From a virus (lineage: Duplodnaviria > Caudoviricetes): DNA of 64,000 nucleotides. Below are positions 1 to 64,000 of the stretch, in pieces. Numbering within the stretch: the stretch's first letter is position 1; every line of letters begins with the position of its first letter. The notes beneath the pieces were generated by a model. It was not told the DNA's origin and made no database searches. It worked only from the letters and a program-made list of their open reading frames with translations. The stretch lies in the IMG/VR virus record IMGVR_UViG_3300022752_000014. One strand, 5' to 3'. Both the position numbers and the translations under genes were made by a program.

Positions 1-909
1 TTGGGCAAACGCATTTTTTACAAGTGTTCTTACATCACCGCTGTTTGCTGCTATATCCTCTGCAAGTTTTGAAGCTTTATCAGCACCAGCCGAACCTCCC
101 TGATCAATTGTAGTTAGTGCAACATTTGCTACCGACGCTTCAAGTGCATTCATACTACCGCCATCACTCCAACTTACCGCATTCGTATCTGATATTCCTG
201 CTGGTATTGGTAGAACAACAGTTCCTATTATTTGTTTATCGCCAATCACTTCTCCACTTTTGATATTAGATGCAACTCTACTTCTTTCCCCAAATCCAAA
301 TGTTTTAGTATTAAATGGTTTGGGGCGATACTTAACCATTTGGAATTTTATAGTATCCTGATCCTCATATCTTAATTTGATTGGATACACTAAAGGACGA
401 GTTCCAGATGCTCCTGGAAAATTATTTCTTGTTTTTGTATTTTCTTTAGCAGTTGTTGATGCTAATAATTGTTTTCCAGTTACACCTGTCTCTGAACCTT
501 TATTTTTAGCAGCGTCCGATAAAACTTTTATTTGTTCTGGGTTTAATTTTGCTTTAGTTGCTGCAGTCACAACTGAACCCTGAGTTGCTTGATTCAATAC
601 TCCATTAGGAGTTTGTAGAGACTTTATGGCAGCTGCTCCTAATATAGGAGTATCGCTATTAGCTGCATTAATAAGTTTCCAACTACCAGCTTTTCCACCC
701 TCGGTTGAAGTTGCTACCGCTTGAAATACTCCAACTGGACTTGGAGTTACTTGATATTGAAGTATTGTTTTTTTGGTTCCTTCTATAATTTTACCATTCG
801 CATCTTTTTCAAACGTAGTCATCGTTTTGAAATTGAGCGGTCTCGTTAATCCTGGAAGTTGGTCTGATTTAATTTGAAAAGGATCACTTGTTAAGGTTTG
901 TGTTGCCAT
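1..909 (-). CDS. gp48: Baseplate tail tube cap (T4 gp48-like), truncated by window edge
   Basis: Open minus-strand frame from ATG at 909 (MATQTLTSDPF...) to position 1. Contains YP...QDTIKFQM and GTVVLPIPAGISDTNAVSW motifs typical of gp48, and lies next to gp4. Confidence 0.75.
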   Translation of the reverse strand, partial: MATQTLTSDPFQIKSDQLPGLTRPLNFKTMTTFEKDANGKIIEGTKKTILQYQVTPSPVGVFQAVATSTEGGKAGSWKLINAANSDTPILGAAAIKSLQTPNGVLNQATQGSVVTAATKAKLNPEQIKVLSDAAKNKGSETGVTGKQLLASTTAKENTKTRNNFPGASGTRPLVYPIKLRYEDQDTIKFQMVKYRPKPFNTKTFGFGERSRVASNIKSGEVIGDKQIIGTVVLPIPAGISDTNAVSWSDGGSMNALEASVANVALTTIDQGGSAGADKASKLAEDIAANSGDVRTLVKNAFAQ

Positions 910-971
910 CAGAACTCCTCCTCAATCACAAGAGGATTAATCATCTCAATTTTTTGTAGAGTATGAGACAT
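909..971 (-). CDS. 20-aa micro-ORF MSHTLQKIEMINPLVIEEEF, coupled to gp48
   Basis: ATG at 971; its TGA overlaps the gp48 ATG (TGATG). Encodes the GAGGAGG SD for gp48; late promoter just upstream. Confidence 0.45.
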   Translation of the reverse strand: MSHTLQKIEMINPLVIEEEF

Positions 972-984
972 TTATAAGGAGTTT

Positions 985-1371
985 TTATTTATTTAGACGG
1001 AATTTTGCATATTGTAGAGATAAAAGTTCGTCAAGTTCTTCATACTTAACAACGTGAAGTTGTCCTGCTAATTCCTGCCAAGTGTAATTTCTTGATTCTC
1101 TCCAGTGGAAATTGATTGCTTTAAATCCCCATTTATAAATTTCAGTGCAAGCAATTAATGGGTGTTGATCATATTCAATATCAGGAGTCTTTGGATTATA
1201 AACAAAGGTGTAAAACTTTCCAACCTCAGGAATCCAAACCTTTTCGGTAAAGATGTCCATAATCAATATCATTATGTCTTCTGGATCTTTGATGTCAAGT
1301 CTACCTACTGCTTCACGAAGTCTTCTAACTCTTGCTGTTGAACCAACATATTGTCCGAATCCTTCTGCCAT
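985..1371 (-). CDS. Short gp2-like (DNA end protector-like) protein
   Basis: GKFYTFVYNPKTPDIEYDQHPLI...GFKAINFHW resembles the gp2 motif Y.F.Y.PK....YD.FPL...GF.G.N.HY; adjacent to gp4. Confidence 0.5.
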   Translation of the reverse strand: MAEGFGQYVGSTARVRRLREAVGRLDIKDPEDIMILIMDIFTEKVWIPEVGKFYTFVYNPKTPDIEYDQHPLIACTEIYKWGFKAINFHWRESRNYTWQELAGQLHVVKYEELDELLSLQYAKFRLNK

Positions 1372-1814
1372 TATTTGATACCTAACTCTTCTTCGGTAAT
1401 GACTTTAAACTCTAGTAATCTATCAGCGCAAAATTCTTTTGCCGCTTTCCATTTTGCTTGATTCACTGCATAGGTTGTGCATTCATAAATGTATGATTTG
1501 GTTGTTCTACTCTTTTTTTGTGGAGGGACAGTTTGCTTCTTTGGTTTTACTTCAATCACATAAGTTTTGATTTGACCAGTGCTTTCTCTGACTTTAATAA
1601 TGAAGTCTGGAAAATATCTATGCACACGATTATCAACTGGCGAAAGATAGGGAATCCAAAACTCTTCACTTCCCCACTCTAAAATACTTTCATTTAAATC
1701 ACACCAATGACAGAAGCGTCTTTCCCAACTGCTTCTACAAATGATATTATTTGGATCTCCCTTATATTTTTTTGGATACGATGGTTTGTATTTACTTTTA
1801 ATACTTTCTGCCAT
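1371..1814 (-). CDS. gp4: Head completion nuclease
   Basis: KYKGDPNNIICRSSWERRFCHWCD...WGSEE..IPY.SP.D.R.HRYFPDF...IEVKP, the TnsA-like gp4 signature. Confidence 0.93.
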   Translation of the reverse strand: MAESIKSKYKPSYPKKYKGDPNNIICRSSWERRFCHWCDLNESILEWGSEEFWIPYLSPVDNRVHRYFPDFIIKVRESTGQIKTYVIEVKPKKQTVPPQKKSRTTKSYIYECTTYAVNQAKWKAAKEFCADRLLEFKVITEEELGIK

Positions 1815-1837
1815 ACATAATATATAAGGTCAAAAAG

Positions 1838-1845
1838 TATTTATA
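1838..1845 (-). promoter_or_regulatory. T4-type late promoter for gp4
   Basis: Plus-strand TATTTATA is TATAAATA on the minus strand, 24 nt upstream of the gp4 ATG. Confidence 0.7.
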
Positions 1846-1846
1846 G

Positions 1847-2728
1847 ATGCCTAGTAACAAAACGGTTTCGCAAATTCAGGCAGCACTATTACATCCAGCT
1901 ACAACATCTCATTTTGAAATAGAAATTCCAAGACCAATAAGTTTAAATGATAAATTTTTAAGTGATAATGGTCTCAACTTTTCAACTGTCAATGAAGGAA
2001 GATTGAAATTGTTGTGTTGTGAGGCATCTTTGCCTGGTTCTAATTTAGCAACTTTAGAACTTACCAATGATTATACTGGAGTTACTGAAAGACATGCTTA
2101 TCGTAGAGTTTATGATGATAGAATTGATTTTACTTTTTATGTTGATGCTGAATATAATTTACCAATACGATTTTTTGAAGTTTGGATGAAATATATCACT
2201 CAAGAAAGTGTAGCGGAAAGAAATGGGTCTTCTTCAAGAAATGCAAATTATTTTTATAGATTTAATTATCCAGACAACTACACAGTTGATCAGGGATTAA
2301 AAATTCATAAATTTGAAAGAAGTAGTTTGGGAGGTGGATCTAAAGGAGTTAAAGCTAGCATTCTGACTTATGAATTCATAAGAGCTTTTCCAATTAGCAT
2401 ATCTTCGATGCCCGTTTCATATGATTCTTCTTCTTTATTAAAGTGTACTGTAAGTATGAGTTACATCAGATATATCGTCGAAAGACTGACAGATCCTCCT
2501 GCGGAACAGGGACAGAATGGAACTCCTTCCACTCCTTTGGAACAAGCAGCGTGGAATAATACTCCTGATTATTTCCTGAATCCGCAGTTTGGGGTGGAAG
2601 GTCCTCAAGGAACTCCAACCCCAAATGACTTTCTTAATATTGGCAATCCCACTCTTGATCAATTTGGAGTCAGAGATCAGTTTGGCAGAGGTGCCGCTGG
2701 AACTGTCGGAGCAAATATTTTGGCATAA
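1847..2728 (+). CDS. Tail tube/baseplate tail-tube initiator (gp54/gp19-like fold)
   Basis: LLCCEASLPG..LAT, RRVYDD.IDFTFYVD, F.RAFPISISSMPVSY...LLKCTVSMSY: a tube-protein family pattern; position between gp4 and gp26. Confidence 0.7.
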   Translation: MPSNKTVSQIQAALLHPATTSHFEIEIPRPISLNDKFLSDNGLNFSTVNEGRLKLLCCEASLPGSNLATLELTNDYTGVTERHAYRRVYDDRIDFTFYVDAEYNLPIRFFEVWMKYITQESVAERNGSSSRNANYFYRFNYPDNYTVDQGLKIHKFERSSLGGGSKGVKASILTYEFIRAFPISISSMPVSYDSSSLLKCTVSMSYIRYIVERLTDPPAEQGQNGTPSTPLEQAAWNNTPDYFLNPQFGVEGPQGTPTPNDFLNIGNPTLDQFGVRDQFGRGAAGTVGANILA

Positions 2729-2750
2729 AAAAAGGATCTCAGTGACCCTT
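2727..2750 (-). terminator. Intrinsic terminator of the inverted two-gene cassette
   Basis: Minus strand AAGGGTC-ACTGA-GATCCTT (7-bp stem with one G-U) followed by a T-run; the ORF stop lies in the loop. Confidence 0.65.
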
Positions 2751-3074
2751 AATGTTCAAATGATCGCAAAATAGTTTTTCAAAAGTATTTGATGCGGAAA
2801 CAGAAGTTGCGTTGTTTGCACCTGCTGCTTTAAGAAATTTTTTTTGAAAATCAATATTGCCACAAGCAAAAGTTGCTGCAGTAATAATCCTATTTGCGTT
2901 TGGAGTATCAATCAAAGAACTAAATTTAGTTCCTGCTTGGGAATCAATGAGTTTAATAAATTGTATTTGCCCAGGAGTGAGTGGGATATCATCATAGTTT
3001 GATGCTATAGCGGGAACAGTAACTGCTGTTCCTAATACTCCAAGAATACTTAAAAAAATATGTTTGTGGTTCAT
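2739..3074 (-). CDS. Hypothetical protein with N-terminal signal peptide
   Basis: MNHKHIFLSILGVLGTAVTVPAIAS has a basic N-terminus, hydrophobic core and AxA-like site; 4-nt overlap with the upstream gene. Confidence 0.7.
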   Translation of the reverse strand: MNHKHIFLSILGVLGTAVTVPAIASNYDDIPLTPGQIQFIKLIDSQAGTKFSSLIDTPNANRIITAATFACGNIDFQKKFLKAAGANNATSVSASNTFEKLFCDHLNIKGH

Positions 3075-3313
3075 GCTTTTTCTTCTTTTTTAGAACTAGA
3101 CAACCCTTTAACAGCAGAGATTACGAGCATATTTGAGAGAAGATACCATACTCCATCAAATCCCACATTAATGCGATGTCGCATTTCTGCGTGTTGTGCT
3201 CCAACTGCAACTGCTTGTTCCAATGCAAAATAATCCTTAAGAGACCAAACTCCAAAATAGGCAGAAAATGCCAGACCTTGCACCAAAACAAGACTATAAA
3301 AAAGTTTTTTCAT
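3071..3313 (-). CDS. Hypothetical two-TM membrane protein (start revised to ATG 3313)
   Basis: MKKLFYSLVLVQGLAFSAYFGVWSL and VWYLLSNMLVISAVKGL are hydrophobic segments. The track's GTG start at 3367 overlaps the promoter. Confidence 0.65.
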   Translation of the reverse strand: MKKLFYSLVLVQGLAFSAYFGVWSLKDYFALEQAVAVGAQHAEMRHRINVGFDGVWYLLSNMLVISAVKGLSSSKKEEKA

Positions 3314-3337
3314 TAGAGGGGTGTTTGTTACTTTATT

Positions 3338-3366
3338 AGTATAGGGCATTTTTTTCTTCTGGTCCA
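3338..3366 (-). promoter_or_regulatory. sigma70-like promoter (TGGACC-N17-TATACT)
   Basis: Minus-strand -35 at 3366-3361 and -10 at 3343-3338, 17-nt spacer, 25 nt upstream of ATG 3313. Confidence 0.6.
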
Positions 3367-3400
3367 CTGCATGTGGACACTTTTCTTCGTGTCCACCCTC

Positions 3401-3408
3401 TATAAATA
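3401..3408 (+). promoter_or_regulatory. Late promoter for gp26 operon
   Basis: Exact TATAAATA upstream of the gp26 ATG. Confidence 0.75.
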
Positions 3409-3436
3409 ATTACACTGAGACACTCTATAGGACATT

Positions 3437-4156
3437 ATGCCTTTACCTAAGATTGCTACGCCAACGTATGAACTTGAATTGCCATCAACAGGAGAGACAA
3501 TTCAATATAGACCTTTTCTAGTTAAGGAAGAAAAACTGCTTGTAATTGCTTTAGAGAGTGAAGATACAAAGCAAATTACGACAGCAATTAAGACCGTCAT
3601 CAAGAATTGTATTCTTACTAAAAATGTAAAAGTAGAATCATTACCTACTTTTGATATTGAATATTTGTTTTTAAATATTCGTGGTAAGTCTGTTGGGGAG
3701 GAGATAGAAGTTAATATCATTTGTCCTGATGACAGTGAAACACAAGTTTCTGTAAAAATTAATCTTGATGATATTGAAGTTCAAAAAAACGAAGAACATT
3801 CAAATAAAATCAAACTTGACAATTCAATTATGATGGAAATGAAATACCCTTCATTAGATCAGTTCATTAAAAATAACTTTGATTTTAATGATAAAAATGC
3901 AATGGACCAATCATTTGAACTGATTGGATCTTGTATTGATAAAATTTTCACTGAAGATGAAGTTTGGTCTACTGCTGATGTAACAAAGAAAGAACTCATA
4001 GAGTTTTTAGAATCAATGAATTCATCACAGTTCAAGGATATTGAAAGATTCTTTGAGACGATGCCCAAACTTTCTCATAAAGTAAAGGTGACTAATCCAA
4101 AAACTGAAGTTGAAAGTGAAGTCGTTATTGAAGGGTTAGCATCTTTTTTCGCATAG
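3437..4156 (+). CDS. gp26: Baseplate hub subunit
   Basis: MPLPKI.TPTYEL.LPS.G..I.YRPFLVKEEK.L; LPTFDIEYLFL.IRGKSVGE; IEGLASFF. Confidence 0.92.
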   Translation: MPLPKIATPTYELELPSTGETIQYRPFLVKEEKLLVIALESEDTKQITTAIKTVIKNCILTKNVKVESLPTFDIEYLFLNIRGKSVGEEIEVNIICPDDSETQVSVKINLDDIEVQKNEEHSNKIKLDNSIMMEMKYPSLDQFIKNNFDFNDKNAMDQSFELIGSCIDKIFTEDEVWSTADVTKKELIEFLESMNSSQFKDIERFFETMPKLSHKVKVTNPKTEVESEVVIEGLASFFA

Positions 4157-4158
4157 CA

Positions 4159-4347
4159 ATGGTCCATATGGACCTTGAGAATTATTTCCGTCTTAACTTT
4201 TCTTTGATGCAATACCATAAATATTCTTTATGGGAGATTGAAAATATGATTCCTTGGGAAAGGGATGTATATGTCGCATTATTACAACAACATCTTGAAG
4301 AAGAAGAGTCAAAACAAAGACAGCAGATGAGCAATGCCCAATTCTAA
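4159..4347 (+). CDS. gp51: Baseplate hub assembly catalyst
   Basis: LENYFRLNFSLMQYHKYSLWEIENMIPWERDVYVALL, directly after gp26. Confidence 0.85.
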   Translation: MVHMDLENYFRLNFSLMQYHKYSLWEIENMIPWERDVYVALLQQHLEEEESKQRQQMSNAQF

Positions 4348-6904
4348 GGACTTAAAAGACCTAGATTCACAACTTAAAAAAACGGTAATCTCTGCTGAAA
4401 GTTTTAAGAGATCCAGTTCATTTGATTCGTCTAAAAGTATTACAAACGTTCATAAGACTATATCTAATCTTGCTGGACACGTTAGAAAAGTTGTCATAAG
4501 AGTTGGTAATTTAGAAAAGACAGTTGAGAATAATTCAAAGAAGATCACAAGTCTTAAAAATATATCGGCACTTCAAGGACCACAAATCAGAGGAACAAAT
4601 ATTGGTGCAAAACTTCCTGGTGGGTCAGTTCAAAGTGTAGATAAAAATATTGCTGCGATTACTGAGTCCGTAAGTTCAATCGCAGAAATATTGGCAGGAA
4701 GAAAAAAACTTGCTGATGATACTGTTGCTTTTGATAGAAAAAAATCAGAGCAAGAGAAAAGAGAACTAGCAGAAAGTAAGTTAGAGAAAAGATTTGATGG
4801 ATTAAAAAGAGCAGCAGAGAAAATTCTTTCACCAGTTAAGAGTATCTTAGATAAGATAATTAACTTCTTGGTGACTGTTTTACTTGGAAGAGTCGTCTAT
4901 AAGTTAATTGACTGGTGGGGTGATCCTAAAAACGCAGGTAAAGTTAAATCTATTATTAGATTTTTAACCGATTGGGGTCCTGCTTTACTTGGTGGGTTTA
5001 TTTTATTCGGAACTAGATTTGGAAAAGGTGTAAGAATTTTAACAAGAATTGCACTATCTGGTATTGCAAAACTTGCTAAGGCAATTCCTTCTCTTCTAAG
5101 ATTTGCTAGGGGAAATCCAAGAACTGCACTTGCACTTGCTGCTGGAACTTATGCTGCTACACAACTAGCAGGAAGAGCGTTCAGTGGTGGAGACGAAAAA
5201 CCACAAGGTCTTGTTGGTGGTGGATATGTAATCCCAAGATTTTCTGGTGGTGGATTAAATTTTGGTAGTTTGTTTAGTGGAATAGGAAACTTCTTTAGTG
5301 GTCTTGTAAGCGGACAAAAAGGAACAGATAAAATTCCTGCAATGCTTACTGATGGTGAATTTGTAATGTCTGCAGGAGCAGTTCAGAAGTATGGTGTAGA
5401 TACACTGGAAGCAATGAACGCTGCTGGTGGTGGGACAAATAAACCTAAGATGATGAGCGGCACTGTATATGCTGCAGGTGGTGGTCCCATAGGAAGAAGT
5501 TTTGGCAACCGTAGTGGTAATAATGATATTCAAAATATAAAAGATTTTATTAAATATAAAATTGGTTATGATGTAGATAAACCTTCTACTTGGGGAACAT
5601 CTTTTCAATCTGCTTTTAGTGCAGGATCAAGACCAAGAAGCAATCAATCTGGATCTGGTATTAATATTGGATCTCTGACTAGAGGTGTTTTAAATCAGGG
5701 ACAGGGTTTGATGAGTCAAGCGGCTCCCACAATTCGCAGTGGAATGAGTCAAGCGCAGGGACTTCTAAATCAAGCACCCCAGTTGCTTTCTCAAGTTAAT
5801 CCTTTAGCACCGATAGGAAAATTTCTCAGCACAACTGATTTGCCTTTTGAAAAACAAGCTTTAAATTATGAAAGGAATTTGAATCTAAAACCTGGAGAGG
5901 GACTGACATCAGAGAATAAAAAAAGAGATGAAGATTTAAAAAGACGTATAACAAAAATGTATGATCCCGACAAAGATACGGGAATACAAGGTGCTTTTAA
6001 AAAAACATATAAAGAGATTGTAAATAAAGGACTTGTTCCAGAAGCAGTATATTCTCCTTTAACAGCACTATTAAAAACAGAACAAAGTGATAAATTAGTA
6101 TCAAAACTTACTAACGGAAAAATAAAACATTTGAGCGCAGCTATTACTGGTCTGCAGTATGTTATGAAAGGATTTATGGGCCCTTTGGGGAGACCATTTC
6201 AAATTGATACTCAAGGTCTAGGAAGATATCAGAGATCTTTGATGCTAGAAGCACAAAGACAAGGGCATGGAGCTGTAGGAGCAAGAGCATTCGGGCAAGA
6301 AAAATATGATAAAATGCAAGAACAATCTATGGGAAGTAAAATGTTTGCGAAACTTGCAAACTATGCCCTGGGACAAAATATATTTACTGTAGATAAAAGA
6401 GGAAGAGCAACAACAACCGATACTTGGGATTCATCTACTCAAGATTTAAAAGGTTATGTAAAAGATACGAAGAGTGGTTTAAAGAGTTTTGGTGATTTTC
6501 TTCAGGGGAAAAATCCACAGGGTTATAAAGGATTGGGTGAGGCTGCTTTTAAAGGTGGTTCTGGACTTTTGAGAATGATGCAAAATACTCCTTGGGCAAA
6601 TTTACATCCTGGTGGTGTTGAAGTTGATTTGGGTGGAGGATTTAAACCAACAGACTCAAGAGGAAATGTCTTAAGTTCTCAACAAATTAGACAAGCAAAT
6701 AGGACTAGATCAAATGTAAGACCTGTTAAACCCCCATCAAAACCGGCAGTTATATACAAGTATTCGCAACCTACAAATAAAAATCAAATGTCCCCCATTT
6801 ATAAAACTGCTTCTCCCAAAGTTCCAAGTTTTAGTGCAACTACTAGAGGGTCTAGTGCTAAGGCAAATACGCTAGGTATTCCAAATCAGGCTTCTTACAG
6901 GTAA
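4334..6904 (+). CDS. Tape-measure-like/baseplate hub-associated protein (856 aa)
   Basis: Coiled-coil N-terminus, hydrophobic helices and a GTDKIPAMLTDGEFVM..GAVQKYG motif seen in tape-measure-type proteins; follows gp51. Confidence 0.5.
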   Translation: MPNSKDLKDLDSQLKKTVISAESFKRSSSFDSSKSITNVHKTISNLAGHVRKVVIRVGNLEKTVENNSKKITSLKNISALQGPQIRGTNIGAKLPGGSVQSVDKNIAAITESVSSIAEILAGRKKLADDTVAFDRKKSEQEKRELAESKLEKRFDGLKRAAEKILSPVKSILDKIINFLVTVLLGRVVYKLIDWWGDPKNAGKVKSIIRFLTDWGPALLGGFILFGTRFGKGVRILTRIALSGIAKLAKAIPSLLRFARGNPRTALALAAGTYAATQLAGRAFSGGDEKPQGLVGGGYVIPRFSGGGLNFGSLFSGIGNFFSGLVSGQKGTDKIPAMLTDGEFVMSAGAVQKYGVDTLEAMNAAGGGTNKPKMMSGTVYAAGGGPIGRSFGNRSGNNDIQNIKDFIKYKIGYDVDKPSTWGTSFQSAFSAGSRPRSNQSGSGINIGSLTRGVLNQGQGLMSQAAPTIRSGMSQAQGLLNQAPQLLSQVNPLAPIGKFLSTTDLPFEKQALNYERNLNLKPGEGLTSENKKRDEDLKRRITKMYDPDKDTGIQGAFKKTYKEIVNKGLVPEAVYSPLTALLKTEQSDKLVSKLTNGKIKHLSAAITGLQYVMKGFMGPLGRPFQIDTQGLGRYQRSLMLEAQRQGHGAVGARAFGQEKYDKMQEQSMGSKMFAKLANYALGQNIFTVDKRGRATTTDTWDSSTQDLKGYVKDTKSGLKSFGDFLQGKNPQGYKGLGEAAFKGGSGLLRMMQNTPWANLHPGGVEVDLGGGFKPTDSRGNVLSSQQIRQANRTRSNVRPVKPPSKPAVIYKYSQPTNKNQMSPIYKTASPKVPSFSATTRGSSAKANTLGIPNQASYR

Positions 6905-6910
6905 TAAAAG

Positions 6911-9829
6911 ATGGCAGTCAATCCCCAAAAGTTTTTACCATCAAAAGAGACCACAAAGGAGACTATTAATATTAAAAAATCTTCTATCGTTCTCTCACAA
7001 AACTCTGTAAAAAATATTGCTACAATTAAAGTAAAGGTTATTCAAATTGAAAGCATCTTAAAAGGAACTCTTGCATTAGAAAAGAAAGCATTAGACCAAA
7101 AGAAAAGAAAAGAAAGTGCTGGAAGAAGAGAGAAACAAGAAGAAAAATTAGAAACAAAAACGAATATGGGAATGGGAGGAATTAAAATGCCTCAACGCCC
7201 AAAACTTGGCATCTTTGATTGGATTAAAAACTTTATTGGTAATGTTATTCTTGGTTATTTTGCTGTAAGACTAGTTGATCATCTTCCCAAGATAATGCCA
7301 ATTGTTAAACTGTTGGGTAAAGCAGGTGATTTGATTGTAGATTTTGGGGGAAAACTTTTAAATGGACTCGCAACATTTATTGACTGGGGATATAAAGCAG
7401 TTGATTTTAGTCGTGGTTTGATTGGCAAAACATTTGGTGATGATGCGCTGAAGAACTTTGATAAACTTACTAGTGAGTTTGAGAAGTTTATGAACCTTGC
7501 CATCATTGTGGGTATGGCAAGTGCCGACTTTGGAATGGATAGAATGAGGAGACCTGGACCCACAGGACCCACAAGAGGTGGAACTAGAACAAGGACCGGT
7601 GGTGCTCCAATGGAAGGTCCTGATATTAGAAATCCGCTCAGACGAAGACCAACAATAACTCAGGGTAGAGGTGGTACACGGTTAGCATCTAAATTCGGTC
7701 CTAAAATTCTCAAAGCGGTTCCATTTTTAGGCGCTGGACTTGCTATCACTGAAGGAATAATGAGAATTCGTGAGGGTGATATTGTTGGCGGATTACTTGC
7801 TTTTGGAACTGCTATTCCTGGTTTTGGTTGGGGATTTTTAGCACTTGACATTGCTCGTGAGTTTATGGGTGGACAAGAATTTGATAAAAAAGTTGGAAGA
7901 GCATTGAGTGGAAAACCAGGTCTAACTAATAAACAAGTTCAAAAAAGAACGCCACATTTTTTTGGACCTGATCCAATTGTTGGTGCTGCTGGCGGAGGTC
8001 CAACAAGAGGTGGAAAATCTAAAGGAGCAGTAAAGAGAACTATTGGTAAAACTAAAAAGGCAAAATACAAGAGAGTAATCCCACAAAAACCAGGAAAGGT
8101 TGAAATAACTTCTCCTGGTGCTGATGTTGGTGGTGAAGATAAAATATTTGGAATATTCCCAAACCCTCTTAAGGGAGCTCAAAAAGTTATTGACGCAATG
8201 AATCCCTTTAATACACTTAAAAAATCTGGAGAGGAACTTGGGAAGACGGATTACTTTGGACCTATTCTTGCAATCACATCAAAATTACTTGCAGGCCAGA
8301 AACCAAGTCAACAAGACTATAGAAACGTTGGTCTTGGAATTAATATGTTGATTGCAAAAGGCATTCAAGACAAACAACTTAAAGGTGGAGTTGTCGCTGC
8401 TTTTGCTGAAGGTGGTATGGTTGATCCTGATGTTCTATCAGCAGCAGAAACTGGTGGAGACATTAGTAATTGGGTAGCAAAAACTTTCCAAGGTGAGATT
8501 GAAAGTAATGCCCAAAGAACATTGAGATTGATTAAAGAAAACGCTGAAAAGAAAAAAGATGAACCATCAAAGGAACCACCATCTCCAGATATCGATTTAG
8601 ATGGTGCTGGGACAACTGGTGGGGGAACTGCAGATACTTCTTTAAATCCTTATAGAAGAGCATTTTTAGATACTCTTGCTTTTGCGGAGGGAACTGCAAA
8701 TTATCCTAATACTGGATACAATACAATTTTTAGTGGTAAACAATTTAGTGGATACAAAGACCACCCAAGAAGACTTATAACCAGTGGCGGTTATAGTTCT
8801 GATGCTGCAGGAAGATATCAGTTTCTTAGTACGACTTGGGATGGTTTAGGTCTACCTGATTTCAGTCCAGCAAATCAAGATAAAGGAGCTCTCAAATTAC
8901 TTGCCCCCCACGTCCTTGCCGCTATTGATAAGGGAGACTTTGCGACAGCATTTCACGGGGCAAGAAAAACTTGGGCGTCTCTTCCTGGAGCAGGTTACGG
9001 TCAACCAGAAAAGAAAATGAAAACACTTGTTGGTTATGCAAATAATAGATTGGCAAAATATCAAAAGGGGGAAATAGGAAAACCAATTACTTCTATTCCA
9101 GACCTTGGTAGTGCTCAACCAACAGGTGCTAATGGTAGATTAAGTCCCGGTCAACTTACAACAGTTCAGGGAGGATATCAACTAAGAAGTGATGCTGCAC
9201 AAGCATTTCAAAATGCAGCGGCATCTGCCAGAAAATCTGGAGTTAATATATCACTATCAAGTGCCTATCGATCTTATGAAAAACAAGCTGCTTTATATGC
9301 AAACAGGGCATCCAATCCATATCCTGTAGCAGCACCAGGAACTTCCAATCATGGATATGGTATTGCCATAGATGTTCCTGAAGGGACACCTGGACACAAT
9401 TGGATGATTGCAAATGGTAGACAGTTTGGATGGAAAAATCTACCAGGCGATGCTGTTCATTTTGATTTTGTTGGTGGATCTAGAATGAAATCATATCATA
9501 CTGGGTCAGATAGGATTAACTCTAAGGAAACAATTGCAAAACTTTTGAAAAAAGAATCGGTGCTTGATGTTGATACCTCAGAGTCTTTGAGAAAAATTGA
9601 TCCACAATTGATTGGTAAACTTAATCGTGCAACAAATGTCCAGGGAGTTATGAATGTTCTTCAACAATATGCTTCATATGAATCTGGTGCTGAGCAAACG
9701 GTTGTTGTTATAGATTCCACACCAACTACTTCTATGGGCGGAGGTTATGGAGATTCTGGTGCTGTTATGATGATGGGAGGATCTGGTGGCGAATCAGATC
9801 CATTTGAGTCTCTAGCAATTGGTGGTTAA
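6911..9829 (+). CDS. Tape-measure-like protein with lambda-type lysozyme and M15 peptidase domains (972 aa)
   Basis: RAFLDTLAFAEGT...AAGRYQFLSTTW...FSPANQDKGA (lysozyme/transglycosylase) and SAYRSYEKQ...APGTSNHGYGIAID...HFDF (VanY/M15). Confidence 0.75.
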   Translation: MAVNPQKFLPSKETTKETINIKKSSIVLSQNSVKNIATIKVKVIQIESILKGTLALEKKALDQKKRKESAGRREKQEEKLETKTNMGMGGIKMPQRPKLGIFDWIKNFIGNVILGYFAVRLVDHLPKIMPIVKLLGKAGDLIVDFGGKLLNGLATFIDWGYKAVDFSRGLIGKTFGDDALKNFDKLTSEFEKFMNLAIIVGMASADFGMDRMRRPGPTGPTRGGTRTRTGGAPMEGPDIRNPLRRRPTITQGRGGTRLASKFGPKILKAVPFLGAGLAITEGIMRIREGDIVGGLLAFGTAIPGFGWGFLALDIAREFMGGQEFDKKVGRALSGKPGLTNKQVQKRTPHFFGPDPIVGAAGGGPTRGGKSKGAVKRTIGKTKKAKYKRVIPQKPGKVEITSPGADVGGEDKIFGIFPNPLKGAQKVIDAMNPFNTLKKSGEELGKTDYFGPILAITSKLLAGQKPSQQDYRNVGLGINMLIAKGIQDKQLKGGVVAAFAEGGMVDPDVLSAAETGGDISNWVAKTFQGEIESNAQRTLRLIKENAEKKKDEPSKEPPSPDIDLDGAGTTGGGTADTSLNPYRRAFLDTLAFAEGTANYPNTGYNTIFSGKQFSGYKDHPRRLITSGGYSSDAAGRYQFLSTTWDGLGLPDFSPANQDKGALKLLAPHVLAAIDKGDFATAFHGARKTWASLPGAGYGQPEKKMKTLVGYANNRLAKYQKGEIGKPITSIPDLGSAQPTGANGRLSPGQLTTVQGGYQLRSDAAQAFQNAAASARKSGVNISLSSAYRSYEKQAALYANRASNPYPVAAPGTSNHGYGIAIDVPEGTPGHNWMIANGRQFGWKNLPGDAVHFDFVGGSRMKSYHTGSDRINSKETIAKLLKKESVLDVDTSESLRKIDPQLIGKLNRATNVQGVMNVLQQYASYESGAEQTVVVIDSTPTTSMGGGYGDSGAVMMMGGSGGESDPFESLAIGG

Positions 9830-9851
9830 ATAAAGTATCAGGTAATAAGAA

Positions 9852-11192
9852 ATGTCAAACTTAATTGTCACGAAAAGTGCTGAACCGTCTTTTATAGAAC
9901 GAATTGATATCGTTTCAAATAAAAGTCAGAGTAAAACAGCAAGCGTCACTGGTGGCACGATTCGCTTGATGTATTATGAAAGTATTTTACAAGACTCTGT
10001 TAAGGCGACAGTGACGTTTGTTGATACTGGAAATGCAGTTGATAATAAGACAGTTCTAGAGGGGCTACCTTTAGTTGGACAAGAAAAAGTATATTTAAAA
10101 TTTAGGGACAACAACGACTCTACATTGAACATAGTTTTATATGTAAACAAGGTAACACCAGTAATAGAAGATACTACAAAGTCTATGGTCCAATTGGAGT
10201 TGGTATCCAAAGAATTTATTATGAACGAAAAAGTCAGATTGAATGAAAGATTTGATGGAAAAATATCAGACCATATTAGAAAGATTTTAACAAATAAAAA
10301 TTACCTTACAACAGAAAAGAATATTGACATTGAAGAAACATCAAATAACTATAACTTCATTGGTAATAATAGGAAACCATATTACGCTATGAATTGGTTG
10401 TCTAAAAAAGCGGTCTCTGCAAAGAATCAAAAGAGTGGCGACAGTGCTGGGTATTTTTTCTTTGAAACTTCAGAAGGATTTAAATTTAAATCTATTGATG
10501 GACTATTAGCACAAGAAAAGAAAAAGTCAATTACCTTTAACCAGACACCAGACTCAAGAGGAGATAATATTCCTGCTGGTTATGATGTAAAGGCTTTGGA
10601 ATATTCAAAAGATAATAATGTAGATGTGCAAGAAAAACTTAAGATGGGGGCGTTTTCTACTCGCACTATTTTATTTGATCCCTTTTCTTGCTACTATGAA
10701 GTTATCACACCAAATGCAAAGCAAGTAGAACAATCATTAAAACTTGCTGGTAAAGAACTTCCCACTTTAAATCCAGAGTTTAATAGAAACGAAAACAATA
10801 AAGAGTTTTCTAGAACGACTTTTTCACTTCTTGATAAAGGATCTCTACCATCTGGAAGCACCAAACAACAAATAGAAAAGTCAAAAGAGCAAAACTTTGA
10901 TCCAAAAAATATTTTGAATCAATCTATAATGAGATACAATCAATTGTTCTCTGCCAAGAGCACAGTCACAATACCTGGTGATTTCTCATTACACGCTGGA
11001 GATGCTGTTTTTATTGACGCAAAACAACTTGCTGCTGCCGATGAAGAAATAAACAAGGAATATGGAGGTCTATATATTATAGCAGATTTATGTCACTACA
11101 TTTCTCCAAGAGAAACCTACACCAAACTCAATCTAGTAAGAGATTCTTTTGGTAGAACTGGTAATCACACATCGGGTAAGATACCATTATGA
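9852..11192 (+). CDS. Baseplate hub protein (gp27-like)
   Basis: YYESIL...A.VTFVD, YFFFETSEGFKFKSIDGL and IPGDFSLHAGD; lies immediately upstream of gp5. Confidence 0.55.
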   Translation: MSNLIVTKSAEPSFIERIDIVSNKSQSKTASVTGGTIRLMYYESILQDSVKATVTFVDTGNAVDNKTVLEGLPLVGQEKVYLKFRDNNDSTLNIVLYVNKVTPVIEDTTKSMVQLELVSKEFIMNEKVRLNERFDGKISDHIRKILTNKNYLTTEKNIDIEETSNNYNFIGNNRKPYYAMNWLSKKAVSAKNQKSGDSAGYFFFETSEGFKFKSIDGLLAQEKKKSITFNQTPDSRGDNIPAGYDVKALEYSKDNNVDVQEKLKMGAFSTRTILFDPFSCYYEVITPNAKQVEQSLKLAGKELPTLNPEFNRNENNKEFSRTTFSLLDKGSLPSGSTKQQIEKSKEQNFDPKNILNQSIMRYNQLFSAKSTVTIPGDFSLHAGDAVFIDAKQLAAADEEINKEYGGLYIIADLCHYISPRETYTKLNLVRDSFGRTGNHTSGKIPL

Positions 11193-11407
11193 CGGACAGA
11201 AGCATTCAACAACACATCAATGATGATAAGGATAAGTTAGAGGATCCAACGTTATCTCCTCAAATGAGACGCCACGTTGAAGATGAACTAGGGCATCTTG
11301 AGAAGTATCAAGCGAATCACCCAGACGAAGAACACGATCCAACAGCATTTGAAATGTATTGTGATGAACATCCAGATGCAGCAGAATGCAAAATCTATGA
11401 TGATTGA
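11189..11407 (+). CDS. cp12: CP12 Calvin-cycle inhibitor (cyanophage type)
   Basis: 72 aa acidic protein ending AFEMYCDEHPDAAECKIYDD (CP12 C-terminal Cys pair); SPQMRRHVEDEL is typical of phage CP12. Confidence 0.9.
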   Translation: MTDRSIQQHINDDKDKLEDPTLSPQMRRHVEDELGHLEKYQANHPDEEHDPTAFEMYCDEHPDAAECKIYDD

Positions 11408-11413
11408 TAACTA

Positions 11414-13159
11414 ATGGAAGGTGGAGCATTATTTAATCCTGGATTCTTAGGTGGCAGTTTTCTCTGGTGGGTTGGTCAGATTGCTGACGACTCCACTTGG
11501 AGGGAGAATATCCTCCCTGGAAAATTTGCAGATGCTTCCACTATTCCTGGTTGGGGTAGAAGATACAAAGTAAGAATTATTGGATTGCACGATCAAGGTA
11601 ATGATACAATAACAGACGAGAACTTGCCTTGGGCTCAAGTAATGTATCCCATCACTGCTGGTGGCGGGCAAACTAATTCATCACAAACCCCCAATCTACG
11701 TCAAGGAAATTTTGTATTTGGATTTTTCCTTGACGGACAAGATCAACAAGTCCCAGTCATTATGGGTGTGTTGGGCAATAATGCTCAGACTGCACTAAAC
11801 ACTAGTTGGGATAAAACTAAAAAAGTCACTAATGCATCTCCTGGCAGTTTAGCAACAAGTGGATATGCGAAAGGAAAAAAACCAAAAGGTGCTGCAACTG
11901 AAAAAGTTCCTGATGAAGGTAAAGTTGTTGTTAAGCCCAAATCAAGAACACAATATAATGAGTGTGCTCCTCTTGCTCCAGGAAAGACCTTAGATAAGTA
12001 TGGTCTTCCTTATGGAGAGGCAAACCAATTTCAATTAAGAGATATTCAAAGTGCTGCAGCAGAAGCAACAACAAAGGGATTAACTGGAACTGACTTTGAT
12101 AATTTTGTAAAGAAAGTCGTTCAAGATGGAATTAAGAATCGTTGTAAGGAAGCAAACTCATCAACATCACCACCCTCTCCAGGCGCAGCAAAAGAAAATG
12201 CAGATGCTGTTCATCAAACTAGTTCAGCTGATTTAAAGTTAAAAGAGAAGTATAAAGAAAAAATTCCCCTGATGAAACCAGGTGAAAATAAAGTTATGTC
12301 AGCATTGAAATGTATCCAAACAGTGTTGGACAATTTGATGCGTGAAATCAAAAAATATCTAGATGCTATTACTTGTTATGCTGATGCAGTTTCAAATCTG
12401 ATTAACAGTATTCAAAAATTAATTGCAAAGGCGGCGTGTATTATTGCAAAGTATATGAAGATTATTTTTGATAAAATTATGGAGTATGTTCTTAAGTTAT
12501 TGAACAAAGAACTGACCAAAGTCGTATCAGCAATGCCTTCAAGTATGAGAAGTATGTTTGGTGATATGAAAGAAATTCTTGTTGAACTTATTATGTGTTT
12601 ATACAATAAAATTACACAAGGTCTTTGTGGATTAATTCAGGGATTGTTGACAGATATTTTAAAACCAAATGAGTTGGAACAGCAAATGAGGAATAGTCCC
12701 TCCAATAGAAAGATAACTCCTAGTGTTCCAATATGTTATGCAGAACAACTTGCTGGTCAAGTTATTTCATTTAACAAACAACAAATTAATGATGCAAATA
12801 ATACAATCATTGATAATGTAAATGCCTTTCTTGATGATATTCAGGGACAGATTGCTGGTGTCAGTGGATCCTTAGCAGATATTACTTCCAATATTGGAAA
12901 TATCGGCGGAAGTTTATCTGATGCTTTAAGTTTTACTAATCTGAAGTTGAATGTCTTTGGATGTGAACTTAAACCAAATGTTGCCGTATCTGACTTCTAC
13001 ACTTTTGGAAGAGGTGGTGGAGCACAACCAGACGCACAACTTCCAAGTGAGAAAGGTGTAGAAAATGCAGCGACACAACCAGTATCTACAACACCAACAC
13101 CTGAAGTTCCATATCTAGAACCAACAAAAGCATCAGCAAATGTTGATCTTAAACAATAA
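11414..13159 (+). CDS. gp5: Baseplate hub/spike gp5 (N-terminal OB-fold, no lysozyme domain seen)
   Basis: WWVGQI...RYKVRIIGLH...LPWAQVMYP...GNFVFGFFLDG..QQVPVIMGVLG, the gp5 OB motif. Confidence 0.8.
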   Translation: MEGGALFNPGFLGGSFLWWVGQIADDSTWRENILPGKFADASTIPGWGRRYKVRIIGLHDQGNDTITDENLPWAQVMYPITAGGGQTNSSQTPNLRQGNFVFGFFLDGQDQQVPVIMGVLGNNAQTALNTSWDKTKKVTNASPGSLATSGYAKGKKPKGAATEKVPDEGKVVVKPKSRTQYNECAPLAPGKTLDKYGLPYGEANQFQLRDIQSAAAEATTKGLTGTDFDNFVKKVVQDGIKNRCKEANSSTSPPSPGAAKENADAVHQTSSADLKLKEKYKEKIPLMKPGENKVMSALKCIQTVLDNLMREIKKYLDAITCYADAVSNLINSIQKLIAKAACIIAKYMKIIFDKIMEYVLKLLNKELTKVVSAMPSSMRSMFGDMKEILVELIMCLYNKITQGLCGLIQGLLTDILKPNELEQQMRNSPSNRKITPSVPICYAEQLAGQVISFNKQQINDANNTIIDNVNAFLDDIQGQIAGVSGSLADITSNIGNIGGSLSDALSFTNLKLNVFGCELKPNVAVSDFYTFGRGGGAQPDAQLPSEKGVENAATQPVSTTPTPEVPYLEPTKASANVDLKQ

Positions 13160-13194
13160 ATATCACTATGAAGAAAAAGGTAAACCAATAACTA

Positions 13195-16100
13195 ATGTCG
13201 TTTAATATCTTTGGTCCCGCTTCAAAGAATTCAATTCGTGTTGGTTATATATCAACAGATAGGGGTTTTGTTGATGATATTACTATCTGTGAAGCAAATG
13301 ATTATGCAAAGTTAAATCCAGGAACACAATTTATATTTAAGACAAGAAAGTTTATTAAGTATCTAAACATTAATGAAGTTAATAAATTAACACCTGATGA
13401 TGTTCTATCTACTGGAAGCACCTGTGGCGGTATTGTATTAGACGCAGACTGCGGATATCCCGAAGCACACTTTTATGGTGGTGGAGGAGTAGGAGTTCAG
13501 GGCAACCCTGTATTTGGTAGAGATGGATCTTTACTTGCTGTAGATTTAGTTCACGGTGGATTTGGATATCAATATCCACCGATCGTTGAAGTTAAAGACA
13601 ATTGTGGATTCGGTGTAGGTGCTGTCACCCGTGCAGTTCTTGGTGAGATTGTAGAGACTGTGGAGTATTATGATCAAGAAGGAGACTTTGAAGAGTATGA
13701 AATCTGTGACCCTACTGATGTTGGATATGGATTAAGATATGGTCCGAATGGAGAGGTACTGGGAGATTGGGACCCAACCCTATATGCAAATTTAACTAAA
13801 GACCCTATTGCTATAGAGATTAAAGAGTATCAAGACTTCTTACAAAAGTTACAAACTCCTTGGTGGACAACAAGAACAAAAAATCCATTAAGAGTTACAT
13901 CTGCAAATCGCACAACAAGAGTTAAACATAATGTCACCTATCCTGCTTGGAGTGACTTTTTAAATAAGTATGCAATTTCTCCTGTTCCACCATCAAATGC
14001 TCCTGGTAGTGATTTTTCTGCAGAAGGGTTTACACTTGAGTGGGAAGAAGAATTTCCATATGATGGCGAATATGTTTTCAGAGGTCTTGCTGATAATAGA
14101 GCGGCACTTTATTTGGATAATTTGAAACTCAGTGATCTTCAAAGCGTCACGTTTATTGGTGAGAACAATCGTCAAGATAGTGCATTAAGTGTAAAAGATA
14201 CTCCAAATACTATAAGAAAAATCGTAAAGGCTGGTGTGCATCGAATTCGTGTTGACTTATACAATCAACCAATATCACCAACACCATTACCAGCAACAAG
14301 AAAAGTATTTAATACGGTAGATTATATTACCAAAGCGAACAGACGTTTATGGAGAACAAACGTTTATGGTCGAGGTGGTTTTATCAATGAATATGGAGTA
14401 TGTCCATTTGATACAACGGTTCAACTTGAAGACAACCCTTATGCGGGCACTCACACAATTGTATGGGACAATATTAGCTTTCCAGCAGATGGAAATTATA
14501 TCATAGAAATTGAAGTTGATGATAATGTTACATTGAAATTTGCAGGTCAAGATGGAGAAACAGTCATCACAAAAAGAGGTTTTAGTGCTGGTGACAAAGG
14601 CACTGGAAAGACAACTGAAACAAAATTCTTCAGAGCAGGAACATATAAAATTACTGCTGACTTAGAACAAATTCCTGGTGGTAAGTTTGGATTTAGTCAT
14701 ATCAAGGGAGTCAATCCAATGGCTCTTGCTGTAAATATTGAGTCTGCTTCTACACAAACACCTGTTGTATCTCCAAGGTCTTGGAATGAAAATCCAATGG
14801 GAATTGCATTGACAATTGATGCTCCATTACCTCCAATACCACAGGAACCAATTCCTGTTCAACAAGAAGGTAGATGTCCCAATAATCCAATTTGGAGTAC
14901 AAGATTTCCAAATGGAAAAGAAAAGTGGTGGCCTGTTAAATATGAATCCAGAAGCTGGAGTAAGTTTATGAACCGTTATGCGATTTCTCCAATCCCACCA
15001 CTATCTAAAAAAGGAAGTGATGGTGGTGGAGTTGTCTATAAAAATTCTTGGAACTTAGACATTCCTTATGATGGGTTCTATGCACTAAAAGGAACTGTTG
15101 ATAATGGTGGTCGAATTTTAATTGACGATAAAGAAGTTGCTAGAGGTGGTGGAGTAAGTTTTAAGGGTGGGACAGTAGATACAAAACAAAAACTAGACTC
15201 ATTTAAAGTTGAAAATCCTCAGTCTACAAAACTGTTTTTGACAAAAGGAAAACACACTATTCAAGTTGAAGTTGAGAATGAAAAGACAGAGACTTTTGAA
15301 AAGATTGACAAAAAAATATTCAGTACAAAAGACTGGATGTTTAAACCTACTGTTCAACCAATAGTGGTTCAAGAACAAGTTGATGAATATGAACTTCAAT
15401 CGGAAACATACATTGGTCCATTGCGTGACAATGTTGTAACAGGTAGTAAGTATGATGCAAGAGTTCCTAGTAATTGGGTTACATATGGAGCAGTTCAATT
15501 AGGAAATATGGCTCGTGGTGGTTCTTCTACTTACATATTAGGACCTCCAGGTGTTTCTTTTGGTACAAATAACGGATTTATTTTCTGGGGTGGTGGAAAA
15601 ATAGATGGGACAGTTGTAGATGTTGGAGCAAAAGGTCCATATACTACTGGGGAATATATTCAAGTTGATGACCAAACTAGGGTCACTTTAGGTGCTTTCT
15701 CAGAAACTTCTGCTTTTTCTATACCGACTAGAGATGGACGATTCTCTCGGTCCATTCAGTCTTATGGTTTACACAAACTTAAAGTGTGGAAGAAAAAAGG
15801 TTCATCACAAGTTACAAAAGAGGTTGGAACAACTGTTTCTACTGCCATCATAAAACAATCACCTACTGCTGCTGGTGTTGTTTATGAAGGACCAACACCA
15901 ATTGCAAACTACGTCAGTGATTTCATTTCACCAGTTTTTCAAGATGTGAATGCTAAACCAAATGAAGAAATCCAAGGCAAGACTTGGTTCTTCCGTTGGT
16001 CTAATGTTGACTTCCCCGTTGATGGTCAATATACTTTAGAAGCAGAAGCAGATGATAAACTAATTGTAAGAATTGATGGTGTTGAGGTTGGTCAAGCAAA

Positions 16101-16968
16101 AGTTTTTGAGGGTAGAAGAAAAACAATCTTTAATATTACGAAGGGCAAGCGAACTGTTGAATTGGAACTTTCAAACATTCGTATTCCAAACACGGGATTT
16201 GATAAGAATCCAGTTGTGACATATGCTCAAATAACTGTACCAGTTGATGTCGCTGCAGGAATTAGCAAACCCTGGACAGAAAATCCAATGGGAATTTCAG
16301 CAATCTTAATTCCTCCTCCTTGTCCAAAAAGAATTAAAGGTAAGGGTGTTGTTACAGAGGTGATTGTTGATGATCCTGGTAATGGATTTGTTCCTCCAGG
16401 AAATGGTGATTATCCAGTCGCACTGCGACTTAAAAATGTTATTGTAGAAGATACTGGAATTAACTATAATTGTGGTGTTGATCAAATTCAAATCACTCCA
16501 AATAATGGTGCTGTTCTTGATTATGAGTGTGATACATTTGGTAGAATCGTCAATGTGAAAGTTTTAAATCCAGGACTTGGATTTACAACGTATCCAGAAA
16601 TTACGATGGTTACTCCTACTGATAATCCAACAGGTATTAATGCAACCTTTAGACCTCAATTTGAAATTGTAAGAGACCCGATTGCTGAACCACAAAAACT
16701 GATTCAAGTTACTGATTTGGTTGGTCTTAAACAGACTGGTTATGTGGATGGAAGACCTTATTATGGAGCAGTCTTCTCCAAAGATGGTGCTAATTATGCT
16801 GGTTTCTATGAAACACCTGGCGATTTAGTACAAGTTTATGCTACACTTCAAGAAAGCATTAATGCTCAAGTTACTACAGCACCTTCTGCAATTCAAAGGC
16901 AGGGTACAGATGTTACTAGTAACGATCCTAGACTTAATCTTCCTGGCACTCCAGAAAATCTTATTTAA
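13195..16968 (+). CDS. Virion structural protein with repeated PA14-like domains
   Basis: Internal repeats FPYDGEYVFRGLADN, FPADGNYIIEIEVDDN, IPYDGFYALKGTVDN and FPVDGQYTLEAEADD, plus two W.ENPMGI...I..P linkers. Confidence 0.55.
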   Translation: MSFNIFGPASKNSIRVGYISTDRGFVDDITICEANDYAKLNPGTQFIFKTRKFIKYLNINEVNKLTPDDVLSTGSTCGGIVLDADCGYPEAHFYGGGGVGVQGNPVFGRDGSLLAVDLVHGGFGYQYPPIVEVKDNCGFGVGAVTRAVLGEIVETVEYYDQEGDFEEYEICDPTDVGYGLRYGPNGEVLGDWDPTLYANLTKDPIAIEIKEYQDFLQKLQTPWWTTRTKNPLRVTSANRTTRVKHNVTYPAWSDFLNKYAISPVPPSNAPGSDFSAEGFTLEWEEEFPYDGEYVFRGLADNRAALYLDNLKLSDLQSVTFIGENNRQDSALSVKDTPNTIRKIVKAGVHRIRVDLYNQPISPTPLPATRKVFNTVDYITKANRRLWRTNVYGRGGFINEYGVCPFDTTVQLEDNPYAGTHTIVWDNISFPADGNYIIEIEVDDNVTLKFAGQDGETVITKRGFSAGDKGTGKTTETKFFRAGTYKITADLEQIPGGKFGFSHIKGVNPMALAVNIESASTQTPVVSPRSWNENPMGIALTIDAPLPPIPQEPIPVQQEGRCPNNPIWSTRFPNGKEKWWPVKYESRSWSKFMNRYAISPIPPLSKKGSDGGGVVYKNSWNLDIPYDGFYALKGTVDNGGRILIDDKEVARGGGVSFKGGTVDTKQKLDSFKVENPQSTKLFLTKGKHTIQVEVENEKTETFEKIDKKIFSTKDWMFKPTVQPIVVQEQVDEYELQSETYIGPLRDNVVTGSKYDARVPSNWVTYGAVQLGNMARGGSSTYILGPPGVSFGTNNGFIFWGGGKIDGTVVDVGAKGPYTTGEYIQVDDQTRVTLGAFSETSAFSIPTRDGRFSRSIQSYGLHKLKVWKKKGSSQVTKEVGTTVSTAIIKQSPTAAGVVYEGPTPIANYVSDFISPVFQDVNAKPNEEIQGKTWFFRWSNVDFPVDGQYTLEAEADDKLIVRIDGVEVGQAKVFEGRRKTIFNITKGKRTVELELSNIRIPNTGFDKNPVVTYAQITVPVDVAAGISKPWTENPMGISAILIPPPCPKRIKGKGVVTEVIVDDPGNGFVPPGNGDYPVALRLKNVIVEDTGINYNCGVDQIQITPNNGAVLDYECDTFGRIVNVKVLNPGLGFTTYPEITMVTPTDNPTGINATFRPQFEIVRDPIAEPQKLIQVTDLVGLKQTGYVDGRPYYGAVFSKDGANYAGFYETPGDLVQVYATLQESINAQVTTAPSAIQRQGTDVTSNDPRLNLPGTPENLI

Positions 16969-16993
16969 ATAGAATATACCAATGGACCTATAA

Positions 16994-17740
16994 ATGGCAG
17001 AAGATTCCGGAATACTTAAATCATTAAATAATGCACTTCAAAATGAAGAGATTGTTCAAAGTTTTGAAGATTTTAAAAATTGTGTTGAAGACCGATTACC
17101 TTCTCCAGCTGGAGAAAGTGCTTTTGAAAATACAAATACTAAAAAAGATAAAAATCCAAAAGATACTGCAAAACAAAATTACACAGCAATACGATATGGT
17201 AATGATCACGGTTCATTAAGTTTCGGTTCTATAGATGCAGATGGCGCTGTAACTTCTGCAGTAATGCTTCAAACGCCTGATGGAACACACCAGTTTTCTA
17301 TGGATAAGGACGGTCCTAGAAAAGGGTGGACTACATTCACAGGACCTGGAAACTTTCAGGTGGAATGTGGGAGTGCAAATGAAGAAGCACAAGACAGCTT
17401 GATATTAAATGCAAAAAATGGTAATATTATTATCAAAGCTAGTAATGGCAAAATCATACTTGAGGGGACCGATATTGAATTAAATGCTGTTGGTGAGGGT
17501 GGCAGTAAAGGAAACGTCCGAATAGATGCAACCGAAAATGTCAGTGTTGATTCAAAGAAATTTTTGGTAAATACAAAAGTATCTTATAATATCGTAAGTT
17601 CAGGAATGGGAGAAATTGTTGCCAACGGTATTCTAAAAATGTATGGATCGATTATTAAAGGGGCTGATGACTCTTGTGCTGTAAAAAATAGCAAGAATAA
17701 TCTCAAAAAAATAGTTGATAAAAATAACAAAGTATCATAA
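16994..17740 (+). CDS. Putative spike protein (gp5 C-terminal beta-helix-like)
   Basis: Alternating beta-repeat pattern GNIIIKASNGKIILEGTDIELNA...GNVRIDATENVSVDS; downstream of gp5. Confidence 0.4.
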   Translation: MAEDSGILKSLNNALQNEEIVQSFEDFKNCVEDRLPSPAGESAFENTNTKKDKNPKDTAKQNYTAIRYGNDHGSLSFGSIDADGAVTSAVMLQTPDGTHQFSMDKDGPRKGWTTFTGPGNFQVECGSANEEAQDSLILNAKNGNIIIKASNGKIILEGTDIELNAVGEGGSKGNVRIDATENVSVDSKKFLVNTKVSYNIVSSGMGEIVANGILKMYGSIIKGADDSCAVKNSKNNLKKIVDKNNKVS

Positions 17741-17751
17741 GGAGTTTGTAA

Positions 17752-18543
17752 ATGGCTGATTTACCAGATTTAAATGTAGGTGGTCAACTCAGAGTAGGAA
17801 CAGGTATTTGTCCTGCAATTAAAGAGGGAAATCAAAAGATTAATGGGTCTGCATTTGTTGAAGGTCCAATGGTGGTTGGAAGTCCTTTACAATTTCCAAC
17901 TGCATATGCAACCGTAATGATTGGACCACTTACAAATAGTGATGAAGACTCAGTACCACCATTTGTTCCAGGAGCTTTATGTGTGGGTGGAGTTCATAAT
18001 CCATACTCACTTTCAGTTTCTGGTTCAGCAGCGTTTCTTGGACCCGTAGATACAAATGATCATCTTCAAGTAGGTCTGAGTCTTTTTGCTCAAGGGGAAG
18101 TTATATCTAACTGTGGAGGACACATTCTTTCTGCAAAGAAAAACTTTGATATTCCTCACCCAACTAAAGAGGGTTGGAGACTTCGCCACACTTGTCCAGA
18201 AGGTCCATCAAACGATGTCTATGTGAGAGGAAAGGTACTGAACAGAACTGAAATTGAACTTCCAAAGTATTGGAAGAAACTTGTAGATTTTACAACTATC
18301 ACAGTGTCCCTTACACCAATCGGTGCTCATCAAGATGTAATTGTAAAACGTATTGATGAAGAGAAAGTTTATCTACAATCAAGAAGCGGAATTCCTATTC
18401 ATTGCTTCTACCATATCTTTGGAACTCGTGCTGATGGAGAACGATTGATTCCAGAATATGAAGGTGAAAGCCCAGCAGATTATCCAGGAAACAACGATGA
18501 GTATTCTGTTTCTGGATACCATTACGATAAGAAGGAGGTTTAA
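17752..18543 (+). CDS. Tail/spike protein with C-terminal S74-like chaperone domain
   Basis: KKNFDIPHPTKEGWRLRHTCPEGP...RG...IELPKYW..LV...TVSLTPIG motif. Confidence 0.5.
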   Translation: MADLPDLNVGGQLRVGTGICPAIKEGNQKINGSAFVEGPMVVGSPLQFPTAYATVMIGPLTNSDEDSVPPFVPGALCVGGVHNPYSLSVSGSAAFLGPVDTNDHLQVGLSLFAQGEVISNCGGHILSAKKNFDIPHPTKEGWRLRHTCPEGPSNDVYVRGKVLNRTEIELPKYWKKLVDFTTITVSLTPIGAHQDVIVKRIDEEKVYLQSRSGIPIHCFYHIFGTRADGERLIPEYEGESPADYPGNNDEYSVSGYHYDKKEV

Positions 18544-18546
18544 AAA

Positions 18547-19266
18547 ATGGCAAATATGGAATTTGTTCCAGGTGCATCTGGTAAAGATTGTGCTGAAAAG
18601 ACTGGTGGTTGGGGACTTAAATCAACTGCCTACGAATATATTTGGAAGGGTGATATTGACCAATCCAAGTATCCTGCAGATGCTTGCCCACCAAGATATC
18701 ACGGCAATGCACAAATCGACAACTTACAAGTTAATACTTTAATCAGTGGAGGAGGAAGCATCAATGTAAGTGGAAGTGTTTCTTCAAACGGAGGAGCGCA
18801 CGTTCTTTCCAATAAAAAGAACCTTCCATTTGATATGCCCCATCCAAATAAAGCAGGGTGGAGACTTCGCCACGTTTGTATTGAAGGACCTGAAATTGCA
18901 GTCTATTGCAGAGGAAGAGTTGGTGGCGATGGAATTATCAATCTTCCATCTTTTTGGGAAGGTCTTGTGAATCCAGAGGATATGTCAATTAGTCTGACAC
19001 CAATTGGATGTTGGCAAGAACTATTTGTAAAAGAAGTTCGTTGGGGAAAGCAAGTGGTTGTTGTGAATAATGCTGGTGGTCCAATCAATGCAGACTATCA
19101 TATCATTGCACGGAGACTTGATGATGATTTAGTGGTTGAGTATGAAGGACGATCACACGAAGATTACCCTGGCGGCAATGAAGGATATTCGTTTAATTTT
19201 GAACATAATTACGTGAAGAATCTCATTCAGGAAACCATCCGTGAGCATCTTGACAAACAACCCTGA
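18547..19266 (+). CDS. Paralogue of preceding gene (S74-like chaperone domain)
   Basis: KKNLPFDMPHPNKAGWRLRHVCIEGPE...RG...INLPSFW.GLV....ISLTPIG. Confidence 0.5.
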   Translation: MANMEFVPGASGKDCAEKTGGWGLKSTAYEYIWKGDIDQSKYPADACPPRYHGNAQIDNLQVNTLISGGGSINVSGSVSSNGGAHVLSNKKNLPFDMPHPNKAGWRLRHVCIEGPEIAVYCRGRVGGDGIINLPSFWEGLVNPEDMSISLTPIGCWQELFVKEVRWGKQVVVVNNAGGPINADYHIIARRLDDDLVVEYEGRSHEDYPGGNEGYSFNFEHNYVKNLIQETIREHLDKQP

Positions 19267-19278
19267 CCTTGCTATACT
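19250..19278 (+). promoter_or_regulatory. sigma70 consensus promoter TTGACA-N17-TATACT
   Basis: TTGACA at 19250-19255, 17-nt spacer, TATACT at 19273-19278. Confidence 0.85.
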
Positions 19279-19303
19279 AGTCCAGTAATCAACAAACGAA
19301 CCA

Positions 19304-19486
19304 ATGCAAGATGAGTACCTGGCGCGATGCGTGGTTGACCCTTTGAAGCGAACCGTGTATCTATATTCCAATGAGGGTGCAGAGAAGCAAGTGTCGTGCG
19401 ATACGGTTGAAGAGTTTATGAGTGTGTTAGAGTTCGTTCGTGCTACTGTGGATGAAGAAACGCTCTCATACGCAAATCCACTTTAA
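19304..19486 (+). CDS. Small hypothetical protein
   Basis: 60-aa ORF directly behind the sigma70 promoter. Confidence 0.7.
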   Translation: MQDEYLARCVVDPLKRTVYLYSNEGAEKQVSCDTVEEFMSVLEFVRATVDEETLSYANPL

Positions 19487-19549
19487 GTTCCAAAAAAGGT
19501 TAAAAAAAATTCCCGGCAAAAATCCTTACGCGATACTTTTTTGAAAAGT

Positions 19550-19756
19550 ATGAATTTATACAAAATCTCATATAAAACTCTAAAAGACGAACCCGTCAAA
19601 ACCACACCAGAAAACGTAAAAGATGCAAATGAAGCACTTTTTACGGCAAAGTGGAATTTACCTCAAGCAGCAAAACATTGTGGAATGTCACAAAAAGAGA
19701 TGAAATTGACATTCTGGGAATATCTCAAGTATAATCCTATCACGTATCAAGCGTGA
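19550..19756 (+). CDS. Small hypothetical protein, possible HTH (WNLPQAAKHCGMSQKEMK)
   Basis: ORF track 19541..19756; ATG at 19550 preferred over the TTG. Confidence 0.65.
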   Translation: MNLYKISYKTLKDEPVKTTPENVKDANEALFTAKWNLPQAAKHCGMSQKEMKLTFWEYLKYNPITYQA

Positions 19757-19762
19757 TTTTTT

Positions 19763-19837
19763 GGCGGTGTAGCCCAATCGGCAGCAGGCAAATGACTTAA
19801 AATCATTACAGTGTGAGTTCGAATCTCACCACCGCTA
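19763..19837 (+). tRNA. trnL: tRNA-Leu (anticodon TAA), 75 nt, no encoded CCA
   Basis: Acceptor GGCGGTG/CACCGCT; anticodon arm AATGA-CTTAAAA-TCATT; T-arm GTGAG-TTCGAAT-CTCAC. Confidence 0.88.
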
Positions 19838-19885
19838 TTAGGGGATTTAACGTCCTCTAAATAATCAAAAGTAGGAAACAGTCCT

Positions 19886-20155
19886 ATGAAATACCGCATT
19901 GATGCCAGATACGTTTGGTACAATAAAGGAACAGAACTTGTTCTAATGTATTTTATAGAAGGTGTTCCATTCACTTTTGACGATGTTCCAGAGAGTCATT
20001 TGTACGATTTGGAAATACTTGAAGTAGCAGATAAAGAACGCAGGTACGAACCAGAAGATTTGTACAGAACATCATTCTATTTGATTGATGAGCAGTGTCA
20101 TCCTCTGATGTTTGAACTTGAACTGGAAAATCCAGAAATGCTACCTCAAGATTAA
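19886..20155 (+). CDS. Hypothetical acidic protein between the tRNAs
   Basis: 89-aa ORF with AGGA SD; CTAAATA upstream. Confidence 0.7.
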   Translation: MKYRIDARYVWYNKGTELVLMYFIEGVPFTFDDVPESHLYDLEILEVADKERRYEPEDLYRTSFYLIDEQCHPLMFELELENPEMLPQD

Positions 20156-20156
20156 T

Positions 20157-20228
20157 GCCCTTGTAGCTCAGTGGTAGAGCAACGGTTTTGTAAACCGTCG
20201 GTCGTCCGTTCAAATCGGATCGGGGGCT
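20157..20228 (+). tRNA. trnT: tRNA-Thr (anticodon TGT)
   Basis: Acceptor GCCCTTG/CGGGGGC; D-arm GCTC-AGTGGTA-GAGC; anticodon arm ACGGT-TTTGTAA-ACCGT; T-loop TTCAAAT. Confidence 0.92.
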
Positions 20229-20247
20229 TGAGTTCTAATACTCCAAA

Positions 20248-20406
20248 ATGTCATTAATTTCTCAAAAAGATCGCCAAATGGTGATAGAAGCACTAGAATT
20301 TTATATTGAGGATATGAAAAAGAATAACTGCAATGAAGCAGCAATTTATTCTTATAATACTCTTCTTAACTGGATTGAATTAGAGTATTTCAAAAATGAA
20401 AATTAA
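20248..20406 (+). CDS. Hypothetical protein, 52 aa (MSLISQKDRQMVIEALEFY...)
   Basis: Manually read ORF below the track cutoff; fills the gap in tandem with neighbours. Confidence 0.6.
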   Translation: MSLISQKDRQMVIEALEFYIEDMKKNNCNEAAIYSYNTLLNWIELEYFKNEN

Positions 20407-20569
20407 TCTTTGGTATTGTAAAGAAATGAATCAATGGCGTTGGACTCTTACTGAGGATTCACGTCCAGTGATTCGGCAAGAATCGGGGCAGCAACCAAAT
20501 CTTCGTGATGCTATGAATGATGTAGCAAACACTGTGGAATATATGTTAAAATGCAAACAAAGTGAGTAG
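20396..20569 (+). CDS. Hypothetical protein, 57 aa (MKINLWYCKEMNQWRWTL...)
   Basis: Manually read ORF overlapping the previous stop region. Confidence 0.6.
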   Translation: MKINLWYCKEMNQWRWTLTEDSRPVIRQESGQQPNLRDAMNDVANTVEYMLKCKQSE

Positions 20570-20579
20570 AAATACTTAG

Positions 20580-21191
20580 ATGAAAGAGGATTTTTATATA
20601 GATAGAGTGGGTAAGGAAGAAATTAAAGAACTTCTTTACACATATCACTATCTTAAAGATGAATCCAAAGACTTTAAATCAGGTTTTAACTACGGATTAT
20701 ATAAACGTCCTGAATGGGAATGTCCTCTTAATCTTGGCGGTTGCCTTGGTGCTTGCGTTTTTACTACTCTCCCAGTTCCAGAGATTGCAGTAGGGGCATT
20801 TGGATTAGAAAGAAATCAACAAAAAGGTATATACGAATTATCGAGACTTTGCATTCATCCAGATATACAAAAACAGGAATACAATATTACATCCTGGTTC
20901 TTAAGTCGTTGCATTAGGAGATTTAAAAAAGATGCCACAGTTTCTGCTATTCTTAGTTACGCTGACGCTGATCACCACACTGGAACTATATACAGAGCTT
21001 GCAATTTTCAATACTACGGTTTAACCGCACCCAAAAAAGATTTCTATTATTCAGACGGAACTAAACACTCTCGTGGAAAAATAAAGGGTGAAGATGGTGA
21101 ATGGAAGGACCGAAGTAGAAAGCATAGATACTTGATGGTCTTTGATAAACAACTTCAAAAACGCTTGACGTGGGAAGAACAGTCGTGGTAA
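20580..21191 (+). CDS. Mom-like GNAT-fold protein (putative DNA adenine modification)
   Basis: HYL...GLY...G.CVF...ELSRLC...N..SWFLSRCIR...ILSYAD...HTGTIYRACNFQYYG parallels the Mu Mom motifs ELNRM / SFAD...G.VYQASNF.Y.G. Confidence 0.65.
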   Translation: MKEDFYIDRVGKEEIKELLYTYHYLKDESKDFKSGFNYGLYKRPEWECPLNLGGCLGACVFTTLPVPEIAVGAFGLERNQQKGIYELSRLCIHPDIQKQEYNITSWFLSRCIRRFKKDATVSAILSYADADHHTGTIYRACNFQYYGLTAPKKDFYYSDGTKHSRGKIKGEDGEWKDRSRKHRYLMVFDKQLQKRLTWEEQSW

Positions 21192-21216
21192 AATAACAAG
21201 GTGTGAAGGAAGTGCG

Positions 21217-21249
21217 AAAAGGGCAACCAGCAATGGTTTGCCCTTTTTT
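21217..21249 (+). terminator. Intrinsic, possibly bidirectional terminator
   Basis: AAAAGGGCAACCA-GCAA-TGGTTTGCCCTTTTTT, a stem with a one-base bulge and a T-run. Confidence 0.75.
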
Positions 21250-21255
21250 CGTATG

Positions 21256-21262
21256 ATAAATA
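21256..21262 (+). promoter_or_regulatory. Late promoter for tail-fibre cassette A
   Basis: ATAAATA directly after the terminator. Confidence 0.6.
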
Positions 21263-21293
21263 ATCCATAACGGAAACTATAAGTATTAATAAG

Positions 21294-24200
21294 ATGGGTC
21301 TCTCCAGATTAGATAATTTTCTGAAATCAGTTCGTGGCACAATCATCTACGTTGATCCAAACTCTCTTGACTCTACAGATAGTATTGAAAATCAAGGCAA
21401 CTCTCTGACTCGTCCTTTCAAAACGATTCAGAGAGCACTGATAGAAGCATCTAGATTTTCATACCAGAGAGGACTGAACAACGATAGATTTGGTAAGACT
21501 ACGATTTTACTTTATCCTGGCGACCACCTTGTTGACAACCGTCCTGGATGGATTCCAGATGGCGTAGATAATTTTAAATTGAGAAATGGTTCTACATCAA
21601 ATGATTTTACTGCTTTTGATTTAACAAGCAACTTTGACTTAACAACTCCTAATAATGCACTTTATAAACTGAATAGTATTCACGGTGGCGTCATTGTTCC
21701 CCGTGGCACTTCAATCGTTGGTTTGGACCTTCGTAAAACAAAGATTCGTCCAAAGTATGTCCCAGATCCAACGAATGATAATATTGCTAGATCTACAATC
21801 TTCCGTGTAACTGGTGGATGCTATTTCTGGCAGTTCTCTATGTTTGATGCTGATCCAAATGGTCAGTGTTATATTGATTATACTTCAAATCTATTTGTTC
21901 CTAACTTTTCTCACCATAAACTGACTTGTTTTGAGTATGCAGATGGAACGAATGATGTAACTATTAATGATAGTTTTATTGGTTCTTATTCAACAGATCG
22001 TACAGATCTAGAAATGTATTATGAAAAAGTTGGTCTTGCATATGGACAATCTTCTGGACGTGCAATTGAACCTGACTATCCAAGTTCTGGTTTAGATATT
22101 CAACCTAAGATTGATGAATATCGTATTGTTGGACCCACTGGTGGTTCTGTTGGAATTACTAGTATTAGATCTGGCGATGGGGTTACTGCAACAACGACAA
22201 TTACTGTAACCACCGCATCTGCAGTCAGTGGTTTAGATGTTGATACTGCATTCCGTATTCGTAATGTATCAGAGTCAACTTATAATGGACAGTTTGTTGT
22301 TACTGAAAGAGTAAATGATACAAACTTCAAGTATCAAGTTCAAAATGCTCCATCACTTGCACTTCCCAGTGTCACTAGTGCATCATTAACTCTATCATCA
22401 GATACGGTTACTTCAGCATCTCCATACATCTTCAATATTTCTCTACGTTCTGTTTATGGAATGTGTGGTGTGCTTGCTGACGGCGATAAGGCGAGTGGAT
22501 TTAAGTCTATGGTTATTGCCCAGTTTACGGGTATTGGACTTCAAAAAGATGATAAAGCTTTTGTTCTCTATAATTCTACAACTGGTGAATATGATGATAA
22601 TACCAAGGCAGGAAATGAAACAATAAGCACAAATTCAAGAGCAGTCTTTAAACCATCATATAGAAACTTCCACATTAAGACCATTAATGAAGCGTTTATT
22701 CAAAACGTTTCTATTTTTGCAATTGGATATGCAGAGCATTTTGCTACAGAAAGTGGTGGTGACCAGTCTGTTACAAACTCTAACTCTAACTTTGGTTCAA
22801 AAGCACTTGTTGCTTCAGGATTCCGTAAAAGTGCATTCCCACAAGATGACCAAGGATATATTACTCATATTATTCCGCCCAAGGAATTACCACTCACAGA
22901 AACTGCGATTGAATTCAATGCGATTGATGTAAACAAGACTGTTGGTGTTGCATCTACAGGACACCTTTATCTCTATAATCAAACAAACTCTGATACTTCA
23001 CCAGAAAATGTGCTGGAAGGATACAGAATTGGTGCAAGAGAAAATGACGCACTCAAAGTTCTTGTCTCTTCTGGTGGTTCTGTAACTGAATATAGTGCTC
23101 GTATTGTAATGCCTGGATCTCAATCCAGCTCTGAAAAGAAATTCACTGTTGCTCGTATAGGAACTGCAAATAGTATTTCAAATAGCAACACTCTAAACCT
23201 CACAAGTAATCATACATTCTTTAGTGGTGAATCTATTCGTATTATTAGTGAAAATGGACAATTGCCTGATGGATTGAATCCAAACGCTGTCTATTATGCA
23301 ATCACTTCTACTGTTGATGGTGGACTCAGTGCAAATCAACTCAAGATTGCAAAAACTGAAGGTGATTCAACAGTTGCAACGAATGCCATTACTATTAATG
23401 ACAAAGGTGGAATTCTATCAGTTGTAAGTCGCGTATCAGATAAGAATGCTGGTGATATTGGACACCCAGTTCAATATGATAGTACCAATAGTCAGTGGTA
23501 TATTAAAGTTGCAACTGCTTCTACTGAAAATAACATTTATTCAACGGTTGTTGGACTAGGATCCACTGCTCTTGGTGCAGCAACTCCAAGAACATACTTC
23601 AAGCGTAGACCAGATAATCGTAATTCTACCGACACTCTTTATAGAGTTAGATACGTTATTCCAAAGAGCACGGGATCTGTTGTTGCAAGACCTCCTGTTG
23701 ATGCATTTATCATACAAGAATCAAATACTTCTATTGGTGCAACTGATGCAGAAATTCAAACCTACTTTGGAAGTGGATCGCTTTCTAATGTAAATCAACA
23801 AAGAAACTTTAGATTTGTTGCAAATGCAGAATGGTCTGCAAACACTGCAAAGATTACAACTGAACTTCCTCACAATCTCTCTGTTGGATCACAAGTTGAA
23901 CTAGTAAACATTAAGAGTACTAATAATCTTACTGGTGCTACAAATTCTGGATTTAACAGAACTTATGCTGTTGTTGGTGTTAGTAGTGCAAAACAATTTA
24001 GTGTTGGTCTGAGTACAGATCCAGGCACATTTACAAATGACACAAGTGCTAGAACAACTGCTCTTCCATACTTTAAGAGAAAGGAATATAAGGATACGTA
24101 TTATGTTTATAGAAATCAAGAAGCACAGAAGTATATTGCAGGACAACAAGATGGCATCTACTATCTTACAATTCTAAATGCTTCAAATAGTCCAACTATA

Positions 24201-27158
24201 AGTCCATTTACAAATGAAAAGTTCTCACAACCAGTTAAAGAACTTTATCCACAAATCAATCGTGATAATCCAGCATCAGATCCTAATGAATCAACTTGTG
24301 CTGCATCATCTGCACTGATTGGACAGGTTGATGTTAATGATGTTCGTAATAGCATTACTAAAGAAACAGTTTCTAAACTACTTAAAGATGCTGATGTAGG
24401 TGTAGGTATTACTGATATTGTTTCAAATGCAAGTGGCATTGCTCATACAATTCACACTAATATTGATCACGGACTGAATAGAATTACCAAATTAACTCTT
24501 ACGAGTGGTGGTGCTGGTTATGGTTCTGGAACTGCTGGTGACCTTTACAATGCAAGACTTGTAGGATTTGCTGGTTCAGTTACAGGTGAACACGCAACAG
24601 CAAAAATCACAGTTAATGGTTCAGGAACCATTACTGATGTTAAGATTATGGACGGTGGTTCTGCTTATGGTATTGGTAATACTCTTGCAGTTGTTGGTGT
24701 TGGCACTACAACTGGTTACTCTCAAGCAGTAGTCACTGTATCTGGTGTCTATAATAACGTTGGAGATACTGTAAGAATTGCTGGTGTCTCATCAGAGGCA
24801 AATGCTTCATACAATAATGTCTACAGAATCACAGAAGTTCAAGTTGGTGCAGCAAAGAGTTTTGCCGTTACGTCAACAACTGCTATTGGAAATGGAAATA
24901 TCACAGGCATCGGTGCGACAGTTACTGCAAATGCTTATGTTTATCTGACCGGTGAAGCAATTCGTATTAGTGCTCTAACATATGATAATACAACAGGTAT
25001 TGCAGTTGTCACAACTTCAAATAATCACGGATTAAAGGTAGACAGTAAAATTCGTGTTGTGGGTGCAAATCAAAGTCTCTACACTGGTGACTTTGTTGTT
25101 ACAGAAAACGTAAGTCTTACCTCATTCAAAATGAATGTTGGTATTTCTACAAACGCTCCATCAGCAACTGGAACACTCTTTGCATATCGTGAAGGCATTA
25201 CGTCCAATGATGGTGTCATTACTGTTGATAATGAAAATCTGAATGGTAGAATGAATACCATTTACGCTGGTATTACTACAACACTATCCAGCCCAGTTAT
25301 TAATGCAACAACTGATCAAATCAATATCACATCAGTTTCTAATCTAGATGTGAATATTGGTGATTACTTGATGATTGATGATGAGATTATGAGAATTAAG
25401 ACTACTACATCAACAAGTAGTATCACAGGGGTTACAAATCCAATCACCGTATTCCGTGGTGTTCTTGGATCTAAGGCAACAACACATATTTCAGGAACAG
25501 TTGTAAGAAAAATTGACATCAAAGCAGTTGAATTAAGAAGACACTCAATTATTCGTGCATCTGGTCATACCTTTGAATATGTTGGATTTGGTCCTGGAAA
25601 TTACTCCACTGCATTCCCAGATAAGCAAGATCGCCAAATTTCTGCTCAAGAGGAACTTCTTGCACAATCAACCAGAAGGAATGGAGGTATTAACTTCTAC
25701 ACTGGTATGAATGACAAGGGTATTTCATACTCTGGCAACAAGAAAATGAGTTCCATTACTGGATTGGAGGAAATCTTTGACACCCCAATTCAGACTATTA
25801 CTGGTGAAGATATTGGACCACAACAAGGATTGAACGTTATTAATCCAATTGAAGGATCCTTTGGACGTTTAATTCGTGTTGAAGGTGGTAGTGATGGTAA
25901 GGCAACATCAGAGTTTAACGGACCAGTCATCTTTAGCAACAAACTGACTTCAACTTCTACAAAAGGTATTGAAGCATTTTCCTTGTTCTTACAAGGTGAC
26001 TCAACAGTTTCTAGAAAGTATACTGTTGGTATTGCAACACCAGCACTTGCAGGAAACCCAGGAGATATTGTATACCTAGATAACCCAACTGCGGGTGGTT
26101 ATGTTGGTTGGATTTATACCACTAACAATGACTGGTATCGTTTTGGTCCAATCAGCCTTTCCAAGACACTTAATATTGGTCTCTTTGATCAAGTTGGAAT
26201 TGCAACCACTTCACCAGGAACTGCAAAACTTCTGGTTGGATCTGGAACTACTCAATTCTCTATTGATGGTAATGGTGGAGTTGGTATAGGAACCACTGCA
26301 AATCAATTTAAACTGCACGTTAATGGAAATACTAATATCATTGGAACTTGTTATGCAACTTCTTTCTCTGGTGATGGCAGTGCTCTTACAAATGTAAATG
26401 TTGCTGCAGCTGGTTGGACTAACATTACTGGCGGAATCTATAACACCTCACTGAATAATGTTGGTGTTGGCACATCAGCTCCTAGATTTAGTCTTGAAGT
26501 TGGAGCAGTTGGAATTGCGTCAACAACTCTATATGTCAACGGTGAAGCAAAGTTTGTTGGAATCATCACTGCAAATAATGTATTTGTAAGTGGTATACTC
26601 ACAGCAACGGGTGCTTATAATTTAAATAGTTCTTCAGGTAGAATTACTGCTGGTGTTGTAACTGCTACTTCGCTTTATGTTGGAGCAAGTTCAACAGCAA
26701 TCGTTTCTACTGGTGGTTTGGTTGGCATTGGTACAACAGTCCCAAGAGCAAAACTTGATATTGAAGGTCATACAAGACTGAAGACTTATAGTGAAAACGT
26801 AGATTTAATCACCGTATCTTCGGGTATTGCAACTGTAGACTTGTCCAGAGCACAATCATTCATTTGTACTGCAACTGGTAATATCAATGAATTCATTGTT
26901 CTCAATGCTCCTGCAGGTTCAACACAATTCACCTTAAGAATCGATCAAGATTCTACAGGTAATCGTTCTGTTGGTATTGATACATTCAAAACTTCAGGTG
27001 GAGTCAGCATTCCAGTTTACTGGCCAGCAGGAGGAGTCATACCTGGTGTTACAACAACTGCAAGTAGAACTGATATTTACTCCTTCAAGACATTTGATGG
27101 AACGAATATTACAAGTTCAGGATTGTACGGAGTCGTAGTCGGTCAAAACTTCAACTAA
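21294..27158 (+). CDS. Large virion structural/tail fibre protein (1954 aa)
   Basis: N-terminal YVDP...GNSLTRPFKTIQRAL (pectin-lyase-like beta-helix start), repeated beta domains, VGIGT fibre motifs and a C-terminal ...RTDIYSF...VVGQNF domain. Confidence 0.75.
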   Translation: MGLSRLDNFLKSVRGTIIYVDPNSLDSTDSIENQGNSLTRPFKTIQRALIEASRFSYQRGLNNDRFGKTTILLYPGDHLVDNRPGWIPDGVDNFKLRNGSTSNDFTAFDLTSNFDLTTPNNALYKLNSIHGGVIVPRGTSIVGLDLRKTKIRPKYVPDPTNDNIARSTIFRVTGGCYFWQFSMFDADPNGQCYIDYTSNLFVPNFSHHKLTCFEYADGTNDVTINDSFIGSYSTDRTDLEMYYEKVGLAYGQSSGRAIEPDYPSSGLDIQPKIDEYRIVGPTGGSVGITSIRSGDGVTATTTITVTTASAVSGLDVDTAFRIRNVSESTYNGQFVVTERVNDTNFKYQVQNAPSLALPSVTSASLTLSSDTVTSASPYIFNISLRSVYGMCGVLADGDKASGFKSMVIAQFTGIGLQKDDKAFVLYNSTTGEYDDNTKAGNETISTNSRAVFKPSYRNFHIKTINEAFIQNVSIFAIGYAEHFATESGGDQSVTNSNSNFGSKALVASGFRKSAFPQDDQGYITHIIPPKELPLTETAIEFNAIDVNKTVGVASTGHLYLYNQTNSDTSPENVLEGYRIGARENDALKVLVSSGGSVTEYSARIVMPGSQSSSEKKFTVARIGTANSISNSNTLNLTSNHTFFSGESIRIISENGQLPDGLNPNAVYYAITSTVDGGLSANQLKIAKTEGDSTVATNAITINDKGGILSVVSRVSDKNAGDIGHPVQYDSTNSQWYIKVATASTENNIYSTVVGLGSTALGAATPRTYFKRRPDNRNSTDTLYRVRYVIPKSTGSVVARPPVDAFIIQESNTSIGATDAEIQTYFGSGSLSNVNQQRNFRFVANAEWSANTAKITTELPHNLSVGSQVELVNIKSTNNLTGATNSGFNRTYAVVGVSSAKQFSVGLSTDPGTFTNDTSARTTALPYFKRKEYKDTYYVYRNQEAQKYIAGQQDGIYYLTILNASNSPTISPFTNEKFSQPVKELYPQINRDNPASDPNESTCAASSALIGQVDVNDVRNSITKETVSKLLKDADVGVGITDIVSNASGIAHTIHTNIDHGLNRITKLTLTSGGAGYGSGTAGDLYNARLVGFAGSVTGEHATAKITVNGSGTITDVKIMDGGSAYGIGNTLAVVGVGTTTGYSQAVVTVSGVYNNVGDTVRIAGVSSEANASYNNVYRITEVQVGAAKSFAVTSTTAIGNGNITGIGATVTANAYVYLTGEAIRISALTYDNTTGIAVVTTSNNHGLKVDSKIRVVGANQSLYTGDFVVTENVSLTSFKMNVGISTNAPSATGTLFAYREGITSNDGVITVDNENLNGRMNTIYAGITTTLSSPVINATTDQINITSVSNLDVNIGDYLMIDDEIMRIKTTTSTSSITGVTNPITVFRGVLGSKATTHISGTVVRKIDIKAVELRRHSIIRASGHTFEYVGFGPGNYSTAFPDKQDRQISAQEELLAQSTRRNGGINFYTGMNDKGISYSGNKKMSSITGLEEIFDTPIQTITGEDIGPQQGLNVINPIEGSFGRLIRVEGGSDGKATSEFNGPVIFSNKLTSTSTKGIEAFSLFLQGDSTVSRKYTVGIATPALAGNPGDIVYLDNPTAGGYVGWIYTTNNDWYRFGPISLSKTLNIGLFDQVGIATTSPGTAKLLVGSGTTQFSIDGNGGVGIGTTANQFKLHVNGNTNIIGTCYATSFSGDGSALTNVNVAAAGWTNITGGIYNTSLNNVGVGTSAPRFSLEVGAVGIASTTLYVNGEAKFVGIITANNVFVSGILTATGAYNLNSSSGRITAGVVTATSLYVGASSTAIVSTGGLVGIGTTVPRAKLDIEGHTRLKTYSENVDLITVSSGIATVDLSRAQSFICTATGNINEFIVLNAPAGSTQFTLRIDQDSTGNRSVGIDTFKTSGGVSIPVYWPAGGVIPGVTTTASRTDIYSFKTFDGTNITSSGLYGVVVGQNFN

Positions 27159-27169
27159 GGTAGAGCACT

Positions 27170-29797
27170 ATGCAAAATAGTAAGCAAACCACTCTGGACC
27201 TCAACGGTCCCATTCTATCTTTCACAACACAACCAGTAGGAGTTGCTTCTACTGGTGTCGTTTCTGGGACTGGGAGTGGGATTGCTACTTTTACGGGCAT
27301 TGCAACAGCATCATTTATCACTATTGGTTCAGTACCAAACTCAGCAACAAATACTGGATTTATTACTTATCGTTGGTATGAAGTTGGTGTGGGTGCATTA
27401 AGTGACAGCACTTATGTAACAGGAACGGGAACAACAACTCTTACATTATCAAAACTTATTACTCCAACTGATAATCAAAGACAATTTTATCTAACTGCAG
27501 ATTATGTTCCTTCTGCATATGGATTACCTGGTGTTGCTGTTACGGTAGGAAGTGCAAGATCAACTGGTAATGCAATTTTAGAACCTGTAAACTCCAATAT
27601 CGCAACATTAACTGTCAAACCTTTAATTGAAGTTGTTGCTCAACCAACAAGTGGCACTGCTTCTACAAATGCAACTGCAACATTTAGATTAAATGCAGGA
27701 CTGACTGATGATTTCTTTACCGACGATTTAACCTATCAGTGGTATTATGATGGGTCTCCAATCACTGATGGAACAGTTACAGATGCTCTTACCTCAACGA
27801 CAACAACAACTGTAACTACATATGAAACACAAAATCAGACATTATATAGAACAGTAACTACGACAAGAGATAGATCAGATACTGTTACATTCACTTCTCC
27901 TGGATCAATCACATTACCCCCGTCATCATACAACGTAAAAGTTAGAGTTGCCGGGGCAAGAGGAGGAAATGGAGGTGCTGATGCTTCTGCTAGTGGAGGA
28001 AGTGGAACTGGTGGTAGATTTGGTGAATTTGATTACAGTTCTGGTGGAAGAACATTAACTTTTACAGTCGGTAAAAGGGGAAATGATGGAGCAAGTAATG
28101 CAAATAGTGGTGGTGGAGGAAGTGGTGGAGATGGACTAAATCGTGGCGGTAATGGCGGTAATGCAGGACCATCTGGAGCATCTGGCGGCGGTGGAGGTGG
28201 AGGTGGATCCACTGGAGTTTATGACAGTAATTATGGATATCATACAATTATTGCTGCCGGCGGTGGAGGAGGTGGTGGGGGTTCTTATGAAATTGCAGGA
28301 GCTCCTGCTAATCCATCTGCAGGCGGATTTACACCAGATGGTAGAAATAGAGCAGATGGAAATGCAGGAGAGAATTCAAATGGTGATGGCGGAGGCGGTG
28401 GCGGTGGTGGTGCCGGAACTGATAATTCACCAAGTCCAGACGGAGTAACAAAACCCAAGCAACTTGGCGGCAGTCGTGGTTTAGATATTGATAAGGGTAA
28501 TCAACAAGCATTAGGTGGAGGTAATGGTAGACAAATAGATGAGGGAACTGGTTATGGAAAAACTGGAGCAGTAACATTTGGTGGTTTTGATCGTGGAGCT
28601 GCATCATTTGGATTCAATGGAAGTCAAAACGACGGTGATGGGTATGGACAAGTTTCTTATAACTGGACTGAAACAACAACAACTCAAGAACCATATACGC
28701 AACAAGTTCAAGTTGCAGTTCCAACCACAGTTACAACTACCACATCATCTCCAAGAAATATTACATTTTCTGGATCAAGAACCCCAACTCTTTCTATCGT
28801 ATCTGATAATGTAGTTGGACTTGCTACAATTTTTTGTAGAGTAACTTCTGCAACTGCTGTAAATTCTCCAATTTTAAGTGATATTGTAGAGTATAAAGTT
28901 ATTTCATCAGCAGAAAATTATTTTGTAAATTTAGAGCAAATAGGAACTACAAGCACAGCATCATTAACAACATTTAATTTACAAAATGGAGAATATACGA
29001 TTAATCAACCAGCAGTGGTTGCAAACATTAATCAGATTGTTCTTTATGCACCTGATAGAGATATTAATGTAGAGATGGATCTCTACGGCGGTAAAGGATC
29101 TAACTTTGGTTCGTATGCTGGCGGGGAAGGTGGATTTTCAAGAATTCGTTTTACAATGACAAGAAATACTGAATATGTTATTGCAGGTCTCACAGCATCA
29201 GTTAATACGCCATTCATCTATAGAAAGGGTCAGTTAATTGCCTGTGTTGGTGGTGGAGGAAATGCAGGTGGATCTGGTAGAGGTGGTTTTGGTGGTGGTG
29301 TTAATAATGCTGGTCAGTCTGGATTTGGAAGAGGTGGTGGAAATGGTGGTGCAGGATTTTCTGCAGGAACACTACCTTCAAATGGAATCTTCGGTTCACT
29401 CACATCTCTAACATCAATATCTCCAGATACAAAATCAGCAATTCCAAATGCTGGCAGAGTTCTTCCCTGTGCAAGAGGAGTTTATTGGAGAGATCAAGGA
29501 TTTACTGCCTGCCAAGACGTTGGAACAGTTCAATTTAGATTGAGTGATGGAACATTAGTTACAAACACTGGATCTATTACTAGAGGATACAAAGCAGGAT
29601 ATGATATTATTCAAACTGCAGGTGCAAAGATTGGTAATGGAGGAAATGGTGGTAATGGTGCAACTGGTGGAGCAGGTGGAAATGAAGGTGGCGGCGGAGG
29701 AGGAAGTGGTTACACTGATGGATCAGTAACTGTTGTATCATCAACTCTTGGCGGAAGCACAGGCGACGCAAAAGTCATTATTCGCGTTGTGAGTTAA
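27170..29797 (+). CDS. Ig-like + polyglycine putative adhesin (875 aa)
   Basis: Two Ig-like Y.WY motifs and two glycine-rich domains (AGARGGNGG..., GGKG...GGEGGF...GGGGGSGY). Confidence 0.7.
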   Translation: MQNSKQTTLDLNGPILSFTTQPVGVASTGVVSGTGSGIATFTGIATASFITIGSVPNSATNTGFITYRWYEVGVGALSDSTYVTGTGTTTLTLSKLITPTDNQRQFYLTADYVPSAYGLPGVAVTVGSARSTGNAILEPVNSNIATLTVKPLIEVVAQPTSGTASTNATATFRLNAGLTDDFFTDDLTYQWYYDGSPITDGTVTDALTSTTTTTVTTYETQNQTLYRTVTTTRDRSDTVTFTSPGSITLPPSSYNVKVRVAGARGGNGGADASASGGSGTGGRFGEFDYSSGGRTLTFTVGKRGNDGASNANSGGGGSGGDGLNRGGNGGNAGPSGASGGGGGGGGSTGVYDSNYGYHTIIAAGGGGGGGGSYEIAGAPANPSAGGFTPDGRNRADGNAGENSNGDGGGGGGGGAGTDNSPSPDGVTKPKQLGGSRGLDIDKGNQQALGGGNGRQIDEGTGYGKTGAVTFGGFDRGAASFGFNGSQNDGDGYGQVSYNWTETTTTQEPYTQQVQVAVPTTVTTTTSSPRNITFSGSRTPTLSIVSDNVVGLATIFCRVTSATAVNSPILSDIVEYKVISSAENYFVNLEQIGTTSTASLTTFNLQNGEYTINQPAVVANINQIVLYAPDRDINVEMDLYGGKGSNFGSYAGGEGGFSRIRFTMTRNTEYVIAGLTASVNTPFIYRKGQLIACVGGGGNAGGSGRGGFGGGVNNAGQSGFGRGGGNGGAGFSAGTLPSNGIFGSLTSLTSISPDTKSAIPNAGRVLPCARGVYWRDQGFTACQDVGTVQFRLSDGTLVTNTGSITRGYKAGYDIIQTAGAKIGNGGNGGNGATGGAGGNEGGGGGGSGYTDGSVTVVSSTLGGSTGDAKVIIRVVS

Positions 29798-29830
29798 TAA
29801 ATACTTAAAATTCAACGGGGATAGTGAACC

Positions 29831-31909
29831 GTGTCAGTAAACAAGAATTTCGTCGTCAAAAACGGATTTGAAGTATCTACCGATCTTATTCTTGCAAACG
29901 CAACAACAAAAAAAGTTGGTATTGGATCAACAAATCCAAGATACAAACTAGATGTTGCTGGTGGCATTGGTGCAACAGACAGTTATATCAGTGGAATTTC
30001 TACAGTTATTAATCAATTTAATGTAGGAACTGGAGGAACAATTTTCACAGTTCTAGGTGTTGGCGGATCCATTGGTATTGCGACCGCTACTCCTGCATAT
30101 TTACTTGATATTCGTTCACCAGTTTCTACGGGACAAACTGCAATTTATGTTTATGGTGATGCAAGAGTTACAGGAGATTTAGTTGTTGGTGATGATTTAA
30201 CCGTTGATGAAGTTACTACGAGAAATATTAATGTAACTGGTCTCTCTACTTTTGCTGGAATCACAACGGTTACAGGAGAAACTTTATTTTCAAAACAGTT
30301 GAGTATTTCTGGTGTCACAACACTTGGAGTCACAACTGCAACCAATATTACTGCACAAAACTTAAATGTCAGTGGTATTGGTACAATCACAACACTTAAT
30401 TCCACTACTGGTACTATTACCACTGGTACTATTACCAACTTAAGTGGCACTAACGTCAACTATATTGGCATTTCTACACTCACGAATGTAAGAAGTACAA
30501 CACTTGTTAATACTGGTGTCACTACACTAGGAACAGTACAGATTTCTTCGGGCATCATTACAGCAACTTCTGGTGTTGTAACTTATTATGGTGATGGTCA
30601 ATATCTGGATAATGTCATTCGTGGTGTTGGTATTGGTACTTCCGCCGGAATTGTTGGATACGGAGCAACAATACTAAACTTCCAAGGACCTGGAATCTCT
30701 ACTATTACAGTATCGTCAGGCATTGCAACAATCAATATTACTGGTGGTGGTGGGGGAGGAAGTGGTAGTGCATCAATTGGTATTGGAACTACACCAGGTT
30801 CTGCTGGATTTACCGCTGGTATTGTAACAGCAGGTAACCTTTGGTATAATTCAAATCTTGGTAGAATGTTTATCTACTATCAAGATACTGACAGTGCTCA
30901 GTGGGTTGATGCATCACCATCTAATGTTGGTATCATCACCTCATTAGTTAATGTTTCATTTGCTCCTGGATCTGCATCTTCACCATCAATGTATTTTGTT
31001 GGTGATTCTCAAACTGGGTTCTTCTCTCCAAGTGCAGGACGATTTACTGTTGTATCTTCTGGATCTTCTATCTTAAACATTAATCCAAGTGGTATTAATG
31101 TAACTGGCATAGCAACAGCATCAAGTTTTGTTGGAAACTTAACTGGAACTGCTACTTATGCCACTAGTGCAGGAATAGCGACTTATGCCACTAGTGCTGG
31201 AATTGCAACTTATGCTACAACCTCTGGAGTATCTACAAGTGTTATAGGCGGTATTTCTTCAGTTACACAATTGAGTGTGTCTGGTATATCTACTGTAGGA
31301 TTTATAACAGCGACTAACTCTTACACCTCCGGTATTTCATCAGTAGGAACCGCAATTACAATGTATGGTTCCACTGGAATTGTAAGTGCGACCAAATATT
31401 ATGGAGACGGTTCTTCCTTATCAGGAATGAGTACATCAAGAATTATTAATGGAACATCAAATATAACTGTTGCAAGTGGTTCAACAATCTCTGCAACTGT
31501 ATCTGGACAAAACATTTTTAATGTAACTGGTATAGGTGTTTCAATGGTTGCTGGTGAAAGACTTGATGTATCTTCTTATTCAGAAAATGTAAATTTCTTG
31601 GGTTCTGTAAGTGGTACTACTGCATTAGATGTTGGAACATATTCTGTTTTTGTTGCAGATATTTCTGGATCAACGTCCGTCACTTTTACATTAAGTGGTG
31701 CAGTTTCTGGAAGATTATCTTCTGCAACTTTAATTTTGAGATTTTCTGGAAGTGCATCCAGAAGCGTAAGTTTGGCATTTAATCCAAAATATGTTGGTGG
31801 TTCTGGACCTACATATTCAACAACGGCAGTTACAGATATTATTTCATTCTTTACTGCGGATGCAGGAACAACTACATATGTATCGGTCGTAGGACAGGGG
31901 TTTGCATAA
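29831..31909 (+). CDS. Tail fibre protein (692 aa, GTG start)
   Basis: KNFVVKNGFEV N-terminus, VGIGST motifs, GNLWYNS..GRMFIYY.D.DS.QWVDASP module and a C-terminal TDIISF...VVGQGF domain. Confidence 0.75.
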   Translation: MSVNKNFVVKNGFEVSTDLILANATTKKVGIGSTNPRYKLDVAGGIGATDSYISGISTVINQFNVGTGGTIFTVLGVGGSIGIATATPAYLLDIRSPVSTGQTAIYVYGDARVTGDLVVGDDLTVDEVTTRNINVTGLSTFAGITTVTGETLFSKQLSISGVTTLGVTTATNITAQNLNVSGIGTITTLNSTTGTITTGTITNLSGTNVNYIGISTLTNVRSTTLVNTGVTTLGTVQISSGIITATSGVVTYYGDGQYLDNVIRGVGIGTSAGIVGYGATILNFQGPGISTITVSSGIATINITGGGGGGSGSASIGIGTTPGSAGFTAGIVTAGNLWYNSNLGRMFIYYQDTDSAQWVDASPSNVGIITSLVNVSFAPGSASSPSMYFVGDSQTGFFSPSAGRFTVVSSGSSILNINPSGINVTGIATASSFVGNLTGTATYATSAGIATYATSAGIATYATTSGVSTSVIGGISSVTQLSVSGISTVGFITATNSYTSGISSVGTAITMYGSTGIVSATKYYGDGSSLSGMSTSRIINGTSNITVASGSTISATVSGQNIFNVTGIGVSMVAGERLDVSSYSENVNFLGSVSGTTALDVGTYSVFVADISGSTSVTFTLSGAVSGRLSSATLILRFSGSASRSVSLAFNPKYVGGSGPTYSTTAVTDIISFFTADAGTTTYVSVVGQGFA
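31153..31219 (+). repeat. 27-bp in-frame tandem repeat (ATYATSAGI)
   Basis: acttatgccactagtgcaggaatagcg / acttatgccactagtgctggaattgca / acttatgct... Confidence 0.7.
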
Positions 31910-31911
31910 TT

Positions 31912-34086
31912 ATGTTTAATAAAGCAGGAAAATTTTCTGGTGGTTTTACAAAAGTATACAAACCATCAATAACATCACCTACAGCGAATCAAATTATTGC
32001 TAGTAGAACACCGACAATTACATCAAGTTCTTTTTCCAAATATGGAAATATAACTCACACATCCACTGACTGGCAAATATCTGATGCTTCTGATTTTAAT
32101 ACAATTCGCTGGTCATCCTCAGATGACACATCAAATAAAACATCAATAACCACTAGCGATTTGGCAGGCGGCGATCGATATGTAAGAGTTAGATATAAAG
32201 CAAGTAGTGGTGTTTATTCTGACTGGTCTGATGCTGTTTTATTTACTTCTCCTTGGGCTACTGGTTCAAATGCAACTTTGACCAGTCCCACAAATATGGA
32301 CGTTAATGCATCTACTACTGTTACTCTTCAATCTGGAACTTATAGAATATCTCTTTGGGGAGCGGGTGGGGGTGGCGCCAACGGTGGCGGACGTGGTGGG
32401 GGATCTGGCGGAGGATCAGGAAGTGTATATAAAGATGTTTTATATAGCACGCAAACTAATGTTGCCTTTAGTATTGGGTCTGGTGGGGGAGGTTCAACTT
32501 ATGGAAGTGGCGCCGGCGGCAGTGGTGGATCTCCTGGTGGAGGATCTGGATTAAATCCTGGATCTGCTTTTTGGAATGGTGCCGGTGGAGGAGGATACAG
32601 TAATTCTAGCACTCTTAGTATGACTGCTGCTGGCGGCGGCGGTGCTGGTGGAGATAATGGTTCAACCGGCGCTGGTGGTGCAGGGGGAAGTGGAAGCGGG
32701 GGAGCAGGATATGAATTAATCAATATTTCTTCCAGTGCTAGTAAAAGTGGCGGATTCACTATTCCAGGTAATAATTTCTCTCAAGATACTGGATGTTCTG
32801 TTAGTGGGACATACAATTGTTCCTTCAGTTTTAGTAATATGCAGGGGAAACAGATTACCGTTACATTGACGGCATCTGGATCCAGTGGATCGCAATCACA
32901 AACATTTTCTTGTTGTAGTGGTAGTGGTTCATTAAGTCTTAGTTTTAATGGCGATTATAGAAATATTTCAGTTGATTATGCTTGGTGCGGCAGTGGCGCT
33001 TCAGGAATATCACATAATTTAAGTATAAGTTGGAGTGGTGTAGGACAAGGTAGTTCTGCAACTGCTGGTAGTTCCGGCGGAGGTGGTGGAGGTGGTGGTT
33101 GTGTTAGTAATGGAGCAGGGTCAATAGGAGGTAGTGGTGGTTCTAATAGTGGTTCATATACTTCTTCTTTTAGTGGTAGTGGATCTGATGCGGGAAATAG
33201 ATATTATTCTTCAACATATTCTCGTTATTTTGGAGATGGTGGTGCAGCTGGTTCGTCAGGACAAAATGGTGGAGCAAGAATTCAAAAAATTTCCACACAA
33301 CTTACACCAGTAGTTTCTATTACAAGCAATCTTGCATCAACATCAAGTTCAACTGCTGGTAGTTCTTCTAATTTTAGTATTACTGCAACTGATACTGCAA
33401 ATAATGACAGTACAGTTTCGTATCAATGGTATTTGAGCACTGACGGTGGAAGTTCCTATTCAACTATTTCTGGTGCAACAAGTAATACTTTAACAAGATA
33501 TAGTCCATTTTATTATAGCGATAATGGACATAAAATTAAATGTAGAGCAACAGTTACAAATACTGCTGGCACAAATTATGTAGATTCTAATGTTTGCACG
33601 TTAACAGTTGCTAGAAATTATGATTGCAATAGTTCAACGGTGACTGGAACTCAAAGTTTTGGGAGTGGATTAAGACCATCTACAAATGGAAGTGGAGACG
33701 AGCAATGGTCGGAATGGTCTCCGGGTCATAGTGATATATGTTCTATTGATGGAAACTTAAGTAGTTTTAATGCTAAAGGAAGATTTTGTAATTGGAATAT
33801 GGAACTTGAATTGCGAATTACAAAATCTACTGACGGGACTAGAAAACATTGGGGGTCTCAATCAAAATCTGGTTCTGCAGGTAGTGATCAAACTTTTGAT
33901 AATGTAAAAGCAAATGGAGGAGGGTGGGATCCTGAAAATGATGGAACGCCAACTTATAGACTTATGGTAATTGATTCTGGAACACAATGTCAAAGTGGTA
34001 GTCAAGATATTGGTTGTGAATCAGGTTCTATAACCTTAAATTATTCTTACAAAAGAAGAACATACTATTACGAAACCCGCCCATAA
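31912..34086 (+). CDS. FN3 + polyglycine + Ig-like putative adhesin (724 aa)
   Basis: TPTITSS...STDWQIS...YVRVRY...YSDWS (FN3); LWGAGGGG polyglycine domain; YQWYLSTDGG...ISGATSNTLT (Ig). Confidence 0.7.
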   Translation: MFNKAGKFSGGFTKVYKPSITSPTANQIIASRTPTITSSSFSKYGNITHTSTDWQISDASDFNTIRWSSSDDTSNKTSITTSDLAGGDRYVRVRYKASSGVYSDWSDAVLFTSPWATGSNATLTSPTNMDVNASTTVTLQSGTYRISLWGAGGGGANGGGRGGGSGGGSGSVYKDVLYSTQTNVAFSIGSGGGGSTYGSGAGGSGGSPGGGSGLNPGSAFWNGAGGGGYSNSSTLSMTAAGGGGAGGDNGSTGAGGAGGSGSGGAGYELINISSSASKSGGFTIPGNNFSQDTGCSVSGTYNCSFSFSNMQGKQITVTLTASGSSGSQSQTFSCCSGSGSLSLSFNGDYRNISVDYAWCGSGASGISHNLSISWSGVGQGSSATAGSSGGGGGGGGCVSNGAGSIGGSGGSNSGSYTSSFSGSGSDAGNRYYSSTYSRYFGDGGAAGSSGQNGGARIQKISTQLTPVVSITSNLASTSSSTAGSSSNFSITATDTANNDSTVSYQWYLSTDGGSSYSTISGATSNTLTRYSPFYYSDNGHKIKCRATVTNTAGTNYVDSNVCTLTVARNYDCNSSTVTGTQSFGSGLRPSTNGSGDEQWSEWSPGHSDICSIDGNLSSFNAKGRFCNWNMELELRITKSTDGTRKHWGSQSKSGSAGSDQTFDNVKANGGGWDPENDGTPTYRLMVIDSGTQCQSGSQDIGCESGSITLNYSYKRRTYYYETRP

Positions 34087-34101
34087 ATATTTTAAAAAAC
34101 T

Positions 34102-34491
34102 ATGTCTATATCAATAGAAGCAAAAGAAATTTTAGCAAGAGTTAAAGATTATAGAGGTTATACTGATATGATCTTTGACTTAACTGTTCATTTAGAATGT
34201 ACAGATACTGAAACTGGTTCAAAAATAGGATATCAAATTTTTAAACAATTTGATACAGAATTTAATTATACATCAAAAAGAAATCCATTTATTTCTTTTG
34301 ATAAAATTACTGAAGAACAAATTAATTCTTTAGTCAAAAAGTTAATAGAGGAAGAGAAAGTAGGAGGACAACTAACTCTTCAAGAATGGGCAGAAAATAG
34401 ATTTGCGGACATTTATGCTCAACCAGTATATAAGCAATTCACATTTCAAATACCAGCAGAACCAGTTGGAGTTGGAACCTCACCTGTTTAA
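34102..34491 (+). CDS. Hypothetical fibre-associated protein (chaperone-like)
   Basis: FISFDKITEEQINSLV resembles FTDYSTLTKETVIRWL of the 59411 ORF; both close fibre blocks. Confidence 0.5.
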   Translation: MSISIEAKEILARVKDYRGYTDMIFDLTVHLECTDTETGSKIGYQIFKQFDTEFNYTSKRNPFISFDKITEEQINSLVKKLIEEEKVGGQLTLQEWAENRFADIYAQPVYKQFTFQIPAEPVGVGTSPV

Positions 34492-34516
34492 TAAGTTGAG
34501 TATTAGATTTTAAAAA

Positions 34517-34545
34517 TTGACTTCATTAAGAGACTCATATATAAT
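34517..34545 (+). promoter_or_regulatory. sigma70 promoter TTGACT-N17-TATAAT
   Basis: TTGACT at 34517-34522, 17-nt spacer, TATAAT at 34540-34545. Confidence 0.8.
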
Positions 34546-34568
34546 AACACTGAATACATTATTCGCAT

Positions 34569-35189
34569 ATGGCATTTCAATCAATTTGGTATTTTTCGGA
34601 TCTACCAGAAGACGTAGTAGATATTCTGGAACGAGATCTCACAGAGAAGTTTGATGAACAAATGGCAGACTCCCGCCTGCACGGAGATGCCTTAAACAAA
34701 GATAAACGAAACTCACAAAATGCTTGGATTCCCACCACACATTGGGTTGGTGGATTCGTATGGCATTATATTCAACGTGCAAACCGTGAGAATTTCCTCT
34801 ATGATTTGCATTGTATTGATGGCGAATCAATGCAATTTACAAAGTATGAAACAGGACAGTTCTATGGTTGGCATAATGACGCAGGACTTGCAACTCAATA
34901 CAAGCCTGTAAGTGTTGGCAATCGTCAAGAAGGTCTTGCACAAGACTTTCTGAACGAAAGCACCGAACTTGTTCGTAAACTTTCCTTTGTGGTTCAACTG
35001 TCTGATCCTGATGATTATGAGGGCGGAAACCTACAACTTCTTGATGAAGCAGGTCAAAGTTATATTGCACCCCGTAAGCGTGGCACTGTGATTCTGTTTG
35101 ACTCCCGCACAATGCACAGAGTTCTTAAGGTTACAAAAGGAACTCGCAAGAGTTTGGTAGGTTGGACAGTTGGACCCCGCTGGAAGTGA
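34569..35189 (+). CDS. 2OG-Fe(II) oxygenase (PKHD/prolyl hydroxylase type)
   Basis: FYGWHND...RKLS..VQLS...YEGG.L...FDS...HRV..VTKGTRKSLVGW. Confidence 0.9.
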   Translation: MAFQSIWYFSDLPEDVVDILERDLTEKFDEQMADSRLHGDALNKDKRNSQNAWIPTTHWVGGFVWHYIQRANRENFLYDLHCIDGESMQFTKYETGQFYGWHNDAGLATQYKPVSVGNRQEGLAQDFLNESTELVRKLSFVVQLSDPDDYEGGNLQLLDEAGQSYIAPRKRGTVILFDSRTMHRVLKVTKGTRKSLVGWTVGPRWK

Positions 35190-35197
35190 GGTAAATT

Positions 35198-35908
35198 ATG
35201 GCAGAACAAATGACAGAAGAGCAGCTGCAATGGCAGGAGCGGCAGAACACTGGTACTGCTTGGACACGTAACGAATCCTTTGAAAAGAATGGATACTTGG
35301 TTCTCAAAGACCTATGGAATCCAGAAGAGCTCTACCATCCAGTTCCACAAGAACGTGGGCAAATGAATTGGTGGGGTAAAAAAATGGATCAGTTCACGTA
35401 TCAAGAAGTAGAGATGCAAGTTGAAGGATCTCTTGCACGTTATTGGCATCCACAATATCGTGAGATTCATTGCGGTATTCGTATGAAACTAGAGAAAGAA
35501 CTGGGTCGTAAACTGTATAACACATATTATTACGACCGTTATTACTTCCCAGGACAAGAACTCACTCGTCACGCAGACCGTGATGCCTGTGAGATTTCTG
35601 TGACGGTTCATATCAGCACTAATCTACAGGAAGAGTGGCCAATCTGGATTAAGACTCCAGACACTTATGCAGATAAAAAGAAAACACAGGTGTTAGTTCC
35701 TGGTGAAAATCGTTCCGTGATTTTGAAACCTGGTGATGGTATGGTTTATAAAGGATGCGAACGTCCTCACTGGCGTGATCCGATGCCTAGTGGTAAGAAA
35801 AAAAGGTTTGGAAAAAATCAAGAAGAACTTTATTATCATCAAATTTTCTTCCATTACGTTCTTCAAGACGGGCAACGTGCTCATTGTGCTTGGGACAGAG
35901 CACGATAA
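35198..35908 (+). CDS. 2OG-Fe(II) oxygenase-like protein
   Basis: L.RHADRDACEISVT (HxD) and YKGCERPHWR...YHQIFFHYV. Confidence 0.75.
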   Translation: MAEQMTEEQLQWQERQNTGTAWTRNESFEKNGYLVLKDLWNPEELYHPVPQERGQMNWWGKKMDQFTYQEVEMQVEGSLARYWHPQYREIHCGIRMKLEKELGRKLYNTYYYDRYYFPGQELTRHADRDACEISVTVHISTNLQEEWPIWIKTPDTYADKKKTQVLVPGENRSVILKPGDGMVYKGCERPHWRDPMPSGKKKRFGKNQEELYYHQIFFHYVLQDGQRAHCAWDRAR

Positions 35909-35938
35909 ATAAATAAAACAAAGAGTAAGTAGAAAGAA

Positions 35939-37282
35939 GTGCCACTCAATTTTCCGAATAGTCCTGGAATAGGAAGTGTATATACAGATGCCACATCAGG
36001 TTTCTCTTATGAATGGGATGGAACTTTATGGAAAAGTTATAGTGCAGCAAGTTCATCAAATATTAAGATTTTAGATGATATTAGCGGAAGTTTCAATGGT
36101 TCCACTCAAACATTTACACTTACATCTGGTGGAATTTCGTTTGTTCCTGCAAGTGCACAATCATTAATTATTACTCTTGGTGGTGTAACTCAAAAACCAG
36201 TAACTGATTATACAGTAAGCACCACAAATATTACTTTTACTGATGCACCACAGGCAACATTAAGTTTCTCTGGTATTTCTCTTGGTCCTGCTGTTCCTCT
36301 CCCTTATGCAAATGACGGGAACATTTATATTCGTAATACTTATACTGGCGCAGGAACTACAGGTCCTTTTAGTTTCCCAGAAGGATATACAGTAGGTTAT
36401 TTGGATGTCTACCGCAATGGAGTTCGCCTACGTTCTGGTAGTGACTTTGTTGGAACAAGTGGAACAAACTTCTTCTTAACTGATGCTGCAGCGGTTAATG
36501 ATGAAATTGAAGCTATTGGTTACAAAGTTTCTTCTCTTGTTCAGGCAAATTCAAATTTAGATAATTTAAATGTTACTGGCATTACCACTACTGGAAGACT
36601 ACAAGTTACGACTAATGCTAATATTGTCGGTATTGTAACTGCATCAAGTTTTGTTGGGAATTTAACTGGAACTGCATCAACTGCAAGTTTCGCAACGACT
36701 TCATTTGGATTATCAGGAAGTCCTAATATTACAATTGGAAATCTGACGGGTGTTGCTGCTACATTTACTGGTAATGTCTCTATTGCTGGAACATTAACTT
36801 ATGAAGATGTGACTAATGTTGATTCAGTTGGATTAGTTACAGCTAGAACTGGCGTAAAAGTTACTGCAGGTGGTGTTGATATTACTGCTGGTGGTCTTAA
36901 TGTCACGGCAGGTGTTTCAACGTTTGCTGGTATTACAACAGTTACTGGAGAGACTTTATTTGCAAAACAATTAAACGTTTCTGGTGTCGTAACTGCAACA
37001 GATTTTAATTCTTTATCCGATGTCAACTATAAAGAAAATATTTCTACAGTTCCTGACGCATTATCAAAGGTAGAACAACTACGTGGTGTCAAGTTTGATT
37101 GGAAGGAAAGTGGTCTTCCTTCTTATGGTGTGATTGCACAAGAACTAAAAGAAATTCTGCCAGAACTTGTACACGGAGACGATCCTAAAACAGTGAACTA
37201 CAACGGTATTATTGGTGTTCTTATTGAAGCGATCAAAGAATTAAAAGCAGAAATAGAAGAGTTTAAGAAAAAAGATTCATAA
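35939..37282 (+). CDS. Tail fibre with C-terminal peptidase S74 chaperone
   Basis: SDVNYKENI..VPDAL.KV.QLRGV.F.WK...GVIAQE...LPELV...VNY.GIIG.LIEAIKEL. Confidence 0.85.
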   Translation: MPLNFPNSPGIGSVYTDATSGFSYEWDGTLWKSYSAASSSNIKILDDISGSFNGSTQTFTLTSGGISFVPASAQSLIITLGGVTQKPVTDYTVSTTNITFTDAPQATLSFSGISLGPAVPLPYANDGNIYIRNTYTGAGTTGPFSFPEGYTVGYLDVYRNGVRLRSGSDFVGTSGTNFFLTDAAAVNDEIEAIGYKVSSLVQANSNLDNLNVTGITTTGRLQVTTNANIVGIVTASSFVGNLTGTASTASFATTSFGLSGSPNITIGNLTGVAATFTGNVSIAGTLTYEDVTNVDSVGLVTARTGVKVTAGGVDITAGGLNVTAGVSTFAGITTVTGETLFAKQLNVSGVVTATDFNSLSDVNYKENISTVPDALSKVEQLRGVKFDWKESGLPSYGVIAQELKEILPELVHGDDPKTVNYNGIIGVLIEAIKELKAEIEEFKKKDS

Positions 37283-37356
37283 ATACTTCTTGTAAGTGCC
37301 GAGTGGAGACACGAAGATGGCCAAGAGAACCTCTTGCATAATGGGAGGGTGAATAG

Positions 37357-37716
37357 ATGGCAATACAAATATCAGGAACTACTGTCATTGACAATAGTAG
37401 AAATTTAGCAAATATTGCTACATTTGACAGCACAATTGCATCTATTTGGGATCAAGTTACAACCACAGCAACATCAAAAACTCTTGTAAATAGGGAATAC
37501 TGTGTAGTAACTGCTTCAGGACAAACAATCACTCTTCCCGCATCTCCAAGTGCTGGATGGGAAGTTACGATTAGTGTTGGGGCTTTTTCCGATACTATTA
37601 TTGGTAGAAACGGTCAAAATATTATGAGCGTTGCTGAAGATATGACTGTTGATGTTCAGAATGCCACCATAAATTTAATTTTTATAGACGCAACAAGAGG
37701 TTGGAGGATTTCTTAA
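37357..37716 (+). CDS. Small fibre-tip/adaptor protein
   Basis: ITLPASPSAGWEV.I...TIIGRNGQNIMSVAEDMTVD...L.F.DATRGWRI, similar to distal fibre-tip modules. Confidence 0.6.
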   Translation: MAIQISGTTVIDNSRNLANIATFDSTIASIWDQVTTTATSKTLVNREYCVVTASGQTITLPASPSAGWEVTISVGAFSDTIIGRNGQNIMSVAEDMTVDVQNATINLIFIDATRGWRIS

Positions 37717-38841
37717 ATGTCTAATATTACTCAATTTTTTCCAGCACCATCATCCAGTTCTGGTGGAAAAACAATTTCTGGTTCAGGAAAATTAAATAGA
37801 GAAATTTATCTAGGACCTGCATCAGTTAAATGGATTGTCCCACCTAATATAACAGAAGTAGAAGTTCACTGTTGGGGTGGTGGCGGTAATGGTGGAACCG
37901 GATCAGGATCTGGTCTATTAGGTGGCGGTGGAGGTGGAGGTGGTGGTGGATATGTAACTCACGTTTACCCAGTGTCTGCGGGACAAGTTTTATCAATCAC
38001 TGTAGGTGGTAATGGTGGAACATCAAGCGTAAGTTGCCCAGCACAATCTCCAACAAGCCCAATTAGTGCTACTGGAGGATCATCTGGATCTCCAGGACCA
38101 GGTGGAGCAGGCGGTTCTGGAGGTTCTGGAACATATTCTATAGCACCAGGAATAAGTACATCAAGCACTTTTGCTGCTTCAGGTGGAAGCGGAGGAGCTG
38201 GGTCTCCCAATTATTCTTATCCATTACCTTCAGTAGGCGGCGGTGGGGGTGCTGCGGGTTCTTGGTTAGGAACAGGAGGAAATGGTGGTGCAGGTTATGC
38301 CTACGGAGCAACTGGCGGTGGTATTGGTGGTCCAGGAATCACTGGCGCCGGTTCTGTATTTAATCTAGGTGGACCTGGAATCAAAACAACAACAGTTAAA
38401 GGTTATGCTCATACAGTTGCAATATCAACTGCCTTTAATACTGCAATAGATTATGAACATTATAGAACTGTAACACAATCAATAGGATTTGGCGTTACAG
38501 CTTCATCAACTGCATATTGGTCAAATTCATCAGATAAAATATCTGTGGGTATAACTACTGTACCTAGACCTTGGTTCTATGTACAAGATGCTGTAGGATT
38601 TGGTTCAATCGGAGGAGCTGGTTGGGGAGGTTACGTCACTCAATCAGGCGATGCTTATCGTGGATCCGATTTTCTTGGTGGCACTGCTAGTATGAGTGTA
38701 CCGAACGTGACTTCCGATCTCGTTGCATTAGGTAATCCGTCTTCTGTGGGAGGTGGTGGAGGGGGAGGAAGTCAACATCCAAGCACGTCTTATACTCGTG
38801 GTGCTACGGGAGGAGTTGGTTGCGTTATAATTTATTACTAA
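37717..38841 (+). CDS. Polyglycine putative adhesin (374 aa)
   Basis: W.VPPNIT.V.V.CWGGGG.GG...GGGGGGY...V.VG.GG...GGVGCVIIYY. Confidence 0.75.
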   Translation: MSNITQFFPAPSSSSGGKTISGSGKLNREIYLGPASVKWIVPPNITEVEVHCWGGGGNGGTGSGSGLLGGGGGGGGGGYVTHVYPVSAGQVLSITVGGNGGTSSVSCPAQSPTSPISATGGSSGSPGPGGAGGSGGSGTYSIAPGISTSSTFAASGGSGGAGSPNYSYPLPSVGGGGGAAGSWLGTGGNGGAGYAYGATGGGIGGPGITGAGSVFNLGGPGIKTTTVKGYAHTVAISTAFNTAIDYEHYRTVTQSIGFGVTASSTAYWSNSSDKISVGITTVPRPWFYVQDAVGFGSIGGAGWGGYVTQSGDAYRGSDFLGGTASMSVPNVTSDLVALGNPSSVGGGGGGGSQHPSTSYTRGATGGVGCVIIYY

Positions 38842-38865
38842 TTAAAACTTAAGGGGAGTACTAAA

Positions 38866-39390
38866 ATGTCTAAATGGGCTAGAGTTAATTTAGAACAAAA
38901 ATCACCTATTTTAGAAGTTATAAATTATGATCCGCAAGGAGTTATTAATGAACAATTTCTAGATGAGTTTTTGCTTTGTCCAGATGAAGTTAATAGGGGA
39001 TATGAATATAATCCAGAAACTGGAGAATTTACTCTTCCAGAAGGATATGCAAAGCATCCCCATTTTGAAGCTATGGGATATGTTCCACAAGGAGATTGTG
39101 AATTAGATGAAAATGGATTTATTATTCTTCCACCTCCTCCACCCGCCCCACCCGAACCAAAATATATCTCTTTAGATGAATTTCGCTCTCAACTTACATT
39201 AACTGAAAAAATTCTCTGGGATAATCCAGAATCAGGAACTGTGGTACAAGGAGCAACAATTAAAACCATTAAGCAAGAGTTTCCTCTTCTTGTTGAGGCA
39301 GAATCAACGGTAGAAATTCTTGACTTACTTGAAGAAAAATCTATTATTGGTGAGGGAAGAGCATCTGAAATTTACAATCATTTTAATTGA
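38866..39390 (+). CDS. Hypothetical, probable tail fibre assembly protein
   Basis: Acidic 174-aa ORF with a PPPPAPPEP linker, directly after the adhesin gene. Confidence 0.45.
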   Translation: MSKWARVNLEQKSPILEVINYDPQGVINEQFLDEFLLCPDEVNRGYEYNPETGEFTLPEGYAKHPHFEAMGYVPQGDCELDENGFIILPPPPPAPPEPKYISLDEFRSQLTLTEKILWDNPESGTVVQGATIKTIKQEFPLLVEAESTVEILDLLEEKSIIGEGRASEIYNHFN

Positions 39391-39449
39391 GTTGAATTGT
39401 TAGACTAATATTAGATTTAATATTGAGTGTAAAGACTGAAAATGTTTGA

Positions 39450-39457
39450 TATAAATA
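39450..39457 (+). promoter_or_regulatory. Late promoter for fibre cassette D
   Basis: Exact TATAAATA. Confidence 0.75.
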
Positions 39458-39476
39458 TCTAAAAAGTAATAATAAG

Positions 39477-40796
39477 ATGTCAAGGGCTTCCAACCTTGCG
39501 GGGTTTTCTACAAGTATTCAATCAGTAGCACCAAACAACTTGGTTGTCGGTGTTGTAACTGCTACAACTTTTAGTGGAAATGTAACTGGAAATGCAACTG
39601 GACTATCAGGAACTCCAAATCTTAATGTTGGAGTTGTTACAGCATCAAGTTTTGTTGGAAACTTAACTGGAACTGCGTCAACAGCAACGGCGGCATCCAC
39701 TGCTTATGGACTAACAGGAACACCCAACTTAAATGTTGGAGTTGTAACTGCTACAACTTTTAGTGGAAACTTAACTGGTATTGCAACAAACGTAAGAGGT
39801 AGTGCAGGTAGAGTACTTTATAATTCTTCAACTGATACAACAGCAACAAGCGGAAACTTAACGTTTGATGGTACAACACTAGCAGTTAACTCAACTCCAG
39901 GTTCAAATACCAGCGCACTTGCAATCACTGGAACTCCTTTTGGTAGCAACACCAAGAATGGATTACTTGGAGTTGGAACTCTTGGATTTACTGATATCAA
40001 TCTGGTTGCAAACTTTGCAGGAAATGTGAATAGTTATGCACAGATTATTCTACAGAACTTAAACAGTGGTAATGCTGCATCTGCTGACTTTATTGTTAAT
40101 AGTGATAGTCCATTAGGACAAACTTATTATGGCGACTTTGGTATTAATGGAACTGCTTTTAGTGGTGGCGGTCCTTTTGGTGATACAAGCGGAACTTATC
40201 TTTATTCCAAAGGTGGAACTCTTTCTGTTGGAACTGATGATGCTCAAGATTTTAGAATTGCAACAGGAAGTGCTGTAGCAACACCAGTTACAAGAGTTAC
40301 TGTAACAGGTATTGGTGGTTCTGTTGGTATTGGAACCACACAACCAACAACAACTTTACAAGTTCAAGGAAGTTCTACTGCAAGTGACACAAGACTTCTG
40401 TCAGTTGGAGAAAGAACAACAATCATTAATGGAAACACTGCAAGTTTAGTTTATAATACTGGTGGTGGTAATATTGCAATCTGTACGAATGCAAGTGCTG
40501 ATATTACACTTTCAGTGACTGGTATTCCTACTGATACTTCTTTCAATAACACAGCAATTTCTTTTAGCGTGTTTATTAATCAAACTGGAACTGCAAGAAG
40601 TTGTACTGCAGTTACACTGAATGGATTTAATGCAACTATTCGTTGGGCTGGTGGTTCATTAGGAAATGCCACTGCAGGTGTAACAACAACAAACGGAATG
40701 GATATTTACAGTTTTACTGGAATTAATACGGTAGGATCAGCATCAACAACAGCAAACTATTATTTACTTGGAGTGGTGAATGGAGGTTTTAAATGA
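39477..40796 (+). CDS. Tail fibre protein (439 aa)
   Basis: Repeated NVGVVTA..F.GNLTG.A units and a C-terminal ...MDIYSF...VNGGF domain. Confidence 0.75.
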   Translation: MSRASNLAGFSTSIQSVAPNNLVVGVVTATTFSGNVTGNATGLSGTPNLNVGVVTASSFVGNLTGTASTATAASTAYGLTGTPNLNVGVVTATTFSGNLTGIATNVRGSAGRVLYNSSTDTTATSGNLTFDGTTLAVNSTPGSNTSALAITGTPFGSNTKNGLLGVGTLGFTDINLVANFAGNVNSYAQIILQNLNSGNAASADFIVNSDSPLGQTYYGDFGINGTAFSGGGPFGDTSGTYLYSKGGTLSVGTDDAQDFRIATGSAVATPVTRVTVTGIGGSVGIGTTQPTTTLQVQGSSTASDTRLLSVGERTTIINGNTASLVYNTGGGNIAICTNASADITLSVTGIPTDTSFNNTAISFSVFINQTGTARSCTAVTLNGFNATIRWAGGSLGNATAGVTTTNGMDIYSFTGINTVGSASTTANYYLLGVVNGGFK

Positions 40797-41887
40797 GTCC
40801 TCTAGTATCAAGGATTAATTATATTCAAGCACTCATTAAAGCAAAAAAAGGATTTCCTTCAGTCCTCACTTCGGGAACTGTATCTGGATCAACATCTGTT
40901 GGGTCTACACTTACATACACAATTGCAACTTTTTTTGGAAATCCTACACCAACCGTTACCTACATTTGGTATTCTGGAGTTACACAAGTAGCATCAAATG
41001 TCACTACATATACTGTTCAAAATTCTGACTTGGGAAATACTATAACCGTAGTTGCAACAGCTGTAAATTCATTTGGGACCATATCTGCAACATCAAATGG
41101 GGTTGCAATTCCAATACCATTTGCCACCTTTACTGTGGATATTTGGGGTGGTGATGGAGGTGCTGCTTATATATCTCCAGGGCCTGGATCTGGTGCGGGT
41201 GGTGTAGGTGGAGGTTTCGCCCAAGGTGGATATGCAAGATATCAAATATCTGCACCTGTTTTTGCAAGTATGAGATTTTATGTTGGAGCAAGTGCAGGTG
41301 CTAATTCTACCGCGCCACCTATTGGATATACAAGAGGAGGAATCACTGCTTCTGCTGGAGGCGCTGGAGGTGCAGGAGGTGGAGGAAACTCTAGTGCTAT
41401 AGAATATGCACCATCACCATCTGGTCCATATACTTGGTTAGCTGTTGTTGGTGGTGGAGGTGGAGCTGGTGTAGACTTGAATGGAAGTTATAACAGTGGT
41501 GGAAGAGGAAATGGATATGGTGGTGGAGAAAGTGCGAGTGGATCTGGTGGTTCACAAGGATCTCCATCTAATGGTGGTAATGGAGTAAATTCAAACCCAC
41601 AATTTTCTGGAGCAGGTGGAGGAGGAGCAGGTGGTGGATCTGCTGGAAGTGGTTCTGGCGGCGGTGGTGGTGGAGCAGGAAATCAAAATCCTGCAGTAAG
41701 CATACCTGGAGGATATATTAATCGTCCATCATCTAGCACAGGTGGATCAAACCATCCACAAAATTCATCACGATCTTCACTTAATGGCATTGATGGAAGA
41801 ATTCATATTATAACAGAACCAGGATCTACTATTCAACTTGATACTGGATCTGCTTCTTATACATATCCAATTCAGTCATTTAAATAA
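40793..41887 (+). CDS. Ig-like + polyglycine putative adhesin (364 aa)
   Basis: VGSTLT...GNPTP..TY.WY...YTVQ.SDLG..I.V..TA.N (Ig-like), then IWGGDGG...GGGGGAG. Confidence 0.7.
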   Translation: MSPLVSRINYIQALIKAKKGFPSVLTSGTVSGSTSVGSTLTYTIATFFGNPTPTVTYIWYSGVTQVASNVTTYTVQNSDLGNTITVVATAVNSFGTISATSNGVAIPIPFATFTVDIWGGDGGAAYISPGPGSGAGGVGGGFAQGGYARYQISAPVFASMRFYVGASAGANSTAPPIGYTRGGITASAGGAGGAGGGGNSSAIEYAPSPSGPYTWLAVVGGGGGAGVDLNGSYNSGGRGNGYGGGESASGSGGSQGSPSNGGNGVNSNPQFSGAGGGGAGGGSAGSGSGGGGGGAGNQNPAVSIPGGYINRPSSSTGGSNHPQNSSRSSLNGIDGRIHIITEPGSTIQLDTGSASYTYPIQSFK

Positions 41888-41935
41888 AAATTTAATTAAC
41901 CAATAAGAATAAATATTTAAAACTATAAAATCAAA

Positions 41936-42271
41936 ATGTCTGTACCTGTAGTCAATATCGTAATTGAAAAAGGAACGGATTTTGAAGCGACTTATAAGGT
42001 CACAAATCCAGATAGTTCTGTTTACTCATTAACGAATCAATCAGCAACAGCAAAGATTCGTAAGCACCCTGGTGCAACAACATCAAAGTCTTTTATAACT
42101 TCAATTACTTCTGGAATTGGTCAAATCAAAATCTCAATGGCATCTACAATTACAGCACAGTTGAGTGAAGGAAGAAATTACTATGATGTGATTGTTACTA
42201 ACGGAACAAGTGGTAAAGTTACAAAAGTTTTTGAAGGAACAGCAATAGTAAAAAATAGTATATCCATATGA
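41936..42271 (+). CDS. Small virion structural protein
   Basis: I.IEKGTDFE...A.AKIRKH...G.I.ISM...T..L.EGR.YYDVIV....VTKVFEG pattern of baseplate-upper-type beta proteins. Confidence 0.55.
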   Translation: MSVPVVNIVIEKGTDFEATYKVTNPDSSVYSLTNQSATAKIRKHPGATTSKSFITSITSGIGQIKISMASTITAQLSEGRNYYDVIVTNGTSGKVTKVFEGTAIVKNSISI

Positions 42272-42588
42272 CTTACAGTGTTTCGGTTTCTGGTATAACT
42301 TCTTCTTATTCAGTTGTAGTTGAAAGTAATCAATTTAGAGTTACACAGGAGACAGCAGCAATGGCAGGTAGTTTATCAGAGTTGTCAGATGTAGATACTA
42401 GTGGTATTCAGGATAGTTATGTATTGATGTATGATGCCACAACACAAAAATACAAAGGAGTTAATCCCGATACGGTTCTTTCTAAAGCAACAACAGAGCC
42501 AATATCTCCAGGATTACCTGCGGACTTTGAAGCACAATTGGATGTAGATTTAGATAATCGCATTAACCTTGATGGTGGTGGTTTTTAA
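42268..42588 (+). CDS. Small virion protein
   Basis: LSELSDVD...DSYVLMYD..TQKY fibre-like motif; ends LDGGGF. Confidence 0.55.
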   Translation: MTYSVSVSGITSSYSVVVESNQFRVTQETAAMAGSLSELSDVDTSGIQDSYVLMYDATTQKYKGVNPDTVLSKATTEPISPGLPADFEAQLDVDLDNRINLDGGGF

Positions 42589-42620
42589 ATCAATAAATAA
42601 TAAAAAAAGAGTAGAGAAAA

Positions 42621-45218
42621 ATGGCAGCTCCTGTTTTACAGTTTAAGAGAGGTCTAGCCACTAATGTTGGTTTAGCATCCTTTAAAGCAGGTGAACCCGG
42701 TTTTACAACCGATAAATATGATTTTTATATTGGTTTAGACGCAACTGCCACAAACCAAAAGTTTTTTGGTAGTGCTCGTTATTGGAAAAGAGAAGATGCA
42801 ACCAATGCGGCACAAGTTAAATTAGTTGATAAAGATGGAACTAATTTTATTGGAATTGCTGCCTCCAATACTCTTTCAGGTATAGCAACATATCGTCTTC
42901 CAAATACTACAAACGGGACTACTGGCGACTTTTTAAAACTTAAATCAGCATCAGGTGGTTATTATGACTTAGAGTGGGCATCTGTTCCCTCTGGAAGTTT
43001 TACAATTAATGGAGACACTGGAACTGATAATTTTACAACAGGCGAAACACTAACATTTGCTGGTACTGCGAAAGAAATTGAAACCGCAGTCACTAATAAT
43101 CAGGTTCAAATTGGTCTTCCAAATGACGTAGATATTGCAAATAATTTTAAAGTTACTGGTCTCTCAACTTTTATAGGTGCAGTTACAGGCACCATATCAA
43201 CCGCAACTAGAGCAACAACAGTTGATGTAACAACTGCTCCTAATGGTGTTTATTATCCTGCATTACTGAACAATTATGCAACTGCAAATGGATATACTGT
43301 TTATTCGGATGCTGGAATTTATTATATTGCACAAACGGATACTCTTTATATTAATGGAAACTTAAGTGTCGGTGGTACTACTGGTACTTTAAACGTTGGT
43401 ACTCTGACTGTTAAAGATAAAGATATTGTTCTTGGATTTACGACTGACGCAAATAATAATGATGTTTCTACTGACTCTACAGCATCTCACGGTGGTATTG
43501 CCATAGCATCAACCACAGGATCACCACTCTTCAATATGCCTCTGGTGGGAGGAGGCATTAATAGCAATCCATTCACATATAAGCAATTTATGTGGATTGC
43601 TCAGGGTACAACTGGTTTCTCTGGAATGGGAACCGATTCCTGGGTGTCAAACTATCCTATTGCAATTGGCACTGCAACTGTACAAAATAACAGTAGATTT
43701 ACAGTTGGAGCAGGTTATACATTCTATGATACTTATCTTGATGCAACAGCAAACGATCTTCGTGTAAGAAATATTAATGCCGGTATTATTACTGCAACAA
43801 CATTCAGCGGCACATTTAGTGGTAATTCAACATCAGCAGATCAGGTCAAAACTGTCACCGCAGCAAATAATGCAGCAAACTATTATGTAACCTTTGTTGA
43901 TAGTCATAATGGTTCGGCAACAGCAGAAACCGTTTATACTGATGACGGCATTTATTACAACCCAGGCACTAATACTTTTACTACACAGTACGGTTACTTC
44001 ACAGGCAACGTAACTGTTGATGGCACAATCACTGGTACTGCAACCACTGCAACTCGCGCAACACTTATTGATACAACTGCAACTTCATCAAATGCAGACT
44101 ACTATGTCACTTTTGTTGATACACTTGCAGGACAAACTGGTGAAACACTAAGAGTTGGTGCTGGTCTATCAATCAACCCATCTACAGGTAATGTAGGCGT
44201 CAGCAGCATCCTCAGCGTTGGTAGTGTTAGTGCGGTTAATGCTTATATTAAAGCAGGTGGTGGTTCAAATGCACTGTACCTCTACAGCAATGGTGATGTT
44301 TCGTTCCAAGCAAAAGCAGTTGTAAATGAAATTAGAAGCGCAAGTGATTCTAATACACTAATTACATTATCAGGTCTAAATGCTACTTTTGCAAATCACG
44401 TTAAAGTCACTGGCATCACAACCACTGGTACTTTAGTTCTTAACGGAACTCCTGGTGTTGCAATTACTGCAATTTCTTCAAGCACTACACTTGCAGAAAA
44501 CAGCAACGCATATCTACCAACACAAGCAGCAGTTAAGGCTTATGTTGATGCAGTTGATGTAACAACTGGAATTGCTGGTGATACTGGCACTGGTACAGTC
44601 AATACATCACAGACCCTGACAATTGCTGGTACTGCAGGAGAGATTGAAACTTCTGCTTCATCACAAACAATCACTGTTGGATTACCTAATGACGTAATTG
44701 TTGGAACTTCTCTAAGTGCTCCAACAGTTAAAACTGCAACTCTGCAGCACAGAAATGGTACGCAGGCTGCAACGATTGATACTTCAGGAAACATCACTGC
44801 ATCCCAGAACCTGACCGTCACTGGAAACCTATACGTTAATGGTTCTACAACTCAAGTCAATACCACTTCAGTTACTGTAGAAGATAGAACTCTTGAACTT
44901 GGTTTAGTTGATGGATCTGCTCCTGGTTCAACAACTACCTGGGACCTAGGTGTTCTGTTTAATTACTATGACGGAAGTGCAAAGAAATCAGCACTTGTAT
45001 GGGAACAAGGTGATGCAAGATTTAAGTTAGGTTCTGTTATTTCCGCAGGTGCTGATGGAACTGGAACCAGTGACCCACAAATCACCTTCTCAACATATGC
45101 ACCTCTTGAAATTGGTGGTCTATGGGTCAATGACTGTGCAGGACAATCACAAGTCATTAACTGCACAGGTTCTACAAGAACTCTAGAGAACATCACCATT
45201 GACGCCGGAACTTTCTAA
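42621..45218 (+). CDS. Tail fibre protein (865 aa)
   Basis: LQFKRG...GEPGFTTD N-terminal anchor, VKDKDIVLG and VEDRTLELG repeats, ends IDAGTF. Confidence 0.8.
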   Translation: MAAPVLQFKRGLATNVGLASFKAGEPGFTTDKYDFYIGLDATATNQKFFGSARYWKREDATNAAQVKLVDKDGTNFIGIAASNTLSGIATYRLPNTTNGTTGDFLKLKSASGGYYDLEWASVPSGSFTINGDTGTDNFTTGETLTFAGTAKEIETAVTNNQVQIGLPNDVDIANNFKVTGLSTFIGAVTGTISTATRATTVDVTTAPNGVYYPALLNNYATANGYTVYSDAGIYYIAQTDTLYINGNLSVGGTTGTLNVGTLTVKDKDIVLGFTTDANNNDVSTDSTASHGGIAIASTTGSPLFNMPLVGGGINSNPFTYKQFMWIAQGTTGFSGMGTDSWVSNYPIAIGTATVQNNSRFTVGAGYTFYDTYLDATANDLRVRNINAGIITATTFSGTFSGNSTSADQVKTVTAANNAANYYVTFVDSHNGSATAETVYTDDGIYYNPGTNTFTTQYGYFTGNVTVDGTITGTATTATRATLIDTTATSSNADYYVTFVDTLAGQTGETLRVGAGLSINPSTGNVGVSSILSVGSVSAVNAYIKAGGGSNALYLYSNGDVSFQAKAVVNEIRSASDSNTLITLSGLNATFANHVKVTGITTTGTLVLNGTPGVAITAISSSTTLAENSNAYLPTQAAVKAYVDAVDVTTGIAGDTGTGTVNTSQTLTIAGTAGEIETSASSQTITVGLPNDVIVGTSLSAPTVKTATLQHRNGTQAATIDTSGNITASQNLTVTGNLYVNGSTTQVNTTSVTVEDRTLELGLVDGSAPGSTTTWDLGVLFNYYDGSAKKSALVWEQGDARFKLGSVISAGADGTGTSDPQITFSTYAPLEIGGLWVNDCAGQSQVINCTGSTRTLENITIDAGTF

Positions 45219-45239
45219 GGTTAATACCATAATCTAAAT

Positions 45240-45268
45240 AGAGGGAGTTCATATCTCCCTCTTTTTTT
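45240..45268 (+). terminator. Intrinsic terminator
   Basis: AGAGGGAG-TTCATAT-CTCCCTCT followed by a T-run. Confidence 0.8.
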
Positions 45269-45436
45269 ATGACTGAAGATGACCTAAAAGCAGTTCTTGC
45301 AAAGTATCAACAAAAAGCATTTGAACTGTTCAATCAAAATATTGTATTAGAAACTCAAGTAGAGCAATTGAATAAGACGATTGCAGACTTGCAAAAGAAA
45401 ACAAAAAGAAATACAAAGGAAGAAGACTTTCAATAA
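45269..45436 (+). CDS. Hypothetical coiled-coil protein, 55 aa
   Basis: Manually read MTEDDLKAVLAKYQQKAFELFNQNIVLETQVEQL... Confidence 0.6.
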   Translation: MTEDDLKAVLAKYQQKAFELFNQNIVLETQVEQLNKTIADLQKKTKRNTKEEDFQ

Positions 45437-45491
45437 ATAATAAAAACTCTTATATAAGAGTTTCTATGGTTTCTACCACACATAGAGTTGA

Positions 45492-48400
45492 ATGGCAAAT
45501 CCAATAATTAAAATCAAACGGTCGGCTGTTGCCGGTAAAATTCCAACAACGACAAGTTTGGAACTTGGGGAATTAGCCATCAATACCTATGACGGTAAAG
45601 TTTATATTGAACAAGATCAGGGTGCTGTTGGTGTAGGAACCACAATTATCATCATCAACCCCTGGTCTGTTGGTTTAGGAAGCACAGCATATAACACTTA
45701 CTTTACTGCTGGATCTGTTGGTATTGGAACCACAAATCCAACAGAACCCGGTTTATCAGTTCTTGGTAAAGTACAAATATATCAAGACAGCAGTTCTAAT
45801 AATAGAATAATTTTTAGAGGGCAACCAGGTTCCTCTTATCGTTGGAATATTGATAATTATAGTTCCTCTAATCAGTTTAGAATTTTTAGGGAAGATGATG
45901 CAACTTCTGCAAATGGTTCTGTTGCAGTAAGTATCAGTACCACTGGCACTGTAACTGCTACAAAATTTTCTGGTGATGGTTCTTTACTCACAGGTATTAC
46001 TGCCTCTGGTAGTGGTGTTGTAGTTCAAAATCAAGGGTCTAATGTTGGTACTGCTGGTACATTAAACTTCAGTACAAATTTAAATGCAACATTTGCTTCT
46101 GGCACTGCAACCATATCTCTTTCTAATAATCCTTCAATCAGTGGTATACTTACAGCAGACCAAGTTTATACCTCAAATAATGGCAATGGAACAAACATAA
46201 GAATTGGTGATGATGCTTGGTTAGGTGATATTAACGTAGCAAATACAACTCGTCTCTCCGGTGCTCAAGATGGCACTAAAGGATTTATAGTTTTTGGTAA
46301 TTCGGATGCTGTTGCTTTAGGTAGAACTGGAACTGGACCATTATATTATGGTGGAAATTTCGAGGTTGCTGGAGTTATAACTGCATCAAGTTTTAATGGC
46401 AATGCTTCAAGTGCGACTTATGCATCAACAGCAGGCGTGGCAACCTATGCCACTAATGCTGGTGTAGCAACAGCACTTCAAAACGTAAGAACTTTTGAAA
46501 TTACTGGAGACGTTGTTGCCTCTGCAATTAGTTTTGATGGAACTGGAAATGTATCTTTAGCAGCAACCATTCAACCAAATAGTGTTGGACTTGGAACAGA
46601 TACAACTGGTGATTATGTAACCAATATCACAGGAACATCAAACCAAATTACAGTTACGAGTGGAACTGGAGAAGGTTCAACACCAACTTTAAGTATTCCA
46701 AATCAATTCACTGCTCCTCAAGATGTAGAAATTACTAGAGATCTACAGGTTAATCGTAACTTAAATGTAAATGGTAATATTACGATTGGTGGTACATCTG
46801 CCACAATTTTTTCATCAACACTAAACATCTATGATCCAGATATTGTTCTTGGTTATAGAACAGATGCCTTTGGTAATGATGTTTCCACCGATAATACAGC
46901 CAATCATGGTGGTATTGCAATTGCTTCAACCGAAGGTAATCCATTAGTTCAATTATTCATTGCTGGTATTGAAACAAACCCTGCCACATATAAAAAAATT
47001 ATGTGGTTTAAGGCAGGAGAATTTGCTGGACTTGGAACTGATGCTTGGTTAAGTAACTATGCTGTTGGTATTGGATCAACTCAATTTCCAATAGGAACAA
47101 GACTTGCCGCTGGTTCGGTTCAATTTACTCAAAATGATTTAGCAGTCGTAAGAAATGTCAACTCATCTGGCGTCTCCACGCTAGGAACAGTTCAAATATC
47201 ATCTGGCATTATCACTGCCACAAGTGGTGTTGTAACTTATTATGGTGATGGTTCTAAACTCTCTAATATTATCAGTGGAGTATCTATTTCCACTGATACT
47301 ACCAACCAAGCACAACTTATACCATATGTAGTATCAACTGGATCTACAACTGGATTTGGTGTTAGTGCATCAGGACTTGTATTTAATCCCTCAACTGATA
47401 ATCTTGGCATAAACACTTCAACTCCAACACAAACTCTACACGTTCAAGGTAATGCAAGAATTACTGGTGGAATTTATGATTCTAACAATAATGTAGGAAC
47501 TGCTGGATCTGTTCTTTCTTCTACTGGTACTGGATTATCTTGGATTCCTGCTGCTGCTGGCGGTGGGGGTGCAGGAACTACATTCTTTGGTGCTAAGTTT
47601 GATACTAATATTGATAGTACTCTTTATATTCAACCAACAGGAACTTTAGATATTGTAGGTGTTGGTACAACAACGACACAAATTACAACATTCCCTTCTG
47701 GATCTAGTGAATATATTATCCATTCCATTCACGTCACAAATATATCTAATGGTGATGCTGAAGTTACAGGTGGATTCTTAATAAACTCAAGAGCAGTTCC
47801 CGCATCAATTTCAGTCAGCATCGGTCAAAGTGGAAGAGCAGGTTTTAATACAGTCACAGTGGGTAGTGCGAGTAGTATTGTTCCAGGTATGGCTGTAATT
47901 GGTACTGGTAATATTGGTGAAACGACTGGTATTGGATCCACAGCAGGATTCCAGTTCAATACTTATGTGACTAGTGTAGATGGAACTGTAGTGTCATTCA
48001 GTAAACCTCTAAGTGGTCGTATTGTCGGTGTTGCAACATTCATACCAACTTCTAAATTTGCATCCAGACTTCCAATTCCTGTTGGATCTGCAGTTGAACT
48101 TTTAAAACAACCGATGATTCTTAATGCATTAGACAGTATTGTACTACAATCTACTGGTGCAGGTACTGGTGTTGGTTCAACATCAACCGCAGCAATTTCA
48201 CAAACATCAGGTTCTAATCTACTAACAGTAACTGCAGGTGCTGCGATTACAAACTTTATTGCAGCAGGTCAATTAATTCAGGGAACAGGTTCTAATACTG
48301 GTATTCAAACCAATACTTTTGTTGGTGTTGGTTATACTCCTGGACAATTAACAGTTCCTATGACAAGACCAGCAACATCCACATTAGCATCACAAATTCT

Positions 48401-48863
48401 TTCATTCACAGAAGTTGTGACTCCACAAGATGGTGCCTTGCAAGCAACAATCGTATATCAAACAACAGCAGATACTTCATTCCAAGGTGGTACTGGTACT
48501 GTTGTTGGTATTGTAACTCTGGCATCACAAGCAACATCACCAACTTTAGGTATTACATCTACTGTTCCATTATGCTATTATGGAACTGGAAATACCTATC
48601 CATCAGTCATTCAATCCATTCGAGTTACAAATATTTCTGATGGTAGCATCTATCCTGGTGGCGATTATCCCGTATCCGTAGGTATTGGTAATAGTGATAC
48701 AATATTCTCTTGGTTGGCATATAATATGGTAATTCCAAAGAACTCTTCAATTGAACTTTGTGAAGCACCGAAGAGATTAGGTATCGGTCAATCAATTTTT
48801 GCAGTTGCAAGCACTCCATACACAATTGAAATACAAATCGCAGGAAGACAAAAGTTAGTATAA
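45492..48863 (+). CDS. Tail fibre protein (1123 aa)
   Basis: IKIKRSAVAGKIP...L.LGELAINTYDGKVY anchor, fibre repeats, and two C-terminal SI.VTNI...IP..S.VEL domains. Confidence 0.8.
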   Translation: MANPIIKIKRSAVAGKIPTTTSLELGELAINTYDGKVYIEQDQGAVGVGTTIIIINPWSVGLGSTAYNTYFTAGSVGIGTTNPTEPGLSVLGKVQIYQDSSSNNRIIFRGQPGSSYRWNIDNYSSSNQFRIFREDDATSANGSVAVSISTTGTVTATKFSGDGSLLTGITASGSGVVVQNQGSNVGTAGTLNFSTNLNATFASGTATISLSNNPSISGILTADQVYTSNNGNGTNIRIGDDAWLGDINVANTTRLSGAQDGTKGFIVFGNSDAVALGRTGTGPLYYGGNFEVAGVITASSFNGNASSATYASTAGVATYATNAGVATALQNVRTFEITGDVVASAISFDGTGNVSLAATIQPNSVGLGTDTTGDYVTNITGTSNQITVTSGTGEGSTPTLSIPNQFTAPQDVEITRDLQVNRNLNVNGNITIGGTSATIFSSTLNIYDPDIVLGYRTDAFGNDVSTDNTANHGGIAIASTEGNPLVQLFIAGIETNPATYKKIMWFKAGEFAGLGTDAWLSNYAVGIGSTQFPIGTRLAAGSVQFTQNDLAVVRNVNSSGVSTLGTVQISSGIITATSGVVTYYGDGSKLSNIISGVSISTDTTNQAQLIPYVVSTGSTTGFGVSASGLVFNPSTDNLGINTSTPTQTLHVQGNARITGGIYDSNNNVGTAGSVLSSTGTGLSWIPAAAGGGGAGTTFFGAKFDTNIDSTLYIQPTGTLDIVGVGTTTTQITTFPSGSSEYIIHSIHVTNISNGDAEVTGGFLINSRAVPASISVSIGQSGRAGFNTVTVGSASSIVPGMAVIGTGNIGETTGIGSTAGFQFNTYVTSVDGTVVSFSKPLSGRIVGVATFIPTSKFASRLPIPVGSAVELLKQPMILNALDSIVLQSTGAGTGVGSTSTAAISQTSGSNLLTVTAGAAITNFIAAGQLIQGTGSNTGIQTNTFVGVGYTPGQLTVPMTRPATSTLASQILSFTEVVTPQDGALQATIVYQTTADTSFQGGTGTVVGIVTLASQATSPTLGITSTVPLCYYGTGNTYPSVIQSIRVTNISDGSIYPGGDYPVSVGIGNSDTIFSWLAYNMVIPKNSSIELCEAPKRLGIGQSIFAVASTPYTIEIQIAGRQKLV

Positions 48864-48866
48864 TTT

Positions 48867-49520
48867 ATGAGTATTCTTATATCATTACCTTGTTATGGTG
48901 GATTGGTCAATGAAAAAACCACCACATCACTTTTTAATCTTGGTAAACTTTTAGTTCGTAATAACATAGACCACGGTATCATGACCGTTGCAAATGAGTC
49001 ACTGATTACTCACGGACGGTCAAGAATTGCAAACTTCTTTATGAATAATACTGAGTTTGAGTATCTGTTTTGTTTGGATGCTGATGTTGCTTTTCAACCA
49101 GAAGATATGTTGAAGTTATATTCATATCAAAAACCAATTGTGTCTGCATCCTATCCTATGAAGACACTCCCAATTCGACATTGTTATGAACTTTATAATC
49201 CAGTAAAGTTATGTGGAAATCTTGTGAAGATTGGTGGAATTGGTATGGGATTTGTATTAATTCATCGAAGTGTGTTTGAGAAACTAAATAAGCATTATAG
49301 TGAATTAAAATATTTTCCAGGATTGAATAATTCAAACTATCCAATTACTGAAAAAGAATATCATAATTCATATCACTACTTTGCCGAAATGAATAAGGAA
49401 GGAAAATATTTGGGAGAAGATATGAGTTTCTTTCATCGTGTGAGTGATATTGGTTATGATGTTTGGATGGATACAAGTATAGAATTACAGCACATCGGTT
49501 CTCACGTATTCGGTAAGTAA
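48867..49520 (+). CDS. GT-A (family 2-like) glycosyltransferase
   Basis: LPCYGG, SLI..GRS.I, YLFCLDAD (DxD), GMGFVLIHRSVFE, GEDMSF, W.D..I.L.HIG. Confidence 0.75.
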   Translation: MSILISLPCYGGLVNEKTTTSLFNLGKLLVRNNIDHGIMTVANESLITHGRSRIANFFMNNTEFEYLFCLDADVAFQPEDMLKLYSYQKPIVSASYPMKTLPIRHCYELYNPVKLCGNLVKIGGIGMGFVLIHRSVFEKLNKHYSELKYFPGLNNSNYPITEKEYHNSYHYFAEMNKEGKYLGEDMSFFHRVSDIGYDVWMDTSIELQHIGSHVFGK

Positions 49521-49521
49521 A

Positions 49522-51417
49522 ATGGCAATTGGAGTATTTGGTCTACAAGTTGCTTATAAACTGAAGAGACTTGAGGTAATGAGTACTGCCAATACTCACG
49601 GTTGGTTTGGTGGAGGATTTTTAAATCCAGGAGGATTGACATCAGTAGATCGTGTAGATTTCTCTAATGATTCAATAACGGCATCACTAAGAGGTCCATT
49701 AGTAGCAGGAAGATATAGATTATCAGCAACAGGAAACTCTAACTATGGTTGGTTTGGCGGTGGAGGAACAACGAACCCATATACTACAACTTCAACAATA
49801 CAACGTATAGATTTTTCAAATGATTCATCAACTGCATCACCAAGAGGTCCAATAGGTAGTTCATTCAAAAAAGCACTTGCAGCAACAGGAAACTCTAACT
49901 ATGGATGGTTTGGTGGAGGTGATGTTAGTGGATCAACAGTGGACCGCATAGATTTTTCAAATGATTCCGGAACAACATCATTGAGAGGTCCATTAAATTT
50001 TCCTTCAGGAAATACTGCATTAGCAGCAACAGGAAATTCTAATTATGGTTGGTTTGGTGGTGGTTTTAGTGTTGGAGCTTGGGTATCAGCAGTAAATCGT
50101 ATAGATTTTTCAAATGATTTACCAATAGCATCAGTTAGAAGTCCAATATTTGCATCAAGATACTTATCAGCAACAGGAAACTCTAACTATGGTTGGTTTG
50201 CTGTTGGCCAAGTTCCTGGACCAGCATTTACTTCAAGAGTAGACCGCATAGATTTCTCTAATGATTCTGCTCAGTCATCAACAAGAGGTCCCTTAACTTC
50301 TGCAACTGGCTATTACTCGGCAACAGCAAACTCTAATTATGGTTGGTTTGGTGGTGGGCCCGCAACAATAGACCGTATAAATTTTGCAAATGATTCTGTA
50401 ACATCATCATTAAGAGGTCGATTAACAGTAGGTAGAACTTCTGGAGCAGCAACATCAGGACAAGCAAAAGGACCATCAATCAAACTAGGAAAAACTCTTG
50501 GATATGGTTGGATTGGTGGAAATGGATATTATGTTCCTCCATTTACTAAATCAACGTTTTCAACAGTTGACCGCATAGATTTCTCTAATGATTCATCAAC
50601 AGCATCACCAAGAGGTCTATTAAGTTCAGCAAAAGAGAGCCTAGCAGCAGCAGGAAACTCTAACTATGGTTGGTTTGGTGGTGGTGCTCCTGGACCATTA
50701 TCAACAGTAGACCGTATAGATTTCTCTAATGATTCTGCAACAGCATCAGTTAGAGGACCATTAAGTTTAACAAGATCTAATGAAGCAGCAACAGGAAACT
50801 CTAACTATGGTTGGTTTGGTGCAGGTGTTTCCCCTTCACAAACAGTAGACCGTATAGATTTTTCAAATGATTCAGCAACAGCATCACCAAGAGGAAATCT
50901 AATAATTGCTACAAATCAACTTGGAGCAACAGGAAATGCCAGTTACGGTTGGTTTGGTGGCGGGCAAGCACCTGGACCTCCTTATATTGGATACAGTTAT
51001 GTTCAACGTATAGATTTCTCTAATGATTTGCCAACAGCATCACCAAGAGGTTTATTAAGTGCATCTGGATATATGCTGGCAGCAACGGGGAATTCTAATT
51101 ATGGATGGTTTGGTTCTCGTTCTCGTGATGGTGGAGCTACTGCAATAACAACAATAGACCGTATCAATTTTTCGAATGATTCTGTAACAGCATCACCAAG
51201 AGGTCTTCTGAATATTGGAAGAAGAAGTGCTTCTGCAACAGGGAACTCTAACTATGGTTGGTGGTTTGGTGGTATTTTAAATCCAGGACAACTTTCCGCA
51301 TACTCTTCAGTGGAGCGTATAGATTTTTCAAATGATTCGGCAACAGCATCAACAAGAGGTAACTTAACCGCAATTAGAAACAATTCAGCAGCAACCTCCA
51401 ACACACCAATAGGATAA
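49522..51417 (+). CDS. Kelch-like double beta-propeller protein 1 (12 repeats)
   Basis: 12 copies of ATGNSNYGWFGGG-x(n)-STVDRIDFSNDS.TAS.RG.L, arranged 6 + linker + 6; ends AATSNTPIG. Confidence 0.8.
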   Translation: MAIGVFGLQVAYKLKRLEVMSTANTHGWFGGGFLNPGGLTSVDRVDFSNDSITASLRGPLVAGRYRLSATGNSNYGWFGGGGTTNPYTTTSTIQRIDFSNDSSTASPRGPIGSSFKKALAATGNSNYGWFGGGDVSGSTVDRIDFSNDSGTTSLRGPLNFPSGNTALAATGNSNYGWFGGGFSVGAWVSAVNRIDFSNDLPIASVRSPIFASRYLSATGNSNYGWFAVGQVPGPAFTSRVDRIDFSNDSAQSSTRGPLTSATGYYSATANSNYGWFGGGPATIDRINFANDSVTSSLRGRLTVGRTSGAATSGQAKGPSIKLGKTLGYGWIGGNGYYVPPFTKSTFSTVDRIDFSNDSSTASPRGLLSSAKESLAAAGNSNYGWFGGGAPGPLSTVDRIDFSNDSATASVRGPLSLTRSNEAATGNSNYGWFGAGVSPSQTVDRIDFSNDSATASPRGNLIIATNQLGATGNASYGWFGGGQAPGPPYIGYSYVQRIDFSNDLPTASPRGLLSASGYMLAATGNSNYGWFGSRSRDGGATAITTIDRINFSNDSVTASPRGLLNIGRRSASATGNSNYGWWFGGILNPGQLSAYSSVERIDFSNDSATASTRGNLTAIRNNSAATSNTPIG

Positions 51418-51420
51418 ATA
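51414..51420 (+). promoter_or_regulatory. Late promoter overlapping propeller-1 stop codon
   Basis: ATAAATA contains the TAA stop; same arrangement at 58726-58732. Confidence 0.55.
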
Positions 51421-51441
51421 TCTCAAACTACATCATTTCTT

Positions 51442-52053
51442 ATGAGGCAAAACATTATTATTGTTGATAATTTTTATGAGAATCCATATGAAGTTCGTCA
51501 GTATGCACTAAATCTGGAGTATCCACAACCACAAGACGGTTATACATATCCAGGTAGAAACTCAAAAGGAACTTTTTATAATCAAGAGATTCACGATAAG
51601 TTTGAACTTCTTTTAGGAAGACGTTTGATTCCAGCACAAGAAGGAAATCACGGCGACTTTAGATTATCATTAGAAACAGATACATTTCAACAAGACATTC
51701 ATATTGATCCAATCTGGGACTGGGGTTGCGTTCTTTATATGAATCTACCACATCAGTGTATTGATGAGGCAGGAACATCTTTCTGGAAACATAAAAAACT
51801 GGGATGGGAAAGATGCCCCGAACAGCACGAAGCAGGTTGGTTTGGTTATACTTCTTATGAAGAAATTAGAGAGGGTATTGTTTATGGCGATGGACTTGAT
51901 CGTTCCAAGTGGGAGCGATACTGTTTGGCAAATATGCGATATAATAGAGCAGTCATCTTTGATCCAAAACTCTGGCACTCACACGGAGCAAACTTTGGAG
52001 ATTGTTTAGAAAACGGTAGATTAGTTCAATTGTTCTTTTTTAGTAATGCATAA
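51442..52053 (+). CDS. 2OG-Fe(II) oxygenase-like protein
   Basis: IIVDNFY..P..VR.YAL, YPG.NS, IHID (HxD), VLYMN, GTSFW, YNR.VIFD..LWHS, RLVQLFFF. Confidence 0.75.
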   Translation: MRQNIIIVDNFYENPYEVRQYALNLEYPQPQDGYTYPGRNSKGTFYNQEIHDKFELLLGRRLIPAQEGNHGDFRLSLETDTFQQDIHIDPIWDWGCVLYMNLPHQCIDEAGTSFWKHKKLGWERCPEQHEAGWFGYTSYEEIREGIVYGDGLDRSKWERYCLANMRYNRAVIFDPKLWHSHGANFGDCLENGRLVQLFFFSNA

Positions 52054-52876
52054 GACTTATTTTTTTGAAAGTGGATTACCTCGTTCTGGTTCTACATTAC
52101 TTTCTGCAATTCTAAATCAAAATCCAGACCTTCACTGTGGTGCTATATCTCCTGTGTTGGAGATTATGTATTATACAGAGCAATACTTTGAGGGGTCGGA
52201 GCAGGCACTTGCATATCCAAAACCAGCACAGCATCATAAGATTATTTCAAGTGTGATTGATAATTATTATAGTGATAGAGAAGAAAAATATATTGTAGAT
52301 AAATGCCGTGCTTGGCCAAATAATGTTGACAGAATACAAGAATACATCACAAAGACACCAAAGATTTTGTGTCCCGTAAGAGATGTATTAGAGATTCTTG
52401 CATCTTTTATTCAAATGATTCATCGCAATTCAAATCAATTATCATTTGTTGATAAAGCATTAAGAGATTATGGATATGAGGTGAATGATGATAATCGTTG
52501 TGATTACCTTATGTGCCCTGAAGGGATTGTAGACCAGTCCTTATATGCCTTCGGAGAGGGATTTAGAAAGGGTTGTGAAAAGTATATGCATATGATTGAG
52601 TATAATGACTTGGTGAATCGTCCAGAAGAAACGATGCATAAAGTTTATCAGTTTCTTGAGATTCCCGAATATCAACACGACTTTGGGAATGTAAGTCATA
52701 AATACAGGGAGAGAGATAATGAAGTTTACGGATTGAGTGATATGCACGAAGTTCGTAAGCAAGTCAAAAGAACTTCTAAAAGACCCGAAGAAGTTTTGAG
52801 TGATTATGTATTGAATAAGTATTCTGGTATGGAATTTTGGAGAAAGGCAAAACAACCAATCAGTTTGTTTATCTAA
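52046..52876 (+). CDS. PAPS-dependent sulfotransferase
   Basis: GLPRSGSTLL..ILNQNP (5'-PSB loop), DKCRAW, VRD..EI.ASF, IEY.DLV..PE..M.K.Y.FL. Confidence 0.88.
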   Translation: MHKTYFFESGLPRSGSTLLSAILNQNPDLHCGAISPVLEIMYYTEQYFEGSEQALAYPKPAQHHKIISSVIDNYYSDREEKYIVDKCRAWPNNVDRIQEYITKTPKILCPVRDVLEILASFIQMIHRNSNQLSFVDKALRDYGYEVNDDNRCDYLMCPEGIVDQSLYAFGEGFRKGCEKYMHMIEYNDLVNRPEETMHKVYQFLEIPEYQHDFGNVSHKYRERDNEVYGLSDMHEVRKQVKRTSKRPEEVLSDYVLNKYSGMEFWRKAKQPISLFI

Positions 52877-54742
52877 ATGACAATCAATAATAACAATATA
52901 TTTGGAGCATTTACTCTTAATGATGCAAGAGGGTCACGACTGACTGGTGATTGGTTGAATAAAGAGTTTGTTGCGAATTATGGTTGGTTTGGTGGTGGTA
53001 CTCCAGGACCAGTATCAACAGTAGACCGTATAGATTTTTCGAATGATACTGGGACAATATCACCTAGAGGTTCTTTGAGTACTGCAAGATGGTTGACAGC
53101 AGCAACAGGAAACTCTAATTATGGTTGGTTTGGGGGAGGTTCTCAACCAGCAACAACATTTTCAAAAGTAGACCGAATAGATTTTTCTAATGATTCTTCA
53201 ACAACATCAGTAAGAGGTCCATTAAGTTCAGAAAGAAATGGTATGGGAGCAACAGGAAACTCTAACTATGGTTGGTTTGGTGGTGGTTTTCAATTATCAA
53301 CAGTAGAACGTATCGATTTTTCTAATGATTCTTCAACAGCATCACAAAGAGGTCCATTAAGTTTAGCAAGATATAGATTCGGAGGAGCAACAGGAAACTC
53401 CAACTATGGTTGGTTTGGTGGAGGTACATTTGCACTATCAGTATATTCAAGAGTAGACCGCATAGATTTTTCTAATGATGTATCAACGGCATCACCAAGA
53501 GGTTCGTTAAGTTTAACAAGATATGGTATAGGAGCAACAGGAAACTCCAACTATGGTTGGTTTGGTGGTGGTTATTCGGGAACTATTAGTTCAATACACT
53601 ATTCCATAGTAGACCGTATAGATTTTTCTAATGATTCAGTAAGAGCATCCGTTAGAGGTCCATTAAGTTCAACAAGATATCAAGCAGCAGCAACAGGAAA
53701 CTCTAATTATGGTTGGTGGGGTGGAGGTGGTAGATTTCCTTCTGTTCCTTCTCCTGCATTATCAACAGTAGACCGTATAGATTTTGCAAATGATTCTGTA
53801 TCAGCACCTTCAAGAAATCTATTAACTTCTGCAAGATATGGTCATGCAGCAACATCAGGAGTTCTCAATATTCGCAGACAAAAAGCAGGGAATTATGGTT
53901 GGTTTGGTGGTGGACAAACACCGGCAATACCAGGAATAGTTTCAACAGTAGATCGTGTAGATTTTACAAATGATTTAGCAACAGCATCAGTTAGAGGTTC
54001 TTTAAATTTAAGATCTGCAGCAGCAGCAACAGGAAACTCTAATTATGGTTGGTTTGGGGGAGGCACCCCTGGTCCACTATCAACAGTAGACCGTATAGAT
54101 TTCTCAAATGATTCTGCAACAGCATCACCAAGAGGTCCATTAACCTTAGCAAGATCTATTTTAGCAGCAACAGGAAACTCTAATTATGGATGGTTTGGTG
54201 GGGGTTCTGGACCAGTATCAACAGTAGACCGTATAGATTTCTCAAATGATTCTGCAACAGCATCACCAAGAGGACCAATAATTGCTACAAGATATTTGGC
54301 AGCAACAGGAAACTCTAACTATGGTTGGTTTGGTGGCGGTTCTGCAGGAGCTTTAGTAAATCGTATAGATTTCTCAAATGATTCTGCAACAGCATCACCA
54401 AGAGGTCCATTAAGTTTATCAAGAGATAGATTAGCAGCAACAGGAAACTCTAACTATGGTTGGTTTGGTGGCGGTTCTCCAGCAAGATCAACAGTAGACC
54501 GTATAGATTTTTCAAATGATAACATAACAGCATCACTAAGAGGATCATTAACTGGAACGAGATATAATGCTGGAGCAACAGGAAACTCTAATTATGGTTG
54601 GTTTGGGGGAGGCACCCCTGGTCCATTATCAACAACAGATCGAATTGCATTTTCAAATGACTTAGTGACGGCATCGCCAAGAGGGTTATTAAGTCTAGCA
54701 AGATTTTTTCCAGTAGCAACCTCCAACACACCAATGGGATAA
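52877..54742 (+). CDS. Kelch-like double beta-propeller protein 2 (12 repeats)
   Basis: Same repeat, 6+6, linker AATSGVLNIRRQKAG; ends VATSNTPMG. Confidence 0.8.
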   Translation: MTINNNNIFGAFTLNDARGSRLTGDWLNKEFVANYGWFGGGTPGPVSTVDRIDFSNDTGTISPRGSLSTARWLTAATGNSNYGWFGGGSQPATTFSKVDRIDFSNDSSTTSVRGPLSSERNGMGATGNSNYGWFGGGFQLSTVERIDFSNDSSTASQRGPLSLARYRFGGATGNSNYGWFGGGTFALSVYSRVDRIDFSNDVSTASPRGSLSLTRYGIGATGNSNYGWFGGGYSGTISSIHYSIVDRIDFSNDSVRASVRGPLSSTRYQAAATGNSNYGWWGGGGRFPSVPSPALSTVDRIDFANDSVSAPSRNLLTSARYGHAATSGVLNIRRQKAGNYGWFGGGQTPAIPGIVSTVDRVDFTNDLATASVRGSLNLRSAAAATGNSNYGWFGGGTPGPLSTVDRIDFSNDSATASPRGPLTLARSILAATGNSNYGWFGGGSGPVSTVDRIDFSNDSATASPRGPIIATRYLAATGNSNYGWFGGGSAGALVNRIDFSNDSATASPRGPLSLSRDRLAATGNSNYGWFGGGSPARSTVDRIDFSNDNITASLRGSLTGTRYNAGATGNSNYGWFGGGTPGPLSTTDRIAFSNDLVTASPRGLLSLARFFPVATSNTPMG

Positions 54743-54745
54743 AAT

Positions 54746-56479
54746 ATGAAATCAGGAGCAAGTGAAAGTTCTTATTTTTTTCTTGAAGAATATTATAAGT
54801 TTCCAGAAAACATTATAGTTTCTCATTTACCACAAGAACTTCAACAATCAAATAAACCAGTCAAAGTATTGTGGTCGCAACATTCTTATGACCAACCACA
54901 TTATCTCAATTTTGATTTTTCAATTTGTGATTTAATTGTTTCTCCATCCAACTGGTGCAGAGAGCAGTTCATCAAGTATCATCATATTCCAGAAGATAAA
55001 ATCGTCACAATTCCAACAGGAGTATCAAAGCAATTTACATACTCCAACAAAAAATCAAAGACATTCATTTATACTTCCATACCATACAAAGGTCTTGAAG
55101 TATTGGCACAAATCATTCCTCATATTCCTGAGGCAACATTCAAAATTTTCTCTGCGATGAATCTTTATGATATTCAAGAAGACCCATACACAGAACTTTA
55201 TGAATATCTCAAATCACTTCCAAATGTAATCTATTCACCAGCAGTAGACCAAGCAGAACTCATAGAGCACTTACAAGATGCAGCATTCTTCATTCATCCA
55301 AACATCTGGGAAGAAACATTTTGTGTTTCACTTGCAGAAGCAATGTCTTGTGGATGCTTTCCAATTCTGACTGATATTGGAGCACTACCCGAAGTATCCA
55401 ATGAGATTGCGAATATTGTTTCAATGGAAGGCACAAGAACCACCAGAGGATACGAAGTTACAGACAACTTCCTAAATAACTTTATAGATGCCTGTAAATC
55501 TGCTCTATATTTCTTTGATAATGACAGGCAATATTACGATCAAATTTCACAATCAGTTTCATATTATGCTACTGAAACTTATGATTGGAAAAAAATTGCA
55601 AACGTTTGGAAACAAACATTAGAACCATTTAGTAAAAACACTATGACTGAAAATTGTAATCAATTGCAAGTTGTTTCTCCAGAAGAAGCAGTAAGTAACG
55701 AAGAATATTTACAACAAGCATTTCAGGAAGTGCTTCGCTGGGAAGAGGCAGATAAAGAACTTGCACAAGGAAGAACCAATTTCCAGATTGAAAAGTTCTT
55801 TCTGTTAGAGCAATACACAGTTCCTGCAGCATTCCAGGCAGCAATTAAGAATCGTCGCATTCTTGCTGAAGGTTATATGCAGAAACTGATTGAGATGAAA
55901 GAGAAGGTTCGTGAGTTTGAGTATCGTTGGAAAGGTAAGAATACTGATGAACCTGTAGAGTGGCATACATCAGGACCTAATGGTGGTTCTACAAAACTCT
56001 ACTGGCACGATTTGGATTCACTATCAATTCAAAACTACTTGAAATCTTGTGAATTAGAAATTCGTGACCGTATTCAGCAAATGAATTTCTTTGATAAGAT
56101 GATTAATAAACTAATTGAACTCAACGGCGGTAAGACTGTCACTCGTGAGCAGTTTGAAGCAGAGGACCACGTTTATTGGGAACGTCGTTTTGCAGAGCAA
56201 TCTCTGGATGAAATGGTAAGTTCTAAGACTGGTATTAGTATTGGTAATCTTCACTCCATGAGAAGAGGAACTGCGCCAACATTAATCAGTGAAGACACAA
56301 ACCGTATTAAGAATGGTTATGGTTCTCTTGCCGATGCAATTAATGACCCAGAAAGATTCTTGAATACTCTGCAAGAAAAAGTTCTTCGTGGTATTGAAGA
56401 AGTGACAAATACTGACCTTGGTTTGCTTGCTCCTGGAACTGAACAACATCAACAACTTTTAGAATCCAGAAATCCATAA
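54746..56479 (+). CDS. GT-B (family 4-like) glycosyltransferase fused to a helical domain of unknown function
   Basis: IYTSIPYKGL, A.FFIHP.IWEETFCVSLAEAMSCGC.PI.TD.GALPE (GT4 E-x7-E); about 280-aa helical C-terminal region after an in-frame ATG at 55643. Confidence 0.8.
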   Translation: MKSGASESSYFFLEEYYKFPENIIVSHLPQELQQSNKPVKVLWSQHSYDQPHYLNFDFSICDLIVSPSNWCREQFIKYHHIPEDKIVTIPTGVSKQFTYSNKKSKTFIYTSIPYKGLEVLAQIIPHIPEATFKIFSAMNLYDIQEDPYTELYEYLKSLPNVIYSPAVDQAELIEHLQDAAFFIHPNIWEETFCVSLAEAMSCGCFPILTDIGALPEVSNEIANIVSMEGTRTTRGYEVTDNFLNNFIDACKSALYFFDNDRQYYDQISQSVSYYATETYDWKKIANVWKQTLEPFSKNTMTENCNQLQVVSPEEAVSNEEYLQQAFQEVLRWEEADKELAQGRTNFQIEKFFLLEQYTVPAAFQAAIKNRRILAEGYMQKLIEMKEKVREFEYRWKGKNTDEPVEWHTSGPNGGSTKLYWHDLDSLSIQNYLKSCELEIRDRIQQMNFFDKMINKLIELNGGKTVTREQFEAEDHVYWERRFAEQSLDEMVSSKTGISIGNLHSMRRGTAPTLISEDTNRIKNGYGSLADAINDPERFLNTLQEKVLRGIEEVTNTDLGLLAPGTEQHQQLLESRNP

Positions 56480-56491
56480 AGGAGACAATAA

Positions 56492-58729
56492 ATGCCAGCA
56501 GGAGACGTATTTGGACTTGATGGGATTTTTCTAAACAAATCAAATCCTATTACGGTTTCTTCTATAGGAATCAATTCCACTGCTTCTGGTGCTGGCATTG
56601 CTGTTACTGGTGGTATTTTAGATACAGTTGCGGGTATTGCGACTCTTACTCTTTCAAGTGCTGCTGGTCTTTCTACAACACCTTTTTATACTGGTGCGAA
56701 GATTGCAGTTGCAGGTCTTGGTGATACTACTGGTGTAGCATATACTGGATATAATGGAGTTTTTGTAGTCACAGGATTTGCAGGAACTACAACAGTTTCT
56801 TATGCAACTACTGGTTATGTTGGCAGTGTAACTGCTGGCATTACCACAACTGGTTTGGTAATGTTAGTTACTGATACACAAGTCACCAATACCACTTGGA
56901 GTAATGCTCAAACTCACGGTTGGTTTGGTGGTGGACAATCTCCATCAGGTGTATCAAGAATAGACCGTATAGATTTCTCTAATGATTCTATAACAGCATC
57001 TGTTAGGGGACCATTAAGTTCCGTAAGATATAATTTGGGAGCAACAGGAAACTCTAATTATGGTTGGTTTGGTGGTGGTTTTATATTATCAACAGTAGGT
57101 CGTATAGATTTCTCTAATGATTCTGCAACAACATCAGTTAGAGGACCATTAAGTTTAGCAAGAATATCTCCAACAGCAACAGGAAACTCTAATTATGGAT
57201 GGTTTGGTGGTGGTAATTTAGGGTCTCCAGCTGCTTTTGCTGCAGTATCAACAGTAGACCGTATAGATTTCTCCAATGATTCCTCAACAACATCAGCAAG
57301 AGGTCCATTAAGTCAATCAAAACAAGCAACGGCAGCAGCAGCAAACTCTAACTATGGTTGGTTTGGTGGTGGTACTATCCCTGGGTCGCCATTAACAATA
57401 TATTCAACAGTAGACCGTATAGATTTCTCCAATGATTCTAGAACAGCATCACCAAGAGGACCATTAAGTTCCACAAGAAGAAATTTTTCAGCAACAGGAA
57501 ACTCTAATTATGGTTGGTTTAGCGGTAGTAGTATATCAACAGTAGACCGTATAGATTTTTCAAATGATTCCACAACAACATCAGTTAGAGGTCCATTAAG
57601 TTTAGCAAGAACAGGTTCGGCATCAACAGGAAACTCTAACTATGGTTGGTGGGGAGGTAATTATATTTTTCCGGCAACATATAACTCGACAGTGGACCGT
57701 ATAGATTTTTCCAATGATTCTGTAACAGCATCAGTTAGAGGACCATTAAGTGCAGCAAGAGGATATTTAGCAGCAACATCAGGACAGGCAAGATCTTCAA
57801 GCACTCGTCTACAAAAAGCAGGGAATTATGGTTGGTTTGGTGGTGGTATAAACCAAGTTCCATTTCCAATAGTATGGGTATCAAGAGTAGACCGTATTGA
57901 TTTCTCAAATGATTCTATAACAGCATCTCCAAGAGGCGTACTTTCTTCATCACTTGCGGAAAGTGCAGCAACAGGAAACTCTAACTATGGTTGGTTTGGT
58001 GGTGGTTCAACTCCAACATCAGTATCAAGAGTAGACCGTATAGATTTCTCGAATGATTCTTCCACGGCATCAGTTAGAGGTCCATTAAGTTTAGCAAGAT
58101 TTGATTTAGCAGCAACAGGAAACTCTAATTATGGTTGGTTTGGTGGTGGTTTTATTCCTAGTTCAACGAGACTATCAAGAGTAGACCGTATAAATTTTGC
58201 AAATGATTCCGCAACAGCATCAGTTAGAGGTCCATTAAGTTTAGAAAGGTTTCATTTAGCAGCAACAGGAAACTCTAATTATGGTTGGTTTGGTGGTGGT
58301 TATAATCCTGCTCTTGGTGGATATCCAAATAACATTATATCAACAGTAGACCGTATTGATTTCTCTAATGATTCTTCCACGGCATCACCAAGAGGTCCAT
58401 TATCTTCTAGTAGGTATGGTTTAGCTGCAACAGGAAACTCTAACTATGGATGGTTTGGTGGATATTCTGCTTCATCTAGAATAGACCGTATTGATTTCTC
58501 GAATGATTCTACAACAGCATCACCAAGAGGTGTATTATCTTCAACTAGAAGATATGTGGCAGCAACAGGAAACTCTAACTATGGTTGGTGGGGTGGTGGT
58601 AATCCTGCACCTTATTCTACGGTAGATCGTATTAATTTTTCCAATGATACTGGAACAGCATCTCCAAGAGGAGTATTGGGTTTAGCAAGACCTTATATAG
58701 CAGCAACCTCCAACACACCAATAGGATAA
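56492..58729 (+). CDS. Kelch-like double beta-propeller protein 3 (12 repeats) with N-terminal fibre-like domain
   Basis: About 140-aa N-terminal beta domain, then 6+6 repeats, linker AATSGQARSSSTRLQKAG; ends AATSNTPIG. Confidence 0.8.
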   Translation: MPAGDVFGLDGIFLNKSNPITVSSIGINSTASGAGIAVTGGILDTVAGIATLTLSSAAGLSTTPFYTGAKIAVAGLGDTTGVAYTGYNGVFVVTGFAGTTTVSYATTGYVGSVTAGITTTGLVMLVTDTQVTNTTWSNAQTHGWFGGGQSPSGVSRIDRIDFSNDSITASVRGPLSSVRYNLGATGNSNYGWFGGGFILSTVGRIDFSNDSATTSVRGPLSLARISPTATGNSNYGWFGGGNLGSPAAFAAVSTVDRIDFSNDSSTTSARGPLSQSKQATAAAANSNYGWFGGGTIPGSPLTIYSTVDRIDFSNDSRTASPRGPLSSTRRNFSATGNSNYGWFSGSSISTVDRIDFSNDSTTTSVRGPLSLARTGSASTGNSNYGWWGGNYIFPATYNSTVDRIDFSNDSVTASVRGPLSAARGYLAATSGQARSSSTRLQKAGNYGWFGGGINQVPFPIVWVSRVDRIDFSNDSITASPRGVLSSSLAESAATGNSNYGWFGGGSTPTSVSRVDRIDFSNDSSTASVRGPLSLARFDLAATGNSNYGWFGGGFIPSSTRLSRVDRINFANDSATASVRGPLSLERFHLAATGNSNYGWFGGGYNPALGGYPNNIISTVDRIDFSNDSSTASPRGPLSSSRYGLAATGNSNYGWFGGYSASSRIDRIDFSNDSTTASPRGVLSSTRRYVAATGNSNYGWWGGGNPAPYSTVDRINFSNDTGTASPRGVLGLARPYIAATSNTPIG

Positions 58730-58753
58730 ATACCTCCAACTACATTATTAGTA

Positions 58754-59404
58754 ATGAATTTATTATCCAAAGTTTTGATTGCACCAAAAGTCATCAGTCA
58801 AGAAGGTATTGATGCACTGGTTCATCATATGAAAACTTCAAAAACAGAAGACCTTTCAGTATTCGACCCAGATAAATCCAATCAGACAAGATCTACTGAA
58901 TGGATTACCGATAAGAAAACAAGAGATACCCAGATTGCTCCAATTGAACCTGTATTTCCACAGGTCAATGAATTGATGCATCATATTGTAAAGCAAGTCA
59001 TCAATCCTTTTTATCAGTTTGAAGTGGATAGTAGTGAAGTTCCACAACTACTTTGTTATGGTGTAGGAGGTCATTACCAACCTCATATTGATGGTGAAGG
59101 TATATGGACTGCACCAGACCAAACACAAATTTGGAGAAAGACAGTAGACCGTGATTTGTCGATGGTCTTATATCTCAACAATGAGTTTGGAGGTGGTGAT
59201 TTTGTATTTCCAGACCTTCATATTCGTGTTCGTCCTGAGCCTGGTCTTTTAGTATGCTTTCCTTCTAACAGATATTATAGACACGGAGTAGAACCAGTCA
59301 CCAAAGGAAACAGATATTCTATGGTGACTTGGATGACTGTAAAAGGATTTGAGAGTATGGAAACTCAATCTAATAATCTCAAATCTAAATATGGTGTATG
59401 CTAA
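58754..59404 (+). CDS. Prolyl-4-hydroxylase-like 2OG-Fe(II) oxygenase
   Basis: QLLCY..GGHYQPHID, R.LS.VLYLN.EF.GG.F.F, FPSN..Y.HGV.PVTKG.RYS.VTW. Confidence 0.9.
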   Translation: MNLLSKVLIAPKVISQEGIDALVHHMKTSKTEDLSVFDPDKSNQTRSTEWITDKKTRDTQIAPIEPVFPQVNELMHHIVKQVINPFYQFEVDSSEVPQLLCYGVGGHYQPHIDGEGIWTAPDQTQIWRKTVDRDLSMVLYLNNEFGGGDFVFPDLHIRVRPEPGLLVCFPSNRYYRHGVEPVTKGNRYSMVTWMTVKGFESMETQSNNLKSKYGVC

Positions 59405-59410
59405 AGAAAA

Positions 59411-59788
59411 ATGATTACTTATACTTGGAGTATTTCTAGATTAGACTGTGCTCCATCAGAAAATGGATTATCCAATGTAGTTAAAATGATTTATTGGGGA
59501 CTTACAGGAACAGATGAGAATGGAATAACTGCATCTTTCAATAGCTCTTACCCTCTTCCATCACCAAGTCCAGAAGAATTTACTGATTATTCAACTCTAA
59601 CCAAAGAAACTGTGATTCGTTGGTTGGAAAGTAATCTTATTGGTGTTGAAAATTTACAAACAGCACTTGCAAATAAGATTGCGAGTAAGTACAATCCTCC
59701 TATTATTCCATTACCTCTTCCTTGGGCAGTGGTAGAAGAACCTATAGTAACTGAAGAACCAGCAACTAAAACACTTGACGACCAATAA
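59411..59788 (+). CDS. Hypothetical fibre-associated protein
   Basis: TYTW.I..L......VV..I.W.L.G.D.NG...F.DY..LT...V..WLE; similar to the 34102 ORF. Confidence 0.6.
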   Translation: MITYTWSISRLDCAPSENGLSNVVKMIYWGLTGTDENGITASFNSSYPLPSPSPEEFTDYSTLTKETVIRWLESNLIGVENLQTALANKIASKYNPPIIPLPLPWAVVEEPIVTEEPATKTLDDQ

Positions 59789-59803
59789 GTCTTGTGATAT
59801 GAT
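59775..59803 (+). promoter_or_regulatory. sigma70 promoter TTGACG-N17-(TGn)TATGAT
   Basis: TTGACG at 59775-59780, TG at 59795-59796, TATGAT at 59798-59803. Confidence 0.7.
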
Positions 59804-59807
59804 AATA

Positions 59808-59888
59808 AGGTCTTCAACATCCTTGTATCTTTGTAAATCAAGACCTATTCTGGTGGTATAATAAGAGGAGATTTCTCTCCTCTTTTTT
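59808..59888 (+). ncRNA. Candidate ~80-nt small RNA
   Basis: No ORF between the sigma70 promoter and a strong terminator; contains the AGGTCTT/AAGACCT inverted repeat. Confidence 0.35.
59863..59888 (+). terminator. Intrinsic terminator
   Basis: AAGAGGAGA-TTTC-TCTCCTCTT followed by TTTT (9-bp stem). Confidence 0.8.
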
Positions 59889-59920
59889 CTTATATAAATT
59901 ACTTTAGATATTAAACAATT

Positions 59921-60169
59921 ATGAATTTTGTCGTTTATTCCAAAGAAAATTGTCCTTACTGTCATAAAATTAAAACTGTATTAGAATTGACAGGAAGCGA
60001 CTTTGTGGTGTATAATCTTAACGAACACTTTACCAAAGATCAGTTTTATGCCGAGTTTGGTGAAGATTCTACATTTCCTCAAGTTATGTATGGTTCCAAG
60101 AAACTTGGTGGATGTGCTGATACAGTTAAGTTCCTGAAGGAGCAGAAAATGGCACAATGTCAAACCTAA
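59921..60169 (+). CDS. grx: Glutaredoxin
   Basis: VYSKENCPYC, TFPQV, LGGC.DT. Confidence 0.92.
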   Translation: MNFVVYSKENCPYCHKIKTVLELTGSDFVVYNLNEHFTKDQFYAEFGEDSTFPQVMYGSKKLGGCADTVKFLKEQKMAQCQT

Positions 60170-60333
60170 ATAAAGATATCACACCAAATCGTGGTGTCGA
60201 ACTTATGCTCTCAGGGGGAAAAACAAAGAAACCAAAATTATTTCATATCATATTTGAAAAACTGATTTGCATTCTTAAAAGAGAAATCACAATCTATTTT
60301 GAATTTTCAATTCAGTCAAGGAAAGTAAATTAA
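60157..60333 (+). CDS. Hypothetical protein, 58 aa
   Basis: Manually read MSNLNKDITPNRGVELMLSGGK...; fills the gap after glutaredoxin. Confidence 0.5.
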   Translation: MSNLNKDITPNRGVELMLSGGKTKKPKLFHIIFEKLICILKREITIYFEFSIQSRKVN

Positions 60334-60351
60334 CTTCCCAGGAGAAAAAAA

Positions 60352-60582
60352 ATGTTGGCAGCCAGTATAGTCATCGGTTCGTTTGTAACCATCCTTTTTT
60401 TCATTGTTGGTCTCGTAACCGGTTGGGTTGCCAGAGAATATATGATGAACTATCGTGAAATTCCTAAATTACATCCAGAGTGCTATGATGAGCACGGGAA
60501 TATTATTCCTGATGAAGTAGTTGCAGTAAGTTTCCAAGAAGGTTTCTTTAATGATGATGACGAAGATTACGATGAAGATTAA
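60352..60582 (+). CDS. Small membrane protein
   Basis: One TM helix, LHPE.YDE.GN motif, acidic tail; AGGAG SD. Confidence 0.75.
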   Translation: MLAASIVIGSFVTILFFIVGLVTGWVAREYMMNYREIPKLHPECYDEHGNIIPDEVVAVSFQEGFFNDDDEDYDED

Positions 60583-60622
60583 TAATAAATAAAACTACAA
60601 TTATAATTACACATTAACAATT

Positions 60623-61192
60623 ATGACTGCGACAAAGACAAAACCAAAAACCATTACAAATATTGAATTACCTGCAAATCCGTTTGCATTTGAGGTTCTA
60701 AATCTTGTAAATGGGCAAAGAACAAATCTCAAGAAAGTTGAGGTTCTACAGAAATATAAAGATCCATCACTACTTTCAATTCTTATCTGGAACTTTGATG
60801 AAAGTTTAACATCATATCTTCCAGAAGGAATTGTTCCTTATTCTAGTGTTGGAGAACAGGGTTCATTTACCGGAACACTCACCGGAAAAATTGATGATGC
60901 CGTGAGTAAGATGAGTGAACTTGGATCAAATTCTTTGGGATCACAAGATCAGGGGTTCTCTACCATTCGTAAGGAATACTCCAAGTTTTATAATTTTATA
61001 AAGGGTGGTAATGACGGATTGAGTTCTATGCGTCGTGAAACGATGTTTATTAACATTCTTCAAGGTCTTCATCCATTAGAGGCAGAGATTTTATGTTTGG
61101 TAAAGGACAAGAAACTTGAAACAAAATATAAAATCACAAAGGAAATTGTTTCCCAGGCATATCCAGAAATTAAGTGGGGTGGTCGTTCGTGA
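60623..61192 (+). CDS. Conserved-looking hypothetical protein
   Basis: 189-aa ORF after ATAAATA at 60585; RRETMFINILQGLHPLEAEIL motif. Confidence 0.75.
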   Translation: MTATKTKPKTITNIELPANPFAFEVLNLVNGQRTNLKKVEVLQKYKDPSLLSILIWNFDESLTSYLPEGIVPYSSVGEQGSFTGTLTGKIDDAVSKMSELGSNSLGSQDQGFSTIRKEYSKFYNFIKGGNDGLSSMRRETMFINILQGLHPLEAEILCLVKDKKLETKYKITKEIVSQAYPEIKWGGRS

Positions 61193-61542
61193 GTCGAGTT
61201 GTAAAAATGCCAAATGAAAAAGAAAAGGAAAAATCTGTGGATAATTGGTCTTCTGTAGATAGGGAACAATCTAAATCAAAATATAGTTGTGAAATTATTA
61301 TTGAGAATGGATCTTATGCCGAAGTTTCCACCAAGAAATGTCCAAGTGATGCACATATTATAGAATATATTGTAAATGAAAAGGTTTGTTATGATCTCAC
61401 AAGAGGCTTAAGAACAAAATTATTTGATATGTATTATGATAAGTTTGGTCCTAATGTAATTCGAAAGATTGATTGGGGATTTGGGACAATTTCTCCAAGA
61501 GTCTGGGGACATGTAGTTCCTGAAAAAAAGAAAAGAAGATAA
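61189..61542 (+). CDS. Hypothetical protein
   Basis: GTGA overlap with the upstream stop; track ORF 61174..61542. Confidence 0.65.
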   Translation: MSRVVKMPNEKEKEKSVDNWSSVDREQSKSKYSCEIIIENGSYAEVSTKKCPSDAHIIEYIVNEKVCYDLTRGLRTKLFDMYYDKFGPNVIRKIDWGFGTISPRVWGHVVPEKKKRR

Positions 61543-61570
61543 ACTTTTGTGTTGATATCCTAACAAATCA

Positions 61571-61578
61571 TATAAATA
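61571..61578 (+). promoter_or_regulatory. Late promoter
   Basis: Exact TATAAATA; AGGAGG SD downstream. Confidence 0.7.
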
Positions 61579-61610
61579 AAAATGTAATATAGATTTTTTA
61601 GGAGGATTTT

Positions 61611-61769
61611 ATGAACAATCTAATTTCTTATAATCAGTTAAATGGATGGAAACACATAACCGAACCTAGTGAGCAAAATGATTTGGTAGATGATTATTTC
61701 AATTGTTTAATTGAGTGTGATGACGATACGCAGTCGTGTAAAAGAATATGTAAACACATTTTAGTTTAA
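61611..61769 (+). CDS. Small Cys-containing protein, 52 aa
   Basis: MNNLISYNQL...DDYFNCLIECDDDTQSCKRICKHILV; flanked by its own promoter, SD and terminator. Confidence 0.7.
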   Translation: MNNLISYNQLNGWKHITEPSEQNDLVDDYFNCLIECDDDTQSCKRICKHILV

Positions 61770-61777
61770 TAAAATCT

Positions 61778-61804
61778 GAGGGGGGGTTGATTCCCCTCTT
61801 TTTT
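61778..61804 (+). terminator. Intrinsic terminator overlapping a TGnTATAAT promoter (61806-61814)
   Basis: GAGGGGGG-G-TTGA-TTCCCCTC stem-loop followed by TTTTTT. Confidence 0.7.
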
Positions 61805-61837
61805 GTGCTATAATAAAAAGGAAAACAACTAAAACCT

Positions 61838-62005
61838 ATGAATAGAGATAAACTCAAACTCATAATTAAAAACCTTGAACTTTTAACAGAAACACTCAAA
61901 GCAGAAGTGTATTCTAATCCGGGAGCTTATGATTATAGTAATTCTTCATCACGTATTGGTGATGTGGACGACTATGACGAAGTTTTTGAAGATGAAGAAG
62001 ACTAA
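61838..62005 (+). CDS. Hypothetical protein, 55 aa, acidic tail
   Basis: Manually read MNRDKLKLIIKNLELLTETLKAEVYS... Confidence 0.6.
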   Translation: MNRDKLKLIIKNLELLTETLKAEVYSNPGAYDYSNSSSRIGDVDDYDEVFEDEED

Positions 62006-62178
62006 TGAGATATAAAGAAACTATTCGTCTAGTAAAAAAAGCATTGGATAATCCAAGTCTTTATAGTGCAGAGGAGATTATCTATATGAAAAAGGCACTT
62101 GATAATGCGATTCTTTCACTTGCCCGTAAAAAATATAACAAAAAGAAAAAAGGATTTGGTAATTATGAAACCAATTAA
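62005..62178 (+). CDS. Hypothetical basic protein, 57 aa
   Basis: TAATG coupling to the previous ORF; MRYKETIRLVKKALDNP... Confidence 0.6.
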   Translation: MRYKETIRLVKKALDNPSLYSAEEIIYMKKALDNAILSLARKKYNKKKKGFGNYETN

Positions 62179-62917
62179 AGCAAAAGATCTTCTTGAACTG
62201 GATAAAAATCTGCAAGTGGTAATGCTTCAATGTTATCCACTTCCAGAGCAAGTCATTTATCAAGCAGGAAAGTGTGACTATTGTGAAACTCCAATTCACG
62301 AGCAGGATATTCCTTCTAACTATAAGTGTGGTGAATGGGTTGTGGAGCGTCTATTAGGCAATGAGAAAGGGCACTGGGGACCGCTAGAGCACCCCGCAAT
62401 TACTTTTTCGGTGTCTGGGTATGTCCATAACGTTGCGATGCAGGCAAGGACTCACAGAGTGGGTGTAAGTTTTGATGTTCAGTCTCAACGATACACTGGC
62501 AAAAGGGTTATTAAAGTTGCAAGTGGAGAATTGAAACCAGAAGATGTTTTTTATGTTCGTCCTCCTGGATACTATACCAATCGTTACGGTAAAAAGTATG
62601 ATTGGACTCAAGAAGATTATGATGATGAATTAAACTTCATTCTTGAAGGTTGTAAGCGTTATGCTGTAAAATATGAAAAAGGAATGTGTGAGGAGCACAT
62701 TAGGGATTATCTTGCACAAGCAATTCGTCAGAACTTTGTGGTTTCTTTTAACCTTCGCTCTGTTCTTCACATTATGGATCTGCGAGCAAAGATGGATTCC
62801 CAATTAGAAATTCAAGCACTTTGCGAACAATTTGCTCCTCTTCTTCAAAAATGGTCTCCAAATGTTTGGAAGTATTATGAAGAGAAACGTCTTCATAAGG
62901 CACGTTTAAGTCCCTAA
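62165..62917 (+). CDS. thyX: Flavin-dependent thymidylate synthase
   Basis: H.GPLEH and QARTHRVGVSFDVQSQRY (RHRx7S-type motif), N.RS..H.MDLR...Q.EI; ATG 62165 preferred over the track start. Confidence 0.93.
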   Translation: MKPIKAKDLLELDKNLQVVMLQCYPLPEQVIYQAGKCDYCETPIHEQDIPSNYKCGEWVVERLLGNEKGHWGPLEHPAITFSVSGYVHNVAMQARTHRVGVSFDVQSQRYTGKRVIKVASGELKPEDVFYVRPPGYYTNRYGKKYDWTQEDYDDELNFILEGCKRYAVKYEKGMCEEHIRDYLAQAIRQNFVVSFNLRSVLHIMDLRAKMDSQLEIQALCEQFAPLLQKWSPNVWKYYEEKRLHKARLSP

Positions 62918-62920
62918 TAA

Positions 62921-62928
62921 TATAAATA
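62921..62928 (+). promoter_or_regulatory. Late promoter for the endonuclease
   Basis: Exact TATAAATA 3 nt after the thyX stop. Confidence 0.7.
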
Positions 62929-62952
62929 TTGGTAGAGTAAAACTATCACATT

Positions 62953-63663
62953 ATGGTTTCACACTACATTTACAAAATAACTAATACTTTAAACCAAAAA
63001 ATTTATGTTGGAAAATCTAAAAATCCAAAAGTCAGATGGAGACAACATAAATCTCATTCTAAAAAAAGAAACACAAAATTATACTATGCTATGCGAAAAT
63101 ATGGTGTAGAAAATTTCACATTTGAAATTTTAGAAGAGTGTTTAGAAAGTCGAGTAAATGAAAGAGAAACTTACTATGTTTCTTTTTTGGAACCATATTA
63201 TAATATGACTAATGGTGGTGATGGTGGTGGATTTTTGAACAAAAAACATGGAGATAAATGGAAAAATGCAATTAAACAAAGCAATTCTAAAAAAGTTGCT
63301 TGTTATGATTTAGATGGAAATTTAATTAAAGTATATGAAAGTTGTAGAGATGCTTCCTATGATATTTTTGGTAGAGATTGTAGAGGTATTGATGCTGTAA
63401 CCAGAGGAGAATATCAAACTTATGGTGGATATCAGTGGAAAACATTTGATATACAACCAGAATTAAGAATATCGTCATATAAAAGAACATCTCATAATAT
63501 TAAAAAAATAGCAAAATATGACTTGAATAATAATTTGGTAGAAATATATGATAGTATGACTATTGCTGCTGAAAAAAATAATGCCTCAACTTCTAAAATA
63601 ACATTAGTTTGTCAAGGAAAAAGAAAATTTCACAAAGGATATAATTGGAAATATGTGATATAA
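62953..63663 (+). mobile_element. Free-standing GIY-YIG homing endonuclease with two NUMOD1-like domains
   Basis: HYIYKITN...KIYVGKS...RW..H, E...E..YV..L...YNMT.GGDGG; KKVACYDLDGNLIKVYES and KKIAKYDLNNNLVEIYDS. Confidence 0.85.
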
Positions 63664-63697
63664 TGACTCTAAATACCTTTGTATATTATTTTATAAA

Positions 63698-63940
63698 ATG
63701 CCCACATATCCTGTTAAACATAAAGAAACTGGTGAAACAAAAGAACTTTTTATGACTATGCTTGAGTATGAAAAATGGAAAGAAGAAAACCCTAAATGGA
63801 ATAAAGATTGGAGTCAGGGTTGTGCTGGAATTGGAGAGGTGGGAGATTGGAGAAATAAACTTACATCCAAACATCCATCTTGGAATGAAGTTTTAGGTAG
63901 AGCTCAAAAAATGCCAGGATCCACAGTAAAAAAACTCTAA
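63698..63940 (+). CDS. Small conserved-looking protein (FmdB-like N-terminus)
   Basis: MPTYPVKHKETGE.KE..M...EYE.WK..NP.W. Confidence 0.6.
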   Translation: MPTYPVKHKETGETKELFMTMLEYEKWKEENPKWNKDWSQGCAGIGEVGDWRNKLTSKHPSWNEVLGRAQKMPGSTVKKL

Positions 63941-63948
63941 AAACATAA

Positions 63949-64000
63949 ATGACAAGAAAAAGAAGGAGTAACGACAATCATTCGATTGGGGGTGTTTTAC
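63949..64000 (+). CDS. Partial CDS, possibly the phoH N-terminus
   Basis: MTRKRRSND..SIGG start resembles cyanophage PhoH N-termini; only 17 codons visible. Confidence 0.3.
   Translation, partial: MTRKRRSNDNHSIGGVL

Follow-up and report, generated by a model that had tools for sequence, protein, structure and literature searches.

The window analysed here is a 64,000-nt stretch of DNA from an uncultured freshwater cyanophage (IMG/VR record IMGVR_UViG_3300022752_000014). At positions 48867-59788 of its plus strand, on which all features described below lie, three fast-evolving double-propeller genes are interleaved with five well-conserved tailoring enzymes, within the module of a T4-like cyanomyovirus that encodes its baseplate and tail fibres. 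The gene order is GT-A-like protein, Kelch 1, DUF6445 protein, sulfotransferase, Kelch 2, GT-B fusion, Kelch 3, prolyl-hydroxylase (P4H)-like oxygenase and DUF7936 protein. An earlier note on this DNA had listed the same open reading frames in this order, and its coordinates match exactly; the tight packing directly behind a tail-fibre gene that it reported was also seen, the gaps from the fibre gene to DUF7936 being 3, 1, 24, -8, 0, 3, 12, 24 and 6 nt. The adjoining fibre gene, the first of the unit, encodes a fibre or baseplate-wedge-like protein of 1123 aa (45492-48863; phrog_1469, E 1e-32) that is 64-76% identical to its syntenic counterparts. The last gene encodes the small DUF7936 protein (59411-59788; PF25590, E 2e-22), which was found in most syntenic loci. 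An additional oxygenase gene lies between the upstream fibre genes.

The unit is bounded by two terminator-like hairpins of the intrinsic type. One (45240-45262; 8-bp stem with 5 GC pairs, T run) closes the preceding fibre gene, and the other (59863-59884; 9-bp stem, T run) marks the downstream boundary. The late-promoter motifs claimed in the note were recovered in part: the canonical sequence TATAAATA was absent from the island, whereas the relaxed core ATAAATA occurs at 45433 (45433-45439, 52 nt upstream of the 1123-aa fibre gene), 51414 and 58726, and across the window 13 of its 20 copies lie no more than 80 nt upstream of start codons (P about 4e-12). Two of these positions fall in a duplicated junction, consisting of GATAAATA and a 24-nt spacer; the conserved first copy (51414-51441) overlaps the Kelch 1 stop codon and precedes the DUF6445 gene, and its near-duplicate (58726-58753) precedes the P4H-like gene. 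Late co-expression of the unit, also proposed earlier, is suggested by the motifs, the tight packing and the two flanking terminators, and genes spaced by 0 to -8 nt point to coupled translation. Relatives of the enzyme and Kelch genes are present in contigs of four metatranscriptome studies; this is weak evidence of expression, because RNA libraries can contain DNA.

Fold and selection of the Kelch proteins

The three long open reading frames, Kelch 1 (49522-51417, 631 aa), Kelch 2 (52877-54742, 621 aa) and Kelch 3 (56492-58729, 745 aa), all match phrog_19111, with E values from 1e-95 (Kelch 1) to 3e-111. Each contains exactly 12 repeats of about 47 aa apiece, preceded in Kelch 3 by an N-terminal domain of ~140 aa; none of the Pfam Kelch models scored above cut-off. 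In the AF2 model of Kelch 2 (pLDDT 71.8) the repeats form two six-blade propellers, and a Foldseek search matched the Kelch domains of Keap1 and KLHL12 with TM scores by target of 0.85-0.89. A single 12-blade ring was rejected, as a low-confidence linker is found at residues 330-337 and the two halves match six-blade Kelch domains. The "12-blade" propellers of the earlier note are instead two tandem six-blade Kelch propellers (6+6) per protein.

The description of these propellers as hypervariable holds. Positional orthologues of the Kelch proteins are 61-72% identical across syntenic contigs, as against 88-99% for the enzymes, and dN/dS, which was 0.06-0.11 for the enzymes and 0.31-0.34 for the Kelch framework, rose to 1.3-2.1 in two Kelch loop segments, values to be read with the caution that these loops are length-variable and hard to align, that pN is near 0.6 and that exchange between paralogues is possible. 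Signs of such exchange are seen, since orthologues are no closer to each other than paralogues are. The two segments are the 2-3 and 4-1 loops, which lie on one propeller face and are under diversifying selection. The usual ligand-binding face of a Kelch domain is built from these loops; we take the variable segments to correspond, from what is known of the Kelch fold, to the B-C and D-A loops of Keap1, which form its ligand-binding face. On the opposite face, the 1-2 and 3-4 loops (GNSN, FSNDSxTAS) hardly vary and contain many Ser, Thr, Asn and Asp residues, a conservation that could reflect folding or metal binding rather than acceptor sites.

The ends of the proteins are conserved as well. 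Their N-termini are short, paralogue-specific and kept across genomes, and this end is probably the one that docks to the virion; in Kelch 3 the N-terminal domain has some likeness to adaptor, baseplate and tail domains of phages, matches that serve as leads only. The closing tail AATSNTP is likewise conserved. The acidic-Tyr motif ([DE]Y) of the type preferred by TPSTs was not found in the Kelch proteins.

The enzymes and their co-inheritance with the Kelch genes

The GT-A-like putative glycosyltransferase (48867-49520, 217 aa; phrog_1574, E 1e-27) is the weakest identity call in the island. Its match to the glycosyltransferase family phrog_34859 (E 4e-8) is weak, as is that to the GT-A protein A197 of STIV (E 0.024); it carries a DAD motif at residues 71-73, and GT2/Anp1 appears in a minority of the members of its Atlas neighbours. 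The DUF6445 protein (51442-52053, 203 aa; PF20043, E 3e-13, 50.6 bits), a Syn9-gp52-like 2OG/Fe(II) oxygenase-like protein, has the motif H87-x-D89...H179/H181, and its nearest named Atlas clusters are 2OG-FeII_Oxy_3. Overlapping it by 8 nt is the PAPS-type sulfotransferase (52046-52876, 276 aa; Sulfotransfer_3, PF13469, E 8e-16), with the motifs GLPRSGST and VRD...S. Judged by its family profile, which matched TPST1 (E 3e-12) and TPST2 (E 1e-7) in the PDB, this enzyme is nearest to the protein-tyrosine sulfotransferases; the catalytic Glu of TPST is not conserved in the alignment. The 577-aa fusion begins with a GT4-type GT-B half (54746-55642; PF00534 and PF13692, E about 5e-11), whose domain spans residues ~25-295 with an EX7E motif near residues 190-198. 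Its C-terminal half is a helical domain (55643-56479) that belongs to no known family in Pfam, was modelled by AF2 at a pLDDT of 93 and gave as its only structural match a non-significant prefoldin-like core. The last enzyme, a 2OG/Fe(II) oxygenase (58754-59404, 216 aa; 2OG-FeII_Oxy_3, PF13640, 63 bits), has the motif H111-x-D113...H177 and, its sequence relatives in the PDB being P3H1, collagen P4H alpha-2 and a B. anthracis P4H, is nearest to the peptidyl-prolyl hydroxylases. Catalytic motifs are intact in the enzymes. No signal peptide or membrane segment was detected in any product of the unit, and the fibres contain no collagen-type X-Pro-Gly repeats.

The linkage of enzymes and propellers recurs in IMG/VR: of the loci whose sulfotransferase is 47% or more identical, all 16 contain Kelch genes together with nearly every enzyme that their span allows, and the 12 that reach both ends all hold the whole cassette. 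Independent occurrence, which the earlier note had named as the finding that would count against it, is thus not the pattern for these enzyme subfamilies. For the sulfotransferase, the DUF6445 protein, the P4H-like enzyme and the helical domain alike, the nearest phage homologues in GenBank come from the few records that bear Kelch genes. The order DUF6445, sulfotransferase, Kelch is common to freshwater loci L002, L006 and L011-L024, and recurs in L003 (a divergent 239-kb genome), in L025 and in the marine Kyanoviridae genome AG-345-L05, whose Kelch proteins are about 25-36% identical. In S-SKS1, the one cultured isolate identified as a carrier, the sulfotransferase, the P4H-like gene and the helical domain are retained amid Kelch genes. 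The helical domain, a separate gene in L003, L025 and S-SKS1, travels with Kelch genes and forms 102 representative clusters. The enzyme superfamilies are still widespread in cyanophages without this Kelch family, and therefore the link is one of subfamilies and not of families. Distant members adjoin other types of adhesin in the absence of the phrog_19111 family; the neighbours of distant sulfotransferases are Gly-rich adhesins, an S74 fibre and 2OG oxygenases, and at one distant locus an APS kinase adjoins the sulfotransferase. Taken together, these results establish the gene content, fold, selection pattern, co-inheritance and intact catalytic motifs of the island.

Interpretation and rival explanations

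The best explanation, to which we give a probability of about 0.45, is that the Kelch proteins serve in host recognition on the virion, after being tailored by the co-expressed enzymes in the cytoplasm. The three would act in this T4-like cyanomyovirus as accessory modules for receptor binding or adhesion, sharing one late transcription unit, with partly coupled translation, with five soluble enzymes that may modify the propellers, and perhaps the neighbouring fibre, before assembly. From their sequences, the enzymes would carry out hydroxylation, glycosylation and sulfation, probably with the phage's own host-binding proteins as targets. Candidates for hydroxylation by the two 2OG oxygenases are side chains of, e.g., Pro, Asn or Asp; sugars may be attached by the GT-A-like and GT4 enzymes, and the TPST-like enzyme may use PAPS to sulfate Tyr, a hydroxyl or a sugar. 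The helical domain on the GT4 enzyme could be a targeting or folding helper. Virion location, substrate identity, reaction order and modified residues are what we infer here. Decoration of fibres or propellers, already put forward in the earlier note, thus stays conjectural, but it gains support because two of the enzymes resemble protein-modifying TPSTs and prolyl hydroxylases, and because the products have no signal peptide or membrane segment. The explanation as a whole is favoured by the position among the tail genes, the six-blade Kelch fold, the selection pattern, the co-inheritance and, by analogy, the S-SRM01 cassette, the distant sulfotransferase loci and the operons predicted by Iyer et al. 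(2010), and more weakly by the Kelch 3 N-terminal domain and the metatranscriptome contigs; as a further analogy, the virion proteome of S-SCSM2R includes a TolB-type propeller protein and a 2OG prolyl-hydroxylase-like protein (PMC12801897). Counting against it are the missing acidic-Tyr motif, the unconserved TPST Glu, the lack of X-Pro-Gly repeats in the fibres, the other possible causes of the polar-loop conservation, the occurrence of the enzyme superfamilies in cyanophages without these Kelch genes and the uncertainty of the loop dN/dS; glycans linked to lipids or nucleotides on the membrane's inner face are also possible substrates of soluble glycosyltransferases and sulfotransferases.

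An unlikely but serious alternative, raised in the earlier note as well, is that the Kelch proteins are adhesins while the enzymes act elsewhere, for instance on a sulfated, hydroxylated glycan of the host envelope that they would build or alter so as to mask receptors, exclude superinfecting phages or aid release, and lie in the fibre operon only through shared late timing. GT-A-like, GT4 and PAPS sulfotransferases are typical glycan builders, a nucleotide-sugar epimerase is found in the analogous S-SRM01 cassette, and the APS kinase beside a distant sulfotransferase fits the same scheme. However, the closest solved relatives of two of the enzymes are protein-directed and the products lack a membrane anchor or signal peptide, while timing alone poorly explains the gene-by-gene interleaving, the translational coupling and a micro-synteny kept down to about 25% Kelch identity. 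It is improbable that the Kelch proteins are non-structural and, like eukaryotic Kelch substrate adaptors, use their variable faces to bind fast-evolving host proteins (defence or surface-biogenesis factors), blocking them or presenting them to the conserved enzymes. The fold, the diversifying loops on the canonical substrate-binding face, the pairing of variable binders with conserved enzymes and a possible scaffold in the helical domain would suit such a role; the position behind a fibre gene in a late fibre module, the conserved, paralogue-specific N-terminal ends, the likeness of the Kelch 3 N-terminal domain to virion adaptor and baseplate domains, and the presence of propeller proteins in cyanomyovirus virions (PMC12801897) argue against it.

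Cyanophage dioxygenase arrays have been explained in print as modulating DNA repair or 2OG and nitrogen metabolism (PMC3037559), as reprogramming the metabolism of the host (PMC9602691) and by secondary metabolites (PMC2938197), views that would make the enzymes auxiliary metabolic or secondary-metabolite genes, acting in 2OG turnover or in the tailoring of a small peptide or metabolite and unrelated to the Kelch proteins. We consider this very improbable: the unit has no peptide-synthesis genes, halogenases or precursor peptide, the enzyme subfamilies are strictly co-inherited with the Kelch genes, and a further oxygenase lies between the upstream fibre genes. There is also little likelihood that the interleaving is functionally meaningless, a recombination-prone region having gathered mobile enzyme genes and duplicated adhesin genes. 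Variable hot spots do occur near structural genes in cyanomyovirus genomes (PMC3037559), the Kelch paralogues bear signs of exchange and the junction with its spacer is duplicated; yet order and content are kept from freshwater to marine genomes while Kelch identity falls to about 25%, the enzymes are under strong purifying selection, gene spacings of 0 to -8 nt are a sign of coupled translation, and RCC1, an unrelated propeller family, occupies the same type of cassette.

Comparison with known systems

Tailoring of Kelch proteins by their neighbouring enzymes would have a partial precedent in mycobacteriophages, whose virions are reportedly glycosylated by phage-encoded glycosyltransferases (attributed to Freeman et al., Cell Host Microbe, 2023). 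As would be the case here, those enzymes are encoded by the phage and act in the cytoplasm on its own virion proteins ahead of assembly; unlike the proposal for the island, the targets are capsid and tail-tube proteins, glycosylation is the only modification, and there are no oxygenases, sulfotransferase, propellers or interleaved order. With Keap1 and KLHL12 the island proteins share the six-blade Kelch fold at about 18% sequence identity, but they have no BTB/BACK domain, comprise two or three tandem propellers and belong to a phage structural module. The phage sulfotransferase has the PAPS-binding motifs of human TPST1 and TPST2 (5'-PSB, PRSG[ST]T; 3'-PB, VRD...S), but it is cytoplasmic whereas they reside in the Golgi lumen, their catalytic Glu is unconserved in the alignment, and the Kelch proteins lack an acidic-Tyr acceptor motif.

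The cassette, of whose interleaving the earlier note knew no description, is not wholly new, since its hydroxylate-then-sulfate logic had been predicted and superfamily relatives adjoin other adhesins. Iyer, Abhiman, de Souza and Aravind (2010; PMC2938197) predicted bacterial operons in which co-encoded tail-collar or Gly-rich collagen-like proteins would be hydroxylated by beta-hydroxylase/PhyH-type 2OG dioxygenases and then sulfated by a sulfotransferase, the latter with or without PAPS synthetase. As in the island, the surface proteins encoded alongside the 2OG dioxygenases and the sulfotransferase are non-enzymatic and phage-fibre-like; in contrast, those operons are bacterial, computationally predicted, directed at tail-collar or collagen-like substrates and devoid of glycosyltransferases, helical domain and Kelch propellers. 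The Syn9-gp52-like dioxygenases, relatives of DUF6445, were defined as a family in the same study, which attributed cyanophage dioxygenase arrays to secondary metabolism and not to virion proteins (PMC2938197). A similar arrangement is found in Synechococcus phage S-SRM01 (NC_070963.1), in gp335-gp349, a cassette that its genome paper (PMC8557907) does not mention. It also lies behind the distal tail-fibre gene, and three RCC1 beta-propellers are interleaved with a 2OG oxygenase, a glycosyltransferase and a sulfotransferase 36% identical to that of the island; it differs in its TPR and epimerase genes and in its propellers, which are single, seven-bladed and unrelated in sequence to the island Kelch proteins.

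Gene order and transcription signals

The ORF map agreed to the base with the gene list and coordinates that the earlier note had read from the sequence. The island opens with a 217-aa GT-A-like protein (48867-49520; phrog_1574, weakly matching a glycosyltransferase PHROG) and continues with Kelch 1 (49522-51417), a DUF6445 protein (51442-52053), a Sulfotransfer_3 protein (52046-52876), Kelch 2 (52877-54742), a 577-aa GT4-type GT-B fusion whose GT domain occupies residues ~25-295 (54746-56479), Kelch 3 (56492-58729), a 2OG-FeII_Oxy_3 (P4H-like) protein (58754-59404) and a DUF7936 protein (59411-59788); the DUF6445, Sulfotransfer_3, 2OG-FeII_Oxy_3 and DUF7936 assignments come from family scans. 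The three Kelch genes are phrog_19111 paralogues with no assigned function (E 1e-95 to 3e-111). The ORF immediately 5' of the island encodes 1123 aa and matches a baseplate-wedge/fibre PHROG, and the intergenic gaps across the unit are 3, 1, 24, -8, 0, 3, 12, 24 and 6 nt. The tight packing (-8 to 24 nt) directly behind a tail-fibre gene, which had also been proposed from the sequence, was thus confirmed.

The remainder of the window is a T4-like myovirus baseplate and tail-fibre module, whose hub protein shares ~50% identity with the hub proteins of Synechococcus phages S-SM2 and Bellamy. The cassette DNA is present in freshwater and lake metagenomes from several studies, and the source virus is related to the cyanomyoviruses and comes from fresh water. 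When the whole island was searched by megablast against GenBank phages, no match was returned. A 203-aa ORF at 20580-21191 (+ strand), within the structural module and just 5' of a 1954-aa fibre gene, matches the Mom protein family (PF25680, E 1e-22) and is a candidate DNA-modification gene, oddly placed. At 62099-63663 (+), a thymidylate-synthase-like ORF (phrog_85) is followed by an adjoining GIY-YIG/HNH-type homing endonuclease ORF (phrog_314). An additional 2OG-FeII_Oxy_3 oxygenase (34569-35189, +; E 5e-16) is flanked by a 724-aa fibre-like protein rich in Gly/Ser and by an S74-chaperone fibre, so that the interleaving of oxygenases and adhesins reaches upstream of the island.

The unit, from the 1123-aa fibre gene (45492..48863) to the DUF7936 gene, is bounded by terminator-like hairpins at 45240-45262 and 59863-59884. 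Late-promoter motifs had been ascribed to its genes; this did not hold for the canonical motif, as the unit contains no TATAAATA and the window has as many copies of it as chance would give. A sigma-70 promoter scan likewise gave no excess over shuffles. The relaxed core of this T4-type late-promoter motif, ATAAATA, occurs 20 times on the + strand of the window, 18 of these in non-coding DNA. Of the 20 copies, 13 precede a start by at most 80 nt, where chance would give 5.8% (P about 4e-12), and the unit holds three, before the fibre gene, the DUF6445 gene and the P4H-like gene. The Kelch-to-oxygenase junctions at 51414-51441 and 58726-58753 are near-duplicates (TSNTPIG stop, GATAAATA, 24-nt spacer), which suggests a duplicated regulatory unit or an exchange between Kelch paralogues. 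Relatives of the enzyme and Kelch genes were found in contigs from four metatranscriptome studies; such contigs report presence in RNA libraries only, not timing, strand or level, and uncovered bins mean nothing.

Fold and variation of the Kelch proteins

Each Kelch protein consists of exactly 12 repeats of ~47 aa, with a longer linker between repeats 6 and 7 and the repeat consensus ATGNSNYGWFGGG-(loop)-STVDRIDFSNDSxTASxRGPLS-(loop). YGWFGGG, RIDF and RG.L are nearly invariant over all 36 repeats. Their length lies in the range of Kelch repeats (44-56 aa), and they have the Gly-Gly doublet behind a hydrophobic strand, the spaced aromatics and the conserved Arg of such repeats. An AlphaFold2 model of Kelch 2, built on a 46-sequence alignment (pLDDT 71.8), is all-beta with four strands per repeat, and its pLDDT drops below 50 at residues 330-337, in the linker. 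Each half of the model was aligned by Foldseek with Keap1, KLHL12 and the designed SAKe6 over ~300 columns (TM by target 0.80-0.89), and its four-stranded blades are predicted to close a six-blade ring, as in Kelch domains. The "12-blade" propeller of the earlier note had therefore to be revised: the 6+6 layout, the distinct low-confidence linker and the half-length structural matches point to two tandem six-blade Kelch propellers. A single 12-blade ring was rejected because the best structural matches are single six-blade domains, each spanning half the model.

A Pfam scan of the three proteins returned no Kelch model above threshold, and PF24681 scored 23.5 bits against one homologue, below its cut-off of 50; phrog_19111 is thus a distinct, uncurated Kelch-type family. 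A word-indexed search gave more than 900 relatives, and none of the remaining phage Kelch proteins in the viral structure library has been characterised. Homologues of ~950-980 aa in other genomes contain ~18 repeats, which would be enough for three propellers.

The N-terminal 20-30 residues of the Kelch proteins are paralogue-specific and highly conserved between genomes, as would be expected of a constant docking end. Kelch 3 has an additional domain at its N-terminus, which resembles phage adaptor, baseplate and tail domains (leads only). In the marine Kyanoviridae genome AG-345-L05 (L009), a Kelch slot is occupied by a 916-aa protein with a Laminin_G_3 lectin-like domain (18742-21492) that has the N-terminal motif of the Kelch paralogues (MADTRGTW...), suggesting that binding domains are swappable onto one docking end. 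S-SKS1 (host Synechococcus WH7803) is a cultured carrier of the family; its Kelch region (NC_020851.1, 201.8-208.0 kb and 1-1.2 kb) spans the ends of the linear record and reads as several pieces, with in-frame stops and unannotated gaps. This fragmentation could be sequencing or assembly error in the repeats, or real decay, and it matters since S-SKS1 is the only cultured carrier found.

Across the 36 repeats the framework is almost invariant (entropy <1 bit), and two variable segments per repeat, after GGG and after RGPL, reach 2-3.6 bits. We take these segments to be the 2-3 (B-C) and 4-1 (D-A) loops, by standard Kelch topology rather than model coordinates; in Keap1 the B-C and D-A loops form the ligand-binding face. 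Compared with their counterparts on syntenic contigs, the enzymes of the window are 88-99% identical, whereas positional Kelch orthologues are only 61-72% identical, no closer than paralogues inside one genome. Median dN/dS values (Nei-Gojobori, 11-14 non-redundant loci) were 0.06-0.11 for the enzymes and 0.31-0.34 for the Kelch framework; those for Kelch loop 1 (1.6-2.1) and loop 2 (1.3-1.8) are to be read with variable lengths, hard alignment, pN near 0.6 and likely paralogue exchange in mind. The loops were the only place where pN exceeded pS. The description of the propellers as hypervariable was therefore well founded, and the island is real and conserved, with a striking split selection regime.

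The Kelch variation is distributed over 72 loops in three genes and does not look like the single variable repeat of a diversity-generating retroelement; no reverse transcriptase was found among the window ORFs scanned. The N-terminus of an 865-aa fibre-like protein (42621-45218, +) weakly matches Mtd_N (E 1e-5, just below cut-off), the N-terminal domain of the major tropism determinant of these retroelements. In metatranscriptome contigs over window positions 49600-57500, many joints jump ahead or back from one paralogous Kelch repeat to another, which could reflect chimeric assembly of the repeats or natural recombination.

The enzymes and their inheritance with the propellers

The catalytic motifs of the P4H-like, DUF6445, sulfotransferase, GT-A-like and GT4 proteins are intact, and no signal peptide or membrane segment was found in any cassette product. 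In the sulfotransferase, GLPRSGST at residues 10-17 (5'-PSB) and VRD...S at residues 111-120 (3'-PB) are invariant in the family alignment. When a profile of this family (13 sequences) was compared with solved proteins, TPST1 (E 3e-12) and TPST2 (E 1e-7) were closest, ahead of CurM-type and small-molecule sulfotransferases. The catalytic Glu base that follows the 5'-PSB in TPST is not conserved, TPST1 'GEE' being aligned with 'spiS' by HMMER. Acidic-Tyr acceptor sites of the TPST type were rejected for the Kelch proteins, all three of which have zero [DE]Y motifs; their 4-1 loop has a recurrent R-Y in place of the acidic-Tyr. The window contains no PAPS-synthesis gene. On a distant myovirus contig (L027, 2192-3753), the gene next after the sulfotransferase encodes an APS-kinase-domain protein (E 7e-17), which would allow that phage to supply itself in part with the sulfate donor PAPS.

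The P4H-like enzyme matches PF13640 with 63 bits (cut-off 27) and has H111-x-D113...H177; its solved relatives in the PDB are all peptidyl-prolyl hydroxylases (P3H1, P4H alpha-2 and B. anthracis P4H). A collagen-like X-Pro-Gly substrate was rejected for it, as the G-X-Y runs of the fibres are poly-Gly/Ser/Ala with almost no Pro, and recurrent Pro occurs only in the Kelch motif S-P-R-G-P-L. The DUF6445 protein (PF20043, 50.6 bits against a cut-off of 24; H87-x-D89...H179/H181) is 28% identical to Syn9 gp52 and its nearest named neighbours are 2OG-FeII_Oxy_3 clusters; a sequence search of solved proteins gave no meaningful relative, with a single hit at E 0.66. The GT4 domain matches Glycos_transf_1 (42.6 bits, cut-off 26.4) and has E-x7-E near residues 190-198, and a sequence search of solved proteins with the GT-B half found no meaningful relative. 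The GT-A-like protein has a DAD motif at residues 71-73, no Pfam match, and leads in the Atlas, with STIV A197 as a weak match (E 0.024); this putative assignment is the weakest of the enzyme calls.

The C-terminal 278 residues of the GT fusion belong to a separate family of 102 representative clusters, most of them stand-alone proteins. This domain is modelled as a confident helical fold (pLDDT 93); a Pfam scan of 44 family members gave nothing consistent, and a fold search of the PDB and AFDB clusters gave no significant match. Its helix, beta-hairpin, helix core is weakly like prefoldin beta (E about 0.4, a lead only). Complex prediction of the helical domain with the C-terminal Kelch propeller scored 0.02, a value that speaks neither for binding nor against it.

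Two other contigs, one of 197 kb from ENA and one of 104 kb from JGI, show the same order of DUF6445, sulfotransferase, Kelch, GT fusion, Kelch and P4H-like. In a divergent genome of 239 kb the order of DUF6445, sulfotransferase, Kelch and P4H-like is retained; its GT and helical domains are encoded by two genes of their own that come earlier, between the first two Kelch genes. The sulfotransferase was found at 27 IMG/VR loci. Where it is at least 47% identical, Kelch genes are present together with nearly every enzyme that the span allows (16/16 loci), and the whole cassette is there in all 12 of these loci that reach both ends. In AG-345-L05, whose Kelch proteins are 25-36% identical to those of the window, the order is Kelch, DUF6445, sulfotransferase, Kelch, GT-A-like, GT fusion, DUF6445-like, LamG protein, P4H-like, sulfotransferase, and in S-SKS1 a sulfotransferase, a P4H-like enzyme, a further 2OG oxygenase and the helical domain are encoded among the Kelch genes. 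For the sulfotransferase, the DUF6445 protein, the helical domain and the P4H-like enzyme, the best GenBank phage homologues are all in Kelch-bearing records, with a sharp drop in identity beyond them. Distant sulfotransferases (34-40% identical) have as neighbours Gly-rich proteins of adhesin type, an S74 fibre, several 2OG oxygenases and, in one case, an APS kinase. These enzyme subfamilies thus travel with Kelch genes and do not show the independent occurrence that the earlier note had named as refuting its reading; at the superfamily level the link is broader and not exclusive. A functional link between enzymes and propellers is well supported by comparative genomics.

Possible function and relation to known systems

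The best-supported reading, to which we assign a probability of about 0.45, is that the Kelch proteins are virion-borne host-recognition proteins tailored by the co-expressed enzymes. In each, one end would be constant and serve for docking, one face would bind and diversify, and another, polar face would stay invariant, and the soluble enzymes would tailor the propellers, and perhaps the adjacent fibre too, before assembly; substrate, modified residues and reaction order are those that we infer. This reading draws on the position in the fibre module, the selection pattern, the co-inheritance over deep divergence, the likeness of the two best-typed enzymes to protein-directed ones, and the analogy with phage S-SRM01. 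An analogy with S-SCSM2R helps too: its purified virions contained both a propeller protein of the TolB type and one like 2OG prolyl hydroxylases (PMC12801897), and the N-terminal leads of Kelch 3 also bear on a virion location. Counted against it are the Kelch proteins lacking acidic-Tyr, the fibres lacking a collagen-type substrate and the missing TPST catalytic Glu. A more specific proposal, which we regard as possible but doubtful, is that the near-invariant loops GNSN and FSNDSxTAS, together with S-P-R-G-P-L, form an invariant polar acceptor patch on each of the 36 blades, which the cassette enzymes would hydroxylate, glycosylate and sulfate. The patches would lie on the blade face opposite the hypervariable loops, so that the phage would display heavily decorated, sulfated glyco-propellers with a fast-evolving binding surface on the other face, and the prefoldin-like helical domain would serve specifically to help fold or present the propellers. 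If true, this would be the first sulfated phage virion protein, and many cyanophage genes for 2OG oxygenases and sulfotransferases that are so far unexplained and taken for auxiliary metabolic genes would gain a first function.

Other explanations start from the same genes. The enzymes may remodel the host envelope, which is unlikely in our view; the Kelch proteins may be intracellular adaptors, a role that we hold to be improbable beside their conserved N-termini. An accidental interleaving is equally improbable. The lowest probability, a very small one, falls to metabolic or secondary-metabolite genes, although this is how the literature sees such enzymes: cyanophage oxygenases are read as metabolic or DNA-repair genes, their function untested (PMC3037559, PMC9602691), and Iyer et al. 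(2010, PMC2938197), who established the family of Syn9-gp52-like dioxygenases, put the dioxygenase arrays of cyanophages down to secondary metabolism. A cyanomyovirus can encode as many as two dozen 2OG/Fe(II) oxygenases, along with sulfotransferases and glycosyltransferases, the functions of which have "not been specifically investigated" (PMC9602691). To the metabolic reading the cassette offers a concrete alternative, in which some such enzymes may mature host-recognition proteins, and its candidate substrates have a two-face design, with one constant face and one under diversifying selection. Were maturation of the Kelch proteins the right reading, the counting of viral "auxiliary metabolic genes" in aquatic metagenomes would change, and a large uncharacterised propeller-type binding family would be identified that probably influences which freshwater and marine picocyanobacteria are infected.

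For mycobacteriophages, glycosylation of virion proteins by phage-encoded enzymes was reportedly established by Freeman et al. in 2023; hydroxylation and sulfation would join this known phage-particle chemistry if the maturation reading is right. Bacterial operons that combine beta-hydroxylase/PhyH dioxygenases with sulfotransferases have been predicted to hydroxylate and then sulfate co-encoded tail-collar/Gly-rich proteins (Iyer et al. 2010, PMC2938197). The island resembles them in co-encoding 2OG dioxygenases and a sulfotransferase with a non-enzymatic fibre-like or Gly-rich protein, but differs in having no tail-collar/collagen Pfam match and none of the PAPS synthetases that such operons often encode, an APS kinase being seen only in the distant L027 contig. 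In S-SRM01, genes for three genuine RCC1 propellers alternate with those for a 2OG oxygenase, a sulfotransferase, a GT and an epimerase behind the distal fibre gene, a cassette that the genome paper of this phage does not mention. A literature search on cyanophage, sulfotransferase and tail fibre, or on phage, Kelch and receptor-binding protein, found nothing relevant. Full novelty, as the earlier note suggested for the interleaving, is not supported, since the hydroxylate-then-sulfate logic had already been predicted by Iyer et al. for bacterial operons. Dedicated tailoring enzymes co-encoded with adhesins are, then, already known or predicted; new here are the candidate substrate, an uncharacterised tandem-Kelch-propeller family, and the larger enzyme set of two oxygenases, two glycosyltransferases, a TPST-like sulfotransferase and a helical domain of no known family.
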